Assembly (NCBI RefSeq): GCF_009931435.1
Contig: NZ_CP043414.1
From: Escherichia coli
GTDB lineage: Bacteria; Pseudomonadota; Gammaproteobacteria; Enterobacterales; Enterobacteriaceae
Length of the DNA: 64,000 nucleotides
Reading direction: 5' to 3' (one strand)
Shown here: positions 1-64,000 of the stretch, piece by piece
How the letters are laid out: every line of letters starts with the position of its first letter
Numbering within the stretch: position 1 is the first letter of the stretch
Program-made: the position numbers and the translations under genes
The notes under the pieces: generated by a model
What the model was told of the DNA's origin: nothing
Database searches by the model: none
What the model saw: only the letters and a program-made list of their open reading frames with translations

Positions 1-115
1 TGATAATAAATCATAAAATACATTCACCGAAGATATTTCTCTTTAAAGAGCGTGACATTTATAATAAGTATTGGTGAGAAAAATCACCCCCATTAATTTT
101 TATAAGGATATTCCC

Positions 116-685
116 ATGTTAAAAAAAAGTGCTATTGCTGCGGCATTAGTGATGTTCACCACTTCTGCTTTCGCGCTGGATGGCGGTCAATTAGATTTCG
201 CGGGTTTGGTGAGTGACAACACTTGCGTCTTGCACGTCAACGGTGGCGCCCAGGACGGTCAGATTACCCTGCAAACCGCCACAACCACTGAAGTTAATCA
301 GGCCGGTGTTGTCCAACTTGCCAGCCCTGGCGCAAAACCGGAAGCCTTCTCTATTACGATCGATTGCTCGGACGATCCACAGGGCGCCTCTGCCAATCTG
401 AGCATGGGTTCCGTGTTCTTCAGCAACAGTCAGGGCACTCTGAACAACGATCTCTCCATTAGCCAGGCGGCTACCGGGGTCGCGATTGCCATTCACTACC
501 TTACCGATGCCACTACCTACGAACAGATGAGAGTGAACGACAGCACTGATGTTAAAAACCTGCTGTTTACCAACGGCAAAGCGGTTTACAACTTTAAAGC
601 GTCATATGTAAAACAGGCAGCAACAGTTAACGCAACGGCAGGTTATGTCAAAACCAACGCCGCTTATACAGTGACTTACCAGTAA
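116..685 (+). CDS. yadN: Fimbrial major-subunit-like protein, first gene of the yad chaperone-usher operon
   Basis: Signal peptide MLKKSAIAAALVMFTTSAFA; fimbrial-subunit-like C-terminus (YTVTYQ); AAGGAT RBS before ATG at 116. Track start at 71 is an upstream in-frame ATG with no RBS. Confidence 0.85.
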   Translation: MLKKSAIAAALVMFTTSAFALDGGQLDFAGLVSDNTCVLHVNGGAQDGQITLQTATTTEVNQAGVVQLASPGAKPEAFSITIDCSDDPQGASANLSMGSVFFSNSQGTLNNDLSISQAATGVAIAIHYLTDATTYEQMRVNDSTDVKNLLFTNGKAVYNFKASYVKQAATVNATAGYVKTNAAYTVTYQ

Positions 686-742
686 ATATCTGCATCACCC
701 GACAGCCCACGGGCTGTTGGGTCACTCAATAAGGATAGTGTT

Positions 743-1486
743 ATGACCAGGATGTGTCAGTTTATTGTTTCCACTGCTTTCGTCGCATCGACAGCCGTTT
801 TCAGCCTCACCGCGCAAGCAGATATTGTGCTTTCCGGTACGCGCATTATTTATAATGCCGACCAGAAAGACGTCACATTGCGCATGGAAAACAAAGGTGC
901 CCGCCCACTATTAGTTCAGACCTGGATTGATACCGGCAGCGAAAATGCCGACCCCAGCACACTGAAAGTGCCTTTTACCGTGACGCCGCCGGTTTCCCGC
1001 GTTGATGGTAAAAAAGGCCAAACGGTTAAAATTGCCTGGAGCGCCAGCCAGACCCTTCCAGCCGATCGCGAAAGCGTTTATTGGTTCAATGCGCTGGAAG
1101 TTCCCCCCAAGATGAACGATGCCGATGCCAAGGGAAAAAACATTCTGCAATTGGCTTTCCGTACCCGTATCAAGCTGTTCTATCGCCCAACCGGCCTGGC
1201 GGGTAACCCGGCTGATGCACCAAAACAGTTAACCTGGCGTCTCCAGTCTTCAGCCGGAAAAGTGGTGTTGCAGGCAACAAACCCAACGCCTTATCACGTC
1301 TCATTCAGCAGTATTACCCTTGCCTCAGGCGGTAATAAATATACCGTGGAAAGCAGTATGGTCGAGCCCAAAAGCAGTGCGGAAATGGTGGTAAAAGGCG
1401 CTCCCCGTTCTGTGTCTGGCGCAACAGTTGAGTACTCAGCCATTAATGATTTTGGCGGTGGCATTGACGGCAAAGTCAAACTTTGA
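743..1486 (+). CDS. ecpD: Periplasmic pilus chaperone (PapD-like)
   Basis: 247-aa ORF with signal peptide and PapD-like chaperone N-terminal domain; sits between major subunit and usher. Also called yadV. Exact start (743 vs 752) uncertain. Confidence 0.9.
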   Translation: MTRMCQFIVSTAFVASTAVFSLTAQADIVLSGTRIIYNADQKDVTLRMENKGARPLLVQTWIDTGSENADPSTLKVPFTVTPPVSRVDGKKGQTVKIAWSASQTLPADRESVYWFNALEVPPKMNDADAKGKNILQLAFRTRIKLFYRPTGLAGNPADAPKQLTWRLQSSAGKVVLQATNPTPYHVSFSSITLASGGNKYTVESSMVEPKSSAEMVVKGAPRSVSGATVEYSAINDFGGGIDGKVKL

Positions 1487-1518
1487 TGCCCACAGACGAG
1501 ATCGGCTGAGATCGTACA

Positions 1519-4125
1519 ATGAAGATCCCCCACGATGGCAAAAGAATTCAACGATCGCCGCTCGCTTGCCTGATTGCGTGTAGCCTGCTGCCCTGCACAC
1601 AAAATGTGTGGGGGGCAAACGAGACCGTTGAGTTTGATAACACGTTCCTGATGGGCGCAGGTGCCAGAGATATTGATGTCAATCGTTACAGCAAAGGTAA
1701 CGCAACATTGCCGGGGCGCTATGACGTCAGCGTGTTTATTAATAACCAGGCCAGCGCCAATCTGAAAATCGAGTTTATTGAATTAGACCCTGAACACGCT
1801 GCTCAGCCCTGTATCTCCACCAACACATTATTACAACTGCATATTCGCCAGCCAGAAAAGTTAGCGGATAACGCAATTTTGCAAAAACGCGAAAATGCTG
1901 CGCAGGATTGCCTGAACGTAGAGGTTGCTATTCCGCAATCGAGCGTCGCTTACAATAGCAACGATCAGCGGCTTGATATCAGCATGCCGCAAATCTGGCT
2001 GCAGAGAACCTATGCCAACTATGTCGATCCGTCGCTGTGGGATGAAGGCATCAATGCCGCAATGCTCTCTTACACCCTTAACGGCTGGCGCAGTGAATCC
2101 CCCAATCAAACCACAGAAACCAGCTACGCCGGACTGATGGGCGGTATCAATTTATGGGGATGGCATTTTCGCTCACATGGTAACTATTCGTGGGACAAAG
2201 AAGACGGCGGCAGTTTTGAATTTCAGGATAAATATCTGCAACGCGATATCGCCGCGCTCCGCTCTCAGCTGGTAATGGGTGAAACCAATACCACAGGAGA
2301 AACCTTCGACTCGGTGCCTATTCGCGGGCTGCGACTCTATAGCGAAAGCCGCATGTTGCCCCCTACGCTGGCGTCGTATGCGCCTGTTATCCGTGGCGTG
2401 GCAAACTCTAACGCGAAAGTCACGATCACCCAAAACGGTTATAAAATTTATGAAACGACCGTGCCGCCTGGTCCATTCGCGATTGACGATCTCACGCCGG
2501 CAGGGTTCGGCGCCGATCTCGAGGTGACCATCACCGAATCGGACGGTTCAAAACGTACGTTTAGTCAGGCTTATTCATCGGTGATCCAGATGATGCGTCC
2601 CGGCGTGGGCAAATGGGATATCAGCGCCGGTGAGGTCAATAAAGCGGAACTCCAGGATAAACCTAACCTGCTGCAAGGTACCTACTATTACGGGTTGAGT
2701 AACACCTTCACCGGCTACACCGGCCTGCAAATGACCGATAACGGTTACTGGGCCGGTTTATTAGGGGTGGGCATGAATACATCGCTGGGCGCTTTCTCCT
2801 TCGATGTTACTCAGTCTCATGCCGAAATTCCTGACGATAAAACCTATAGTGGACAGAGTTACCGTGTTTCATGGAACAAATATTTCGCCCCGACCGAAAC
2901 CTCACTCAACATTGCCGCCTATCGCTACTCCACTGAAAACTATCTGGGGCTGAACGACGCGTTAACGCTGATTAATTCTGCCAACCATCCTGATGAAGAA
3001 GGCTATTCGGGGATTGTCAGTTATGCACGCATGAAAAATCAGTTCAGCGTTAGCATTAATCAAACGTTAAAAAGTGATGAACGTGACTATGGCTCTTTCT
3101 ATGTGAATGGCACATGGACAGATTACTGGGTAACCAACGAATCACAGAGCAGTTTTGCCTTTGGCTACAGCAATGCCTTTAACTGGGCGAGCTACAGCGT
3201 CAGCCTGCAACGGACATACGATGAAGACAATAAGAAGGATGACTCGATTTATCTGAGTGTGACCATTCCGCTTGATAAACTGCTTGGCCGCGATAGCCAT
3301 CAGGGCGGGTTCAAAACCCTGAACACCAGCGTTAACAGCGACATGAAAGGGAGCTCACAATTTAACGCCAATGCCTCGGGCTACAGCCAGGATAATCGCT
3401 GGAGTTACAGCGTGAATACCGCCTATAACGTGCAGAAAAACAGCGACAGCCTGAAAAGTATCAGCGGTTATACCAGCTATGAGTCGCCGTGGGGAACATT
3501 TTCAGGCTCAGCCTCCACCAGCAGCGATCGCTCACGTCAGTATGGGCTCAGCACCGATGGCGGTTTTGTACTCCACCGCCACGGTCTGACCTTCAGTAAC
3601 GACAGTTTTACCGACTCTGACACGTTGGCGCTGATCAACGCCCCGGGTGCAAAAGGCGCGCGCATTAACTTTGGTAACAGCACCATCGACCGTTTTGGCT
3701 ACGGCGTGACCAGTTCACTGTCACCGTACCGGGAAAATACCGTCGCGCTCGATGTTAACGATCTGGATAACGACGTGGAGCTCAAAAACACCAGTAGCGT
3801 CGCCATTCCGCGCCAGGGTTCCGTCATTTTCAGCCACTTTGACACCGATACCGGGCGCTCCGCCATTCTCAATTTACTGCGTAGCAACAATCAGCCCGTG
3901 CCGTTTGCTTCCGATATTACCGACGAAAAAGGGACCTCTATCGGGACCGTCGGTCAGGGCAGTCAGGCATTTGTACGCGGCATTGCCGACAGCGGTGAAC
4001 TGACGGTCACCTGGTATGAGAAAAATAGTCGCCAGCAGTGCCGTATTCATTATCAGATACCGTCATCACCCACCATGACCGGTAAAACCATCGTACTCAA
4101 CGGCGTGCCATGCACCCAGCAATAA
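1519..4125 (+). CDS. htrE: Outer-membrane fimbrial usher
   Basis: 868-aa ORF, usher size and position in chaperone-usher operon; start may be slightly downstream of track start. Confidence 0.9.
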   Translation: MKIPHDGKRIQRSPLACLIACSLLPCTQNVWGANETVEFDNTFLMGAGARDIDVNRYSKGNATLPGRYDVSVFINNQASANLKIEFIELDPEHAAQPCISTNTLLQLHIRQPEKLADNAILQKRENAAQDCLNVEVAIPQSSVAYNSNDQRLDISMPQIWLQRTYANYVDPSLWDEGINAAMLSYTLNGWRSESPNQTTETSYAGLMGGINLWGWHFRSHGNYSWDKEDGGSFEFQDKYLQRDIAALRSQLVMGETNTTGETFDSVPIRGLRLYSESRMLPPTLASYAPVIRGVANSNAKVTITQNGYKIYETTVPPGPFAIDDLTPAGFGADLEVTITESDGSKRTFSQAYSSVIQMMRPGVGKWDISAGEVNKAELQDKPNLLQGTYYYGLSNTFTGYTGLQMTDNGYWAGLLGVGMNTSLGAFSFDVTQSHAEIPDDKTYSGQSYRVSWNKYFAPTETSLNIAAYRYSTENYLGLNDALTLINSANHPDEEGYSGIVSYARMKNQFSVSINQTLKSDERDYGSFYVNGTWTDYWVTNESQSSFAFGYSNAFNWASYSVSLQRTYDEDNKKDDSIYLSVTIPLDKLLGRDSHQGGFKTLNTSVNSDMKGSSQFNANASGYSQDNRWSYSVNTAYNVQKNSDSLKSISGYTSYESPWGTFSGSASTSSDRSRQYGLSTDGGFVLHRHGLTFSNDSFTDSDTLALINAPGAKGARINFGNSTIDRFGYGVTSSLSPYRENTVALDVNDLDNDVELKNTSSVAIPRQGSVIFSHFDTDTGRSAILNLLRSNNQPVPFASDITDEKGTSIGTVGQGSQAFVRGIADSGELTVTWYEKNSRQQCRIHYQIPSSPTMTGKTIVLNGVPCTQQ

Positions 4126-4141
4126 TGTTCCAGGAGAGGAA

Positions 4142-4714
4142 ATGAGAGCTTTTTTACTACCGCCCCTGCTGCTGCTGACGTCGCTTTGTCTGCGCCCCGC
4201 ACTGGCAACCGATCTTTCGGTGAACTTTACCGCGACCATCAAAGAGACGACCTGTGCCATGACGCTCAACGCATTGAATGGGGCCAATATCAGCGGTGAT
4301 ACCGCAACAAATAACTATTATCTGGATCTGCCTGATATGGGTGTTTCAGACATTGTGAATAAATCGTCACTGTCGGAGGCTAATTTTAAAATCCTTGCCA
4401 GCAATTGTAATAACTATATTTCCGGCCTGTCGATGACCCTCAATGGCGCAGTCAGCAGCTATACAGATTCGTTAATCGGTAATGACCAGACCGTTTCCGG
4501 ACATACCAACTATGTTGGTCTTGGTATTAAACGTATGAACGCTGATGAAAATCTCCGCTTTAAACTCAACGGTAGCCAGCGAGTTACCTGGACGAATGAT
4601 GAAATAAGTAATGGATTAGATCTTACAGCCATGCTTCGTCAGACCACCACCGGGAATACGATCACCACAGGCCAATTCCAGGCCAAAGTGACTTTCGTCT
4701 TTACCTACCAATAG
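4142..4714 (+). CDS. yadM: Fimbrial minor-subunit-like protein
   Basis: 190-aa ORF with signal peptide, conserved Cys pair and fimbrial C-terminal strand (VTFVFTYQ). Confidence 0.85.
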   Translation: MRAFLLPPLLLLTSLCLRPALATDLSVNFTATIKETTCAMTLNALNGANISGDTATNNYYLDLPDMGVSDIVNKSSLSEANFKILASNCNNYISGLSMTLNGAVSSYTDSLIGNDQTVSGHTNYVGLGIKRMNADENLRFKLNGSQRVTWTNDEISNGLDLTAMLRQTTTGNTITTGQFQAKVTFVFTYQ

Positions 4715-4719
4715 CAGGT

Positions 4720-5322
4720 TTGTTTATGAATTATCACAATATAACCTTTGTCTTGCTGCTGTGCTTTGGATATATCGCCATCGGCCACGCCGCCAGTAGC
4801 TCTATGGACGTTACGGTACGTGCTAAGGTCACTGCCAGTACCTGCACGGCGGAATTACGCGATGCGCAGGATCAGCAAGCCACCACCATCGCTATTGGCG
4901 ATGTCTATCTCAACGAGCTTTCCGCTAAATCGAAATACCAGAACTTCAGCCTGGTGTTTTCAAACTGCGAAGGGTTAGCAAAGGATCAGGCAAAAGTTGT
5001 GCTTTCTGCACAGACGGGCTGCGATGGCGCTTCCAGTACCGGTGGCGGATACCGTAATGCACTGACGACGGCGGACGATGATGCGGCAACCGGTGTTGCG
5101 GTTGAAGTGTGGACGACCAATCAGCCAGAAGGTCAGGGCAGCATTCAGCTTAATTGTAAAACCAAACCGACCAGTATTGTTGATTTAGCTGCGGCAACAG
5201 GCTCGAATATTGTCCAATGGCCGCTCAGTGCCCGGATTGTAGTAGCTTCCGATAACACCATCGCTGATGTACGCGCCGGGCAATTCTCCACTAATGCAGT
5301 CTTTTCTGTGACCTATGAGTAG
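4720..5322 (+). CDS. yadL: Fimbrial minor-subunit-like protein
   Basis: 200-aa ORF with signal peptide and fimbrial C-terminus (AVFSVTYE). Confidence 0.85.
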   Translation: MFMNYHNITFVLLLCFGYIAIGHAASSSMDVTVRAKVTASTCTAELRDAQDQQATTIAIGDVYLNELSAKSKYQNFSLVFSNCEGLAKDQAKVVLSAQTGCDGASSTGGGYRNALTTADDDAATGVAVEVWTTNQPEGQGSIQLNCKTKPTSIVDLAAATGSNIVQWPLSARIVVASDNTIADVRAGQFSTNAVFSVTYE

Positions 5323-5895
5323 ATGATTATGAAAACAGTTATCTACATGATTGCGTTTTGGTTTTCTTACAACGTCATTGCAGCCAGTACCAATATTAAT
5401 ATGACTGCCAATATCATCAGCACCAGTTGCCGGGTCACGCTCGACAATAATGGAAATATTGATTTAGGCACAGTGGATTATAGCTATCTGAATAATAATA
5501 CCTCTGTCGATCGCGTCTATTCTGGCGGGCACCCCTTTTATATTACCGTCAGCGACTGCGCGCAGGTAGCGGGGAAAAATCCGGCCCACCTGACCGTCAG
5601 CTTTACGCCTTTGGCAGGCACCCTTGCGCCAACCAACCTCCAGGTATTCGCCAACCAGCAGGTCAACGGTGCAAAAAATGTCGGCGTGGTTATTTTATCG
5701 ACCGAGGACGCACAGCATATTTTCAATGTGCTCGACACGCGTGGTCAACCGCAAAGTATTTACCCCGTGACGCCCGAAACGATCGCTAACGCGACATACC
5801 ACTTTTACGCTCGGATGCAAAAAATTGACCCTACACAAGCGGTAACCAGCGGCGTGGTAAAAGCGAGCGTATTTGTTGGGGTTTATTATGAATAA
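5323..5895 (+). CDS. yadK: Fimbrial minor-subunit-like protein
   Basis: 190-aa ORF with signal peptide and fimbrial C-terminus (SVFVGVYYE); starts immediately after yadL stop. Confidence 0.85.
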   Translation: MIMKTVIYMIAFWFSYNVIAASTNINMTANIISTSCRVTLDNNGNIDLGTVDYSYLNNNTSVDRVYSGGHPFYITVSDCAQVAGKNPAHLTVSFTPLAGTLAPTNLQVFANQQVNGAKNVGVVILSTEDAQHIFNVLDTRGQPQSIYPVTPETIANATYHFYARMQKIDPTQAVTSGVVKASVFVGVYYE

Positions 5896-5921
5896 TCTAT
5901 ATCACTCTCAAGGATGAAGAG

Positions 5922-7154
5922 ATGAACACGCAATACTTTTCCCGGTCTAAGCAGTGGTGTCGAACACTGCTGGTTCTGTTGTCCTTCTATTCAGGCTGCC
6001 TGCACTCTGCCAACACAATAATCGTCGGCAACAAAACCTATTCAGGTTCGACGGAAAATAATTCCGGTCCACAGGGGGATGGCAGCGCAACGGCAACGTT
6101 CAGTACCGGGGCAAATCAGATAGTGATCCCAACCTCAGCGGGGCTACAAAGTAGCAACATCAGGCTCCAGCTGGGTTGGGTGGATACAAACTCATCAGGA
6201 AATAGCCTGATTTACTGTGGCGCTGGCGGAATGGGAACACCATTAACCCTGGAGAGCCATTTCGTTGATGCTCTGGTGAGTGCAGATGGCCACAAGCTCT
6301 TTAAAACCAATGTGCAGGGTCTCTACTTCAGGATGCACATGTACAATGTAAGCTCATTCAAAACAACCTCCAGCAGCGATATCTATATCGGTGATACCCC
6401 CCAACAAACATTGACATTAACGCCCGAGCATTCCGTATGCGTCGCCGATCTGGGGAATTACACAGCCGTAGGCGGTCTGGTCAGTAAAATTGATATTGAG
6501 TTTTATAATGATGGCACCTTCAATCCCAATACGACAGGTAGCATCGCTTTACTGAGCAACAAGGGATATCACTATTCAGTGACAAATGCAGCGCCTGGTG
6601 GTGCATTGACATCGCACTATATTTATCAGACGTTCAACATGGGGAATGTTACGCTTAGCTCGCCAACCTGTACCTCAGCGGTCGTTTCGGGGAATACAGT
6701 TCAGGGAGATACAGTCAGCCTCGGTGAATACAACCCCAAAGACATCCTTGATGGCGTTGACGGTATCCCTTTTGGTATAGCACTAAAGAACTGTTTCCGG
6801 GTCACCAATATCGAGGTCAAAATGACTACCGGCGCCCCTGCAATGTCGGCTGCGTTATTGGGTAACTCGTTAACCGCCGAAGCCAATGCCGCCAACGGCG
6901 TAGGCGTGGAGATAAAAGGAAAATCGAACTCACATTATGCCGAGGTAGTTCTTCACCCTAATGACACCCATTCTGTTTATAAAGCCTATGTCGATACAGC
7001 TGACACGTCGAATGGCATTATTGGTTCAGGCACATCGGGAACCGCAGCAAATCAAACGCTAAATTTTGTCGCCACTCTCAAACAAGACAACAATCAACAA
7101 ATCAGAGGCGGGGATTTCAAAGCGACCGCCGTTTTCTCTATCACCTACCCCTGA
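5922..7154 (+). CDS. yadC: Fimbrial tip adhesin-like protein (two-domain)
   Basis: 410-aa ORF, last gene of operon, pilin-like C-terminus (AVFSITYP) plus larger N-terminal domain. Confidence 0.85.
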   Translation: MNTQYFSRSKQWCRTLLVLLSFYSGCLHSANTIIVGNKTYSGSTENNSGPQGDGSATATFSTGANQIVIPTSAGLQSSNIRLQLGWVDTNSSGNSLIYCGAGGMGTPLTLESHFVDALVSADGHKLFKTNVQGLYFRMHMYNVSSFKTTSSSDIYIGDTPQQTLTLTPEHSVCVADLGNYTAVGGLVSKIDIEFYNDGTFNPNTTGSIALLSNKGYHYSVTNAAPGGALTSHYIYQTFNMGNVTLSSPTCTSAVVSGNTVQGDTVSLGEYNPKDILDGVDGIPFGIALKNCFRVTNIEVKMTTGAPAMSAALLGNSLTAEANAANGVGVEIKGKSNSHYAEVVLHPNDTHSVYKAYVDTADTSNGIIGSGTSGTAANQTLNFVATLKQDNNQQIRGGDFKATAVFSITYP

Positions 7155-7162
7155 GCCCCGCT

Positions 7163-7187
7163 ACCGGCAGGCCCCCTGCCGGTTTTG
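7163..7187 (+). terminator. Rho-independent terminator after yadC
   Basis: Stem ACCGGCAGG / CCTGCCGGT followed by TTTT, directly downstream of yadC stop. Confidence 0.7.
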
Positions 7188-7271
7188 ACCACAAAGGGCT
7201 AACACTCATCACTGACATCCCCTACAATGCGCCAATCCTATAGATAACACTTATGACTAACAGGGGTTATG

Positions 7272-8066
7272 ATGAAACCGACCACCATCTCCTTGCTGAA
7301 CAAATACAAACAAGAAAAAAAACGCTTCGCCACTATTACCGCTTACGACTACAGCTTCGCTAAATTGTTTGCCGAAGAAGGACTTAACGTGATGTTGGTT
7401 GGCGATTCGCTGGGCATGACTGTTCAGGGGCACGACTCCACACTCCCGGTAACCGTTCAAGATATCGCCTACCACACTGCTGCCGTACGTCGTGGCGCAC
7501 CAAATTGCCTGCTGCTGGCCGACCTGCCGTTTATGGCGTACTCCACCCCGGAACAGGCCTTTGAAAATGCCGCCACAGTAATGCGTGCCGGAGCCAATAT
7601 GGTCAAAATTGAAGGCGGCGCATGGTTGGTTGAGACGGTACAAATGCTGACTGAACGCGCAGTTCCGGTGTGTGGTCATTTAGGTTTAACCCCACAGTCA
7701 GTGAATATATTTGGCGGCTACAAAGTACAAGGGCGTGGCGATGAAGCGGGCGATCAACTGCTCAGCGATGCGTTAGCCTTAGAAGCCGCTGGTGCACAGT
7801 TGCTGGTGCTGGAATGCGTGCCGGTTGAACTGGCGAAACGCATTACCGAAGCGCTGGCGATTCCGGTAATCGGTATTGGCGCGGGCAACGTCACCGACGG
7901 GCAAATCCTCGTGATGCACGACGCGTTCGGTATTACCGGCGGCCATATCCCTAAATTTGCAAAAAATTTCCTTGCTGAAGCGGGCGACATCCGCGCAGCA
8001 GTGCGTCAGTATATAGCTGAAGTGGAGTCCGGTGTTTATCCGGGCGAAGAACACAGTTTCCATTAA
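7272..8066 (+). CDS. panB: 3-methyl-2-oxobutanoate hydroxymethyltransferase
   Basis: Translation begins [33 protein letters not shown], matching PanB; start set to second Met (264 aa). Confidence 0.97.
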
Positions 8067-8077
8067 GGAGTCACGTT

Positions 8078-8929
8078 GTGTTAATTATCGAAACCCTGCC
8101 GTTGCTGCGTCAGCAAATTCGCCGCCTGCGAATGGAAGGCAAACGCGTGGCGCTGGTGCCTACTATGGGTAACCTGCACGATGGTCATATGAAGCTGGTC
8201 GACGAAGCCAAAGCCCGCGCCGATGTGGTCGTCGTCAGTATTTTCGTTAACCCGATGCAGTTTGACCGCCCGGAAGATCTGGCTCGTTATCCACGCACTT
8301 TGCAGGAAGACTGCGAGAAACTAAACAAACGTAAAGTGGATCTGGTTTTCGCTCCCTCGGTAAAAGAGATCTATCCGAACGGTACAGAAACCCACACCTA
8401 TGTCGATGTTCCAGGCCTTTCCACCATGCTGGAAGGTGCCAGCCGTCCAGGACATTTTCGCGGCGTATCGACCATCGTCAGCAAACTGTTCAACCTGGTC
8501 CAGCCGGACATCGCCTGCTTCGGTGAAAAGGATTTTCAGCAACTGGCACTGATCCGCAAAATGGTTGCCGATATGGGCTTCGATATTGAGATTGTCGGAG
8601 TGCCGATTATGCGCGCGAAAGACGGTCTGGCGCTCAGTTCCCGTAACGGCTATCTGACGGCGGAACAACGTAAAATTGCGCCGGGTCTGTACAAGGTCTT
8701 AAGTTCAATTGCCGACAAATTGCAGGCTGGCGAACGGGATCTCGATGAAATTATTGCTATTGCCGGGCAAGAATTGAATGAAAAAGGTTTCCGTTCCGAT
8801 GATATTCAGATTCGCGATGCCGACACCTTGCTGGAAATCGCTGAAAACAGCAAACGAGCGGTGATTCTGGTAGCCGCCTGGCTTGGCGATGCTCGCCTGA
8901 TCGACAACAAAATCGTCGAACTGGCGTAA
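8078..8929 (+). CDS. panC: Pantoate--beta-alanine ligase (pantothenate synthetase)
   Basis: 283 aa, [37 protein letters not shown]; GTG start at 8078. Confidence 0.97.
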
Positions 8930-8947
8930 TACTTATACTCTAAATAA

Positions 8948-9062
8948 TTCAAGTTGCAGGAAGGCGGCAAGCGAGTGAATCCCCAGGAGCTTACATAAGT
9001 AAGTGACTGGGGTGAGCGAACGCAGACGCAGCACATGCAACTTGAAGTATGACGAGTATAAC
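8948..9062. repeat. ERIC (enterobacterial repetitive intergenic consensus) element
   Basis: Contains ERIC core GTGAATCCCCAGGAGCTTACATAAGTAAGTGACTGGGGTGAGCG flanked by inverted repeat AAGTTGCA...TGCAACTT; lies between convergent panC and rpnC. Confidence 0.85.
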
Positions 9063-9149
9063 TGGCGCTACGGCTGATGGCGCCAATTATTAATTTGCCC
9101 CACATCATGGCGATGACGTCTGTAAGCGATTATTCATATCGCAGGCAAT

Positions 9150-10070
9150 TTAGTTAAACAGCTTATCAAGCTCAGCAAGAGGTAAATTTGCCATCTCTGC
9201 AACGTCTTCCCGAGACATTCCTTTACTCAGAAGACGCAGGGCGAATTCTTGCCTTTCCTCCTGTCTTCCCAGCTGAATCCCCTTCTCAATCCCCTTCTCA
9301 ATTCCCTTCTCAATTCCCTTCTCTTCAAACCACTGCGCCAACGTCATCATAGACTCCCCTCCCGTTTCCCTGTCTCTCACCACACCATAAAACAAATCCG
9401 CTTGTTCAGTATGACCGCGTTGCAGCATATAGTTTTGCATGGCAACTAACTGACTTCCGCTAGTGTACCCTTCGTCAATCAGCGTGACCAGTTGCTCCAG
9501 CAATAACATTAAGTCGCGCTGGCGAATATGTTTTTGCAGCAGTTCGAGAATCGCAATCCGCCGATGTTGCATGATTTCGTCATCCGGTGTGATAGTGATA
9601 TCCACCAGCGGGAAAGGACTGTTATAGACGCGTCGCGCCAGCTCCGGCGAGTAAAACATATCAAACCAGCACATTGAGAGCGGATAAGGTGTGGCCTCGC
9701 CCTGATAAAACAGAATCGGCACCACCAGCGGCAGCTTATCGTGATCTGCCTCCAGATGCCGGTGCATGGCAGCAATAGAATAACGCATCATGCGAAACGC
9801 CATTTTTTTATCCGGCTTGCTTTGGTGTTCAATCACAACATGTAGATAGCCCGTATTACCCTGCATTTGCACGGAATAGAGCACGTCAGTGCTGTGCCCT
9901 TTCAGGCTTTCTTCAATAAAACTCCCCGACTCAAGATGCAGCGTGTCGAGGTCACACAGTTCGCGTAGCTCCGCTGGCAAATGGATATCCAGAAAGTCGC
10001 GAGCCGTTTCCGCGTGCATTAAAAATTGTTTAAACACCGCATCATGCGGTGTGGTACTCGGTGCATCCAT
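9150..10070 (-). CDS. rpnC: Recombination-promoting nuclease, Rpn/YhgA-like (PD-(D/E)XK, transposase_31 family)
   Basis: 306-aa ORF with Rpn-family N-terminus and C-terminal EKGI tetrapeptide repeats; position between panC and panD as for yadD/rpnC. Exact start uncertain. Confidence 0.85.
   Translation of the reverse strand: MDAPSTTPHDAVFKQFLMHAETARDFLDIHLPAELRELCDLDTLHLESGSFIEESLKGHSTDVLYSVQMQGNTGYLHVVIEHQSKPDKKMAFRMMRYSIAAMHRHLEADHDKLPLVVPILFYQGEATPYPLSMCWFDMFYSPELARRVYNSPFPLVDITITPDDEIMQHRRIAILELLQKHIRQRDLMLLLEQLVTLIDEGYTSGSQLVAMQNYMLQRGHTEQADLFYGVVRDRETGGESMMTLAQWFEEKGIEKGIEKGIEKGIQLGRQEERQEFALRLLSKGMSREDVAEMANLPLAELDKLFN
9278..9323 (-). repeat. In-frame 12-bp tandem repeat (about 3.8 copies) inside rpnC, encoding (EKGI)n
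   Basis: TCCCCTTCTCAA x2, TTCCCTTCTCAA, then partial copy; translated on minus strand as GIEKGIEKGIEKGI. Confidence 0.9.
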
Positions 10071-31138: not shown

Positions 31139-33802
31139 TTACGCCAGACGCGGGTTAACTTTTTCTGCATCGATGTTGAATTTGGCGATTGCGTCAGCAA
31201 CCACTTTCTTATCGATTTCGCCACGTTTAGCCAGTTCGCCCAGCGCCGCAACCACGACATAAGAAGCATCAACTTCGAAGTGGTGACGCAGGTTCTCACG
31301 GCTGTCGGAACGACCGAAGCCATCAGTACCCAGTACGCGGTAGTCGTCAGCCGGTACGTAAGTACGGACCTGCTCAGCGAACAGTTTCATATAGTCGGTA
31401 GATGCCACTGCCGGAGCGTCGTTCATCACCTGAGCGATATACGGAACGCGTGGAGTTTCCAGCGGGTGCAGCATATTCCAGCGTTCACAATCCTGACCAT
31501 CACGCGCCAGTTCGGTGAAGGAGGTCACGCTATATACGTCAGAACCTACGCCATAATCTTTCGCCAGGATCTCTGCCGCTTCACGGACGTGACGCAGGAT
31601 AGAACCGGAGCCCAGCAGCTGAACTTTACCTTTGCTACCTTCAATGGTTTCGAGTTTGTAGATACCTTTACGGATACCTTCCTCAGCACCTTCCGGCATT
31701 GCCGGCATGTGGTAGTTTTCGTTCAGCGTAGTGATGTAGTAGTAAACGTTCTCTTGTTTTTCACCGTACATACGCTCCAGACCGTCATGCATGATGACAG
31801 CAACTTCGTAAGCGTAAGCCGGGTCGTAAGAAATACAGTTCGGGATAGTCAGCGACTGAATGTGGCTGTGACCATCTTCGTGCTGCAGACCTTCGCCGTT
31901 CAGGGTGGTACGACCGGAAGTACCGCCGATCAGGAAGCCACGTGCCTGCTGGTCGCCAGCAGCCCAGCACAAATCGCCGATACGCTGGAAGCCGAACATC
32001 GAGTAATAGATGTAGAACGGAATCATCGGCAGATTGTTGGTGCTGTAAGAAGTCGCCGCTGCCAGCCAGGAACAACCTGCGCCCAGCTCGTTGATCCCTT
32101 CTTGCAGAATCTGACCTTTCTCGTCTTCTTTATAGTAAGCAACCTGCTCGCGGTCCTGCGGGGTGTACTGCTGACCGTTCGGGCTGTAAATACCAATCTG
32201 ACGGAACAGACCTTCCATACCGAAAGTACGCGCTTCGTCGGCGATGATCGGCACCAGACGATCTTTGATCGACTTGTTCTTCAGCATCACGTTCAGGGCA
32301 CGAACGAAAGCGATAGTGGTAGAGATCTCTTTGCTCTGCTCTTCCAGCAGCGCGCCGAAGTCTTGCAAGCTCGGCAGCTCCAGCTTCTCGGTGAAGTTCG
32401 GCTGGCGGCTTGGCAGATAACCGTGCAATTTCTGACGCTGAGCGTGCAGATAGGTATGCTCTTCAGAACCTTCCGGGAAGGTGATGTACGGCAGTTTTTC
32501 GATATCAGCATCAGACACCGGCACATTGAAACGGTCGCGGATATGACGCACGCCGTCCATGTTCATTTTCTTAACCTGGTGCGCGATGTTTTTACCTTCA
32601 GCTGCGTCGCCCATGCCGTAACCTTTAATGGTATGAGCAAGGATTACTGTCGCTTTGCCTTTGGTTTCCTGCGCTTTCTTGAATGCAGCGTAGATTTTCT
32701 TCGGATCGTGACCACCACGGTTCAGCGCCCAGATCTGCTCGTCAGTCCAGTCTGCAACCAGAGCTGCGGTTTCCGGATATTTACCGAAGAAGTGTTCACG
32801 AACATACGCACCATCTTTCGATTTGAAGGTCTGGTAATCGCCGTCAACGGTTTCGTTCATCAGCTGGATCAGTTTACCGCTGGTATCTTTACGCAGCAGT
32901 TCGTCCCAACGGCTACCCCACATCACTTTGATCACGTTCCAGCCAGCACCTTCGAAGATGCCTTCCAGTTCGTTGATGATCTTGCCGTTACCGGTGACCG
33001 GGCCGTCAAGACGCTGCAGGTTACAGTTGATAACGAAGACCAGGTTATCCAGTTTTTCACGGGTAGCGATGGTGATCGCACCTTTGGATTCCGGTTCGTC
33101 CATCTCGCCGTCGCCGAGGAAGGCGTAAACGGTCTGTTTAGAAGTATCTTTCAGGCCACGGTGTTCCAGATATTTCAGGAATTTAGCCTGGTAAATAGCA
33201 CCAATCGGACCCAGACCCATAGATACGGTCGGGAACTGCCAGAATTCCGGCATCAGTTTCGGGTGCGGATAGGAAGAGAGGCCATTGCCGTGAACTTCCT
33301 GACGGAAGTTATCCAGCTGCTCTTGAGTCAGACGACCTTCCAGGAAAGCACGTGCGTAAATGCCCGGGGAGATGTGGCCCTGGAAGTAAACCAGGTCGCC
33401 GCCATCCTGCTCGTTGCGTGCACGGAAGAAGTGGTTAAAGCACACATCATAAATGGTTGCGGACGACTGGAAGGACGCCATGTGGCCGCCCAGTTCGAGG
33501 TCTTTTTTCGACGCACGCAGAACCGTCATGATGGCGTTCCAGCGGATAGCTGAACGAATACGGCGTTCCAGTTCCAGATTACCCGGATACTCCGGTTGTT
33601 CTTCAACGGGGATGGTGTTGATGTAGTTGCTGATACCGGTGCCTGCGGCTACGTTGACACCGCCTTTGCGGGCTTCAGCAAGCAGTTGGTCGATCAGATA
33701 CTGAGCACGCTCAACACCTTCTTCACGGATGACCGATTCGATCGCCTGGAGCCAGTCGCGAGTTTCGATCGGATCCACGTCATTTGGGAAACGTTCTGAC
33801 AT
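31139..33802 (-). CDS. aceE: Pyruvate dehydrogenase E1 component
   Basis: 887 aa, [29 protein letters not shown]. Confidence 0.97.
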
Positions 33803-33962
33803 GGGTTATTCCTTATCTATCTAATAACGTTGAGTTTTCTGGAACCTGTCCCATTGAACTCTCGCCGGAAAGCTCAATAAGACAGGTTCTACGTTTAGTT
33901 GCCGCGCTTTTATATGCGCTTGATTTACAACATCTTCTGGATAATTTTTACCAGAAAAATCA

Positions 33963-34727
33963 CTAATTCTTTCGTTGTTCCAGACGACGCAGAGAACGCT
34001 CACGGCGGCTCTCTTCACGGCTTCTGTCGAGCAAAATTTCTTCGATAAAGGCCAGATGGCGATGCGATGCTTCGCGCGCTTCTTCCGGCTTACCGGCCAT
34101 AATCGCTTCGAATATGCGAGTGCGGTGACTACTCACCAGCGGCAGCATCTCGCGACGCGAATAGAGCAATTCGAAGTTCTGACGGACATTCTGAGCCAAC
34201 ATCGGCTCCATACACCTTAGCAGATGAAGCAGAACTACATTGTGGGCTGCTTCGGTGACGGCAATCTGATACTGGAGGACGGCGTTTGATTCCGCGTCCA
34301 GATCGCCAGACTGCTGCGCCAGCTCTATGGCGTGGTGGAGTTCACGGATGCGTTCCTTGTCTTCATCGGTACTACGCAGCGCGGCGTAATAGGCGGCGAT
34401 ACCTTCCAGGGCGTGTCGTGTTTCGAGCAAGTCATACTGTGATTCAGGATGGTCGGAGAGCAGCTCCACCAGCGGATCGCTGAAACTTTGCCAGAGGCTG
34501 CTCTGAACAAAAGTGCCGCCACCCTGGCGACGAAGCAACAAGCCCTTTGCTTCGAGACGTTGAATCGCCTCACGCAAGGAGGGACGGGAGACGTCGAACT
34601 GTTTCGCCAGTTCGCGTTCCGGTGGGAGTTTTTCGCCCGGGCGGAGTGTGCCTTCGAGGATCAAAAACTCCAGTTGCTGCTCAATCACATCGGAGAGTTT
34701 TGGTTGGCGGATTTTGCTGTAGGCCAT
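33963..34727 (-). CDS. pdhR: Pyruvate dehydrogenase complex repressor (GntR family)
   Basis: 254 aa from [26 protein letters not shown]; GntR-type HTH; track ORF begins at an upstream TTG. Confidence 0.95.
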
Positions 34728-34758
34728 GAGTTCCTGTCTTAAGCCACTTGCCGAAGTC

Positions 34759-34775
34759 AATTGGTCTTACCAATT
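34759..34775 (-). promoter_or_regulatory. PdhR operator in pdhR promoter/leader
   Basis: Perfect palindrome AATTGGTCTTACCAATT matching PdhR box ATTGGT-N3-ACCAAT, about 30 bp upstream of pdhR ATG. Confidence 0.8.
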
Positions 34776-35179
34776 TCATGTCTGTGACGCTAAAGTAACA
34801 AAGTATTCACCTCATGTCCATACAGGTTTTGATTGAAATCATGAAACTGTGCACATTTTAACAAGTTGACATATATAACGTTTCAAAGTTGTAACTATGC
34901 ACAAATGTAGACTTTACGTAGGAAAGGGATTTTTTAACGATTATTAAACTATAAAAATCCGAATTGAACCGATTCACTTACCAATTTATCGATTTTTAAT
35001 TCAAAAATAATGAATTTATATTCATTTTGTATGTTGAGGGGATTTGAGGCTGACCTTTACAAACGGTTCCTTTTTAAGCAACTCATCTTCAACCATGCAT
35101 AAAGCGGGTGCATTCGCTGCCGCATACCATTATTCTTTATCTGACGGAAGTCCTTTTGTAACAATTCAAACGTCTTTGA

Positions 35180-35197
35180 TGTAAACAAATTAATACA
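35180..35197 (+). promoter_or_regulatory. Candidate TyrR box upstream of aroP
   Basis: TGTAAA-CAAATT-AATACA resembles TyrR consensus TGTAAA-N6-TTTACA (2 mismatches), about 70 bp upstream of aroP ATG. Confidence 0.35.
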
Positions 35198-35267
35198 AAA
35201 AACGGAATTGCAAACTTACACACGCATCACTGCGTAGATCAAAAAAACAATCACCGCACGAGGTTTC

Positions 35268-36641
35268 ATGATGGAAGGTCAACAGCACGGCGAGCAGCTA
35301 AAGCGCGGCCTTAAAAACCGCCATATTCAGCTTATCGCGCTGGGTGGCGCGATAGGGACCGGGCTATTTCTGGGTAGCGCCTCCGTAATACAGTCCGCAG
35401 GGCCAGGGATTATCCTGGGTTACGCCATTGCTGGTTTTATCGCCTTTCTGATCATGCGTCAGCTAGGTGAAATGGTGGTCGAAGAACCTGTCGCAGGCTC
35501 CTTTAGCCACTTTGCTTATAAATACTGGGGTAGCTTTGCCGGTTTCGCTTCTGGCTGGAACTACTGGGTACTGTACGTTTTAGTTGCCATGGCAGAGCTG
35601 ACTGCCGTGGGTAAATACATTCAGTTCTGGTATCCGGAAATCCCCACCTGGGTTTCTGCCGCCGTGTTCTTTGTGGTGATCAACGCCATCAACCTGACAA
35701 ACGTAAAAGTGTTTGGCGAGATGGAGTTCTGGTTTGCCATTATCAAAGTTATCGCAGTGGTGGCGATGATCATCTTCGGCGGCTGGCTACTGTTCAGTGG
35801 CAACGGCGGCCCGCAGGCGACCGTTAGCAACCTGTGGGATCAAGGTGGTTTCCTGCCGCACGGCTTTACCGGACTGGTGATGATGATGGCGATTATCATG
35901 TTCTCTTTCGGCGGTCTGGAACTGGTGGGGATCACCGCAGCAGAAGCTGATAATCCGGAGCAAAGTATCCCGAAAGCAACTAACCAGGTTATCTACCGCA
36001 TCCTGATTTTCTATATTGGTTCGTTAGCCGTTCTGCTCTCGCTGATGCCATGGACCCGCGTTACTGCTGATACCAGTCCGTTTGTACTGATCTTCCACGA
36101 ATTGGGCGATACCTTTGTGGCTAATGCGCTGAACATCGTGGTACTGACTGCTGCGCTCTCCGTGTACAACAGCTGCGTATATTGCAACAGCCGTATGCTG
36201 TTTGGTCTGGCACAACAGGGCAACGCGCCAAAAGCGCTGGCGTCTGTCGACAAACGCGGTGTACCGGTTAACACTATTCTGGTGTCTGCGCTGGTTACGG
36301 CATTGTGCGTGCTGATTAACTACCTTGCACCGGAATCCGCATTCGGACTGTTAATGGCGCTGGTGGTATCTGCACTGGTCATCAACTGGGCGATGATTAG
36401 CCTGGCGCATATGAAATTCCGTCGCGCCAAGCAGGAACAAGGCGTGGTAACTCGCTTCCCTGCTCTGCTTTATCCGCTGGGTAACTGGATCTGCCTGCTG
36501 TTTATGGCGGCGGTACTGGTGATTATGCTGATGACCCCAGGAATGGCGATTTCGGTATACCTGATCCCGGTATGGCTGATCGTGTTAGGTATCGGCTATC
36601 TGTTTAAAGAGAAAACCGCCAAAGCCGTAAAAGCGCATTAA
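35268..36641 (+). CDS. aroP: Aromatic amino acid:H+ symporter (APC family)
   Basis: 457 aa, MMEGQQHGEQLKRGLKNRHIQLIALGGAIGTGLF; multi-TM permease. Confidence 0.95.
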   Translation: MMEGQQHGEQLKRGLKNRHIQLIALGGAIGTGLFLGSASVIQSAGPGIILGYAIAGFIAFLIMRQLGEMVVEEPVAGSFSHFAYKYWGSFAGFASGWNYWVLYVLVAMAELTAVGKYIQFWYPEIPTWVSAAVFFVVINAINLTNVKVFGEMEFWFAIIKVIAVVAMIIFGGWLLFSGNGGPQATVSNLWDQGGFLPHGFTGLVMMMAIIMFSFGGLELVGITAAEADNPEQSIPKATNQVIYRILIFYIGSLAVLLSLMPWTRVTADTSPFVLIFHELGDTFVANALNIVVLTAALSVYNSCVYCNSRMLFGLAQQGNAPKALASVDKRGVPVNTILVSALVTALCVLINYLAPESAFGLLMALVVSALVINWAMISLAHMKFRRAKQEQGVVTRFPALLYPLGNWICLLFMAAVLVIMLMTPGMAISVYLIPVWLIVLGIGYLFKEKTAKAVKAH

Positions 36642-36650
36642 TCTCTCTAC

Positions 36651-36675
36651 GCCCTCACCCGTGCAGGGTGAGGGC
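36651..36675. terminator. Hairpin between convergent aroP and ampE
   Basis: Perfect 10-bp stem GCCCTCACCC / GGGTGAGGGC; weak U-tract. Confidence 0.5.
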
Positions 36676-36683
36676 AATAATCT

Positions 36684-37538
36684 TTACACCAACGCCCCGT
36701 AAATCGTCAGTAGCGCAATTACCACCACGACCACGAACGAGGTTTTCTTCGCCATGGAAACCGCTGCCTTCGGCGTCTCCACCTTATCGACATGCGGTTC
36801 ACGCGCCAGAGAGAACTGTGCCAGACGTGTTAATACCTGATATTGCGAAGTATGGAAATCACCCAGCGAAGCAAACCAGGCCGGTAACGCTTTTTCCCCA
36901 TGACCGATCAAGGCATATACCACACCCGCAAGACGAACCGGCACCCAATCCAGTACATGAAGCACGGCATCAATGCCGGACTGTAAACGATGATGCGGCG
37001 TCTGGTAACGCGCCAGCCAGTATTGCCATGCACGCAAAAACGCATACCCCATCAGCGTAACGGGTCCCCAGGTTCCCCCCACAATCAGCCAGAACAACGG
37101 AGCAAGATAAAAACGAAAGTTAATCCACAGCAATGCATTTTGCAGCTCACGCAAATACTCACGTTCATCGCAGCCTGCTGGGACGCCGTGAATCATGGTG
37201 AGTTCGCCAGCCATCGTGGCACGGGCATGGCTATCATTACGTGAAGCAGCTGTCAGATAAGCATGATAATGAAGACGAACTTTACCTGCGCCAATACACA
37301 GCAAACCAATCAGCAGCCACACCAGCAGCGTGGGAACGTTGAACAATACTCCCTGCAATGCGCGTAACAGTAAAAAAGTCACGCCCATCGCAATAATGGT
37401 CATGCCTAATGTGCGCCCGAGAGAAAAATGTTTCACCCGCCGGAAGAACGCCTCAAGACGATGATCAAGCTGCCAGTGCTCGCCCAGCTTAAACAGGCGC
37501 TCGAAAATTAACACCAATAGGGTTGTAAACAGCGTCAT
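36684..37538 (-). CDS. ampE: Inner-membrane protein AmpE
   Basis: 284 aa from [31 protein letters not shown]; ATGA overlap with ampD stop. Confidence 0.9.
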
Positions 37539-38086
37539 GTTGTCTCCTTGCTGACCAGGGCGCGAAACCGTGCCCAATCAAAGGCGGGGCCGGGATCGGT
37601 TTTCCGATCCGGCGCAATATCACAATGGCCCGTCATGTTATTAGCGATATCTGGATAGCGATCAATCAGTGCCCGCGTAACCGCCGCAAGCTGTTGATAC
37701 TGCGCATCGGTATACGCCAGCGTATCGGTGCCTTCCAGCTCAATCCCAATAGAAAAATCATTGCAGCGTTCGCGCCCCTGATACTGAGAGACTCCGGCAT
37801 GCCAGGCACGTTTATCGAAAGGAACATACTGGACTATTTCACCATCGCGGCGAATCAAACAGTGAGCGGAGACGCGCAAATGGGCGATCTCAGCAAAGAA
37901 AGGATGTGCCTGCGGATCAATAGTTCCAGTGAATAATGCGTCGATCCACGGACCGCCAAACTCGCCTGGCGGCAGGCTAATATTGTGCACCACCAGCAGG
38001 GTGGGTGTTTCGTCATCCGGGCGGCAATCGTAATGTGGTGAGGGAACGCGGCGCGCGCCAACCAGCCACCCCTGTTCTAACAACAT
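37535..38086 (-). CDS. ampD: 1,6-anhydro-N-acetylmuramyl-L-alanine amidase
   Basis: 183 aa, [25 protein letters not shown]; amidase_2 family. Confidence 0.95.
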
Positions 38087-38113
38087 GCAGGATCTCCTTA
38101 TATGTGGTGCTAA

Positions 38114-39067
<954 letters not shown>

Positions 39068-39269
39068 TTGCTGACAGATTTATCCGCTCCATCGCGGGCG
39101 GATAATCTCCCCTTTCCCAACTTTCTTCGTAACGCCTCGCAAATTTCTTGTCTTTCGCTGCAACGTAATAAAAAACTCCGGAAGCTGCTTTCCCGTTTCG
39201 TTTTTTGCCCCTCGCTTGTGCTGATGGCGTTTGCCAAAGTAGCGCCAACCAAATCAAGGAGCGAAACAA

Positions 39270-39710
39270 ATGGACAAGCAACGCGGTTTTACACTTATCG
39301 AACTGATGGTGGTTATTGGCATCATTGCCATTTTAAGCGCCATTGGTATTCCCGCTTATCAAAACTACCTGCGCAAAGCCGCACTCACCGACATGCTACA
39401 AACCTTTGTGCCTTACCGTACCGCCGTAGAGTTGTGCGCGCTGGAACATGGTGGATTAGATACCTGCGACGGTGGCAGCAATGGCATTCCCTCGCCTACC
39501 ACCACCCGCTATGTTTCAGCCATGAGTGTGGCAAAGGGCGTGGTGTCGCTGACCGGGCAAGAAAGTCTCAATGGGCTAAGCGTCGTTATGACACCGGGTT
39601 GGGATAACGCAAACGGCGTCACCGGCTGGACGCGCAACTGCAATATTCAAAGTGACAGCGCATTGCAGCAAGCCTGCGAAGATGTCTTTCGCTTTGATGA
39701 CGCCAACTAA
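39270..39710 (+). CDS. ppdD: Type IV prepilin (prepilin peptidase-dependent pilin)
   Basis: 146 aa; MDKQRG-FTLIELMVVIGIIAILSAIGIP prepilin leader and hydrophobic N-terminal helix. Confidence 0.9.
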   Translation: MDKQRGFTLIELMVVIGIIAILSAIGIPAYQNYLRKAALTDMLQTFVPYRTAVELCALEHGGLDTCDGGSNGIPSPTTTRYVSAMSVAKGVVSLTGQESLNGLSVVMTPGWDNANGVTGWTRNCNIQSDSALQQACEDVFRFDDAN

Positions 39711-39719
39711 GGAGCGGCA

Positions 39720-41117
39720 ATGAATATTCCACAGCTCACCGCCCTGTGTCTGCGTTATCAGGGAGTCTTGCTGGATGCCAGCGAAGAGGTGGTTCATGTT
39801 GCGGTGGTTGATGCCCCTTCGCATGAGCTACTGGACGCATTGCATTTCGCTACCACCAAACGTATTGAGATCACCTGCTGGACGCGCCAACAAATGGAAG
39901 GTCACGCCAGTCGCACCCAACAGACATTGCCCGTAGCTATTCATGAGAAGCATCAGCCCAAAGCAGAGTTGCTGACTCGAACGTTACAATCTGCGCTGGA
40001 ACAACGCGCGTCTGATATTCATATCGAACCAGCGGACAATGCCTACCGCATCCGCTTGCGTATCGACGGTGTATTGCATCCTTTACCGGATGTTTTACCG
40101 GATGTTTTACCGGATGCCGGAGTCGCATTAACCGCCAGATTAAAAGTGCTGGGCAACCTGGATATTGCGGAACATCGCCTGCCGCAGGACGGGCAATTCA
40201 CTGTCGAACTGGCAGGAAACGCCGTCTCATTTCGTATTGCGACCTTACCATGCCAGGGTGGTGAAAAGGTGGTATTAAGGTTGTTACAGCAGGTGAGCCA
40301 GGCACTGGATATCAACACGCTGGGGATGCAGCCGTTACAACTGGCGGACTTTGCTCATGCCTTGCAACAACCACAGGGACTGGTGCTGGTAACTGGCCCT
40401 ACAGGCAGCGGCAAAACGGTCACGCTTTATAGTGCCCTGCAAACGCTGAATACCGCTGACATTAATATTTGTAGCGTCGAAGATCCGGTTGAGATCCCCA
40501 TAGCCGGACTAAACCAGACGCAAATCCATCCGCGTGCCGGTCTTACCTTTCAGGGCGTTTTGCGTGCGTTATTGCGCCAGGACCCTGACGTCATCATGAT
40601 CGGAGAGATCCGCGATGGCGAAACAGCAGAGATCGCTATTAAAGCGGCGCAAACCGGTCACCTGGTGTTGTCTACCCTACACACCAATTCCACCACTGAA
40701 ACGCTGGTACGTTTACAGCAAATGGGAGTCGCCCGCTGGATGCTCTCATCGGCGCTTACGCTGGTAATAGCCCAGCGTCTGGTACGCAAACTTTGCCCGC
40801 ATTGTCGCCAGCAGCAAGGGGAGCCCATCCATATTCCAGACAATGTATGGCCGTCGCCGCTGCCCCGCTGGCAAGCACCCGGTTGTGTACATTGCTACCA
40901 CGGTTTTTATGGTCGCACGGCCTTATTTGAAGTTCTGCCCATAACACCGTTCATACGTCAGCTTATTTCCGCTAATACCGACGTTGAATCGCTGGAAACG
41001 CACGCCCGACAGGCGGGTATGCGAACGCTTTTTGAAAACGGCTGCCTGGCCGTGGAGCAAGGCTTAACCACCTTTGAAGAGTTAATCCGCGTATTGGGAA
41101 TGCCGTATGGCGAGTAA
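39720..41117 (+). CDS. hofB: Type IV pilus assembly ATPase (GspE/PilB family)
   Basis: 465 aa; Walker A GPTGSGKT; C-terminal CxxC pairs; follows ppdD. Confidence 0.9.
   Translation: MNIPQLTALCLRYQGVLLDASEEVVHVAVVDAPSHELLDALHFATTKRIEITCWTRQQMEGHASRTQQTLPVAIHEKHQPKAELLTRTLQSALEQRASDIHIEPADNAYRIRLRIDGVLHPLPDVLPDVLPDAGVALTARLKVLGNLDIAEHRLPQDGQFTVELAGNAVSFRIATLPCQGGEKVVLRLLQQVSQALDINTLGMQPLQLADFAHALQQPQGLVLVTGPTGSGKTVTLYSALQTLNTADINICSVEDPVEIPIAGLNQTQIHPRAGLTFQGVLRALLRQDPDVIMIGEIRDGETAEIAIKAAQTGHLVLSTLHTNSTTETLVRLQQMGVARWMLSSALTLVIAQRLVRKLCPHCRQQQGEPIHIPDNVWPSPLPRWQAPGCVHCYHGFYGRTALFEVLPITPFIRQLISANTDVESLETHARQAGMRTLFENGCLAVEQGLTTFEELIRVLGMPYGE
40083..40118 (+). repeat. In-frame 12-bp tandem repeat (3 copies) in hofB encoding LPDV-LPDV-LPDA
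   Basis: TTACCGGATGTT x2 then TTACCGGATGCC. Confidence 0.9.
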
Positions 41118-42309
41118 GCAACTCTGGCGCTGGCGTGGCATAACCGGCGACGGCAATGCGCAAGATGGGATGCTATGGGCAGAGAGCCGTGCTTTGCTGC
41201 TCATAGCACTACAGCAACAGATGGTTACCCCACTTAGCCTGAAGCGAATCGCCATCAATTCTGCGCAGTGGCGAGGAGATAAAAGCGCGGAAGTCATTCA
41301 TCAACTGGCGACGCTACTCAAAGCCGGGTTAACGCTTTCTGAAGGGCTGGCACTGCTGGCGGAACAGCATCCCAGTAAGCAATGGCAAGCGTTGCTGCAA
41401 TCGCTGGCGCACGATCTCGAACAGGGCATTGCTTTTTCCAATGCCTTATTACCCTGGTCAGAGGTATTTCCGCCGCTCTATCAGGCAATGATCCGCACGG
41501 GGGAATTGACTGGTAAGTTAGATGAATGTTGCTTTGAACTTGCTCGACAGCAAAAAGCCCAACGTCAGTTAGCCGATAAAGTGAAATCAGCGTTGCGTTA
41601 TCCCATCATCATTTTAGCGATGGCAATCATGGTGGTTGTGGCAATGCTGCATTTTGTACTGCCGGAGTTTGCTGCTATCTACAAGACCTTTAACACCCCA
41701 TTACCGGCGCTAACGCAGGGGATCATGACGCTGGCAGACTTTAGTGGCGAATGGGGCTGGCTGCTGCTGTTGTTCGGCTTACTGCTGGCAATAGCCAATA
41801 AGTTGCTGGTGCGCCGCCCGACCTGGCTCATCGTGAGGCAAAAATCACTGTTACGCATCCCAATTATGGGTTCACTGATGCGAGGGCAAAAACTCACGCA
41901 GATCTTTACGATTCTGGCGCTGACACAAAGTGCAGGCATTACTTTTTTACAGGGCGTAGAGAGCGTCAGAGCAACAATGCGCTGTCAGTACTGGGAGCAA
42001 CTTCTGACACAAATCCAGCACGATATCAGTAACGGTCATCCTATCTGGCTGGCGCTAAAAAATGCCGGTGAGTTTAGCCCGCTCTGTTTGCAATTAGTGA
42101 GAACAGGAGAGGCATCCGGTTCGCTGGATCTCATGTTAGACAACCTCGCCCGTCATCATCGGGATAACACCATGGCGCTGGCGGATAACCTTGCAGCCTT
42201 GCTCGAACCGGTGTTGCTGGTCATAACGGGAGGAATTATCGGTACGCTAGTGGTGGCAATGTATTTGCCAATTTTCCATTTAGGCGATGCGATGAGTGGG
42301 ATGGGATAA
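41107..42309 (+). CDS. hofC: Type IV pilus inner-membrane platform protein (GspF/PilC family)
   Basis: 400 aa; 11-nt overlap with hofB; GspF-like membrane protein. Confidence 0.9.
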   Translation: MASKQLWRWRGITGDGNAQDGMLWAESRALLLIALQQQMVTPLSLKRIAINSAQWRGDKSAEVIHQLATLLKAGLTLSEGLALLAEQHPSKQWQALLQSLAHDLEQGIAFSNALLPWSEVFPPLYQAMIRTGELTGKLDECCFELARQQKAQRQLADKVKSALRYPIIILAMAIMVVVAMLHFVLPEFAAIYKTFNTPLPALTQGIMTLADFSGEWGWLLLLFGLLLAIANKLLVRRPTWLIVRQKSLLRIPIMGSLMRGQKLTQIFTILALTQSAGITFLQGVESVRATMRCQYWEQLLTQIQHDISNGHPIWLALKNAGEFSPLCLQLVRTGEASGSLDLMLDNLARHHRDNTMALADNLAALLEPVLLVITGGIIGTLVVAMYLPIFHLGDAMSGMG

Positions 42310-42310
42310 C

Positions 42311-42334
42311 GCTGGCGTGTTACTCCACGCCAGC
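42311..42334. terminator. Hairpin between convergent hofC and guaC
   Basis: GCTGGCGTG-TTACTC-CACGCCAGC perfect 9-bp stem; weak U-tract. Confidence 0.45.
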
Positions 42335-42343
42335 ATTGGGAGA

Positions 42344-43387
42344 TTACAGATTGTTGAAGATGCGGTTTTCTTGTTCCTGTACACGGATAAATGTGGTGCG
42401 CTTGGTCAGCTCTTTCAGGCGTGCAGCCCCAACGTATGTACAAGCTGAACGCAGGCCGCCCAAAATATCACGCGCGGTATTTTCAACCGGGCCTCGCAGC
42501 GGCAGCTTAACGGTTTTACCTTCTGCTGCGCGATATTCCGCAACGCCGCCAACGTGACGTTTCATCGCAGACTCGGAGCTCATGCCGTAGAACAGCATAA
42601 ATTTCTCGCCGTTCTCCTCAACGATGCGACCACCGCTCTCTTCGTGGCCCGCCAGCATGCCGCCAAGCATGACGAAATCGGCACCGCCGCCAAAGGCTTT
42701 CGCGACATCGCCCGGCGTGGTGCAGCCACCGTCGCTGACGATCATTCCGCCCAGACCATGCGCAGCATCGGCACATTCGATCACCGCAGAAAGTTGCGGA
42801 TAACCGACGCCTGTTTTGACGCGAGTTGTACAAACAGAACCTGGGCCAATGCCAACTTTAACGATATCAGCACCGGAGAGGATAAGCTCCTCACACATTT
42901 CACCTGTCACGACGTTGCCAGCACAAATGGTTTTGGTCGGCCACGCTTCACGCGCTTTCGCAACGAACTGCACGAAGTGTTCGGAATAACCATTCGCCAC
43001 GTCAATACAAACGAAGTTTAATGCCGGGTTCAGGTCGAGAATCTGTTTAGTTTTTTCGAAGTCCGCATCAGACGTACCGGTAGAAACCATCACATGTTTC
43101 AGCACATCAGCGGAAGAATTGTTGATAAACGCTTGCCACTCTTCGACAGAATAGTGTTTATGCACAGCAGTCAGAATATCAAAAGAAGCCAGCGCAGAGG
43201 CCATAGAAAATGTGCCTACGGTGTCCATATTTGCGGCGATAATCGGCACGCCGGACCAGCTCTGACCTGAATGTTTGAAGGTGAATTGACGTTCCAGTTC
43301 AACATCGGAACGGCTTTTAAGAGTGGAGCGTTTAGGGCGGATGAGAACGTCTTTAAAACCTAACTTCAGATCTTCTTCAATACGCAT
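42344..43387 (-). CDS. guaC: GMP reductase
   Basis: 347 aa; IMPDH/GMPR family with active-site Cys in [11 protein letters not shown]. Confidence 0.95.
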
Positions 43388-43611
43388 GTGCGGATTCCTG
43401 GGGTTAATGGCTATAAGGGTAAGAGCGCAACTCCAGTGACGCTATCATACGCACTAATCAATGCGGCGCAAGACTGCGAAATTGTCTTTTTTTACGCTAC
43501 AATCCCATAAATTTACCTGGTAAATAGTGAGCGAACGTTTCATCAATTTCGCTTTCGTGCGCTCATTTTTAACGTTTTGATAATCATGATGAATTCCCGG
43601 GAATATAAATT

Positions 43612-44232
43612 ATGAGGTATATAGTTGCCTTAACGGGAGGCATTGGCAGTGGCAAGAGTACCGTTGCCAATGCGTTTGCTGATCTCGGAATTAACGTCAT
43701 TGATGCCGATATTATTGCGCGTCAGGTGGTTGAACCAGGTGCACCTGCGCTACATGCAATTGCTGATCACTTTGGCGCTAACATGATTGCTGCTGATGGA
43801 ACATTGCAGCGCCGGGCCTTGCGCGAGCGGATTTTCGCCAACCCGGAAGAGAAAAACTGGCTTAACGCCCTGCTGCATCCGCTGATTCAGCAAGAGACGC
43901 AACACCAGATCCAGCAAGCATCTTCCCCCTATGTACTTTGGGTTGTGCCATTGCTGGTAGAAAACTCATTGTATAAAAAAGCGAATCGAGTGCTGGTGGT
44001 GGATGTCAGCCCAGAAACGCAACTTAAACGCACCATGCAGCGCGATGATGTCACTCGCGAGCATGTTGAACAAATTCTTGCTGCTCAGGCAACGCGCGAA
44101 GCCCGCCTTGCCGTGGCAGATGACGTCATTGATAATAACGGCGCACCGGATGCTATCGCATCGGATGTTGCCCGCCTGCACGCACACTATTTGCAGCTTG
44201 CGTCGCAGTTTGTCTCACAGGAAAAACCGTAA
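43612..44232 (+). CDS. coaE: Dephospho-CoA kinase
   Basis: 206 aa; P-loop GGIGSGKST. Confidence 0.95.
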
Positions 44233-44975
44233 TGCAGACCCAGGTCCTTTTTGAACATCCACTAAATGAAAAAATGCGTACATGGCTGCGCATTGAGTTT
44301 TTGATTCAGCAACTCACCGTTAATCTACCCGTCGTTGACTACGCTGGCGCTCTGCATTTCTTCCGCAATGTCAGTGAATTACTGGATGTTTTCGAGCGCG
44401 GCGAAGTCCGTACTGAGCTGTTGAAAGAACTTGACCGCCAGCAGCGCAAACTCCAGACCTGGATTGGCGTGCCTGGCGTGGACCAGAGCCGTATTGAAGC
44501 ATTAATTCAGCAGTTAAAAGCGGCGGGGAGCGTATTAATTTCCGCGCCGCGTATCGGGCAATTTCTGCGTGAAGATCGTTTGATTGCTCTGGTGCGTCAG
44601 CGACTGAGCATCCCAGGCGGCTGTTGTAGCTTTGATTTACCTACATTGCACATTTGGCTGCATCTACCCCAGGCGCAGCGCGACAGCCAGGTAGAAACCT
44701 GGATTGCCAGTCTGAACCCGCTCACCCAGGCACTTACCATGGTGCTGGATTTAATTCGCCAGTCGGCCCCCTTCCGTAAACAAACCAGCCTGAATGGTTT
44801 TTATCAGGATAACGGTGGCGATGCCGACTTGCTGCGCCTGAATCTGTCGCTCGATTCACAGCTTTATCCGCAAATTTCCGGTCATAAGAGCCGTTTTGCC
44901 ATTCGTTTTATGCCGCTGGACAGTGAAAACGGACAGGTACCGGAACGTCTGGATTTCGAACTGGCCTGTTGCTAA
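44232..44975 (+). CDS. zapD: Cell division protein ZapD (Z-ring associated)
   Basis: 247 aa, [24 protein letters not shown]; start overlaps coaE stop. Confidence 0.9.
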
Positions 44976-44984
44976 GGAGTAAAA

Positions 44985-45179
44985 ATGTCAGAAACTATTA
45001 CGGTGAATTGCCCAACCTGCGGGAAAACGGTGGTGTGGGGTGAAATCAGCCCGTTTCGGCCATTTTGTTCCAAACGTTGTCAGCTGATCGACCTAGGAGA
45101 ATGGGCTGCTGAAGAAAAACGAATCCCCAGCAGTGGCGATCTTTCCGAAAGCGATGACTGGAGCGAAGAGCAGAAGTAA
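44985..45179 (+). CDS. yacG: DNA gyrase inhibitor YacG (zinc-finger)
   Basis: 64 aa with CPTCGK...CSKRCQ zinc-binding cysteines. Confidence 0.85.
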
Positions 45180-45202
45180 TTGGGTGTAAAAGGTGAGATG
45201 TT

Positions 45203-45306
45203 GTCGGATGCAGCGCGAACGCCTTATCCGACCTGCAAGATCTTTTATATCAATGTGTTAAAAAATTGTAGGCCTGATAAGACGCGCCAGCGTCGCATCA
45301 GGCATC
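45203..45306. repeat. REP cluster between yacG and mutT
   Basis: GTCGGATGCAGCGCGAACGCCTTATCCGACC and GTAGGCCTGATAAGACGCGCCAGCGTCGCATCAGGCATC, canonical REP palindromes. Confidence 0.85.
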
Positions 45307-45335
45307 CAGTGTAAATGTTGGATGCCTTAACCGAT

Positions 45336-45725
45336 CTACAGACACTTAAGCTTCGCAATTACCGGTTCATTGGCTGGCGGAAAATCATCTGCATTGAGGC
45401 TGGCCTGTGAAATCCACTCACCGGGTTGCCCTTCTTTACCCCACGGCTCCCCTTCCCAGCTTTCGACCAGCCAGAACCACAGTGTTATATGCCTGTCCGG
45501 GAATTCATATTCCAGTTTTTCAAATAGCGAATAATGTTGTGGGGTAATCCCGACTTCTTCCTGAAGTTCACGCACCACCGCCTGTTCCGGCGTTTCGCCC
45601 ATTTCAATTTTACCGCCAGGAAACTCCAGTTTATTCGCCATGTGCGCATCTGCGGCGCGACGGGTTATAAAGATTTCATTGTTCTCGTTGCGAATAATAC
45701 CTACCGCAATTTGCAGCTTTTTCAT
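45336..45725 (-). CDS. mutT: 8-oxo-dGTP diphosphatase (Nudix)
   Basis: 129 aa; Nudix box GGKIEMGETPEQAVVRELQEEVGI. Confidence 0.95.
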   Translation of the reverse strand: MKKLQIAVGIIRNENNEIFITRRAADAHMANKLEFPGGKIEMGETPEQAVVRELQEEVGITPQHYSLFEKLEYEFPDRHITLWFWLVESWEGEPWGKEGQPGEWISQASLNADDFPPANEPVIAKLKCL

Positions 45726-45740
45726 TGTCTTAAACCTATA

Positions 45741-45767
45741 AAAAAGGCGCAGAATCCTGCGCCTTTT
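45741..45767 (-). terminator. Rho-independent terminator after secA
   Basis: AGGCGCAG-AATC-CTGCGCCT stem flanked by A-run (plus) / T-run (minus). Confidence 0.7.
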
Positions 45768-45783
45768 GTTTCAAGAGTTAGCT

Positions 45784-48489
45784 TTATTGCAGGCGACCGT
45801 GGCACTGCTTGTATTTTTTACCAGAACCGCACGGGCAAGGATCATTACGTCCAACTTTGCGTTCACCGGTTTGTGCCGCCAGTGCAGCTGCGGCTGCAGA
45901 GTCATCATCCTGATGGCTAAGCTGCTGCATTTGCGCTAAACGCTCGGCTTCCATACGACGCTGTTGTTCCAGCTCTTCAACCTCTTCAGGCATACGTACC
46001 TGGACTTTGCTCAGCGTGCTGATGACTTCATATTTCAGCGACTCCAGCATCGCTGCAAACATGGAGAACGATTCACGTTTGTATTCCTGCTTCGGATCTT
46101 TCTGTGCATAGCCACGCAGGTGGATACCCTGACGCAGATAATCCATCGCCGCCAGGTGCTCTTTCCACAGGGAGTCAAGCGTTTGCAGCATGACGCCTTT
46201 CTCGAAGTGACGCATCATCTCAGCGCCAACCACTTCTTCTTTACGCTGATACACTTCGATGGACTGCGCCAGAATACGCTCACGCAGCGTCTCTTCATGC
46301 AGTTCTGGCTCTTTGTCCAGCCACTCGGCAATCGGCAAATCGAGGTCGAAATCGTTCTTCAGACGTTCCTGCAGCCCCGGAATATCCCACATTTCTTCCA
46401 GCGACTGCGGCGGAATGTAGGCATCGATGGTCGCTTTGAACACATCTTCACGAATGCTGTTGATGGTATCGCTCACATCGCTGACATCCAGCAGTTCATT
46501 ACGCTGGGAGTAAATAGCGCGACGCTGATCGTTAGCCACGTCATCATATTCCAGCAGTTGCTTACGAATATCGAAGTTACGGCTTTCAACTTTACGCTGA
46601 GCGTTGGCAATCGCTTTGGTCACCCACGGGTGCTCGATGGCTTCGCCTGGTTTCATACCCAGTTTACGCATCATGCCGGAAACACGGTCAGAAGCAAAAA
46701 TACGCATCAGCGCATCTTCCATCGACAGGTAGAAACGGGAAGAACCGGCATCCCCCTGGCGCCCAGAACGACCGCGTAGCTGGTTATCGATACGACGAGA
46801 TTCGTGACGTTCTGTACCGATGATATGCAGACCACCTGCAGCCAGTACCGCATCGTGACGCACCTGCCAGTCGGCTTTGATTTTTTCAATTTGCTCTGCG
46901 GTCGGATTTTCCAGCGCGGCAACTTCTGCCTGCCAGCTACCACCGAGCACAATATCTGTACCACGACCCGCCATGTTAGTCGCGATAGTCACCGCCGCCG
47001 GATAACCCGCTTGTGCAACAATCGCTGCTTCGTTAGCGTGGAATTTGGCGTTCAGAACGTTGTGTTTGATACCGGCTTTGGTCAGCTCGTTTGACACCAA
47101 TTCCGATTTTTCGATGGAGATAGTACCCACCAGCACTGGCTGGCCCTTCGCAGTACGCTCTTTGATATCTTCGATGATCGCCTGGATTTTTTCCGCTTCA
47201 GTCATATAGACCAGATCTGGCAGATCTTTACGAATCATCGGACGGTTGGTTGGAACAACAACGGTATCCAGCTTGTAGATTGAGCTAAATTCGAAAGCTT
47301 CGGTATCAGCAGTACCGGTCATGCCCGCCAGTTTTTCATACAAACGGAAGTAGTTCTGGAAGGTGATCGACGCCAGCGTCTGGTTTTCGTTCTGGATCTG
47401 TACACCTTCTTTCGCTTCCACTGCCTGATGCAGGCCATCGGACCAGCGACGTCCCTGCATGGTACGACCGGTGTGTTCATCAACGATGATAACTTCACCA
47501 TCTTTAACGATGTAGTCTACGTCACGGGTAAACAGTGCGTGAGCACGCAGCGCCGCGGTTACGTGGTGCATCAGCATAATATTAGCCGGAGAGTACAGCG
47601 ACTCACCTTCATCCATGATGCCTTCTTTCACCAGCAGCTCTTCGATCAGCACCAGACCACGTTCGGTCAGGTTCACCTGGCGAGATTTTTCGTCCACCGA
47701 GAAGTGGCCTTCGCCCTGGAAGGTTTCGGAGTCTTCTTTTTCCTGACGGATCAGGTGCGGAATAATTTTATTCACGCGTTTATACATTTCCGAGCTGTCT
47801 TCTGCCGGGCCGGAAATGATCAGCGGTGTACGCGCTTCATCGATCAGGATGGAGTCCACTTCGTCCACCAGCGCATAGTGCAGTTTACGCTGTACACGTT
47901 CTTCAGGGCTGAACGCCATGTTATCGCGCAGGTAGTCAAAGCCGTATTCGTTGTTCGTACCGTAAGTGATGTCAGCTGCGTAAGCTTCACGCTTCGCCGG
48001 TGCTGGCATACCCGGCAGGTTGATACCGACAGTCAGGCCAAGGAATTCAAACAGCGGACGGTTGTTTTCGGCGTCACGTTGCGCCAGGTAGTCGTTGACG
48101 GTAACAACGTGTACGCCCTTACCGGTTAATGCGTTCAGGTAAGCAGGCAGCGTTGCGGTCAGGGTTTTACCTTCACCGGTACGCATTTCCGCGATGCAGC
48201 GTTCGTTAAGAACCATACCGCCGAGTAACTGAACGTCGAAGTGACGCATACCAAAGACGCGCTTACTTGCCTCACGCACCACAGCGAAAGCTTCTGGGAT
48301 CAGATTTTCCAGCACTTCGCCTTTTTCCAGACGTGCACGAAACTCTGCGGTTTTCCCTTTCAGTTCTTCGTCGGAGAGTTTTTCCATCTCCGGTTCCATG
48401 GCATTGATGATGTTGACGACTTTGCGCATCCGGCGCAGGGTGCGATCGTTACGACTACCGAAAACTTTAGTTAATAATTTGATTAGCAT
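45784..48489 (-). CDS. secA: Preprotein translocase ATPase SecA
   Basis: 901 aa, [25 protein letters not shown]; C-terminal zinc site [14 protein letters not shown]. Confidence 0.97.
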
Positions 48490-48550
48490 AATAAAATCTC
48501 AAACGCCCCGCGTTGCGGAGTCAATAAAATGAAGTAAAGGTTTATTGTTG

Positions 48551-49268
<718 letters not shown>

Positions 49269-49293
49269 ATTTTATACGACAGTATAAATGTCG

Positions 49294-50232
<939 letters not shown>

Positions 50233-50311
50233 CTATCCAACCGAAGTGTACTATACATTCGGCGGGCCAGTTTAGCACAAAGAGCCTCGAAACCCAAATT
50301 CCAGTCAATTC

Positions 50312-51463
50312 TTAATCAGCTTGCTTACGCAGGAATGCTGGGATATCCAGATAATCCGGCTCTTTCGCAGTTTGCGGCGCATTGTCATTCACGACTTTAG
50401 CAACCGGCTTCTGCTCCTGGGTCAGCGGAGCCATCCCGTGCTGCTGGTAGCGATCCATCACTGGCTGCTGAACCTGCTTATTGGTCACCAGAGTGATTTC
50501 AGGACGTTTGTCCATACCGATACCTGTCGCAACAACAGTTACGCGCAGCTCGTCATTCATATCCGGGTCAAGAGAAGTACCGATAACGACAGTTGCGTTG
50601 TCGGATGCAAATGCACGGATGGTGTTACCTACCGTTTCGAACTCATCCAGACGCAGGTCGAAGCCCGCCGTGATGTTAACCAGCACGCCGCGCGCGCCAG
50701 ACAGATCGATATCTTCCAGCAGCGGAGAGGAAATAGCCATTTCAGCAGCTTCTTCCGCACGGTCTTCGCCGCTCGCCACACCAGAACCCATCATTGCGTA
50801 GCCCATTTCAGACATTACGGTACGTACGTCTGCAAAGTCCACGTTCATCAGGCCTGGACGAGTAATCAGTTCAGCGATACCTTGCACAGCACCTTTCAGT
50901 ACATCGTTCGCTGCGCCAAATGCATCCAGCAGGGAGATACCGCGGCCCAAGACTTTCAGCAGTTTGTCGTTAGGGATAGTGATCAGAGAGTCCACATGCT
51001 TGGACAGTTCAGTGATCCCCTGCTCAGCGAATGCCATACGCTTCTTGCCTTCAAAGTTGAAAGGCTTAGTCACGACAGCAACGGTCAGGATCCCCAAATC
51101 TTTTGCCACTTCAGCGACAACTGGTGCTGCACCAGTACCGGTACCACCACCCATACCCGCAGCAATAAAGACCATGTCTGCACCTTCCAGCGCCGCACGC
51201 AGTGCATCGCGATCCTCATCAGCCGCATTACGGCCAACTTCTGGATTTGCGCCAGCTCCCAGTCCTTTGGTGATACCGCTACCGATTTGAATCGTCTGTC
51301 CAACCGCTGTTTTACGCAGCGCTTGTGCATCGGTATTTACCGCGAAGAATTCAACACCTTCAATGCGCTCGCGCACCATGTGTTCAACAGCATTACCGCC
51401 GCCGCCGCCGACGCCGATGACTTTAATCACCGCGTCATTGGTAAGTTCCATTGGTTCAAACAT
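50312..51463 (-). CDS. ftsZ: Cell division GTPase FtsZ
   Basis: 383 aa; tubulin signature GGGTGTG. Confidence 0.98.
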
Positions 51464-51523
51464 AGTTTCTCTCCGATTTGTGCCTGTCGCCTGAGGCCGT
51501 AATTATCGTCGACCTCATAAAAA

Positions 51524-52786
51524 TTAAAACTCTTTTCGCAGCCAACTATTGAGTCGCTTGATCCACGAGCCAACTGATGCTGTAACACGTTTTTCTACTT
51601 CAGCTTCACCGTTAAGATGTGACTCTTTCCCGTAGTGAAGCAATCCCACCGCCGTCGAATAATACGGCTCCTGAGCATAATCCGTTAAACCGGTAATGTT
51701 CAGCGGCGCGCCGATACGCACTTGCGTATGAAACACGCGCTGAGCACAGGCTGCAAGACCTTCGATCTGCGCTGCGCCACCAGTTAAAACAATGCCTGCC
51801 GCCAGGTGATGTTTAACCCCTTGTTGGCGAAGCTTTTCCTGCAACTGCAATATCTCTTCGTTGACCAGGTTGAGCAGCTCGGTATAGCGCGGCTCGATCA
51901 CCTCTGCCAGGGTCTGACGTTGCAGACTCCGCGGTGGACGACCGCCTACGCTCGGCACTTCCACGCTCTCATCTTTTCCAACGATGGAACCCAGCGCACA
52001 ACCGTGGCGAACTTTAATCGCTTCGGCGTCGCTTGGCGGCGTGCCAAAGGCGTAAGCGATATCACTGGTCACGACATTGCCAGCATAAGGAATTACCTTA
52101 GTGTGGCGCAATGCCCCACCGGTATAAACGGCGATATCCATTGTACCACCACCGATATCGACGACGCAGACACCCAGTTCACGTTCATCTTCCGTCAATA
52201 CCGAATAACTTGATGCCAGTCCGGCAAATATCAGTTGGTCAACTTTCAGCCCACAACGTTCAACCGCTTTGACGATGTTTTTCGCCATATCGTTGTGACA
52301 TGTGATCAGGTGCACTTTTGCCTGCATCCGCACGCCCGAAAGTCCTACCGGATTCTTGATCCCTTCCTGATAGTCAATCGCATACTCTTGCGGGATCACA
52401 TGCAGCACACGATGCTCATCGCGCACACGCACTGATTTCGCGGTATGGACGACGTTTTCCACATCTTCTTGCGTCACTTCTTCTTCAGAAATAGGCACCA
52501 TACCAATTTCATTCTGGCAGCTGATGTGCTTACCAGAAAGCGCCAGATATACCGAAGAGATCTGACAATCTGCCATCAATTCTGCCTGGTCAATGGCGCG
52601 TTGTACGCACTTGACCACGGATTCGAGGTCGTTCACCCCGCCTTTATCCATACCACGCGACGGGCAGCTGCCCACGCCAATGATATTGACCATACCGTCG
52701 GGCAGAACTTCCCCTACTAAAGCGGCAACCTTCGCGGTACCAATCTCCAGTCCTACTACCAGTTTTCTGTCCGTCGCCTTGATCAT
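51524..52786 (-). CDS. ftsA: Cell division protein FtsA (actin-like ATPase)
   Basis: 420 aa, [26 protein letters not shown]. Confidence 0.97.
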
Positions 52787-53613
52787 TGTTGTTCTGCCTG
52801 TGCCTGATTTTGTTGCTGAGTAGATTCCTCTGGCGGCAAAGGCGCCCAGCCTACTGCCGCTCCAGAGTCATAACGCAAATCAACGTAGCTAATCCGTTTG
52901 CCATCGGTTTGCGCCTGCTGCTGTAAAACCGGATAAAGTTCTACAAAGCGAGCCAAACGTTTCATCGTATCGCCCCGGCCAAGATTGAGCTTAATATCGT
53001 TATTCAGCGTCAACTGCCAGGAACGCCGCGCGGTCATCGCCGCTTCCTTCAGAGTAAATCTGTCCTTTGCCAGCATCTGCCCCATTTCGCGATAGCCCTG
53101 CAACACTTCATTGGCGCTGCCTTCCGGGCCATACAGCATTGGAAGCACCTGCTTGCTGGTGCGATCTGGTGGTACGCTGAAAGTGTTTCCTTCCGCGTCT
53201 ACCATATGTTGATCATTCCACCGCGCAATCGGCACATATTCAACCAGATGAATCTTCAATTCATCAGGCCACTGCTTTCTGACGCTCACCTGCTTAATCC
53301 ACGGCAGGCGTTGTTCTATTTGCGTCTGGATGATGTTGACATCCTGGGTCATAAAGGTACCTGGCTCACCCAATGCCAGGATCGACTGCCGGATATCGTC
53401 ATTACGCGTGTAATGGCGTTCACCGGTCAACACCAGCTTTGAGAGCGGCAGGCGTTGCGCATCTTCCATCCAGCCCAACACGACCCAGCCGCTCACCAAC
53501 ACTGTCGTTAAAACGGTCAGCAGGAAAAGGATCCCCGCCAGACGCGTTCCATTATTGCGGCGAGAAGAAACCTCTTCTTCGCTGTTTCGCGTGTTCAGAG
53601 CAGCCTGCGACAT
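52783..53613 (-). CDS. ftsQ: Cell division protein FtsQ
   Basis: 276 aa, single TM then POTRA domain; ATGA overlap with ftsA. Confidence 0.95.
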
Positions 53614-53614
53614 A

Positions 53615-56003
<2,389 letters not shown>

Positions 56004-56056
56004 TCTTTACGCCATTAACTTCTTACATTCATACGATGCAAAAGGCATCGCTACAA

Positions 56057-57124
56057 TTACGCCCGGGCAGCCCGGCTCACTTCATTTGCCACTCGCTCGG
56101 TGGCATCCGGAATGGATGCAGCACGGGCGCGTTCTGCCATGGTTAATAAGGTTTCTCGCGACCACCCGGCCAGGGTGTTGGCGACAGCATCCACAGTAAG
56201 CTGTGGCTGCTCGATAATTTTGGCTGCGCCCGCTTTTTCCAGCGGTAGCGCATTCCAGTATTGCTGGCGGTCTTTATGTTGAAACGGCACAAACAATGCC
56301 GGTAGCCCCGCTGCGGCAATTTCACTCACCGTTAACGCACCGGAGCGGCAAACGACGACATCCGCCCACGCATACGCCGCCGCCATATCATCAATAAATT
56401 CCGTCACTTTATGCTGCGGTTGCCCCGCTTCCGCATACGCCTGTTCAACGGATTGTTGCGAACCTTTGCCGCTCTGATGCCAGATAGTGACTGAATCGCC
56501 CAGCTTTGCTGCAACCTGCGGCATTGTTTGGTTAAGAATACGAGCGCCCTGAGAACCGCCCACTACCAACACACGAACCGGACCTTCACGACCAGCCAAA
56601 CGTTGCTGCGGCAGTGGCAACGCCAACACATCGGTACGAACAGGATTACCCACCACTTCCGCATTAGGGAAAGCGCCTGGAAACGCCTGCATCACTTTGG
56701 TGGCAATCTTCGCCAGCCATTTATTGGTTAAGCCCGCAATACCGTTTTGTTCATGAAGTACAACCGGAATGCCTAACGACCACGCTGCCAGTCCACCTGG
56801 ACCTGATACGTAGCCGCCCATACCGAGCACCACATCAGGTTTGAACGCTTTCATAATCGCCCGTGCCTGACGCCAGGCGTTAAAAATACGCAGAGGCGCA
56901 GCTAACAGTGCTTTTATACCTTTACCACGCAGACCAGAGATACGAATGAAATCAATTTCGATGCCATGTTTTGGCACTAAGTCCGCTTCCATACGGTCGG
57001 CAGTCCCCAGCCAGCGAACTTGCCAACCCTGAGCCATTAGATGGTGCGCAACCGCCAGTCCCGGGAACACATGTCCACCGGTTCCGCCGGCCATCACCAT
57101 TAATCGCTTTCCTTGACCACTCAT
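56057..57124 (-). CDS. murG: Lipid II-forming GlcNAc transferase MurG
   Basis: 355 aa, [29 protein letters not shown]. Confidence 0.97.
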
Positions 57125-58365
57125 CGTGAACCTCGTACAAACGCCTGCGCTTTCTCCAGACGCGTTTCATAATCAATACGCAACAGCATCATGATGGCTG
57201 TCGACATAATCAGTAAGCTCGAACCACCGTAACTGATCAGCGGCAATGTCAGACCTTTGGTCGGTAACATCCCCGCTGCCGCGCCTACGTTAACCAGTGC
57301 CTGGAAACTAAACCAGATGCCAATGGAACAGGCGAGAAAACCGGAAAAACGATGGTCAATTTCTAATGCTTTACGGCCAATCGACATCGCACGAAAAGCG
57401 ACGAAGAATACCATTAAAAGTGCCAGCACCACACCGACATACCCCAGTTCTTCGCCGATAATGGCGAAAATAAAGTCAGTGTGTGCTTCCGGCAGATACT
57501 CCAGTTTTTGAACCGAGTTACCTAAACCTTGCCCCCACAGTTCGCCGCGACCAAACGCCATCAGCGATTGCGTTAACTGATAGCCGCTACCAAAGGGATC
57601 TTCCCACGGATTCCAGAATGCGGTAACACGGCGGATACGGTACGGTTCGGCGAGGATCAGTAACACAACCGCTGAAATCCCCATGCCGATAATGGCAATG
57701 AACTGCCACAATTTCGCCCCCGCCAGGAACAACATCGCCAGCGTGGTCACAAACAGCACCACCACCGTACCAAGGTCTGGCTGTGCCAGCAGTAACACTG
57801 CCAACACCAAAATCACGCCCATCGGTTTCAAGAAGCCGCGCAGGTTATTACGCACTTCGTCGCCTTTACGCACCAGATAGTTGGCGATATAGCAAAACAG
57901 CGACAGTTTTGTCAGCTCCGCAGGCTGGATACGCAGCAAGCCGAGATCGATCCAACGCGATGCCCCTTTAACAGAGCTACCCACTACCAGAACGATCATC
58001 AACAGGATGATTGAACCGAGTAGCATCGTAGCGCTGTAACGTTGCCAGAACTCCATCGGCAGACGCAGCGTAATGATCGCCAGAATGAACGCCAGGATCA
58101 GGTAGACGCCATCACGCTTAGCGAAGAAAAAGGGATCGTTAGTCAAGCGTTGTCCGATAGGCATTGATGCGGACGTCACCATGATAAAGCCGATCGCCGC
58201 GAGGCCGAAGGTCAGCCACAGTAAGGTGCGATCGTACATGATCAGGCTGTCGGTATCTTTTTCCCGCGAGCCCATCACCCAGCCCTTTAGCGCCGTGGAG
58301 ATCCAGACCAGGATACTGAATCCTGGCAGGCGCGGCATTTTCAGGCGAGGGAGAGATAAACGCAT
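57121..58365 (-). CDS. ftsW: Peptidoglycan glycosyltransferase FtsW (SEDS family)
   Basis: 414 aa from [26 protein letters not shown]; ATG at 58365 overlaps murD stop (ATGA); track start is an upstream TTG. Confidence 0.95.
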
Positions 58366-59681
58366 CAACCTAACTCCTTCGCCAGACGGGCAAACTCATT
58401 GCCTCGTTGTTCAAAGTTCTTGAATTGATCAAGGCTGGCACAGGCCGGGGAGAGCAGAACCATATCTCCTGGTTGAACACGCGGAGCCAGCAAGCGCATC
58501 GCCTGTTCCATGGTTTCGGTTTGTTCTGCCACTTCCGGGCGCAGTGCCGCCAGCTGTGCGCCGTCACGACCGAAACAATACAAACGTACGTTATCGCCAT
58601 TCAGGTAACGTGCCAGCGGACTAAAGTCCGCCGATTTACCATCGCCGCCCAGCAACAAATGCAGCGTGCCATCTACGTGCAGGCCATTGAGCGCCGCTTC
58701 CGTACTGCCGACATTGGTCGCTTTCGAGTCGTTAATCCAGCGCACACCGTTATGTTCCAGCACCACTTCAAAGCGATGCGGTAGACCAGTGAACGTAGTT
58801 AACGCTTTCAGGCTACTGGCGCGTGGCAAACCAGCTGCGTCTGCCAGAGCCAGTGCCGCCAGCGCATTGGTGTAGTTATGCTGACCGGAAAGTTTCATCT
58901 CTTTCACGTTCAACACTTTCTCGCCTTTCACCCGCAGCCAGGTTTCACCCTGCTGATGATTCAAGTGATAGTCGCCCATATTGATACCAAAGCTAACGCA
59001 ACGTTCATCCGCACCACGAATCGGCATTGTTAAGGCATCATCAGCATTAACCACGCAAACTTTCGCATTTTCATAAATGCGCAGTTTTGCCGCACGATAC
59101 TGCTGTAAACCAAATGGATAGCGATCCATATGATCTTCTGTCACGTTCAGAATGGTCGCTGCCACCGCCTGTAAACTGGAGGTGGTTTCCAGCTGGAAGC
59201 TCGACAGCTCGAGCACGTACAGTTCGCACTCAGCATCCAACAGCATCAACGCGGGCAGGCCAATGTTGCCACCCACGCCAACGTTAACGCCCGCCGCTTT
59301 CGCCATTTCACCCACTAGTGTGGTGACCGTGCTTTTGCCATTAGAACCGGTGATCGCCACGATTGGTACTTGTGCTTCACGACAGAACAGTTCGATATCG
59401 CCAACAATTTCGATTCCGGCATCAGCGGCAGCGCTTAAGGAAGGATGCGCCAATGCAATGCCGGGACTGGCGACGATCAGATCAGCCGCCATCAGCCAGT
59501 CGTCATTAAGACCGCCCGTGTGGCGTTCTACGGCTTCGGGTAATTTATCCAGGCCAGGCGGTGTCATCCGCGTATCCATGACGCGCGGCGTCACACCGCG
59601 AGCGAGGAAAAAGTCCACGCAAGAAAGCCCGGTGAGGCCCAGGCCGATAATGACGACATTTTTACCCTGGTAATCAGCCAT
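58365..59681 (-). CDS. murD: UDP-N-acetylmuramoylalanine--D-glutamate ligase
   Basis: 438 aa; Mur ligase P-loop GSNGKSTVT. Confidence 0.97.
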
Positions 59682-59683
59682 GA

Positions 59684-60766
59684 TTAACGTACCTTCAGCG
59701 TTGCCAGACCAATCAGGACCAGCATCAGCGAAATAATCCAGAAGCGCACAATGACACGCGGTTCCGGCCAGCCTTTCAGTTCATAGTGGTGATGAATCGG
59801 TGCCATGCGGAAAATACGTTGTCCGCGCAGTTTAAAGGAGCCGACCTGCAGGATGACGGAAAGCGTTTCTACCACGAACACGCCCCCCATAATCACCAGC
59901 AGGAATTCCTGACGCAGCAGCACGGCGATAATGCCCAGCGCGCCACCTAACGCCAGCGAACCTACATCGCCCATAAAGACTTGCGCCGGATAGGTGTTAA
60001 ACCACAGGAAGCCCAGCCCTGCCCCGACTATCGCGGTACAGACAATGACCAGTTCCCCGGCGTGTCGCAGATACGGTATGTGTAAATAGCTGGCAAAGTT
60101 CATGTTGCCGGTTGCCCATGCCACCAGCGCAAAACCACCGGCGACGAATACAGTCGGCATAATCGCCAGGCCATCAAGACCATCGGTCAGGTTTACCGCG
60201 TTGCCGGTGCCCACAATGACGAAGTAAGCCAGCAGAATGTAGAACAGCCCCAACTGCGGCATCACATCTTTAAAGAACGGGACCACCAGCTGCGTTGCGG
60301 GCGTGTCTTTCCCGGCAAGATACAGCGCAAAGGCAACGCCCAGCGCGATCACCGACATCCAGAAATACTTCCAGCGCGCAATCAGGCCCTTGGTGTCTTT
60401 ACGCACCACTTTGCGATAGTCGTCGACAAAACCAATGATGCCGTAACCCACCAGCACCACGAGTACGCACCAGACGTACGGGTTGGAAGGGTAAGCCCAC
60501 AGCAGCACGGAGATCACAATCGCTGTCAGGATCATAATCCCGCCCATGGTCGGCGTACCGCGCTTGCTGAAGTGTGATTCAGGACCGTCGTTACGCACTA
60601 CCTGACCAAAGGAAAGTTTTTGCAAATGAGCAATCATGCGCGGGCCCATCCACAATGAGATGAACAGCGCAGTCAGCAGGCTGACGATGGCGCGAAACGT
60701 CAGATAGGAAAAGACGTTAAAGCCGGAATAATATTTGACCAAATGTTCGGCCAGCCAAACTAACAT
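59684..60766 (-). CDS. mraY: Phospho-N-acetylmuramoyl-pentapeptide transferase
   Basis: 360 aa polytopic membrane protein, [30 protein letters not shown]. Confidence 0.97.
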
Positions 60767-62118
60767 GTCCCATTCTCCTGTAAAGCGCGTACTACCTCTT
60801 CCATGGCAGCACTACGTGAACCCTTAACTAAAATCGTAATTACCTGTTGCTCAGCAATCAGTGATTTAAGACGTGTGATAAGCGCAGTTTTATCGGCAAA
60901 ATGTTCACCAACGCCGCTGGCGGTACTGATAGCATGGCTTTGTTTACCCACACTTAACACGCGGTCAATACCCGCCGCCTTCGCCGCTTCGCCCACCTGT
61001 ACATGGCAGGCCTCGCTTTCAGCGCCCAGTTCCGCCATATCGCCCACCACCAGCACACGGTAGCCCGGCATTTCAGCCAGTACCTGAACAGCGGCGGTCA
61101 TGGAGCCGACGTTAGCGTTGTAGGAGTCGTCGAGCAGCAACTGATTTTCCGCCAGTTGAATGGGGAACAGACGGCCAGGAACAGCTTTCAGATTTGCCAG
61201 CCCCGCTTTAATAGCATCAAGCGTTGCGCCCACGGACATGGAGAGCGCAGCGGCTGCCAGCGCATTCGCAATATTGTGACGCCCCGGCAACGGCAGCAGA
61301 ACATCGACGCTACCCGTTGGGGTTTGCAGCGTAAATTCCGTACCGTGCGAGGTCACGTGGATATTGGTGGCGGTGAAATCGCTGTTGTTAGCATTCGGTG
61401 AGAAGCGCCACACTTTGCGTGAGCCAATCACACTCTGCCAGTTCAGCCAGTCGTTGTTGTCGGCATTCATAATGGCGATACCGTTTTCCGGCAGGCCGCT
61501 AAAGATTTCACCTTTCGCTTTCGCGACACCCGCAAGCGAGCCAAAACCTTCCAGATGCGCCGCTGCCAGGTTGTTGACCAGCGCCGCTTCCGGGCGAGTC
61601 AGACTCACAGTCCAGGCAATTTCGCCCTGATGGTTCGCGCCAAGTTCAATTACTGCGTAATCGTACTCTGGCGTTAAGCGCAACAGCGTCATCGGTACAC
61701 CGATGTCGTTGTTGAGATTGCCTGCCGTATAAAGCGTGTTGCCACACTGGCTTAAAATCGCTGCCGTCATCTCTTTAACGGAGGTTTTGCCGGAGGAACC
61801 GGTCAGAGCAACCACGCGCGCCGGAACTTGCTGGCGAACCCATGCAGCCAGTTCACCAAACGCCAGACGAGTATCCTTGACGATTACCTGCGGCAGATCG
61901 ATATCCAGCGGACGGCTAACCAGTAGTGCCCCCGCACCGCCAGCTTTCGCCTGGTCAGCAAAATCATGGGCATCGAAACGTTCGCCTTTCAGGGCAACAA
62001 ACAGGCAACCCGGCGTCAGTTTTCGCGTGTCAGTGGTTACAGCATCAAGGGTGATATCTGCCCCTTTTAGTTCACCGTTGAGAATATCGGTAAGTTGGCT
62101 AAGGGTTACGCTAATCAT
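60760..62118 (-). CDS. murF: UDP-MurNAc-tripeptide--D-alanyl-D-alanine ligase
   Basis: 452 aa; Mur ligase P-loop GSSGKTS. Confidence 0.97.
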
Positions 62119-63602
62119 GCAATTACCCCCAGCAGACGCGCTACCGTGACGCGATCGGAATAGTCGAGACGCTGATTGCCAACAATCTGGTAATCTTCAT
62201 GGCCTTTGCCCGCGACCAGTACCACATCGTTCTCTTTAGCCTGCATAACGGCGCAAGTCACCGCTTCAGCGCGGCCTTCCATCACTTTGGCATGTCCGGC
62301 ATCTAACATTCCCGCCAGAATATCGTTGATGATGGCACGCGGCTCTTCGGTACGCGGGTTATCGTCCGTCACCACCGCCACGTCAGCAAACTCTTCAGCA
62401 ATTGCTCCCATCAGTGGACGCTTACCTTTATCGCGATCGCCACCACAGCCAAAGACGCACCACAGCTTGCCCGCACAGTGCAAACGCGCCGCCTGTAAGG
62501 CTTTTTCCAGTGCATCTGGCGTATGCGCGTAATCCACCACTACCGTCGGTTTGCCTGGCGCAGTGAACACTTCCATACGTCCACAAACCGGCTGCAGGCG
62601 TGCGGCAGTTTTCAGCAGGTCAGCCAACGGATAGCCCAGCGCCAGCAGCGTCGCCAGCGCCAGCAGCAAGTTGCTGACGTTAAAAGCGCCCATCAGATGG
62701 CTTTCAATTTCGCCATCGCCCCAGCTTGAGCTAAAGCGAATAGTCGCACCGCTGTCGTGATAGTTCACTTCAGTCGCTTTCAACCAGCGTCCGTGACAGT
62801 TCGGATTGATATGATCTTCCATTGATACCGCAACCGCGTCCGGCAGTTTTGCCAGCCAGCGGCGGCCCACTTCATCGTCGGCGTTAATAATCGCCTGACC
62901 GCAATGATGCTCAGAATAAAGCAGCCATTTCGCGGCTTCGTAGTGTTCCATATCACCATGATAATCAAGGTGATCGCGGCTTAAGTTGGTAAAGACCGAC
63001 GCCGCAAATTTCAATGCCGCCACACGGTGCTGTACCAGTCCGTGGGAGGAAACTTCCATTGCGCAAAAAGTCGCGCCCTGATCCACCAGTCCCGCCAGCT
63101 CATGCTGAACATCGACTGCCGAACCGGTGGTATTTTCTGTCGGGATCACTTTTCCCAGCAGGCCGTTACCAACAGTCCCCATTACCGCGCTGGTTTCGCC
63201 AAGCAGTTGGCTCCACTGCGCCAGCAGCTGGGTAGTCGTGGTTTTGCCGTTGGTGCCCGTTACGCCCACGAGACGTAAATTGTCAGAGGGTTCATGGTAA
63301 AAGCGGCCCGCCAGTGCAGATAAACGCTCATTGAGCTGGCTGAGATAGATGACTGGTACGCCGTGCATTTCACGGATTTCACCGTCGGTCGCCTCATCTT
63401 TCGCCTCTGCAATAATGGCAGCCACACCTTGCGCTATCGCCTGCGGGATATATCGACGCCCGTCCGCCTGATGACCTACTACAGCTACAAAGAGATCGCC
63501 CGCCGCAGCCACACGGCTGTCGAGTGTCATCTCTCGCAGTGCTCGCGAAGGTGCGTCTGGCACCCACGGAGCAAGAAGGTCGCGCAAATTACGATCTGCC
63601 AC
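62115..63602 (-). CDS. murE: UDP-MurNAc-L-Ala-D-Glu--meso-diaminopimelate ligase
   Basis: 495 aa; Mur ligase P-loop GTNGKTTTT. Confidence 0.97.
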
Positions 63603-64000
63603 CTGTCCCCTCGCCTTGATTAATCACAAATTCATTTTTATCACCCGTTGTCAGCGCATCCGGCTCGATGTTCATGGTACGCAATACGCCGCCCATGATG
63701 GCACCAAAGACCGGCGCGGAAACGGCGCCGCCGTAGTATTTACCCGCCTGCGGATCGTTGATAACAACAACCAGCGCGAAGCGCGGCTGACTCGCAGGCG
63801 CAACGCCTGCGGTATAAGCAATATATTTATTGATGTAGCGACCGTCCGGCCCGACCTTTTTCGCGGTACCGGTTTTAATGGCGATACGATAGCCTTTAAT
63901 CGCCGCCTTCACGCCGCCGCCGCCCGGTAGCGCCACGCTTTCCATCATATGCACTACGGTGCGAACAATGGATTCCGGGAAGACACGTTCACCAGGAACC
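63589..64000 (-). CDS. ftsI: Peptidoglycan D,D-transpeptidase FtsI (PBP3), 3' portion only; 5' end lies beyond the window
   Basis: Frame open to window edge; C-terminus ...KTGTAKK...[47 protein letters not shown]; 14-nt overlap with murE start. Confidence 0.9.

Follow-up and report, generated by a model that had tools for sequence, protein, structure and literature searches.

The DNA analyzed here is a 64,000-nucleotide stretch of an Escherichia coli genome (contig NZ_CP043414.1), referred to below as the window. Seven ORFs lie on its plus strand between positions 116 and 7154 with intergenic gaps of 0–57 nt, and an ORF check placed all of them at the coordinates given in the initial annotation (Table 1). 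Their order, major pilin, chaperone, usher, three minor pilins, and adhesin, is that of K-12 yadN-yadV(ecpD)-htrE-yadMLKC. Pfam E-values over the operon products ranged from 1e-10 to 1e-161, far beyond chance. Together with the ORFs, these domains bore out a co-directional chaperone-usher operon; Pfam, gene order, and structure prediction supported the assignment of a single major pilin, three minor ones, and a tip adhesin of two domains. The operon is located at the yad locus (folK-panB): panB starts 115 nt past the adhesin stop codon, and folK, which falls outside the window, flanks the operon in locus L008 (99.1% identical) and in every related locus. The region from 7272 to 64000 is collinear with K-12 at 88–99% identity, and the description of the operon as the sole accessory-like island in the window held. 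The stretches without a K-12 match were an intergenic piece of 123 bp at 8936–9058 and positions 1–7271, where two weak matches of ~65% fall inside the genes for the chaperone and usher. The GC content was 50.0% for the operon and 52.6% for panBC, a comparison of base composition that gave no sign of foreign origin.

Table 1. Coordinates of the features at the folK-panB locus in the window
Feature	Position	Strand	Evidence or remark
3′ end of AT-rich folK-yadN intergenic (regulatory) region	1–115	+	Truncated by window edge
Major pilin, YadN-like, 189 aa	116–685	+	Pfam Fimbrial, 3e-13
PapD-type periplasmic chaperone, YadV/EcpD-like, 244–247 aa	743–1486	+	PapD_N and PapD_C
Outer-membrane usher, HtrE-like, 868 aa	1519–4125	+	PapC_N, Usher, PapC_C
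Minor pilin 1, YadM/StaD-like, 190 aa	4142–4714	+	Pfam Fimbrial, 2e-13
Minor pilin 2, YadL/StaE-like, 198–200 aa	4720/4726–5322	+	NCBIfam YadL model
Minor pilin 3, YadK-like, 188–190 aa	5323–5895	+	Pfam Fimbrial, 1e-13
Two-domain tip adhesin, YadC-like, 410 aa	5922–7154	+	Pfam Fimbrial, residues 246–409 only
Adhesin signal peptide	~aa 1–29		
Adhesin receptor-binding domain	~aa 30–243 (6009–6650)		
Adhesin pilin domain	~aa 244–410		
Terminator-like hairpin, 9-bp GC-rich stem, 3-nt loop, UUUU	7163–7186	+	Fold energy, conservation
panB promoter-like site CTAACA-18-TACAAT	7199–7228	+	Promoter scan; downstream boundary, outside operon

All five pilin-type products carry signal peptides, Cys pairs, and xTYx C-termini, including Cys37/Cys84 and TVTYQ in the YadN-like pilin, Cys38/Cys89 and FTYQ in the YadM-like pilin, and VTYE in the YadL-like pilin, whose ORF opens at TTG 4720. 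Pfam Fimbrial covers four of the five; the YadL-like pilin was not matched by it at E ≤ 0.001 and fits the NCBIfam YadL/StaE models, with 168.9 bits (1e-49) on the YadL model. This score is under the cut-off of 206, as are those of the YadN-like pilin on its top NCBIfam model, StaA (142 bits; cut-off, 230), and of the YadM-like pilin on the StaD model (115 bits; cut-off, 228). Three of the four pilins and the adhesin are thus below the NCBIfam cut-offs, and the YadK-like pilin, with 205.5 bits on NF011794, is over its cut-off of 132. In the chaperone (PapD_N, 2.4e-43; PapD_C, 1.2e-19), the cleft motifs GTR and RIKLFYRP are readable in the translation, and PGAP places the start 9 nt later in near-identical genomes. 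The usher matched PapC_N (1.7e-41), Usher (5.8e-161), and PapC_C (7.1e-21). Both proteins exceed the cut-offs of the NCBIfam equivalog models that also describe K-12 YadV and HtrE. The chaperone scored 369.7 bits on NF007398 (cut-off, 285; K-12 YadV, 472), and the usher scored 1365.9 bits on NF007337 (cut-off, 830; K-12 HtrE, 1701; O157 usher, 1561), with a maximum of 548 bits on any other usher model and hence a margin of more than 800 bits above the next usher family.

The initial annotation had made its adhesin hypothesis depend on a separable N-terminal domain. Such a domain was present as a confident beta-sandwich in the AF2 model, and the pilin domain was modeled with a pLDDT of 55–80, a modest confidence that is expected without a donor strand. 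The closest structural matches of the N-terminal domain were the receptor-binding domains of AtfE, UclD, GafD, and LpfD, and the model predicts an F17G/GafD-like beta-sandwich. Against six structures of such domains, those of the tip adhesins AtfE (6H1Q), UclD (7MZP), and Abp1D (8DF0) and those of GafD/F17c (1OIO), LpfD (5AFO), and MrkD (3U4K), its sequence identity was 9–15%, and the likeness in fold does not allow the ligand pocket to be deduced. It is also larger, with ~214 residues compared to 163–187 residues in these six domains. A search of the PDB at the sequence level gave no relative.

The 5′ flank is AT-rich, with a GC content of 28% at 1–115 and 33% across the full 503-bp folK-yadN region of the near-identical locus L008, in which window position 1 corresponds to position 6483. 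The sole sigma-70-like site of this region lies upstream of the window (L008 6189–6218), and the promoter scan detected no strong promoter within the window. An AAGGA ribosome-binding site is located 7 nt 5′ of the ATG at 116. Downstream of the adhesin gene, the sequence ACCGGCAGG-CCC-CCUGCCGGU (7163–7183), followed by UUU to give a U run at 7183–7186, forms a hairpin with a folding energy of −23.2 kcal/mol in its 49-nt context (z = −2.8 versus shuffles). The hairpin is kept across the window-type loci, and in E. albertii a G:C pair is replaced by A:U through a compensatory change; both observations support a structural role. At the equivalent place, the K-12 and O157 types form hairpins of other sequences. 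The terminator described earlier at 7163–7187 is therefore real with respect to fold and conservation, but the word "strong" was an overstatement because only four U residues follow the stem, which kept the hairpin off the list of the consensus terminator scan. All window-type loci, and Pseudocitrobacter as well, conserve the panB promoter-like sequence beyond it.

The initial annotation equated the operon with the cryptic Yad fimbria already known from E. coli, an identification that was not borne out. The amino acid identities to the K-12 proteins were 55% (YadN), 55% (YadV), 60% (HtrE), 39% (YadM), 37% (YadL), 41% (YadK), and 38% (YadC; 30% in the lectin half), and those to the O157 proteins were 27–61%. 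The neighboring PanB and PanC are 97–98% identical to those of K-12 and 95–98% identical when the K-12 and O157 comparisons are taken together. Megablast detected the window-type operon in 14 of the 5,426 complete E. coli genomes; in the remaining 5,412, the usher gene matched at 68% or less at the nucleotide level. PGAP gave no yad names to the operon genes in the carrier genomes. A 2026 study counted strains as Yad-positive when HtrE reached at least 80% identity and length, and the nucleotide conservation of the usher among its Yad-positive strains was 80–100% (PMC13245861). The window usher, with 60% identity to K-12 HtrE and 58–60% to the large E. coli HtrE clusters, falls short of this threshold, and the window strain would score Yad-negative. 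On the other hand, fimbrial operons at folK-panB have been named Yad by locus and usher clade, including O157 ECs0139–0145 (PMC3559732), and the locus, usher family, and gene order of the window operon all agree with the Yad/Sta type of Wurpel et al. 2013. We consider it very probable that the operon is an intact Yad/Sta (gamma-4) chaperone-usher operon at folK-panB that represents a distinct deep type and is not the K-12/UPEC Yad.

Two other readings bear on the identity and function of the operon. If it were the canonical, characterized K-12/UPEC Yad, H-NS silencing and the binding of xylose and annexin A2 would transfer directly. The shared locus, the identical seven-gene order, similar protein lengths, and the match of the usher and chaperone to the same equivalog models speak for this reading, but the identities given above (37–60%, and 30% in the lectin domain) refute it at the sequence level. 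The megablast counts, the GC content (50% versus 42%), and the adhesin point in the same direction. On the YadC equivalog models (NF007267–NF007270), the adhesin reached at best 270.4 bits, with NF007268, compared to a cut-off of 382 and 884.5 bits for K-12 YadC. We therefore regard this reading as having virtually no chance of being correct. For the K-12/UPEC YadC alleles, the reported ligands are D-xylose-containing glycans and annexin A2 (PMC13245861, PMC6921372), and because the lectin domain is only ~30% identical, they are not transferable to the window adhesin. The earlier comment on a poorly defined YadC receptor is accordingly apt for the window allele and somewhat dated for the K-12/UPEC alleles. 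Silencing by H-NS, described for the AT-rich K-12/UPEC operons (GC content, 42%), may not carry over in equal measure to the window operon, with its GC content of 50%. A silent evolutionary relic without present function, cryptic in the strong sense, would fit the promoter scan of the window and the lack of expression in the laboratory that is described for K-12 Yad and for many chaperone-usher operons of the chromosome (PMC13245861, PMC3559732). However, none of the seven ORFs is disrupted in the window or in any of the eight related loci of the gene-by-gene comparison (L002, L004–L006, L008, L010, L011, and L013), and dN/dS was 0.03–0.26 over comparisons whose dS extended beyond 1, a range that marks the operon as being under purifying selection. 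Conservation extends to the signal peptides, Cys pairs, C-terminal motifs, and cleft residues of the chaperone, and the equally divergent O157 type makes fimbriae on induction (PMC7098969). The relic reading is thus quite unlikely, and the intact genes and dN/dS values suggest the assembly of a surface fimbria.

At folK-panB there are at least three deep operon types, those of K-12, O157, and the window. Synteny of folK, operon, and panB was found in K-12, O157, window-type E. coli, Escherichia sp. 94.0001, E. albertii, P. faecalis, and Pseudocitrobacter vendiensis. The window usher is identical to that of Escherichia sp. 94.0001 (100%) and shares 87–89% of its residues with E. albertii, 60% with K-12, and 55% with O157; the window type is thus common to E. 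albertii and other non-K-12 Escherichia. In the usher tree and identity matrix, the window grouped with E. albertii, P. faecalis, and [Enterobacter] lignolyticus (81–89%), apart from the K-12 (59%) and O157 (55%) clades; the tree was a midpoint-rooted neighbor-joining tree without bootstraps or a non-Yad outgroup and consequently does not settle the deep branching order. Within the window type, the E. coli MFDS1022581 sub-variant shares 97% of the usher amino acids, 80% of those of YadK (75% of its nucleotides), and 47% of those of the lectin domain; the variable tip module (yadK-yadC), to which the YadK-like pilin belongs, is swapped between strains.

The history of the window type can be read in two ways, which are not mutually exclusive. 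If it is an ancestral Escherichia operon that was inherited vertically, not introgressed, and later replaced in most E. coli, its occurrence in E. albertii, E. fergusonii, and the TW15838 lineage would follow from common descent. E. albertii indeed has the same type, locus, and gene order, and the cluster of at least 90% identity takes in E. fergusonii and Escherichia sp. TW15838. Against vertical inheritance, the dS values that separate the window from E. albertii are larger for the operon (0.5–2.0) than for panB/panC (0.46–0.68), and the window flank is unusually divergent from typical E. coli, with an identity to K-12 of 88–95% over ~7 kb downstream and 94–99% farther on. A clear recent transfer also exists: yadN to panB of P. 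vendiensis, represented by one draft assembly in which a chimera is possible, is 99.6% identical to that of E. coli MFDS1022581 and sits between Pseudocitrobacter-like flanks. We give the ancestral scenario somewhat less than an even chance. It is also conceivable that folK-panB is a "fimbrial serotype" locus comparable to the O-antigen locus, at which several ancient, mutually exclusive Yad/Sta types are maintained in Enterobacteriaceae under diversifying or balancing selection and recombined both within and across genera via the housekeeping flanks, and that a separately exchangeable tip module (yadK and the yadC lectin domain) sets receptor specificity. This proposal is tentative; if it is correct, the receptor specificity of the window adhesin differs from the xylose and annexin A2 binding of K-12/UPEC YadC.

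For the proposed deep Yad/Sta type, the protein families suggest the following course. Transcription would probably start in the AT-rich folK-yadN spacer, mostly upstream of the window, and end at the hairpin. All seven products would be exported by Sec, and the PapD-type chaperone would cap the subunits via donor-strand complementation. The HtrE-like usher would take the two-domain adhesin first and afterward add the minor pilins and the YadN-like rod through donor-strand exchange, to give a thin, flexible fimbria tipped by the receptor-binding domain. In evolution, of which the course is partly shown, the anciently diverged K-12, O157, and window types would replace one another at the locus by homologous recombination via the conserved flanks, and within the window type the tip module, chiefly the lectin domain, would be exchanged separately.

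The system is of an ordinary kind, of which this operon is an uncharacterized member, and the general understanding of chaperone-usher fimbria function is unchanged by these results. Yad surveys based on similarity to K-12 or EC958 call such strains negative despite a complete fimbrial operon that is located at the same site and is under purifying selection; the locus is therefore better handled as multi-allelic in typing, adhesiome, and vaccine-target work. Since the published YadC ligands cannot be assumed for it, the lectin domain of the adhesin is a candidate carrier of a new binding specificity. The P. vendiensis tract, from its single draft assembly, suggests that chromosomal fimbrial operons can cross genera without the help of a mobile element, through replacement at flanks that are conserved.

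Among known systems, the K-12/UPEC Yad shares with the window operon the folK-panB locus, the seven genes and their order, the NCBIfam usher and chaperone families, and a two-domain YadC-type adhesin that is homologous over its full length. It differs in the sequences of the upstream regulatory region and terminator hairpin, and its ligands and H-NS control have been shown for the K-12/UPEC alleles only. The O157:H7 Yad operon (ECs0139–ECs0145) is likewise a deeply divergent seven-gene operon at the same locus, with an usher and chaperone of the same NCBIfam families. It makes thin flexible gamma-4 fimbriae when induced (PMC7098969). Because its usher is 55% and its shorter adhesin (369 aa) 27% identical to those of the window, it represents a third type and not that of the window. 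Salmonella Sta (staABCDEFG), which has the identical locus and belongs to the same usher clade, is regarded as equivalent to Yad (Wurpel et al. 2013, PMC3559732). The StaA, StaD, and StaE models were the best or near-best NCBIfam matches of the window pilins, with every Sta score under the cut-off. The Salmonella and Citrobacter ushers are 62–66% identical to the window-type ushers and 62–63% identical to that of the window itself, slightly closer than K-12 HtrE, and the Salmonella relatives of the adhesin are ~41% identical to it.

Each of the seven co-directional genes proposed in the initial annotation was found as an ORF on the + strand (table). Neighboring genes of the seven were separated by 0–57 nt, and an AGGA-type ribosome-binding site was present at most starts. 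All five pilin-type products contained a signal peptide, a pair of Cys residues spaced by ~45 positions, and a C-terminal xTYx motif, and the chaperone retained GTR and RIKLFYRP, the motifs of its subunit-binding cleft. The three minor pilins, which had been described as paralogous, share a fold family, but their mutual alignment was barely possible (BLASTP E value of ~0.006 to no hit). Each of them is the positional counterpart of its K-12 equivalent.

Features of the yad-type operon and its downstream flank, with protein identity to the K-12 counterparts
Feature	Coordinates	Strand	Domains, matches and remarks	Identity to K-12
Major pilin (YadN-like)	116–685	+	Pfam Fimbrial	55%
Chaperone (YadV-like)	743–1486	+	Pfam PapD_N and PapD_C	55%
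Usher (HtrE-like)	1519–4125	+	Pfam PapC_N, Usher and PapC_C	60%
YadM-like pilin	4142–4714	+	Pfam Fimbrial	39%
YadL-like pilin	4720/4726–5322	+	No Pfam match above threshold; NCBIfam YadL/StaE models, 1e-49	37%
YadK-like pilin	5323–5895	+	Pfam Fimbrial	41%
410-aa adhesin (YadC-like)	5922–7154	+	Pfam Fimbrial, residues 246–409 only	38% (N-terminal half 30%, C-terminal half 47%)
panB promoter-like site	7199–7228		Conserved; 3′ of the hairpin	
panB	7269–8066		Downstream of the operon	97–98%
panC	8078–8929		Downstream of panB	97–98%

The operon was compared gene by gene with a K-12 reference region taken from Stbl4. It had been regarded as the known cryptic Yad fimbria; protein identities of 37–60% and its rarity in E. 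coli contradict this. Among 5,426 complete genomes of E. coli, megablast detected the operon in only 14; identity was 97.8% in two of these, 96.9% in nine, and 90.7%, with 88% coverage, in three. In all the others, the usher gene matched at 68% nucleotide identity or less. The canonical K-12 Yad operon was thus ruled out by identity and prevalence. The names given by PGAP to the seven genes in the carrier genomes were generic and not yad. The usher, chaperone, and YadK-like pilin passed the NCBIfam equivalog cut-offs (1366, 370, and 205 bits against 830, 285, and 132, respectively), whereas the adhesin and YadL-like pilin missed theirs (270 and 169 bits against 382 and 206, respectively), as did the StaD and StaA matches. 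On the same models, K-12 HtrE, YadV, and YadC scored 1701, 472, and 884, respectively. The family, locus, and architecture in the initial annotation were therefore retained, but not the identity with K-12 Yad.

The distribution of this operon type was drawn from protein searches and a cluster look-up. Over 12.1 kb, the DNA of Escherichia sp. 94.0001 (GCA_013369155.2) was 99.1% identical to the window, and its usher was 100% identical. Usher identities were 89% and 87% for E. albertii, 83% for [Enterobacter] lignolyticus, 81% for Pseudocitrobacter faecalis, 62–64% for Citrobacter, Salmonella, and Superficieibacter, and 58–60% for the large E. coli HtrE clusters. The usher cluster at ≥90% identity also included many draft E. 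coli, E. fergusonii, Escherichia sp. TW15838, and Pseudocitrobacter sp. 73. A scan of species-representative contigs with the usher matched only P. vendiensis and was uninformative on distribution because its peptide patterns need near-exact 8-mers. The operons of E. albertii and P. faecalis were located at the same folK-panB locus. In one P. faecalis assembly (GCA_042646645.1; positions 4568–7221, 8633–8980, and ~10240–11160 of the locus), neither an usher gene nor panB was called, and the YadK-like gene was truncated to 115 aa; all three genes were intact in a second assembly. These losses could be pseudogenes or sequencing errors.

The folK-panB interval of O157:H7 contained yet another seven-gene operon. 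Usher identities were 59–60% between the window and K-12 types, 55% between the window and O157 types, and 60% between the K-12 and O157 types, and the adhesins of the three were 27–38% identical. Operon GC content was 50% in the window type, 42% in the K-12 type, and 47% in the O157 type. The ushers and chaperones of all three nevertheless belonged to the same NCBIfam equivalog families. In a neighbor-joining tree of ushers, the three types formed separate deep clades, each mixed with ushers of other genera; the tree was built without bootstraps or an outgroup, and therefore its grouping, not its deep order, was used.

The view that the operon is the only accessory-like island in the window held, since the rest downstream was collinear with K-12. 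Only two pieces had no match in K-12: a 123-bp stretch separating panC from rpnC, and the operon, apart from two weak matches of ~65% inside its chaperone and usher genes. A foreign island by composition was ruled out, as the operon GC content is near that of the flanks. Carriage by a plasmid or mobile element was also ruled out: all 485 E. coli matches were chromosomal, no plasmid record contained the operon (the only two matches were 75 nt long, in mis-filed chromosomes), and no transposase or integrase was found in window positions 1–7300. Identity to K-12 was 88–95% over the first ~7 kb after the operon and 94–99% beyond, and the 40–46 kb region was 95–99% identical to ordinary E. coli genomes. 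The organism therefore resembles E. coli, with locally higher divergence in the surroundings of the fimbrial locus. Within 7272–14000, nucleotide identities to K-12 were 87.9% for panB, 93.5% for panC, 92% for rpnC, and 93.5% for yadE, compared with 94–99% for most of the remaining window; this divergence of the downstream housekeeping genes is linked to the fimbrial locus. Two small indels relative to K-12, at 8936–9058 (the window-specific 123 bp) and 29047–29078 (a K-12 stretch of ~148 bp absent from the window), are probably intergenic repeat elements. Internal repeats of ~300 bp with 78–79% identity at 30216–31109, which cross-matched K-12 at shifted offsets, were the repeated lipoyl domains of aceF and are ordinary.

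Exchange at the locus was examined with a sub-variant from E. coli MFDS1022581. Amino acid identities to the window were 88–97% from YadN to YadL, 80% for YadK, 47% for the lectin domain (the N-terminal receptor-binding domain of the adhesin), and 74% for the adhesin pilin domain. These values point to separate exchange of the yadK-yadC tip module within the window type. The P. vendiensis tract from the yadN-like gene through panB (~4579–12540 in locus L004) was 99.6% identical to that of MFDS1022581 (5092–13091 in locus L006); of the 30 differences over 8 kb, none fell in the final 1.6 kb, and panB was 100% identical. One junction was just 5′ of the start codon of yadN and the other at the border of panB and panC, where near-identity stopped and the divergence in binned mismatches leapt to ~14%; identity through panC was 98.1% overall. 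The P. vendiensis flanks (gluQ, pcnB, panC, and rpnC) were 86–92% identical to P. faecalis and only 72–84% to Escherichia, whereas the tract was 66–86% identical to P. faecalis. Since the near-identical tract lies in Pseudocitrobacter-like flanks, the donor is taken to be Escherichia and the entry homologous replacement. On these alignments, the probable event implied is a recent replacement, at the homologous locus, of Pseudocitrobacter DNA by Escherichia DNA; an assembly chimera, for which the single draft assembly leaves room, is less likely. P. vendiensis also had one more pilin gene, located between folK and the yadN-like gene of the imported tract (L004, 3832–4404) and only 70–74% identical in nucleotides to any yadN-like gene examined. 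This gene may be a relic or a further variant of the major subunit.

The adhesin was homologous to K-12 YadC over its full length and had no sequence relative in the PDB at E≤1. An AlphaFold2 model based on a 24-sequence alignment consisted of a signal helix, an N-terminal β-rich domain (residues ~30–240, pLDDT ~90), and a less confident C-terminal pilin domain; the N-terminal domain modeled alone gave a pLDDT of 89.4 and a pTM of 0.85. The adhesin assignment had been made dependent on a separable N-terminal domain, and with such a domain confidently predicted, the assignment is retained. Cys99/Cys173 and the motifs GHxLFKTN..GLY and FYNDxTFxP were conserved in the alignment. Published ligands of YadC from K-12/UPEC are glycans that contain xylose (Larsonneur 2016, as cited in PMC13245861) and annexin A2 (PMC6921372); neither can be presumed for the window adhesin, whose N-terminal domain is 30% identical to that of K-12.

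The terminator annotated after the adhesin gene corresponded to a real hairpin, ACCGGCAGG-CCC-CCUGCCGGU (7163–7183), followed by UUU. Its 49-nt context folded at −23.2 kcal/mol (z = −2.8), and it was missing from a consensus terminator scan because the U run after the stem is only four long. The hairpin site directly 3′ of the adhesin stop codon was kept in every related locus, with a compensatory G:C to A:U change in the E. albertii stem and other hairpins at the same site in the K-12 and O157 operons. Upstream, the AT-rich folK-yadN spacer is 503 nt long, of which the window holds only the last 115 nt (GC content 28%, and 33% across the full spacer). Its sole sigma-70-like site was located upstream of the window. 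A phase-variable invertible promoter in this spacer was considered and rejected, as the inverted repeats there were only weak and short and no switch was found. No known RNA element was matched in Rfam across the Escherichia sp. 94.0001 locus. H-NS has been demonstrated to repress the AT-rich operons of K-12/UPEC. In the window type, such repression may plausibly act at the spacer; the coding region is not rich in AT. The spacer, which had no counterpart in K-12 or O157, was ~96% identical between Escherichia sp. 94.0001 (L008, 6095–6597; window 1–115 is its 3′ end) and E. albertii, compared with 93.7% for folK and 86% for yadN. This high conservation points to either constraint on a regulatory region or a recombination history of its own.

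In the literature, the O157 operon ECs0139-0145 bears the name Yad and is described as a gamma-4 fimbria that is assembled upon induction (PMC7098969). Its adhesin (L007, 10800–11909, 369 aa) matched no NCBIfam model at E≤1e-20 and had only 27% identity with the adhesin of either the K-12 or the window type. Wurpel et al. defined a fimbrial type by usher clade and locus and equated Yad with Salmonella Sta (PMC3559732); by this definition, the window operon is of the Yad type. Under the 80%-HtrE criterion of a 2026 PLoS Pathogens study, in which phylogroups D and E were largely or wholly Yad-negative (PMC13245861), it would be Yad-negative. The interest of the operon lies in a multi-type recombining locus and an adhesin without assigned specificity. 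The system itself is an ordinary gamma-4 chaperone-usher fimbria, of which the member described here is uncharacterized, rare, and deeply divergent.

Follow-up and report, generated by a model that had tools for sequence, protein, structure and literature searches.

The window analysed here, a 64,000-nt stretch of Escherichia coli DNA, carries at positions 8934-9060 (+ strand) a canonical short-form ERIC, a 127-bp non-autonomous and MITE-like repeat of enterobacteria, between the convergent 3′ ends of panC and rpnC. Taken as a whole, the reading that we favour, and hold to be very likely correct, is that of a canonical ERIC which arrived in one old insertion and persists as a co-transcribed, near-neutral passenger in the 3′ UTR of panBC. 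The evidence comes from alignment with copies at other loci, from comparison of filled and empty sites, and from predicted RNA folds.

Identity and boundaries of the repeat

The flanking genes are panC (pantoate--beta-alanine ligase; 8078-8929, + strand, with a TAA stop codon at 8927-8929) and rpnC (9150-10070, − strand), which encodes an Rpn-family recombination-promoting nuclease of 306 aa. Both are open reading frames in the window, and both are annotated at the same positions in a RefSeq E. coli record whose identity to the window across 8500-9600 is 99.7%. The initial annotation had placed a full-length ERIC copy between these two 3′ ends, which we confirm, and had it fill the entire junction from 8930 to 9149, which has to be narrowed: the element occupies 127 of the 220 spacer bases (8934-9060), and the sequence from 9061 to 9149 was there before it. 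A 100-aa ORF at 8806-9108 (− strand), which runs antisense through panC and the ERIC and has no RefSeq counterpart, was dismissed as spurious.

The 44-nt core proposed earlier (GTGAATCCCCAGGAGCTTACATAAGTAAGTGACTGGGGTGAGCG) is matched exactly at 8975-9018 (+ strand), with 0 occurrences expected by chance over 100 dinucleotide-preserving shuffles. This segment holds both of the standard ERIC-PCR primer sites, with exact matches to the complement of ERIC1R at 8975-8996 and to ERIC2 at 8997-9018. The outer inverted repeat that had been pointed out, AAGTTGCA/TGCAACTT, is also real, and sits within a longer terminal pair of 26 nt (8933-8958 and 9036-9061) that is 85% complementary. Inside the terminal TA dinucleotides, the left terminal inverted repeat is TACTCTAAATAATTCAAGTTGCA (8936-8958, + strand) and the right one is TGCAACTTGAAGTATGACGAGTA (9036-9058, + strand), and the two together form the outer stem in the RNA folds of both strands.

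To judge the element over its full length, we derived a consensus from copies at four unrelated E. coli loci, yeiS-preT, yafP-prfH, ybhI-ybhJ and cusC-cusF, aligned together with their flanks. Similarity among these copies begins at (T)ATACTC and ends at GAGTATA, and the flanks are unrelated. The initial annotation had regarded poor alignment to ERIC outside the core as grounds for abandoning the call; what we see is good alignment from end to end, at 125/127 positions (98.4%). The window copy departs from the consensus at just two bases, having A in place of G at 8951 and G in place of A at 8967. In the outer stem, A8951 gives an A-U pair where the consensus has G-U. When the junction was compared by megablast with 5,426 complete E. 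coli genomes, the ERICs found at other loci aligned with window positions 8934-9060 (query 75-201). Elsewhere in E. coli chromosomes, such copies show 94-98% identity across 126-136 bp, and a genome has a median of 6-7 megablast-detectable ERIC places (range 2-12). The boundaries given here, with 127 bp including the terminal TA at each end, rest on the consensus identity, on these megablast ends and on the empty sites described below. No second copy of the ERIC core is present in the 64-kb window, and a blastn search of the window with word size 7 for other ERIC copies or fragments gave only chance-level matches of 11-20 nt.

The insertion site and its distribution

Comparison of filled with empty sites reveals a clean, TA-duplicating insertion 4 nt past the panC stop codon. 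The filled site has the form ACT-TA-[123 bp]-TA-ACTGG, and its empty counterpart is ACT-TA-ACTGG. In the window the junction reads GTAATACT-TA-[123 bp]-TA-ACTGGCGC, with the left and right copies of the duplicated target at 8934-8935 and 9059-9060, whereas the DH1 junction reads GTAATACTTAACTGGCGC, and SCU-122 and ST131 have GCTTAA at that place. The empty site as a whole is ACTTAACTGG in DH1 (a K-12 derivative), E. whittamii, E69 and others, and GCTTAACTGG in SCU-122 and ST131. Checking for presence or absence at this junction in other genomes, as had been suggested, thus yielded a clean filled/empty polymorphism with TA duplication. Insertion at a TA target with duplication of that TA agrees with what reviews say of ERIC, namely that it is a MITE of ~127 bp with terminal inverted repeats, TA termini and a target duplication, co-transcribed with neighbouring genes (PMC2229807, PMC3184786, PMC10969869). 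We propose that the ERIC inserted once, long ago, at the TA found 4 nt downstream of the panC stop, duplicating it, and that it landed between the panC stop and an older conserved hairpin, the probable terminator of panBC.

The 89 nt that follow the element (9061-9149) are also present in strains without ERIC, and we therefore regard them as ancestral spacer. They include a GC-rich hairpin, TGGCGC...GCGCCA with a ATTATTAATTT tail (9063-9096, + strand; stem 9063-9085), which is a probable panBC terminator and not a part of the ERIC, from which it folds separately. Its 24-nt core, CTGGCGCTACGGCTGATGGCGCCA, is invariant in all 13 of the Escherichia sequences compared, filled or empty, and the hairpin with its ATTATTAATT tail is the sole terminator-like site that a terminator scan reports in 8600-9500. 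The + strand fold has a z of −1.85 and the tail is broken by A's; it would appear to be only a moderate terminator, and it is this old hairpin that most likely terminates panBC. The remaining ancestral spacer, 9097-9149, varies between strains and includes an 11-bp indel relative to K-12. The segment concerned, CATGGCGATGA at 9104-9114, occurs in the window, O157, E69 and E. whittamii, is altered in E. albertii, and is missing from DH1, SCU-122 and ST131, regardless of ERIC state.

The panC-rpnC site is filled in 427 of the 5,426 complete E. coli genomes (7.9%), and ~92% have no ERIC here. The short form is found in 18 E. coli genomes, with an identity to the window of 99% or more, and, with 2 substitutions, in the E. 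albertii type strain. A long form with a 71-nt insert after GCGAGTG is carried by Escherichia sp. E1V33 and by ~409 E. coli genomes, a figure that is the total of 427 minus the 18 short copies and not a genome-by-genome classification; O157:H7, O55:H7 and animal isolates are among these. The site is empty in E. whittamii, in Escherichia sp. MOD1-EC7003 and in two further species representatives labelled E. coli. To find species other than E. coli, we scanned representative genomes for the conserved hairpin.

The element has the identical site and the identical orientation in all four filled lineages, and A8951 and G8967 are present in each of the window, E. albertii, O157 and E1V33 copies, where the other four loci have G and A. 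Because site, orientation and two diagnostic bases are common to all sampled filled copies, the comparison points to orthologous copies that would descend from a single old insertion. The patchy distribution would then need either repeated precise loss or transfer of alleles by homologous recombination.

The 71-nt module of the O157 type is absent from the whole of the window. Long-form ERICs with an internal insertion of ~70 bp are reportedly known from the work of Sharp in 1997 and of Wilson and Sharp in 2006. In the junction sequences retrieved here, the module lies at 986-1056 in O157:H7 (L002) and at 1842-1912 in E1V33 (L011); it forms three consecutive hairpins (−32 kcal/mol) and shows no obvious target duplication. 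The left arm of the copy in O157:H7 strain SS TX 754-1 has an extra 7-bp duplication, CAAGTTG. That the same orthologous site holds a short form in some genomes and a long one in others implies that the module was gained or lost in situ, or that conversion from another ERIC took place.

In the aceEF region (30000-40000), an identity of at least 99% to the window is reached by only 6 of the 5,426 genomes; judged by such similarity, the window stems from an uncommon E. coli lineage. Its panC is ~93% identical to those of K-12, ST131 and SCU-122, which are no nearer than E. whittamii (93.1%), and the panBC-rpnC segment appears either mosaic or unusually divergent.

The rpnC side of the junction is also variable. 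At 9276-9323 a 12-bp unit (AATCCCCTTCTC on the + strand) is repeated 4.0 times within rpnC and encodes a GIEK/KGIE run, EKGIEKGIEKGIEKGIQ. This is the four-residue repeat that, according to Zhong et al. 2023, differs in number from strain to strain and sets the pairing specificity of RpnC-S and RpnC-L (PMC10400941), and RpnC length varies accordingly, from 294 to 306 aa, among the strains that we fetched. In ST131 (L005, 1012-1209) and in two other sequences, L008 (516-711) and L006 (3714-3879), part of the 3′ end of rpnC occurs a second time between the hairpin and the full-length gene. These partial copies share 78-86% identity with the window rpnC at its 3′ end, the one in ST131 being annotated as a hypothetical protein, and they match the description of the downstream antitoxin copy rpnC-Ss (PMC10400941). 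The last of the three sequences, L006 (CALXDF010000219.1), is a 4.3-kb contig from a MAG labelled 'uncultured Oscillospiraceae bacterium'. It has E. coli panC, the hairpin and rpnC, is identical to the ST131 allele across 146 nt around the junction, and almost certainly comes from E. coli, having been mis-binned into a Firmicutes MAG. Short and long ERIC forms, the 11-bp indel and the rpnC-Ss cassette together make the panC-rpnC spacer a hotspot of structural variation.

Transcription and possible effects on the flanking genes

For MG1655, rpnC and panC are listed as a convergent excludon, a label given where the two transcripts overlap in half or more of the analysed RNA-seq samples (PMC12288877). 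MG1655 has an empty site at this junction. From the geometry and from ERIC-free K-12, we infer that the ERIC is transcribed within the panBC 3′ UTR, as it lies upstream of the older hairpin that most likely ends panBC. Given the overlap of the rpnC and panC transcripts in K-12, the element is probably transcribed in antisense too, and it would lengthen that overlap by 125 nt. On either strand its transcript would fold into a long imperfect hairpin, in keeping with the long RNA hairpins that the initial annotation had ascribed to ERIC elements: for the ERIC alone we obtain −54.2 kcal/mol (z −8.6) on the + strand and −47.0 kcal/mol (z −6.4) on the − strand, and no shuffle is as stable on either one. 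Any effect would be at most modest, either on how stable the panBC mRNA is and how it is processed, or by way of a longer sense/antisense overlap. As ~92% of E. coli genomes have no ERIC at this junction, it is needed by neither gene, and the copy here is most likely a near-neutral passenger.

Several other readings of this element can be weighed against that of a passenger. A long, stable hairpin between convergent genes could serve as a bidirectional terminator of panC and rpnC, and the earlier proposal had indeed included termination of both transcripts. We find this very unlikely, as no U-run follows the stem on either strand (the + strand continues ACTGGCGCTACGG and the − strand AGTATTACGCCAG), the terminator scan reports the separate hairpin instead, and ERIC-free strains, in which that hairpin is invariant, terminate without an ERIC. 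A role as intrinsic terminator was rejected on the missing U-tract and on the existence of this separate conserved hairpin at 9063-9096. One could also see a small-RNA gene here. A search of the region against Rfam, in which no ERIC family is present, aligned V_AS5 (RF02818, Vibrio antisense RNA AS5) end to end with 8933-9056 at an E of 2.8e-9, and gave a weak match to isrH (RF01391) through the ERIC termini. Both matches fall far under their gathering thresholds, however, at 49.8 bits against 96 and 14.5 against 45; the aligned columns are ERIC termini and core; and in 8600-9500 there is no promoter-like site on the + strand, while the two on the − strand are downstream of the element. We lend scarcely any credence to a small-RNA gene akin to either family, and rejected it because these sub-threshold matches are confined to ERIC-like parts. 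With such columns aligned, the simplest reading is that the two families were built over ERIC-like repeats, the V_AS5 match probably being best explained by a family built over a Vibrio ERIC-like repeat. A match to mir-15 over the conserved hairpin (E 0.66) is noise. Finally, the Rpn proteins are members of transposase_31 (PMC5350276), a protein family, and the ERIC might be tied functionally to the RpnC nuclease, for instance by being mobilised by it or by serving as its substrate. What speaks for this is adjacency, which the initial annotation had already taken to be probably incidental, and that judgement stands up well. The empty-site strains inspected (DH1, SCU-122 and ST131) retain rpnC, and the ERIC is here in just 427 of the 5,426 genomes; none of the ERICs at yeiS-preT, yafP-prfH, ybhI-ybhJ and cusC-cusF has an rpn gene nearby; the conserved hairpin and 89 nt lie between ERIC and rpnC; and rpn genes are reported to be without inverted repeats or target duplications (PMC10400941). 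The adjacency looks incidental, we see no functional tie between gene and repeat, and a link to RpnC, rejected on distribution, strikes us as barely conceivable.

A stronger rival, though still an unlikely one in our estimation, holds that the ERIC acts on the stability or processing of RNA, that it tunes panBC or the rpnC-panC antisense overlap in this way, and that it is kept for that reason. Its hairpin would shield the panBC mRNA from 3′ exonucleases, or would expose a destabilising site for RNase E or RNase III. The predicted hairpin is very stable on both strands and begins 4 nt past a stop codon, in a probable 3′ UTR, where the rpnC and panC transcripts of K-12 overlap. The ERIC sequence is also very well conserved, with at most a few substitutions among the sampled Escherichia lineages, and the orthologous copies of E. 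albertii and E. coli are nearly unchanged relative to one another, at 2 substitutions. Such conservation could mean constraint and not neutrality, but recombination or gene conversion among copies gives the same picture. Co-transcribed ERICs of Yersinia are reported to alter the stability of the upstream mRNA according to their orientation, one of the terminal repeats providing a site for RNase E (PMC2229807, PMC3184786, PMC10969869), and in reviews these orientation-dependent effects are described for Y. enterocolitica. Neither gene depends on such an element, as ~92% of E. coli genomes lack it at this site, and so do E. whittamii and others. The ybhI and cusC ERICs, which lie 1-6 nt past a stop codon, are moreover oriented oppositely relative to the upstream gene. 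In the panC mRNA, the 3′ arm of the ERIC reads CUUGAAGUAUGACGAGUAUA and not the AU-rich GAAUUAUUUAGAGUAUA, so that the destabilising orientation may not be the one present downstream of panC. As the copy runs opposite to those at ybhI and cusC, the model of RNase E cleavage may not hold here.

A bolder form of this idea is that selection keeps the ERIC across species as a tuner of the convergent rpnC-panC overlap, and that it persists in E. albertii, a further Escherichia species and several E. coli lineages as a polymorphism of presence and absence and of short and long forms. If true, this would link how an antiphage toxin/antitoxin gene is expressed to the 3′ end of the pantothenate operon, but we hold it to be highly improbable. 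We retain the reading of a near-neutral passenger.

Relation to known repeat families

The ERIC repeat is an already known and well-described category. Its MITE-like nature, its TA duplication and its polymorphism among strains have all been published, and the panC-rpnC copy adds nothing to the category as such. A review from 2024, citing Wilson & Sharp 2006, mentions 14 additional ERIC elements in intergenic regions of non-K-12 strains (PMC10969869), and the panC-rpnC site of O157:H7 is very probably one of these. The practical value of the present analysis lies in the exact boundaries that it provides for annotation, in the separation of the ERIC from the true terminator-like hairpin, which is a distinct and older feature, and in the use of the filled/empty and short/long states at panC-rpnC as a lineage marker (for O157:H7/O55:H7 and for a rare E. 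coli lineage). The Rfam matches suggest, in addition, that the V_AS5 and isrH families contain or overlap ERIC-like repeats, and sub-threshold matches to these families in enterobacteria will often be ERIC copies.

The window copy is a member of the ERIC / IRU / RU-1 family, which is said to have been described by Sharples and Lloyd in 1990 and by Hulton and colleagues in 1991. Every defining feature tested is present, from the 127-bp length, exact core, terminal inverted repeats, TA termini and TA duplication to the intergenic position beside a stop codon and the multi-copy occurrence, and we infer its transcription. Nothing substantial sets it apart, A8951 and G8967 being private to the orthologous Escherichia copies. 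Also closely related is the long-form ERIC at panC-rpnC in O157:H7, O55:H7, other E. coli and E1V33, which is the orthologous copy and differs in form, the window having the short one. The ERICs that reportedly modulate mRNA decay in Yersinia enterocolitica (De Gregorio et al. 2005) belong to the same family; like them, the copy studied here is beside a stop codon, is probably co-transcribed and can fold as a hairpin. It differs in that its orientation on the panC side is opposite to that of both other stop-proximal E. coli copies inspected. The Correia/NEMIS elements of Neisseria and the REP/BIME elements of E. coli are likewise small, co-transcribed intergenic palindromes that can affect mRNA processing or stability; their sequences, sizes and host ranges are unrelated, and the resemblance is one of analogy.

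What the first reader, a model, noticed from the sequence alone, without database searches (positions are those of the whole stretch)
9278..9323. In-frame 12-bp tandem repeat in rpnC encoding (EKGI)n
About 3.8 near-perfect copies of TCCCCTTCTCAA inside the C-terminal region of the Rpn-family nuclease gene, translating to GIEKGIEKGIEKGI. Perfect short tandem repeats are slippage-prone, so copy number may differ between strains and change the C-terminal tail length. The track length (306 aa) differs from the about 300 aa I recall for K-12 YadD, which would fit repeat-number variation, but I cannot verify this from memory.
Basis: partly seen in the sequence, partly recalled or inferred. Interest (0 to 1): 0.3.

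Follow-up and report, generated by a model that had tools for sequence, protein, structure and literature searches.

The report
Known variable repeat in RpnC antitoxin helix
The 12-base repeat is real and its copy number does differ between E. coli strains (0 to 9 copies), but a 2023 paper already described it for this gene: it sets which small antitoxin protein can switch off the RpnC toxin nuclease.

Summary
Window 9276..9323 holds four tandem 12-bp units (one synonymous mismatch). They lie in frame in rpnC (9150..10070, minus strand, 306 aa) and encode (EKGI)4 at residues 250-265.

Across 5,426 complete E. coli genomes the unit count runs from 0 to 9. About 63% have 2 copies, as K-12 does. 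About 28% have 0 and instead expand a neighbouring RQEV repeat. Only 15 genomes (0.3%) have 4. K-12 RpnC is 300 aa because it has two fewer units (-8 aa) and a tail 2 aa longer; the start codon is the same.

This is already published. Zhong et al., PNAS 2023 (PMC10400941) showed that rpn genes are gene-within-gene toxin-antitoxin systems. An internal start codon (here ATG 9350, preceded by a Shine-Dalgarno sequence at 9363..9354) yields the small antitoxin RpnC-S. The four-residue repeat lies in its first helix. Adding one KGIE unit to K-12 RpnC abolished cross-neutralisation.

New here are a population count and one lineage result. The CFT073, UPEC 26-1, ATCC 25922 and C25 alleles have identical flanks over 2.5 kb but 5, 6, 7 or 9 units. 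That pattern points to replication slippage.

Verdict: real, ordinary, already known.

The parts
9150..10070 (-). rpnC ORF encoding full-length RpnC (RpnC-L, the toxin), 306 aa
   Evidence: ORF list. PF04754 at E=2e-87. TIGR01784 at 289 bits. 93% aa identity to K-12 RpnC b0132. RefSeq matches are annotated rpnC.
9450..10052 (-). YhgA-like PD-(D/E)xK nuclease domain, residues 7-207
   Evidence: Pfam PF04754 aligns to residues 7-207, profile positions 1-201 of 203.
9354..9363 (-). Shine-Dalgarno sequence GGGAGGGGAG for the internal start; its GGAGG core lies 7 nt upstream of the ATG
   Evidence: Read from the sequence. Conserved in the 14 alleles aligned over this stretch, with only single-base variants GGGAGGGAAG and GGGAGGGATG. 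The internal translation start of rpnC is shown by ribosome profiling in K-12 (PMC10400941, Fig. 2D).
9150..9350 (-). Nested in-frame ORF rpnC-S (the antitoxin RpnC-S), 66 aa from the ATG ATG at 9350..9345 (M241/M242) to the shared stop
   Evidence: Translation is MMTLAQWFEEKGIEKGIEKGIEKGIQLGRQEERQEFALRLLSKGMSREDVAEMANLPLAELDKLFN. SPA-tagged RpnC-S was detected in K-12 (PMC10400941).
9276..9323 (-). The finding itself: four 12-bp units (GAGAAGGGAATT x2, GAGAAGGGGATT x2) encoding EKGI x4. These are residues 250-265 of RpnC-L and 10-25 of RpnC-S.
   Evidence: TRF. Codon-level reading. Copy number is 0-9 in other E. coli genomes.
9243..9266 (-). Adjacent second period-12 tract with two degenerate units, AGACAGGAGGAA and AGGCAAGAATTC (RQEE RQEF). 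Other strains expand this tract to 7-8 (RQEV) units, and those strains have no EKGI unit.
   Evidence: Codon alignment of alleles L004, L005, L006, L011 and L013 against the window.
9153..9212 (-). Conserved distal part of RpnC-S (predicted helices 2 and 3; weakly similar to helix-turn-helix (HTH) domains)
   Evidence: The AF2 linked-dimer model has helices at RpnC-S residues 47-54 and 58-66. Pfam HTH_7 and HTH_3 hits are below threshold. Columns R39..D62 are invariant across RpnC-S and RpnC-Ss variants.

Best explanation
The repeat is the hypervariable 'four-amino-acid repeat' of the RpnC toxin / RpnC-S antitoxin gene-within-gene system. The full-length product RpnC-L is a toxic YhgA-like PD-(D/E)xK DNA endonuclease. 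An internal Shine-Dalgarno sequence and ATG (9363..9345) yield a 66-aa protein, RpnC-S, identical to the C-terminal domain of RpnC-L. RpnC-S binds RpnC-L through the shared long first helix and blocks its activity. The (EKGI)n tract starts at residue 10 of RpnC-S, inside that helix. Each 12-bp unit lengthens the helix by four residues. From ideal helix geometry that is about 6 Å and about 1.1 turns.

One stretch of DNA encodes both partners. A change in unit number therefore alters toxin and antitoxin together and keeps them matched. It also uncouples them from RpnS proteins of a different length.

Unit number most likely changes by replication slippage within runs of identical units. The window allele carries 4 units, a rare state found in 15 of 5,426 genomes.

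Shown by others for K-12 rpnC: translation of RpnC-S, and loss of cross-neutralisation after adding one KGIE unit.

Shown here: the anatomy, conservation of the internal start, the 0-9 range, and the slippage-like pattern.

Inferred: that the 4-unit pair behaves like the tested 2- and 3-unit pairs, and that the selective driver is phage-related.
For: Family and orthology.

The internal SD and ATG ATG sit at gene offset 720 in the alleles read (one frameshifted pseudogene at 721).

Published experiments on this gene (PMC10400941):
- Ribosome profiling and SPA tagging detect RpnC-S.
- Repeats begin 8-20 residues after the initiating Met.
- The RpnA-S crystal structure (7TH0) places the insertion point in the dimer-interface helix.

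Here the tract starts at residue 10 of RpnC-S. It has the stated composition of one hydrophobic residue plus charged residues and Gly.

Population variation of 0-9 units: with sequences verified.

Slippage signature: CFT073 (6 units), UPEC 26-1 (5), ATCC 25922 (7) and C25 (9) have 0 mismatches in 1,260 bp on each side. They differ only in the run of identical GAGAAGGGAATT units, which has 3, 2, 4 and 6 copies.

An AF2 model of a linker-joined RpnC-S dimer gives one continuous helix over residues 4-42, spanning the whole repeat, then two short helices. pLDDT is 79-85 in the protein parts.

The C-terminal domain diverges more from K-12 than the N-terminal 240 residues (alignment).
Against: Nothing here tests function for the 4-unit allele.

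Structural support is weak. Only one of five linked-dimer models was confident (72, 58, 40, 40, 37). The monomer model put the repeat in a low-confidence coil (pLDDT below 50). Foldseek did not significantly match 7TH0 (rank 2, TM 0.69 on the target, E=6). The dimer model's matches were all at E above 3. PDB sequence searches missed 7TH0.

The simple sigma-70 scan found no internal promoter upstream of the internal start, although the paper cites dRNA-seq start sites inside all rpn genes.

Anti-phage activity was shown only for plasmid RpnP2, not for RpnC.

No RpnC-S homologue was found in 50,697 phage records, so a phage-encoded mimic as the driver has no support.

Mosaic flanks among alleles show that recombination also shapes this region.
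Confidence: 0.85

Rival explanations
1. Neutral length polymorphism. The tract is a tolerated low-complexity segment of the C-terminal tail. It drifts by slippage, and the count has no functional consequence.
For: All counts from 0 to 9 exist in apparently intact genes. A 12-bp unit can never break the frame, so nothing purges length variants. No selection test was run here.
Against: Adding one KGIE unit to K-12 RpnC-S or RpnC-L abolished neutralisation, and adding it to both restored it (PMC10400941, Fig. 4D). The same kind of tract recurs in all E. coli Rpn paralogues and in distant phyla. Two different repeat families (EKGI and RQEV) expand at the same helix position in different alleles.
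Confidence: 0.07
2. Contingency (phase-variable) locus. The tract mutates at high frequency within a culture, so populations always contain several length variants, as the reader's 'length heterogeneity in long-read data' suggests.
For: Perfect 12-bp units are present. Four length alleles occur on one SNP-free 2.5-kb haplotype, so the rate exceeds the point-substitution rate.
Against: Independent assemblies of one strain agree. Nissle 1917 and its derivatives all span 192 nt (6 units). ATCC 25922, Seattle 1946 and JCM 5491 all span 204 (7 units). CFT073 spans 192 in four assemblies. K-12 derivatives (MG1655, C600, J53, ER1709, AS19) all span 144 (2 units). Length changes cannot switch expression on or off because the unit is a multiple of three. 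Classical contingency tracts have shorter units and more copies (my own knowledge).
Confidence: 0.05
3. Copy number changes mainly by recombination or gene conversion rather than slippage. Possible sources are the downstream standalone rpnC-Ss copy, imported alleles, or RpnC-L's own recombination-promoting activity.
For: Alleles are mosaic. The same right flank (QQGRQEVSQEF or QQGRQEERQEF) and the same C-terminal ends occur with different unit numbers. Alleles that lack rpnC-Ss carry 3' ends and downstream sequence resembling those of rpnC-Ss. EcN_Sk has a first unit replaced by the sequence of another unit. The authors raise RpnL involvement as a possibility.
Against: In the CFT073-type haplotype only the run of identical units changes (2, 3, 4 or 6 copies), with zero flanking differences in 2.5 kb. 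The rpnC-Ss repeat units (KGFQ) have a different sequence and cannot donate EKGI units.
Confidence: 0.2

Closest known systems
RpnC-L/RpnC-S intragenic toxin-antitoxin of E. coli K-12 (Zhong, Hickman, Storz, Dyda et al., PNAS 2023, PMC10400941)
   Same: It is the same gene at the same locus (panD-rpnC-panC), with 93% aa identity. It has the same internal SD and ATG and the same KGIE/EKGI unit at the same position. [quoted passage not shown]
   Different: The window has 4 units and K-12 has 2. The right flank reads QLGRQEERQEF instead of QQGRQEVSQEF, and the tail is 2 aa shorter. An ERIC element (enterobacterial repetitive intergenic consensus) lies downstream. The 4-unit pair itself has not been tested.
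RpnA-S crystal structure (PDB 7TH0)
   Same: The linked-dimer AF2 model has the same three-helix architecture: a long helix 1 followed by two short helices. The repeat maps to helix 1, as stated in the paper.
   Different: No sequence-level match, and the structural match is not significant. K-12 RpnA-S has no repeat at the insertion point.
EcoR124I / EcoR124II HsdS TAEL repeats (type I restriction specificity subunit; cited in PMC10400941)
   Same: An in-frame 12-bp unit encodes a four-residue repeat in a helix. One unit more or less changes specificity. The tract acts as a length ruler.
   Different: There the ruler sets the spacer length of the DNA target (N6 versus N7). Here it sets protein-protein pairing between a toxin and its antitoxin. 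The protein families are unrelated.
Simple-sequence contingency loci of Haemophilus and Neisseria (my own knowledge)
   Same: Tandem repeats inside genes change by slippage and create diversity in host-parasite interfaces.
   Different: Those use 1-8-bp units that shift the frame or promoter spacing to switch genes on and off at high frequency. This tract is always in frame, is short, and is stable within a strain.

Membership tests
Rpn (YhgA-like) recombination-promoting nuclease family; RpnC orthologue | YhgA-like PD-(D/E)xK domain (Pfam PF04754; TIGR01784) | tested here: met
   PF04754 at E=2e-87 over residues 7-207. TIGR01784 at 288.9 bits against a cutoff of 52.1.
Rpn (YhgA-like) recombination-promoting nuclease family; RpnC orthologue | Orthology to K-12 rpnC (b0132): same neighbours and high identity | tested here: met
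   panC 8078..8929 and panD 10344..10724 flank the gene as in NC_000913.3. 285 of 306 aa are identical. 5,424 of 5,426 genomes match, and the listed chromosomal matches are annotated rpnC or Rpn family nuclease.
Rpn (YhgA-like) recombination-promoting nuclease family; RpnC orthologue | DNA endonuclease activity and toxicity | not testable with these tools
   Shown for K-12 Rpn proteins in the literature; not assayed for this allele.
RpnL/RpnS gene-within-gene toxin-antitoxin | In-frame internal start codon with a ribosome-binding site at the start of the C-terminal domain | tested here: met
   GGGAGGGGAG at 9363..9354 and ATG ATG at 9350..9345. The SD and ATG are conserved in 14 alleles, and the ATG ATG is present in every further allele read.
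RpnL/RpnS gene-within-gene toxin-antitoxin | The small protein is actually translated from the internal start | not testable with these tools
   Shown for K-12 rpnC by Onc112/retapamulin ribosome profiling and an SPA-tag immunoblot (PMC10400941).
RpnL/RpnS gene-within-gene toxin-antitoxin | Internal transcription start giving a short, more abundant transcript | tested here: inconclusive
   The consensus sigma-70 scan found no site on the minus strand between 9351 and 10070. The paper cites dRNA-seq start sites inside all rpn genes.
RpnL/RpnS gene-within-gene toxin-antitoxin | Four-residue repeats (one hydrophobic residue plus charged residues or Gly) starting 8-20 residues after the RpnS Met | tested here: met
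   EKGI x4 starts at residue 10 of RpnC-S. The criterion is quoted from the paper.
RpnL/RpnS gene-within-gene toxin-antitoxin | Repeat number varies among strains of one species | tested here: met
   0-9 units in 5,426 genomes. Estimated counts: n=0 about 1,540; n=1 about 283; n=2 about 3,400; n=3 26; n=4 15; n>=5 144.
RpnL/RpnS gene-within-gene toxin-antitoxin | RpnS is a three-helix bundle that dimerises through a long helix 1 containing the repeat (7TH0-like) | tested here: inconclusive
   The linked-dimer AF2 model has helices at 4-42, 47-54 and 58-66 with pLDDT about 80, but only 1 of 5 models was confident. The monomer model was poor. Foldseek against 7TH0 gave TM 0.69 and E=6.
RpnL/RpnS gene-within-gene toxin-antitoxin | Only an RpnS with the matching repeat number neutralises its RpnL | not testable with these tools
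   Shown for K-12 RpnC with and without one added KGIE unit (Fig. 4D); not tested for 4 units.
Anti-phage defence system | Protects against phage infection | not testable with these tools
   Shown only for plasmid RpnP2-LS. The only PADLOC-DB 2.0 hit is a weak match of the C-terminal region to a 'putative invertase' model (E=1e-4).
Phase-variable contingency locus | A repeat change switches expression (frameshift or promoter spacing) and is unstable within a strain | tested here: not met
   The unit is 12 bp, so the frame is always kept. Repeated assemblies of Nissle 1917, ATCC 25922, CFT073 and K-12 derivatives show one count each.

The most novel reading that the evidence does not exclude
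The generator of RpnC repeat diversity, which the 2023 paper left open, is plain replication slippage within runs of identical 12-bp units, and it runs faster than point substitution. One SNP-free 2.5-kb haplotype (CFT073, UPEC 26-1, ATCC 25922, C25) carries 5, 6, 7 or 9 units, and the difference lies only in the pure GAGAAGGGAATT run. On this reading the toxin-antitoxin specificity dial is a fast-evolving but not phase-variable character. Rare states such as the window's 4 units have arisen independently on several backgrounds. The count could also serve as a fine-scale lineage marker.
Probability: 0.55. Interest if true: 0.3.

Novelty: already known. Interest (0 to 1): 0.15.

Why it matters
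The tract matters biologically. It tunes which antitoxin can silence a toxic nuclease, and it is a striking example of a protein-length 'ruler' encoded by a short DNA repeat inside overlapping genes. That was established in 2023 for this gene and this unit, so the finding adds no new kind of element.

This analysis adds three smaller things:
- A census of unit number across 5,426 complete genomes. Two units dominate, 4 is among the rarest states, and the maximum is 9.
- Evidence that length changes outpace point mutation within one haplotype while staying stable within strains.
- The resolution of the 306 versus 300 aa discrepancy.

Tried and rejected
1. PDB sequence searches with full-length RpnC and with RpnC-S did not retrieve RpnA-S (7TH0). 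The only hits were a weak Trp-repressor match and designed-repeat or ArsR-like matches.

2. The AF2 monomer of RpnC-S, built from a 12-sequence alignment, had pLDDT 64.5 with the repeat region below 50. It was judged uninformative. Foldseek listed 7TH0 second but not significantly. The linked-dimer model gave no significant PDB match, only weak local resemblance to HTH domains.

3. The promoter scan found no internal promoter.

4. tblastn of RpnC-S against 50,697 phage records found no match, so the idea of phage-encoded RpnS mimics got no support.

5. The paper's supplementary files are not held, so I could not read its reported repeat range.

6. Counting alleles from BLAST identity bands alone was unreliable when query and subject differed by two or more units. 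With a strict E-value cutoff, alignments that must cross a gap of 24 nt or more are dropped before final extension (local simulation). I therefore relied on three things: subject-span minus query-span in listed rows, queries within one unit of the target class, and a 60-row systematic sample.

7. I first suspected rpnC was unusually divergent, because only 2 genomes are at least 99% identical. That was rejected: the flanking panC is even more divergent, at about 93%.

8. Assembly artefact was rejected. The tract is 48 bp, and counts agree across many independent complete assemblies.

Full report
**1. The observation**

Window 9276..9323 contains four head-to-tail 12-bp units: TRF period 12, 4.0 copies, 97% matches, no indels.

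On the coding (minus) strand the units read GAGAAGGGAATT, GAGAAGGGAATT, GAGAAGGGGATT, GAGAAGGGGATT. The single mismatch is a synonymous Gly codon change.

A lag-12 self-match of 36 positions with one mismatch compares with a maximum of 13 in 200 simulated windows. The array is therefore not chance.

It lies in frame in ORF 9150..10070(-), 306 aa, and encodes EKGI x4 at residues 250-265.

**2. The gene**

The ORF is rpnC (formerly yadD):
- Pfam PF04754 (YhgA-like) at E=2e-87 over residues 7-207.
- TIGR01784 Rpn family at 289 bits against a cutoff of 52.
- 285 of 306 residues identical to K-12 RpnC.
- The same panD-rpnC-panC arrangement as NC_000913.3.
- 5,424 of 5,426 complete E. coli genomes have a match.

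**3. The 306 versus 300 aa question**

K-12 rpnC is 903 nt, or 300 aa. The start codon is the same in both. K-12 has two EKGI units where the window has four (+8 aa). K-12 ends ...DKVINLI and the window ends ...DKLFN (-2 aa).

The refuting scenario, an identical count with a different start, is excluded.

**4. Copy number across strains**

I read 27 alleles directly. I then queried all 5,426 complete genomes with synthetic 60 nt + n units + 60 nt probes. Alleles were classified by subject span minus query span in the listed rows, and by identity band where query and subject differ by at most one unit.

| Units | Genomes | Source |
|---|---|---|
| 0 | about 1,540 (28%), by difference | see text |
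| 1 | about 283 | |
| 2 | about 3,400 (63%; includes K-12 and O157:H7) | |
| 3 | 26 (one a frameshifted pseudogene) | |
| 4 | 15 | |
| 5 or more | 144 | |

A 60-row systematic sample of the 144 gives roughly 14 with five units, 72 with six (CFT073, Nissle 1917), 34 with seven (ATCC 25922), 14 with eight (E2348/69) and 10 with nine (C25, ChlosBP-23-1). No genome in the collection showed more than nine.

An independent 39-row sample from the whole-gene search agrees: 26 with two units, 10 with none, 2 with one, and 1 with four.

Alleles with no EKGI unit instead expand the neighbouring period-12 tract to 7-8 (RQEV) units. The window has two degenerate units of that tract at 9243..9266.

The band counts for classes two or more units away from a probe are unreliable. 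A strict E-value cutoff removes alignments that must cross long gaps (simulation). I did not use them.

**5. Tempo and mode**

CFT073 (6 units), UPEC 26-1 (5), ATCC 25922 (7) and C25 (9) have zero mismatches in 1,260 bp on either side of the tract. They differ only in how many identical GAGAAGGGAATT units precede a fixed EKGM-EKGI-EKGI end: 3, 2, 4 and 6. This is the signature of slippage in a perfect run. It shows that length changes faster than point substitution.

Every listed assembly of one strain has one count:
- Nissle 1917 and engineered derivatives: 6.
- ATCC 25922, Seattle 1946 and JCM 5491: 7.
- CFT073: 6.
- K-12 derivatives: 2.

So the tract is not phase-variable on laboratory timescales.

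Four-unit alleles occur on at least three backgrounds: the window with NZ_AP027764.1, then L018, then L019. This implies independent origins. The window and its nearest relative (99.7% identical over the gene) differ in the second unit, GGA versus GGG. E2348/69 and ChlosBP-23-1 carry 8-9 degenerate units such as EKGM, ERGI, VKGI and EIGI, which look like older arrays.

**6. What the tract is**

This is published. Zhong et al., PNAS 2023 (PMC10400941), with a commentary (PMC10400984), show the following:
- rpn genes are gene-within-gene toxin-antitoxin systems.
- An internal translation start produces RpnS, which is identical to the C-terminal domain of the toxic nuclease RpnL.
- RpnS binds RpnL and blocks it.
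- Ribosome profiling and SPA tagging detect RpnC-S in K-12.
- The shared region varies 'by four amino acid repeats' beginning 8-20 residues after the RpnS Met, within the long first helix of the RpnA-S crystal structure (7TH0).
- For RpnC specifically, inserting one KGIE unit into only one partner abolishes neutralisation, and inserting it into both restores it.

The window has the same anatomy. The SD GGGAGGGGAG lies at 9363..9354 and ATG ATG at 9350..9345 (M241/M242). Both are conserved in the alleles aligned over that stretch. They give a 66-aa RpnC-S whose repeat starts at residue 10.

**7. Structural checks made here**

PDB sequence searches did not find 7TH0.

An AF2 monomer was poor: pLDDT 64.5, with the repeat region below 50. 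Foldseek ranked 7TH0 second with TM 0.69 on the target but E=6.

A linker-joined dimer model gave a continuous helix over residues 4-42 that covers the whole repeat, followed by two short helices. pLDDT was about 80 in the protein parts, but only one of five models was confident. It had no significant PDB match.

Sub-threshold HTH hits in the last 35 residues echo the paper's HHpred remark. I rate fold membership as inconclusive and rely on the paper.

**8. Mechanism adopted**

Each unit adds four residues to helix 1. From ideal helix geometry that is about 6 Å and 400 degrees, a 40-degree phase advance per unit; this figure is inferred.

One stretch of DNA encodes both partners, so a slippage event changes toxin and antitoxin together. 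They stay matched to each other but become insulated from RpnS proteins of other lengths.

The selective driver is unknown. The authors suggest a phage factor, and the commentary suggests insulation between paralogues. I found no RpnC-S homologue in 50,697 phage genomes. Anti-phage activity has been shown only for plasmid RpnP2.

**9. Rivals**

- Neutral polymorphism is contradicted by the published mismatch experiment.
- Contingency-locus behaviour is contradicted by within-strain stability and by frame preservation.
- Recombination clearly shapes the region: flanks are mosaic, and alleles lacking the standalone rpnC-Ss copy look like rpnC/rpnC-Ss fusions. It cannot explain the changes on the SNP-free haplotype.
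- Assembly artefact is excluded by the 48-bp length and by concordant assemblies.

**10. Verdict**

It is already described in the literature for this gene and this unit.

The census and the slippage signature are modest additions. The mechanism of expansion was explicitly left open by the authors, and that is the only place where a small amount of novelty remains.

Noticed in passing
window 8934..9058: A 125-bp insertion relative to K-12 lies in the rpnC-panC spacer and looks like an ERIC/IRU repeat element. The ERIC1R primer sequence (recalled from memory) matches exactly at 8975..8996 on the minus strand. The element folds into a -45 kcal/mol hairpin. O157:H7 and another strain carry a longer version at the same site.
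   Followed up: partly
window 40082..40116: A perfect 12-bp x2.9 tandem repeat (TTTACCGGATGT) sits in frame in a 465-aa ORF (39720..41117, + strand) that resembles a secretion or pilus ATPase. It encodes (LPDV)n, a second four-residue repeat tract in this window. I did not check whether it varies between strains.
   Followed up: no
window 27154..27385: A 96-bp x2.4 tandem repeat (86% matches) lies inside a 581-aa ORF (25777..27522, + strand). It encodes a 32-residue repeat rich in Gln, Arg and Glu.
   Followed up: no
window 8078..10724 versus 30000..34000: panC is only 92-94% identical and panD about 95.5% identical to most E. coli. The pdhR-aceEF region is about 97.7% identical, and only 5 genomes reach 99% or more there. 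The window therefore comes from an uncommon lineage (nearest: NZ_AP027764.1, strain 2017-02-2CC), and the pan-rpnC neighbourhood is extra-divergent.
   Followed up: partly
loci L004, L005, L006, L010, L011, L016, L022, L027 (between rpnC and panC); absent from the window: Many strains carry a standalone second antitoxin gene, rpnC-Ss (65-77 aa), with its own four-residue repeats: (KGFQ) in 1-2 copies and, in L027, (RQEV)3. RefSeq labels the same DNA as 'hypothetical protein', as 'RpnC/YadD family protein', or as a partial 'transposase' pseudogene.
   Followed up: partly
locus L015 (NZ_CP172017.1, strain EcN_Sk): This genome is named as a Nissle derivative. It differs from CFT073 by 69 substitutions in the 2.5 kb around rpnC, whereas the UPEC 26-1, ATCC 25922 and C25 loci are identical to CFT073 over the same stretch. 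Its first repeat unit also differs. The cause could be local recombination or an assembly or strain-identity issue.
   Followed up: no
locus L021 (NZ_CP069710.1, strain EA2): This 3-unit rpnC allele is annotated as frameshifted. A 1-nt insertion upstream of the internal start disrupts RpnC-L but leaves the RpnC-S reading frame and its SD intact. The strain would then have an antitoxin-only state.
   Followed up: no

Follow-up and report, generated by a model that had tools for sequence, protein, structure and literature searches.

The 540-bp stretch between pdhR and aroP is very probably a compound, bidirectional transcription-control region that acts at the level of the DNA, and the region is already known from promoter genetics, ChIP, and published start-site maps. 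In the leftward direction, a single strong promoter (start at 34785) would drive pdhR-aceEF-lpd, and PdhR bound to a palindrome at +11..+27 would shut this promoter off until pyruvate releases the protein. ArcA would repress the same promoter through one box lying over the -10 hexamer and spacer and through a second box at -167..-146, FNR would act on it at -50.5, and CRP and Cra would affect it as well, as the literature has it. In the rightward direction, aroP would be transcribed from two promoters, P1 (35143) and P2 (35172); TyrR together with an aromatic amino acid would bind boxes within 35180..35220 and bring RNA polymerase to an overlapping promoter, P3 (-10 at 35129..35124), with the result that P1 would be blocked. 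The putative elements between the two promoter sets are a Cra-like palindrome and an ArgR-type pair, and the AT-rich middle appears in the literature under the label of a "promoter island" bound by H-NS.

The gap and its genomic setting

The gap occupies positions 34728..35267 of the window, by which we mean the whole 64,000-nucleotide stretch that was analyzed, and separates pdhR (33963..34727, minus strand) from aroP (35268..36641, plus strand); aceE, aceF, and lpdA lie beyond pdhR on the left. A first-pass annotation of this DNA had singled it out as the largest intergenic gap in the window, as markedly AT-rich, and as the divergent control region of the two genes, and all three descriptions hold. 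Gaps were ranked after CDS annotations from a nearly identical E. coli genome, which differs from the window by indels, had been mapped onto the window by blast; the pdhR-aroP gap ranks first at 540 bp, followed by gaps of 354 bp (acnB/yacH) and 273 bp, and window bases 1-1361, which fall outside the mapped genome stretch, are occupied by two ORFs. The GC content of the gap is the lowest of the large gaps, at 0.348 versus 0.519 for the window, with a pooled intergenic value of 0.45 that is a rough figure (comparator-genome coordinates were used unshifted), and in 200-bp windows it falls to a minimum of 0.295-0.305 around 34800-35099. As to its role as a divergent control region, the PdhR operator on one side and the TyrR box on the other are both experimentally documented.

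Of 5,426 complete E. coli genomes, 5,423 match the 540-bp gap, in one case with 100% identity, and 4,363 of the 5,423 cover at least 80% of the query. The K-12 equivalent of the window is located at ~92.8-156.8 kb in reverse orientation; near the gap, the K-12 position is given by 156819 minus the window position x, a conversion confirmed by exact matches of published K-12 sequences. Neither the K-12 RefSeq genome nor the best-matching strain has an annotated feature within the gap.

Promoters and operators of pdhR and aroP

The gap as a whole and the features on its pdhR side are as follows.

34728..35267, unstranded: whole pdhR-aroP intergenic control region, 540 bp, GC 0.348.
34759..34775, unstranded: PdhR operator AATTGGTCTTACCAATT, an exact match, at +11..+27 of the pdhR transcript.
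34785 (K-12 122034), minus strand: pdhR transcription start, on which 5'RACE, Cappable-seq, and SMRT-Cappable-seq agree.
34792..34820, minus strand: pdhR core promoter, with -10 TACTTT (34797..34792) and -35 TGGACA (34820..34815), hexamers deduced from the mapped start.
34792..34812, minus strand: ArcA box "pdhR2" AGGTGAATACTTTGTTACTTT, an exact match, from -27 to -7, over the -10 hexamer and spacer (Park 2013, Table S4).
34829..34842, unstranded: FNR site TTGATTGAAATCAT, centered at -50.5 from the pdhR start, 1 mismatch to TTGAT-N4-ATCAA.
34851..34917, unstranded: conserved upstream blocks GCACATTTTAACAA, ACGTTTCA, TGTAAC, GCACAAATG, and TTTAC, 90-100% conserved, with 2-5 variable bases between them.
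34931..34951, minus strand: ArcA box "pdhR1" TAGTTTAATAATCGTTAAAAA, an exact match, from -167 to -146 (Park 2013, Tables S1-S4 and S6).

A perfect PdhR palindrome had been noted in the pdhR leader on the first pass, and its identity as the PdhR operator is confirmed by genomic SELEX, in which the PdhR box at K-12 122052 was the top target (score 14/14). The 17-bp palindrome AATTGGTnnnACCAATT, the consensus given in the genomic SELEX paper, is present at 34759..34775, just downstream of the start at 34785; AATTGGTCTTACCAATT is the sole exact match in the 64-kb window, where 0.17 chance matches would be expected at ≤2 mismatches. Across 78 related species the two arms of the operator are invariant and its 3-bp spacer is 93-94% identical. 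The start itself lies 58 nt ahead of the ATG by 5'RACE and has a Cappable-seq score of 1290, and SMRT-Cappable-seq recovered the same position together with a minor start at K-12 122024. A published promoter sequence ending at the start-site A aligns to 34785..34823 on the minus strand with one mismatch, and across species the identity to the window is 90% or higher at every position from 34791 to 34812 and 100% over 34793..34812 (all-rows table).

The first-pass annotation had proposed promoter and terminator prediction on both strands as a check on this region. A consensus scan for intrinsic terminators found none in the gap, and a simple sigma-70 consensus scan of the gap likewise recovered 0 promoters (1.9 in shuffles); promoter prediction thus missed the known weak promoters, that of pdhR because both of its hexamers are weak. 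That the real promoters are poor matches to the consensus fits with their dependence on activators.

Both published ArcA boxes, TAGTTTAATAATCGTTAAAAA and AGGTGAATACTTTGTTACTTT, occur without mismatch in the window. The FNR site was placed at -50.5 by ChIP-seq, with a peak at K-12 121987, and the center of TTGATtgaaATCAt coincides with this published position; the FNR pattern alone shows no excess over chance in the 64 kb, and the support for the site comes from its position, the literature, and its conservation, the site being almost invariant between genera. The region has also been reported as activated by CRP, repressed by Cra, recovered by SELEX with PlaR, and enriched in FNR ChIP-chip. 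Several of the blocks at 34851..34917 are ArcA-like GTTA/GTAA repeats on the pdhR strand, and going by this resemblance in sequence they might be additional ArcA repeats.

The aroP side of the gap contains the following features.

35057..35116, unstranded: conserved aroP-upstream blocks TTACAAA..CTTTTTA and CATAAAGCGGGTGCATTC, which include the usp insertion point at ~35092..35098.
35124..35129, minus strand: -10 hexamer TGGTAT of the divergent, TyrR-activated promoter P3 (mutagenesis table of PMC7142922), conserved across genera.
35131..35136, plus strand: probable -10 hexamer TATTCT of aroP P1, at least 90% conserved.
35143 (K-12 121676), plus strand: aroP P1 start, from SMRT-Cappable-seq.
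35172 (K-12 121647), plus strand: aroP P2 start, from SMRT-Cappable-seq.
35180..35197, unstranded: strong TyrR box TGTAAACAAATTAATACA, 2 mismatches to TGTAAA-N6-TTTACA.
35203..35220, unstranded: weak TyrR box CGGAATTGCAAACTTACA, read from the sequence, with arms GGAA and TACA 91-100% conserved.
35258..35270, plus strand: aroP ribosome-binding site ACGAGG and start codon, from sequence and conservation.

The TyrR consensus is TGTAAA-N6-TTTACA, of which the symmetric G and C (G-N14-C) are retained in TyrR boxes. Both TGTAAACAAATTAATACA and CGGAATTGCAAACTTACA keep G2 and C17, and the cores of their arms are conserved; in the strong box, conservation is 94-100% in the cores GTAAA and TACA, 24% at the first T, and 78-91% at two positions of the right arm. 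The bare TyrR pattern is not above chance, with 17 matches at ≤3 mismatches in the window versus 24 expected. The sequence at 35180..35197, previously described as TyrR-box-like, can be accepted as a real box because its core arms are conserved in 78 species and TyrR binding has been published, for E. coli K-12 and by gel shift in S. bongori (PMC7142922). Judging from the deletion series in the same paper, the weak box is the one closer to aroP. Although they are upstream of the aroP CDS, the two boxes are downstream of the P1 and P2 starts, and hence in leader DNA, and they lie upstream of P3.

The work of Pittard, as related in PMC7142922 (2020), established P1 as the major promoter, with P2 downstream of it and the divergent P3 overlapping it; apart from the promoters that serve pdhR and aroP, P3 is the sole promoter known in the gap. 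TyrR bound to the strong and the weak box brings RNA polymerase to a "non-productive" P3 and so represses P1, and it is in strains without the usp island that P3 is described as nonproductive (PMC7142922). The base-exact positions of P1, P2, and P3 given here derive from later start-site maps. Within the equivalent of 35057..35116, a RamA site, GCATTCGCGGCCACA, has been reported from ChIP-seq in Salmonella.

Conservation, spacing, and candidate sites in mid-gap

A protein-guided scan of one genome per species yielded 80 loci with PdhR, and aroP is divergently upstream of pdhR in 79 of them; in 78 of these the gap measures 524-653 bp, Serratia included. These 78 gaps were aligned to the window, giving 79 rows with the window included. 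As a baseline, the four-fold degenerate sites in pdhR average 0.48 identity, and only 3.4% of them reach ≥97%; the mean identity of the pdhR-proximal segment 34786..34976 is 0.75, with 45% of positions at ≥97%. Most of the conserved DNA in the gap is accounted for, with conserved blocks falling on the PdhR operator, the pdhR promoter with its overlapping ArcA box, the FNR and distal ArcA sites, P1/P3, the TyrR arms, and the aroP ribosome-binding site; the blocks at 34851..34917 and 35057..35116 stand apart from these assignments. The variable positions are grouped in clusters of 2-5 between the blocks. As read from the alignment, such clustered change is the signature of protein-binding sites and not of codons or paired RNA.

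Spacing is conserved along with sequence. From the PdhR box to 34934 the alignment is essentially free of indels in ~76-78 of the 79 rows. The segment 34965..35070 has a length of 105 or 106 bp in 69 of the 79, even though its core (34977..35056) is only 42% identical, and 72 of the 79 have 301-304 bp between the FNR site and the P1 -10 hexamer. The aroP leader of the same gaps is far less uniform, with lengths of 60 to 187 bp.

The variable core and its immediate surroundings contain the following features.

34965..34976, unstranded: Cra-like palindrome TGAACCGATTCA, ~186 bp upstream of the pdhR start, an exact match to TGAAnCGnTTCA.
34988..35005, unstranded: ArgR-type box 1 ATCGATTTTTAATTCAAA, 2 mismatches to wnTGAATwwwwATTCAnw.
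35009..35026, unstranded: ArgR-type box 2 AATGAATTTATATTCATT, 0 mismatches, 3 bp from box 1.
35045 (K-12 121774), minus strand: very weak transcription start with a Cappable-seq score of 1.55, among the lowest of the scores listed, in poorly conserved sequence.

The ARG-box consensus is wnTGAATwwwwATTCAnw, and the 18-bp boxes are paired with 3 bp between them. The two mid-gap boxes, with 2 and 0 mismatches, have exactly this separation. The best ArgR-type box pair is found at an identical offset in 66 of 77 species, with a mean of 7.8 mismatches versus 12.8 in shuffles, and 86% of species do better than their own shuffles (P ≤ 0.05). Neutral DNA had been one candidate description of 34977..35056 (0.42 identity), and it was rejected, as this segment contains the ArgR-type box pair. 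An ArgR ChIP-exo study reportedly mentions aroP five times. ArgR binding at the predicted box pair is probably already known, and we infer from the motif that ArgR may use this central pair.

The published Cra motif is gcTGAAtCGaTTCAgc, and TGAACCGATTCA is the exact core of it. Ten of the 12 positions of the palindrome are 93-100% identical across species and the remaining two are at 77% and 82%; the Cra pattern alone shows no excess over chance in the window. A Cra-type copy with 1 mismatch is found within pdhR at 34561..34572. According to the Cra ChIP-exo paper, Cra is located "downstream of two promoters," which fits this copy better than the perfect palindrome at -186, and the copy within pdhR may be the one that is bound; use of the predicted central palindrome by Cra is suggested by its match to the motif.

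Tight packing of sites accounts for part of the fixed spacing across the gap, and the rigidity that remains may be due to helical phasing of the pdhR half relative to the aroP half. A stronger proposal, which we hold as possible yet doubtful and which the spacing in the alignment brings to mind, is that a single phased nucleoprotein complex physically couples the two divergent promoter sets, with the ArcA repeats, Cra, an ArgR hexamer, a TyrR hexamer, and H-NS as possible components. If this coupling were true, the pyruvate and redox signals that act on pdhR and the amino-acid signals that act on aroP would affect each other; the literature examined contained no demonstration of spacing-based coupling at the pdhR-aroP locus.

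Alternative readings and comparison with known systems

Panyukov and Ozoline listed K-12 121694_343 (window 34783..35125) among 78 promoter islands, regions that in their account have predicted start sites at very high density, bind RNA polymerase and H-NS, give little transcript, and are linked to foreign DNA; H-NS was found at this one in one data set. The AT-rich middle might on this basis be an H-NS-silenced promoter island of foreign origin, where polymerase binds unproductively, and not a set of specific operators, a reading that gains from the local GC content (down to 0.30) and from the H-NS-repressed usp island that B2 strains carry at this place. Against it, the gap, its length, and its layout are common to 78 species of many genera, including Serratia, and because this layout is shared the gap is ancestral and not recently acquired. 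Much of the span of the catalogued island is accounted for by the ArcA, FNR, Cra-like, and ArgR-like sites, which are conserved in position, and promoter-like sites in the consensus scan are fewer than in shuffles (0 versus 1.9), with the qualification that this simple scan differs in method from that of Ozoline. We therefore regard a foreign-derived promoter island as an unlikely description of the middle of the gap and retain the reading of a DNA-level control region built from specific operators.

The usp island itself is present in ~1,060 of the 5,423 genomes, those that cover less than 80% of the query, where a ~4-kb usp/imu bacteriocin-like toxin island (PAIusp) splits the gap, for example in CFT073 and other urinary isolates; transcription of usp comes from P3 and is subject to repression by H-NS (PMC7142922). 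Alignment of the B2-strain flanks to the window puts the island junction at ~35092..35098, which is ~20-25 nt beyond the presumed start of P3 in the direction of its transcription. The aroP-side flank of island-bearing strains is ~75% identical to the window and the pdhR side beyond 190 bp is nearer to Salmonella than to the window, which suggests that the island came together with its surroundings. We rejected the idea that B2 strains replaced 34918..35097 by the island, since the alignment shows that the flank was retained but has diverged. The window is the ancestral, island-free, common state.

The first-pass annotation had also left room for a small unannotated RNA or peptide in the gap, for which the Rfam, structure, ORF, and terminator searches gave no support. 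An independent small RNA gene in the AT-rich middle, on either strand, would be in keeping with the unusual length and partly high conservation of the gap, with the weak minus-strand start at 35045, and with the leftward firing of P3 into the gap; in addition, a Ribo-RET pile-up on the pdhR strand ends at the pdhR start, and transcription from upstream would be needed for it. The weak start falls in the least conserved stretch, however, and SMRT-Cappable-seq shows no separate transcript, aroP and pdhR alone being seen. On the pdhR strand, which was the scope of the Cappable-seq and Ribo-RET data, the only Cappable-seq starts in the gap among those listed are 121774 and the pdhR start. The start-site maps thus come essentially to what had been expected if no independent transcript existed, namely, pdhR, aroP, and one near-threshold start; these maps are from cultures that lacked the aromatic amino acids P3 requires.

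Structure and family searches point the same way. The only Rfam match at E ≤ 1 in a scan of 33700..35500 is tp2, in the aceE-pdhR gap, so that none falls in the pdhR-aroP gap. The RNAalifold structure conservation index (49 diverse species, sliding windows, both strands) is 0-0.1 in most windows, with values of 0.35-0.40 in the sliding window over the PdhR palindrome and 0.13-0.22 in the adjacent one. Folding energies do not stand out from those of shuffles for either leader (pdhR or aroP) or for the putative P3 read-through RNA, with z-scores of only -0.6 to -0.8. With no intrinsic terminator either, the marks of a small RNA gene (its own start, a 3' end or terminator, and a structure or family) were not found together here, and we consider such a gene very unlikely.

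A small protein encoded in the gap is extremely unlikely: several ORFs of 13-46 codons exist (none reaches 60 aa, as had been claimed, and the longest has 46 aa), and three on the minus strand at 34790..34904 are open in 80-90% of species, but these three are GTG- or TTG-initiated, mutually overlapping in different frames, and located ahead of the pdhR start, ORFs in the variable center are retained in ≤10% of species, the sole Ribo-RET call in the gap (pdhR strand; table coordinates shifted by +2805) is a 3-codon "LLL*" on the -10 hexamer, variable positions show no 3-base period as judged by eye, and across 78 species no frame is conserved beyond the DNA. Preservation of the 34790..34904 ORFs is uninformative because the underlying DNA is nearly invariant for other reasons, namely, its ArcA and FNR sites.

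For genome annotation, the DNA-level control region that we favor adds little, being a bacterial control region of the textbook type. It does serve as a worked example of how a long, AT-rich, and seemingly "empty" gap can be largely explained by operators through conservation and binding data, and it offers leads for E. coli regulation in the conserved Cra-like palindrome, the ArgR-type pair, and the fixed pdhR-aroP spacing.

The closest known system is the aroP-pdhR region of K-12 (b0112/b0113; 121552..122091), which shares the locus and the 540-bp length and is 95.2% identical without gaps. The window has the FNR site of K-12 and, with sequences identical to those published, its PdhR box and two ArcA boxes, and the two regions differ by strain-level substitutions only: ATGAGG replaces the ATAAGG of K-12 in the spacer between the pdhR -35 and -10 hexamers, and the second ArgR-type box, perfect in the window, has one mismatch in K-12. 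In uropathogenic B2 E. coli and in Salmonella bongori, PAIusp is inserted at the same chromosomal site, which is empty here. The P1/P3 system of aroP described by Pittard is present and conserved: the -10 hexamer of P3, TGGTAT, overlaps P1, two TyrR boxes lie next to each other toward aroP, and no difference in kind was seen; the distance from P1 to P2 is 29 nt in later start-site maps compared to 21 bp in the text of PMC7142922. More broadly, other compound divergent regions bound by ArcA and FNR, such as sdhC/gltA and acs/nrfA, likewise bring several global regulators together in one intergenic region, an arrangement for which the literature uses the term "hard coupling" of two divergent operons. 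Compared to sdhC/gltA and acs/nrfA, the pdhR and aroP promoter sets stand ~360 bp apart, and a site that acts on both would be hypothetical.

Conserved spacing and predicted sites between pdhR and aroP

Across the 78 Enterobacteriaceae species with aligned pdhR-aroP gaps, the distances between conserved blocks in window 34759..35136 are almost free of insertions and deletions, including through stretches where the sequence itself is poorly conserved. The aroP leader (35181..35257) ranges in length from 60 to 187 bp, with the leaders of Klebsiella and Raoultella carrying inserts of about 110 bp. Three predicted regulator-type elements are located as follows:

34965..34976, perfect palindrome of Cra type, 186 bp ahead of the pdhR start
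34561..34572, Cra-type copy with one mismatch, inside pdhR and 404 bp from the perfect palindrome
34988..35026, mid-gap pair of ArgR-type boxes separated by 3 bp, predicted from sequence

The upstream Cra-type palindrome is retained across nearly all genera examined, and the position of the putative ArgR-type pair is conserved in 66 of 77 species.

A Ribo-RET pile-up (score 20) was found on the pdhR strand at window ~34786 (-), equivalent to K-12 122033, with its end 1 base ahead of the pdhR transcription start; a peak at the pdhR start codon was not among the peaks listed. The source RNA of these reads would have to begin further upstream.

The usp/imu island and a possible separate insertion at the aroP-pdhR locus

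Of 5,423 complete genomes of E. coli, about 1,060 carry the usp/imu island (PAIusp) at the position corresponding to window ~35092..35098. The annotation labels usp "TssD" and describes the imu genes as bacteriocin immunity genes. Two comparison loci from other genomes bear the island:

L005 7182..12223, island-bearing locus
L006 7456..10930, island-bearing locus

The flanks kept beside the island have diverged far more than the rest of the genome, and in CFT073 an IS3-family transposase is present in addition to the island. In a single species, Superficieibacter sp. (L061 1522..3501), the aroP-pdhR gap measures 1978 bp and has a GC content of 0.45. These values suggest that the locus received a separate insertion in that species.

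Small genes and length variation elsewhere in the window

Two small features were recovered outside the gap:

33805..33918 (+), tp2 small RNA, full-length Rfam match (103 bits, E 1e-19)
43543..43587 (-), yacM, a 14-codon small protein gene

The tp2 match falls between aceE and pdhR and runs antisense to the pdhR-aceE transcript; its annotation is absent from both RefSeq records examined. Between speD and yacL (~22250..22300), the window lacks about 1.4 kb of DNA that is present in the comparator genome NZ_CP074749.1. This extra segment contains a 1092-bp gene whose product is a tetratricopeptide-repeat protein. The yacM sequence is 100% identical to the copy annotated between guaC and coaE in a related genome.

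Follow-up and report, generated by a model that had tools for sequence, protein, structure and literature searches.

The ppdD-hofB-hofC operon of Escherichia coli: pilin, extension ATPase and platform of the enterobacterial type IVa pilus

Introduction

The closest described relative of the locus considered here is the ppdD-hofB-hofC operon of Escherichia coli K-12 (b0108-b0106), which has the same position between nadC and guaC, the same gene order, the same 9-nt spacer and the same 11-nt overlap as its counterpart in the window, the 64,000-nucleotide stretch of E. coli DNA under analysis. The two upstream regions, CRP-S site included, are nearly identical and the PpdD proteins are 100% identical; in comparison with K-12, HofB of the window carries 13 substitutions and a 4-residue insertion, and HofC 18 substitutions. 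In EHEC O157:H7, the corresponding operon is hcpABC (haemorrhagic coli pilus; PDB 6GV9, 6GMS), with which the window shares 139 of 140 mature pilin residues (6GV9 chain A), the disulfide cysteines and the calcium-site and interface residues; the single difference is at mature residue 115, where PpdD of the window has Thr instead of Ala.

Further afield are the canonical type IVa pili of Pseudomonas aeruginosa (pilA/pilBCD) and the PilB and PilC proteins of Myxococcus and Geobacter; HofB aligns with PilB, all motifs included, and HofC with PilC. By comparison with these systems, the N-terminus of HofB is ~100-120 residues shorter and its score falls under the equivalog cut-off, the E. coli peptidase is unlinked, and PpdD is unusually conserved, type IV pilins being typically hypervariable. 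The competence operon pilABCD of Haemophilus influenzae includes, by its name, the prepilin peptidase gene pilD. Unlike it, the E. coli operon lacks a peptidase gene and depends on GspO or PppA, which are encoded in type II secretion clusters; the two operons nevertheless share the pilin-ATPase-platform order and the same CRP-S/Sxy control (PMC1635313).

The locus in the window is, with a probability of about 95%, the chromosomal E. coli ppdD-hofB-hofC operon (hcpABC in EHEC), encoding the major pilin, extension ATPase and inner-membrane platform of the enterobacterial type IVa pilus. As annotation this is nothing new: the operon is already annotated in K-12, its pilin filament has been solved by cryo-EM, a preliminary description drawn from the raw sequence had read the locus accurately, and the operon is ordinary and intact here, save for a rare insertion in HofB. 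The question for specialists is what has led E. coli to retain a system for piliation and DNA uptake that is tightly conserved and hardly ever expressed; possibly relevant to it are an inverted pilin/motor conservation, conserved blocks upstream of ppdD, accessory peptidases and the rare loop-length allele of HofB.

Locus layout and genomic setting

Three open reading frames without internal stops lie on the plus strand, at the coordinates given in the preliminary description:

39270-39710, plus strand: ppdD, type IVa major prepilin of 146 aa (6-aa leader MDKQRG and 140-aa mature pilin)
39720-41117, plus strand: hofB, assembly ATPase of the GspE/PilB family, 465 aa
41107-42309, plus strand: hofC, inner-membrane platform protein of the GspF/PilC family, 400 aa
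41107-41117, plus strand: hofB/hofC overlap of 11 nt, ATGGCGAGTAA, annotated likewise in K-12

Their identities as pilin, ATPase and platform, proposed in that description, are borne out by Pfam and NCBIfam matches, and nothing contradicting any of the three gene identities was met. The reading frames had also been said to overlap; this holds for hofB and hofC, where the 11-nt overlap is consistent with translational coupling, but not for ppdD and hofB, which are separated by a 9-nt spacer containing a Shine-Dalgarno sequence.

The operon is flanked by nadC and guaC, in a window of E. coli core genome that is collinear with K-12 from ~92.8 to 149.6 kb and free of large insertions; the other 7.3 kb of the window is a chaperone-usher fimbrial operon. 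The locus was found in 5424 of 5426 complete E. coli genomes, and the order ampD-nadC-ppdD-hofB-hofC-guaC is kept in 80 Enterobacteriaceae species.

The major pilin PpdD

PpdD opens with MDKQRG/FTLIELMVV, the G-F cleavage site noticed earlier, which places Gly at -1, Phe at +1 and Glu at +5. The protein thus has a class III signal peptide, in which a short basic leader with a terminal Gly is followed by Phe+1 and Glu+5 within a hydrophobic N-terminal helix (MDKQRG/FTLIELMVVIGIIAIL). It matches Pfam N_methyl (E = 2.5e-10), TIGR02532 (35.9 bits, cut-off 16.3) and the NCBIfam equivalog NF007862 (269.3 bits, cut-off 138), and the chain of the EHEC subunit in 6GV9 begins at F7 of the precursor. Cysteines C50, C60, C118 and C130 (disulfide pairs C50-C60 and C118-C130) are present, as are all the calcium-site and interface residues as published (residue list from bioRxiv 10.1101/2021.04.14.439816). 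In K-12, processed PpdD is made after Sxy induction (PMC3330819). The low dS of ppdD (0.02) hinted at recombinational import, an idea that was rejected because the value is not distinctive, ftsA, lpxC and ftsQ being equally low.

The motor HofB and the platform HofC

HofB matches Pfam T2SSE (E = 5.7e-145) and the HofB-specific equivalog NF007755 (812.2 bits, cut-off 617). It harbors a Walker A motif (GPTGSGKT, residues 226-233), an Asp box (EDPVE at 254), a Walker B motif (VIMIGEIRD, residues 291-299), a His box (VLSTLHTN, residues 316-323) and a tetracysteine motif (CPHC at 359 and CVHC at 389); the catalytic motifs are invariant across 76 orthologues. The closest solved structures are PilB proteins, with which HofB aligns over the N2 and C-terminal ATPase domains, and its AlphaFold model has a mean pLDDT of 82.7. 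Scores against the canonical equivalogs are under the cut-off both for PilB (TIGR02538, 482.9 bits, cut-off 675.65) and for GspE (TIGR02533, 452.6 bits, cut-off 630.25); HofB therefore belongs to an enterobacterial subfamily of its own, PilB-like in its working.

HofC matches Pfam T2SSF in two stretches (E = 2.2e-56) and the equivalog NF007861 (654 bits, cut-off 401), and has three hydrophobic segments (~159-192, 212-237 and 355-395). Two T2SSF domains, three membrane-spanning segments and the equivalog match together characterise a GspF/PilC platform; the best solved relative is PilC, with a match to the Myxococcus protein in 3JC8. The HofC sequence is identical to that of strain MFDS1019527.

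The RefSeq product name of HofB, “type II secretion system protein GspE”, together with its near-equal sub-threshold scores against PilB and GspE, could be taken to mark the module as a type II secretion system fragment and PpdD as a pseudopilin rather than the builder of a type IV pilus. Such a reading is extremely improbable: PpdD forms a genuine type IVa filament solved by cryo-EM, from which the window pilin differs at one of 140 residues, the best solved relatives of HofB and HofC are PilB and PilC, linked GspC, GspD, GspL and GspM genes are absent, and the partner operon hofMNOPQ belongs to the PilMNOPQ type.

A repeat expansion in HofB

The rare insertion in HofB maps to a short repeat detected with Tandem Repeats Finder:

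40082-40116, plus strand: perfect 12-bp tandem repeat TTTACCGGATGT, 2.9 copies, encoding (PDVL)n

In-frame expansion of this repeat adds 4 residues (122-125), giving a HofB of 465 aa against 461 in other alleles, and appears as a 12-nt gap when hofB is aligned with K-12 or with the best-matching genome. Among the matches listed, the 69-bp two-copy allele is present in 60 of the 60 E. coli genomes spanning the repeat, and none of these 60 complete genomes has the three-copy allele (37 more full-coverage records lie beyond the matches listed). The exact 465-aa HofB was found in NCBI on 16 contigs, so the allele persists in a lineage.

The added residues sit in a loop between a strand (118-121) and a helix (131-144), where pLDDT is ~66 in the AlphaFold model; loop length is identical in the other 77 sequences compared, none of which has the insertion. 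Four extra residues in a length-invariant loop could impair HofB, and the machine of this strain might be affected if the additional PDVL unit, by lengthening the N2-domain loop, disturbed hexamer packing or ATPase coupling. The rarity of the insertion, missing from both the 77 other HofB sequences and the 60 spanning E. coli genomes among the matches listed, speaks for such an effect, as does the location of the loop immediately ahead of helix 131-144, the helix from which the chain runs on into the conserved RLPQDG motif. On the other side, the insertion preserves the reading frame, the loop varies in sequence and already exceeds the length of the equivalent PilB loop, its modest predicted confidence is of a kind often seen for flexible surface loops, and the exact allele recurs on the 16 contigs; impairment is accordingly unlikely, and the operon is read here as intact.

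Dispersed partners of the pilus machine

As the preliminary description had stated, no prepilin peptidase or secretin gene adjoins the module, nor is there one anywhere in the 64-kb window; alignment-complex and minor-pilin genes are likewise absent from the window, and the collinear K-12 range (~92.8-149.6 kb) contains no peptidase or secretin gene. The locus is not a self-contained type IV pilus cluster, in which peptidase, secretin, alignment complex and minor pilins would be encoded together. The reliance on unlinked genes that had been proposed agrees with K-12, in which the genes for these components lie in unlinked operons at ~2.96, 3.11, 3.47 and 3.52 Mb. The term “minimal module” used for the locus is better replaced: it is one of several dispersed loci that jointly form a 13-gene type IVa pilus system comprising ppdD-hofBC, hofMNOPQ, ppdAB-ygdB-ppdC and gspO (bioRxiv 10.1101/856302). 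The PilMNOPQ-type operon hofMNOPQ is found in 5425 of 5426 E. coli genomes, and ppdAB-ygdB-ppdC likewise in 5425 of 5426. Both known peptidase genes are accessory, gspO occurring in 58% and pppA in 67% of genomes. For this strain, a peptidase, a secretin and minor pilins are presumed from the distribution of such genes across the species.

Upstream region and control

The region preceding ppdD contains the following elements:

39123-39144, no strand assigned: putative CRP-S site of 22 bp, TTCTTCGTAAC/GCCTCGCAAAT, with C6 in both half-sites and an exact match to TTTGCGA in the right half
39158-39244, plus strand: conserved blocks CTGCAAC, an A-run, GAA-N8-TTC, TTTTTGCCCCTCGC and TGCCAAAGTAGCG, from the family-wide conservation profile, between the CRP-S site and the ribosome-binding site
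39256-39261, plus strand: Shine-Dalgarno sequence of ppdD, AAGGAG, ~90-99% conserved across 81 upstream regions

A CRP-S site is a 22-bp CRP site in which half-site position 6 is C and never T (PMC1635313). The sequence of the site is the same in K-12 and falls within the K-12 EMSA fragment that bound CRP, the primers of which map to positions 39056-39186 of the window (PMC1635313). Sites with at most two mismatches occur in 59 of 81 Enterobacteriaceae upstream regions, 58 of the 59 at 130-146 bp before the ATG and 49 of the 59 with C6 in both halves; with at most one mismatch, the site is present in 36% of upstream regions and in 0.6% of shuffled ones. As the core pattern with two mismatches has 31 matches in the window against 45 expected, which is not above chance, the site is accepted solely on the strength of its conserved position and of the CRP binding already published. 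In K-12, ppdD is induced 90-fold by Sxy, with CRP and cAMP required (PMC1635313); the putative site at its conserved position is in keeping with this published control of ppdD by Sxy and CRP.

A consensus scan returned 0 sigma-70 promoter-like sites against 2.9 expected, and placing -10 and -35 elements by eye relative to the CRP-S site gave no convincing arrangement. Intrinsic terminator-like sites number 6 against 4.5 expected, a chance level. An RNA element in or near the operon was also considered and rejected, a permissive-threshold Rfam search over 38000-44000 having given nothing; RNAalifold found no structure shared by 22 leaders, and for the GAA-N8-TTC palindrome, as a hairpin, covariation does not go beyond that of shuffles, so that the hairpin is not counted as a demonstrated structure. 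The ppdD leader of the window itself folds marginally better than shuffles (z = -1.78).

Proposed mechanism

The operon had been described as generally silent in the laboratory, which agrees with the literature: PpdD is made by 0 of 72 ECOR strains (PMC3330819). Transcription of ppdD-hofBC would be off in ordinary culture and on when cAMP-CRP and Sxy (TfoX), the co-activator of competence, act at 39123-39144; the site is seen in this sequence, while its activity is as published for K-12. PpdD prepilin would be inserted in the inner membrane, where GspO or PppA, encoded elsewhere, would cleave it after Gly6 and N-methylate Phe1, a step that we infer from the motif and the literature. Homology and the published 13-gene system suggest that hexameric HofB would then hydrolyse ATP and, via HofC, drive the assembly of mature PpdD into a helical filament. 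[quoted passage not shown] The filament may serve DNA uptake, with DNA as nutrient, as well as adhesion in EHEC and UPEC according to the literature. The link to DNA uptake drawn in the preliminary description has a published basis: DNA uptake in E. coli is induced when Sxy is expressed (PMC3330819).

Conservation and selection

By comparison with K-12, DNA identity is 99.5% for ppdD, 95.7% for hofB and 94.7% for hofC, and dN/dS is 0, 0.127 and 0.110, respectively; all three genes are intact and subject to purifying selection. Evolution is faster in HofB and HofC than in their neighbours. This faster evolution, together with the lack of laboratory expression, the absence of PpdD from all 72 ECOR strains (PMC3330819) and the failure to find a sigma-70 consensus promoter upstream of ppdD, could be seen as marking a cryptic gene set in decay, without function and retained by chance only. 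We regard decay as highly improbable, given three intact reading frames in the window, hofB and hofC matched at full or near-full length in 72 of 75 non-Escherichia loci, dN/dS of ~0.11-0.13 or lower, catalytic motifs that are all invariant, conservation of both the CRP-S regulatory site and the Shine-Dalgarno sequence, and the near-universal presence of the locus in the species (5424 of 5426 genomes). Published work points the same way: Sxy induces pilin production and DNA uptake (PMC3330819), and UPEC mutants of the partner secretin gene hofQ have a kidney-colonisation defect.

For the operon as a maintained pilus locus, the distribution of constraint among its products is unusual. Over 73 non-Escherichia Enterobacteriaceae species, median identity is 85% for PpdD, 66% for HofB and 59% for HofC; PpdD is more conserved than its own ATPase and platform in all 73 species, at a level equal to that of the housekeeping neighbours NadC and AmpD. 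The usual pattern in type IV pili is the reverse. One tentative explanation, to which we give a rather low chance, places the source of the constraint on PpdD outside its own machine: the pilin might need to remain compatible with more than one apparatus (the Hof system and both type II secretion systems, alpha and beta, along with the peptidases of the latter), or it might bind a conserved ligand, for example DNA. Either demand would leave HofB and HofC free to co-evolve fast. As a smaller variant of this explanation, the perfect 12-bp repeat in hofB might be a length-variable site that tunes motor activity.

The ppdD-hofB-hofC Operon and Its Dispersed Partners

The genes ppdD (major pilin), hofB (assembly ATPase) and hofC (inner-membrane platform) form an already known locus, which the preliminary description rightly read as a minimal type IV pilus module; a mechanical ORF listing finds them consecutive on the same strand, at exactly the coordinates first proposed. 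The best explanation of the whole mechanism, to which we give a probability of about 95%, is a dispersed type IVa pilus machine induced by Sxy/CRP. The operon would be switched on by Sxy together with cAMP-CRP, and, going by homology or the literature, a peptidase encoded elsewhere (GspO or PppA) would process PpdD and a HofB hexamer would polymerise it via HofC, with probable roles in DNA uptake and adhesion. The sequence analysis itself demonstrates intact genes, the motifs, the regulatory site, conservation and the scattered layout. Minor pilins, HofMNOP and the secretin HofQ, all from unlinked genes, would complete the machine; a published gene list of the pilus system comprises 13 genes (bioRxiv 10.1101/856302).

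Features of the locus (window coordinates)
39123-39144: CRP-S site, 22 bp, TTCTTCGTAAC followed by GCCTCGCAAAT
39270-39710, + strand: ppdD, 146 aa (ORF listing)
ppdD-hofB spacer: 9 nt, contains AAGGAG
39720-41117, + strand: hofB, 465 aa (ORF listing)
40082-40116: perfect 12-bp tandem repeat in hofB, TTTACCGGATGT, 2.9 copies, codons ~121-133
hofB-hofC overlap: 11 nt, ATGGCGAGTAA
41107-42309, + strand: hofC, 400 aa (ORF listing)

The overlap of reading frames, described for the module as a whole, exists between hofB and hofC and not between ppdD and hofB, which are separated by the spacer. HofB (461/465 aa) and HofC (400 aa) share one 90%-identity cluster in a protein database, likely an artefact that arises where gene calling fuses the two ORFs or reads through their 11-nt overlap.

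The window belongs to the E. coli core genome; it runs in the opposite orientation to the K-12 sequence and is collinear with ~92.8-149.6 kb of it, with no insertion above ~120 bp in the collinear part. Upstream of the operon lie aroP, ampE, ampD and nadC; downstream, the convergent guaC is followed by coaE, zapD, yacG, mutT and secA. The missing prepilin peptidase and secretin, first noted for the immediate surroundings, are absent from the entire 64-kb window, as are PilMNOP-like and minor-pilin genes, and the expected unlinked partners are found in K-12 at 2.96 Mb (ppdAB-ygdB-ppdC), 3.11 Mb (pppA), 3.47 Mb (gspO) and 3.52 Mb (hofMNOPQ). Of the 5426 complete E. coli genomes, 5424 carry the 3.3-kb locus, and hofMNOPQ and ppdAB-ygdB-ppdC are present in 5425/5426 each; the two known prepilin peptidase genes are accessory (K-12-type gspO 3159/5426, pppA 3640/5426; queries L087:3544-4221 and L088:4544-5353 against E. 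coli complete genomes). A species-level scan of 80 loci (Escherichia, Citrobacter, Salmonella, Klebsiella, Enterobacter, Kluyvera, Kosakonia, Raoultella and others) finds the order ampD-nadC-ppdD-hofB-hofC-guaC in all of them, as far as the contig reaches.

Pilin, ATPase and Platform

PpdD begins with a class III (prepilin) signal (Gly-1, Phe+1, Glu+5), and the G-F cleavage site previously reported reads MDKQRG/FTLIELMVV at its N-terminus. It carries Pfam N_methyl and a weak Pilin match, scores 269 bits against the NCBIfam equivalog NF007862 (cut-off 138) and is 100% identical to K-12 PpdD, the two differences in ppdD being synonymous. Mature PpdD shares 139 of 140 residues with the EHEC pilin in the cryo-EM filament structure 6GV9, whose chain begins at precursor F7, in agreement with cleavage after G6; it retains all four cysteines (C50/C60 and C118/C130) and every residue published as part of the calcium site or the interfaces.

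The GspE- and GspF-type assignments are borne out by Pfam T2SSE in HofB (E = 5.7e-145) and two stretches of T2SSF in HofC. HofB scores 812 bits against NF007755 (cut-off 617) and harbors Walker A (GPTGSGKT, 226-233), Asp box, Walker B, His box and a CPHC...CVHC tetracysteine motif, the ATPase motifs being unchanged across 76 orthologues; HofC scores 654 bits against NF007861 (cut-off 401), has three hydrophobic segments and matches Myxococcus PilC. The RefSeq name of HofB, "GspE", would suit a fragment of a type II secretion system, a reading that is extremely improbable: the name is misleading, and the pilin builds a solved type IVa filament. The nearest solved relatives of HofB are PilB ATPases (Geobacter, Myxococcus), then GspE.

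The tandem repeat in hofB encodes PDVLPDVLPD and adds four residues (LPDV/PDVL), giving 465 rather than 461 aa. K-12 and the best-matching genomes have one unit fewer, as do 60/60 of the listed E. coli complete genomes spanning the site; exactly this 465-aa protein is encoded on 16 contigs in NCBI. An AlphaFold model (mean pLDDT 82.7) places the insertion in a loop that joins strand 118-121 to helix 131-144; the loop is variable in sequence, but its length is constant among the 77 other sequences in the comparison. That these four residues impair HofB in this strain is unlikely. Such side observations at this locus are modest leads, not discoveries.

Selection and Conservation

All three genes are under purifying selection, weaker than that on most housekeeping neighbours, with dN/dS versus K-12 of 0 (ppdD), 0.127 (hofB) and 0.110 (hofC). 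Decay of the operon into a remnant is highly unlikely, given these ratios, the intact genes and the conserved regulatory signals. Median identity across non-Escherichia loci is 85% for PpdD, 66% for HofB and 59% for HofC, compared with 86% for NadC, 85% for AmpD and 92% for GuaC; PpdD changes about as fast as the adjoining housekeeping genes. Its conservation exceeds that of both HofB and HofC in 73/73 non-Escherichia species or loci where all three proteins were comparable (drawn from the Enterobacteriaceae loci L010-L084); type IV pili usually show the opposite pattern.

Regulation

The nadC-ppdD spacer (202 bp) is nearly identical to that of K-12. Its CRP-S site has C at position 6 in both half-sites and an exact TTTGCGA in the right half, which is the published definition (PMC1635313), and falls within a K-12 fragment (primers mapping to 39056-39186) that bound CRP in EMSA (PMC1635313). 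As a bare pattern, CRP-S is not above chance across the window; support from phylogenetic footprinting is strong. A site with at most two mismatches to TGCGA-N6-TCGCA occurs in 59/81 upstream regions, 58 of the 59 lying 130-146 bp before the ATG; at most one mismatch is seen in 36% of upstream regions versus 0.6% of shuffled ones, and a locus from Klebsiella, L030, shows no mismatch at all at the conserved position. No sigma-70 consensus promoter was detected, which fits an activator-dependent, otherwise silent promoter. Sxy induces ppdD 90-fold, with full dependence on CRP and cAMP (PMC1635313); the silence in the laboratory and the link to DNA uptake noted earlier agree with published work, in which PpdD was detected in 0/72 ECOR strains without Sxy and Sxy expression induced DNA uptake (PMC3330819). 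Downstream of the CRP-S site and ahead of the Shine-Dalgarno sequence, 39158-39244 contains family-conserved blocks (CTGCAAC, an A-run, GAA-N8-TTC, TTTTTGCCCCTCGC and TGCCAAAGTAGCG), with no consensus RNA structure, covariation, Rfam match or recognisable sigma-70 promoter.

Strain Lineage and Remaining Window

The strain's lineage is uncommon; over the ppdD-hofB-hofC locus, the best-matching complete genome is 99.4% identical. At the yad position, adjoining panB, a chaperone-usher fimbrial operon (1-7270: subunit, PapD-type chaperone, usher, more subunits and an adhesin-like protein of 410 aa) gives no blastn hit to K-12 yadN-yadC; it is a rare, very divergent allele, covered over at least 80% of its length in 14/5426 complete genomes (best identity 97.8%). 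Divergence from K-12 is unusually high nearby, in panB (7272-8066; dS 0.64, nucleotide identity 88%), and yacH (25777-27522; 581 versus 617 aa) and rpnC (9150-10070; 306 versus 300 aa) differ in length, which together suggests local recombination or repeat variation.

Follow-up and report, generated by a model that had tools for sequence, protein, structure and literature searches.

Among the closest described systems to the locus treated here are the PilB ATPases of type IV pilus assembly and GspE/EpsE. Structures have been solved for PilB (Geobacter PilB 5TSG/6OLJ, 5ZFR) and for V. cholerae GspE/EpsE (1P9R, 4KSS), and all are strongly homologous to residues 76-459 of HofB, with which they share the arrangement of an RIDGVL strand, a loop and a (S/T/A)R(I/L)K helix. 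PilB differs in having a longer N-terminal region, whereas the N-terminus of HofB is short and MshEN-like. A tetracysteine CxxC...CxxC motif is typical of these assembly ATPases, and the hofB operon is expressed upon Sxy/CRP-S induction. In E. coli the HofB protein serves as the ATPase in a reconstituted pilus assembly system (10.1101/856302), and in EHEC the haemorrhagic coli pilus has PpdD as its pilin, growth on Minca medium being a condition in which the operon is expressed (PMC2920817). The K-12 HofB protein (b0107, annotated 'type II secretion system protein GspE') is the orthologue of the protein described below, with 97% protein identity, the same domains and motifs and the same ampD-nadC-ppdD-hofB-hofC-guaC context.

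We have analyzed a window of 64,000 nucleotides of E. coli DNA. The hofB gene (hcpB; annotated gspE) is found on the plus strand of this window at 39720-41117 as an intact open reading frame coding for a PilB/GspE-family type IV pilus assembly ATPase of 465 amino acids, the length which had been given in an earlier note on this DNA. It is preceded by the first gene of the operon, ppdD (hcpA, 39270-39710, plus strand), which codes for a type IV prepilin of 146 amino acids with N_methyl and Pilin domains, and followed by hofC (41107-42309, plus strand), which shares its first 11 bases with the end of hofB and codes for a T2SSF-family platform protein of 400 amino acids. The gene order ampE-ampD-nadC-ppdD-hofB-hofC-guaC-coaE is that of K-12. 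HofB scores 483.1 bits against the Pfam profile T2SSE (PF00437; cut-off 24.9), residues 76-457 being aligned with positions 3-370 of the 370 in the profile, and residues 8-69 are recognized by Pfam as a weak MshEN-like N-terminus. The solved structures nearest to HofB are the PilB ATPases (E about 1e-104), followed by GspE/EpsE (E about 1e-98). The Walker A motif GPTGSGKT occupies G226-T233 and the four cysteines are C359, C362, C389 and C392; in 40 aligned orthologues the Walker A motif and C362, C389 and C392 are invariant, and C359 is kept in at least 90%. Judged by profile, motifs and its pilin and platform neighbours, HofB is a T2SS/T4P assembly ATPase of the GspE/PilB type. In some public E. 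coli assemblies the genes of the operon appear to be fused, ppdD to hofB (576 amino acids, N_methyl plus T2SSE) or hofB to hofC (596-702 amino acids, T2SSE plus T2SSF); together these are the proteins P0016, P0018, P0059, P0073 and P0074, and their arrangement suggests that a stop codon was lost, or the frame shifted, where neighbouring genes are joined by a short or overlapping junction.

The feature which sets this hofB apart is found at 40083-40118, where three 12-bp units follow each other head to tail, TTACCGGATGTT TTACCGGATGTT TTACCGGATGCC, and code for LPDV-LPDV-LPDA (the segment HPLPDVLPDVLPDAG in the translation of the open reading frame). Unit 1 (40083-40094) and unit 2 (40095-40106), both on the plus strand, read TTACCGGATGTT and give Leu-Pro-Asp-Val, and either of them can be counted as the extra copy relative to alleles with two units. 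Unit 3 (40107-40118, plus strand) reads TTACCGGATGCC and gives Leu-Pro-Asp-Ala; its counterpart in K-12 is TCACCGGATGCC, Ser-Pro-Asp-Ala. With Tandem Repeats Finder one array is detected here, which extends over 40082-40116 and has a period of 12, 2.9 copies, 100% matches and 0 indels. The earlier note had described a 12-bp tandem repeat coding for three copies of LPDV, and both the sequence and the program bear this out, the last unit being LPDA. The tract is also the longest perfect short-lag self-match of the window, with 23 consecutive matches at lag 12; the maximum in 100 first-order Markov simulations was 14, so the repeat is beyond what is expected by chance.

Other repeats are present in the window. 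A second 12-bp tandem repeat, AATCCCCTTCTC in four copies with 97% matches, is located at 9276-9323 in an open reading frame on the minus strand (9150-10070), where it codes for EKGI four times near the C-terminus of a 306-amino-acid Rpn/YhgA-like protein (Pfam Transposase_31). A 96-bp repeat (2.4 copies, 86% matches) covers 27154-27385. A 303-bp repeat (2.7 copies) at 30289-31103 corresponds to the part of the pyruvate dehydrogenase E2 gene which codes for its three lipoyl (Biotin_lipoyl) domains in tandem, an identity taken from the gene calls of a near-identical locus (L006).

The location of the repeat in the protein was approached with an AlphaFold2 model, which was used for placement of secondary structure only and, with a mean pLDDT of 70 and values of about 62 near the repeat loop, is moderately reliable. 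The model has a strand at 118-121 (VLHP), a loop at 122-130 and a helix at 131-146 which begins with the Pro-Asp-Ala of unit 3. The solved PilB sequence RIDGVLYEV---MKPPLK-LKNAITSRIK is aligned to RIDGVLHPLPDVLPDVLPDAGVALTARLK of HofB; compared with PilB the three-unit allele has four additional residues in the loop, and the two-unit allele has the canonical length. The earlier note had placed the repeat in the N-terminal domain. This is right in so far as it belongs to the N-terminal N2 sub-domain of the T2SSE region (76-457), but it is outside the separate MshEN-like domain (8-69). In 104 of 106 full-length representatives of orthologue clusters, including Escherichia, Citrobacter, Salmonella, Enterobacter, Kosakonia and Lelliottia, the segment from RIDGVL to (S/T/A)RLK is 15 residues long while its sequence varies widely; of the two which deviate, one is the protein of the window, with 19 residues. 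Among these representatives the LPDV/xPDA pseudo-repeat occurs in Escherichia only. Since the length is fixed at 15 despite the variable sequence, alleles of other lengths are possibly not fully neutral: comparison of the orthologues suggests that the length of the loop may be constrained and that an insertion may not be neutral.

The hofB gene of K-12 MG1655 (annotated gspE, WP_001025145.1) is 1,386 bp and codes for 461 amino acids, the length given in the earlier note. Alignments of both protein and DNA contain one gap of 12 bases or 4 residues, situated at the repeat, and this is the sole length difference between the two genes, which makes the four amino acids exactly one repeat unit, as had been proposed. 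K-12 carries two units and not three; its site reads TTACCGGATGTT TCACCGGATGCC (LPDV-SPDA), where the two units differ at three positions and the second one is imperfect, having a TCA codon for Ser. The closest complete genome, Z0117EC0005, has TTACCGGATGTT TTACCGGATGCC (LPDV-LPDA), where the period of 12 is kept perfectly over 23 nt. The hofB gene of the window differs by 5 SNPs from this Leu-type two-unit allele and by 48 SNPs from K-12, and over the 7.4 kb at 36720-44117 K-12 and the window differ at 209 sites.

The number of units carried by other strains was examined in the complete E. coli genomes in RefSeq (n=5,426, a set which excludes Shigella and draft assemblies). The gene was found in 5,424 of them and spans 1,386 bp in all 39 full-length rows among the matches listed. 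With a 121-base repeat probe the best matches were 109/121, which corresponds to a gap of 12 bases. A 54-base probe, used with an E-value limit which can be passed only by a single long piece, detected three or more units in none of the 5,426 genomes. The same probe placed the perfect two-unit Leu form in about 97 of the 5,426, a minority allele; this number is a lower bound since the probe needs exact flanks. These 97 had the appearance of full 54-base matches; each of the listed ones is made up of two pieces which overlap and span 42 bases.

An allele with one unit exists as well. With a synthetic one-unit probe 7 complete genomes gave a full-length match in a single piece; their hofB is 1,374 bp and codes for 457 amino acids, and the protein (WP_032314426.1) is identical in the two genomes that were compared, one from a human isolate from the US and one from a bovine isolate from Japan. 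Sources of the complete genomes of this lineage are cattle or bovine faeces and, in one case, a human stool sample. The one-unit gene is separated from K-12 by 4 SNPs and from the window by 45. Because the three-unit and one-unit alleles are carried by different haplotypes, the duplication and the deletion are independent events, and as read from the alignment an 8-bp homology, ACCGGATG, sufficed for the deletion on the Ser background. In alleles with one, two and three units the flanks are collinear and the gaps are exactly 12 or 24 bases at the repeat; the alleles of 457, 461 and 465 amino acids are open reading frames, every one of them.

The three-unit protein is rare in public data. The exact 465-amino-acid sequence has several NCBI accessions, one labelled 'MULTISPECIES [Escherichia]', and is present on at least 24 contigs in NCBI, ENA and Logan, three of which are longer than 1 Mb (the two sources of these counts read different subsets, giving 16 versus 24 read from 31 blocks). 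Another three-unit locus (L003, GCA_036246705.1) has 2 differences from the window in 7,398 bases. The three-unit DNA was absent from the GTDB representatives, one genome per species, in an exact-pattern scan, and from JGI metagenome contigs in a scan in which the last unit could have either Leu or Ser. The lineage of the window itself is missing from the complete RefSeq E. coli genomes, the best match over 20 kb of conserved dcw-secA DNA (42400-62400) being only 98.8%.

A protein constructed by removing one unit from that of the window was found by exact look-up to exist (P0138, WP_302301024.1), and it is encoded by two assemblies, GCA_030511265.1 and ERR14064360 (two-unit loci L006 and L007). 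Besides the 12-bp gap, the first is separated from the window by 3 SNPs in 21.4 kb and the second by 1 SNP in 9.3 kb. With two-unit and three-unit DNA this nearly identical, the copy number must have changed inside a single clone. In all five comparison loci, including L003, L006 and L007, position 42424 inside guaC (42344-43387, minus strand) is A where the window has C, a SNP private to the window. Exact look-ups of whole proteins returned 456 contigs for the Z0117 protein, at least 1,000 for the K-12 protein and 747 for the one-unit protein. In the collection of 15 billion proteins searched in the same way, the window protein with one or with four units was absent, as were the three-unit protein with His463 and the Z0117 and K-12 proteins with one unit added; all these look-ups of hypothetical alleles being empty, there is no evidence for a recurrent origin.

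Short tandem repeats can be mis-assembled, and a third unit could in principle be a sequencing or assembly artefact. A tract of 36 bp is far below read length, the L003 DNA carries three units too, and the identical protein occurs on contigs which were assembled independently and come from several sources, three of them more than 1 Mb long; because of these at least 24 contigs the allele, rare as it is, is not an assembly error, and we give an artefact practically no credence. The direction of the change is a separate matter. If three units were ancestral in the clone, GCA_030511265.1 and ERR14064360 would be two-unit revertants formed by deletion, and it speaks for this that direct repeats lose a unit by deletion at least as easily as they gain one by duplication and that the two-unit form is the rarer one in the clone (2 versus at least 24 contigs). 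A step from two to three would be required anyway, and a later reversion would be an additional event. Since two units are found throughout the outgroups (Z0117EC0005, K-12 and all representatives of Escherichia, Citrobacter and Salmonella), the parsimonious order would be a two-to-three duplication in the ancestor of the three-unit subclade, and reversion appears unlikely.

The existence of three copy numbers within the species, together with a copy-number difference between near-identical genomes, might bring to mind a contingency locus, in which frequent changes of copy number would switch or tune the pilus motor. This we regard as very improbable. The 12-bp unit is four codons, so a frameshift is impossible and all alleles are intact; copies number only 1-3; among complete genomes three or more units are never seen, and one unit is seen in seven with a single identical protein; no expansion has taken place in the approximately 97 complete genomes with perfect two-unit tracts or on the 456 contigs of the Z0117 type; and neither four-unit proteins nor three-unit proteins on other backgrounds were present in the 15-billion-protein collection. 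Of the properties by which phase variation is recognized, a shift of frame or of promoter spacing and high length variation among strains, none was found. A less drastic possibility is that the loop-length alleles are functional and selected, the N2 loop altering the dynamics of the HofB hexamer or the binding of a partner and thereby pilus or DNA-uptake activity. The 15 residues fixed in 104 of 106 representatives suggest constraint, 747 contigs carry the one-unit allele, and the three-unit subclade (at least 24 contigs) has been sampled more than its two-unit sister (2 contigs). Hitch-hiking in successful or heavily sampled clones would explain the abundance of these alleles equally well; each allele is one protein sequence on one haplotype, convergent recurrence was not found, and the sequence of the loop is poorly conserved. 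Selection on loop length is in our opinion distinctly unlikely. It is likewise doubtful that the alleles form a natural series, in a loop of otherwise constant length across Enterobacteriaceae, in which those of other than normal length impair or re-tune the PpdD/HCP motor of their clones, with effects on adhesion, twitching or DNA uptake.

The reading we prefer, and which is very probably correct, is a recent in-frame 12-bp tandem duplication by replication slippage, now a stable clonal indel polymorphism rather than a regulatory switch. Most E. coli have TTACCGGATGTT-TCACCGGATGCC (LPDV-SPDA) at the site, a pseudo-repeat arisen by chance, and this would be the starting state. Replacement of C by T, and so of Ser by Leu, would have turned it in a minority haplotype into the perfect 23-nt period-12 tract TTTACCGGATGTTTTACCGGATG, and in one clone of this Leu haplotype the nascent strand would have slipped back one unit, leaving a third copy. 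The outcome is a HofB of 465 amino acids with four extra residues (LPDV) in the strand-helix loop, a surface loop of the N2 sub-domain; reading frame, catalytic motifs and neighbouring genes are unaffected and the allele is stably inherited within the clone. The order of events, Ser to Leu first and gain of a unit second, fits slippage. The additional 12 bp, their position, their confinement to one clone and the independent one-unit deletion can be read directly from the genomes; that slippage was the mechanism and that the allele has no functional role is what we infer. The three-unit allele is most likely neutral or mildly deleterious. The earlier note had suggested slipped-strand variation in copy number; one, two or three units do occur across strains, and the variation is rare and clonal, not frequent.

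Nothing points to a new mechanism or system, and the allele is an ordinary slippage variant of little importance beyond bookkeeping. It does offer a well-polarised case in which a point mutation from Ser to Leu perfected a chance pseudo-repeat before it was duplicated by slippage, at a site which also underwent an independent deletion. The two indels have potential as lineage markers: the 12-bp insertion could identify the clone of the window, which is absent from complete genomes, and the 12-bp deletion a lineage that has been sampled widely. The alleles are moreover a natural test of whether the N2-domain loop needs a given length in PilB-type ATPases; should those of other than normal length impair or re-tune the motor, they would be natural hypomorphs or markers of a cryptic pilus system in ongoing decay.

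Compared with the known systems, the difference from K-12 HofB is two units (LPDV-SPDA) against three (LPDV-LPDV-LPDA), together with the SNPs spread across the gene. The allele of strains 2014C-3061, 13E0780, 13E0725 and OkiPb01680/83/88/700 (WP_032314426.1, 457 amino acids) is similar in being an in-frame 12-bp indel of one unit in the same repeat which is inherited clonally; it differs in being a deletion, in its K-12-like Ser haplotype and in being far more widely sampled (747 contigs). With contingency loci and VNTRs the hofB repeat shares the head-to-tail arrangement and a number of units which depends on the strain through slipped-strand mispairing, and it is a slipped-strand repeat of the VNTR type: the copies are perfect, the differences are whole units and near-identical genomes differ. 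It departs from such loci in having only 1-3 copies, in remaining in frame, in its very low variability and in having no on/off or promoter-spacing effect.
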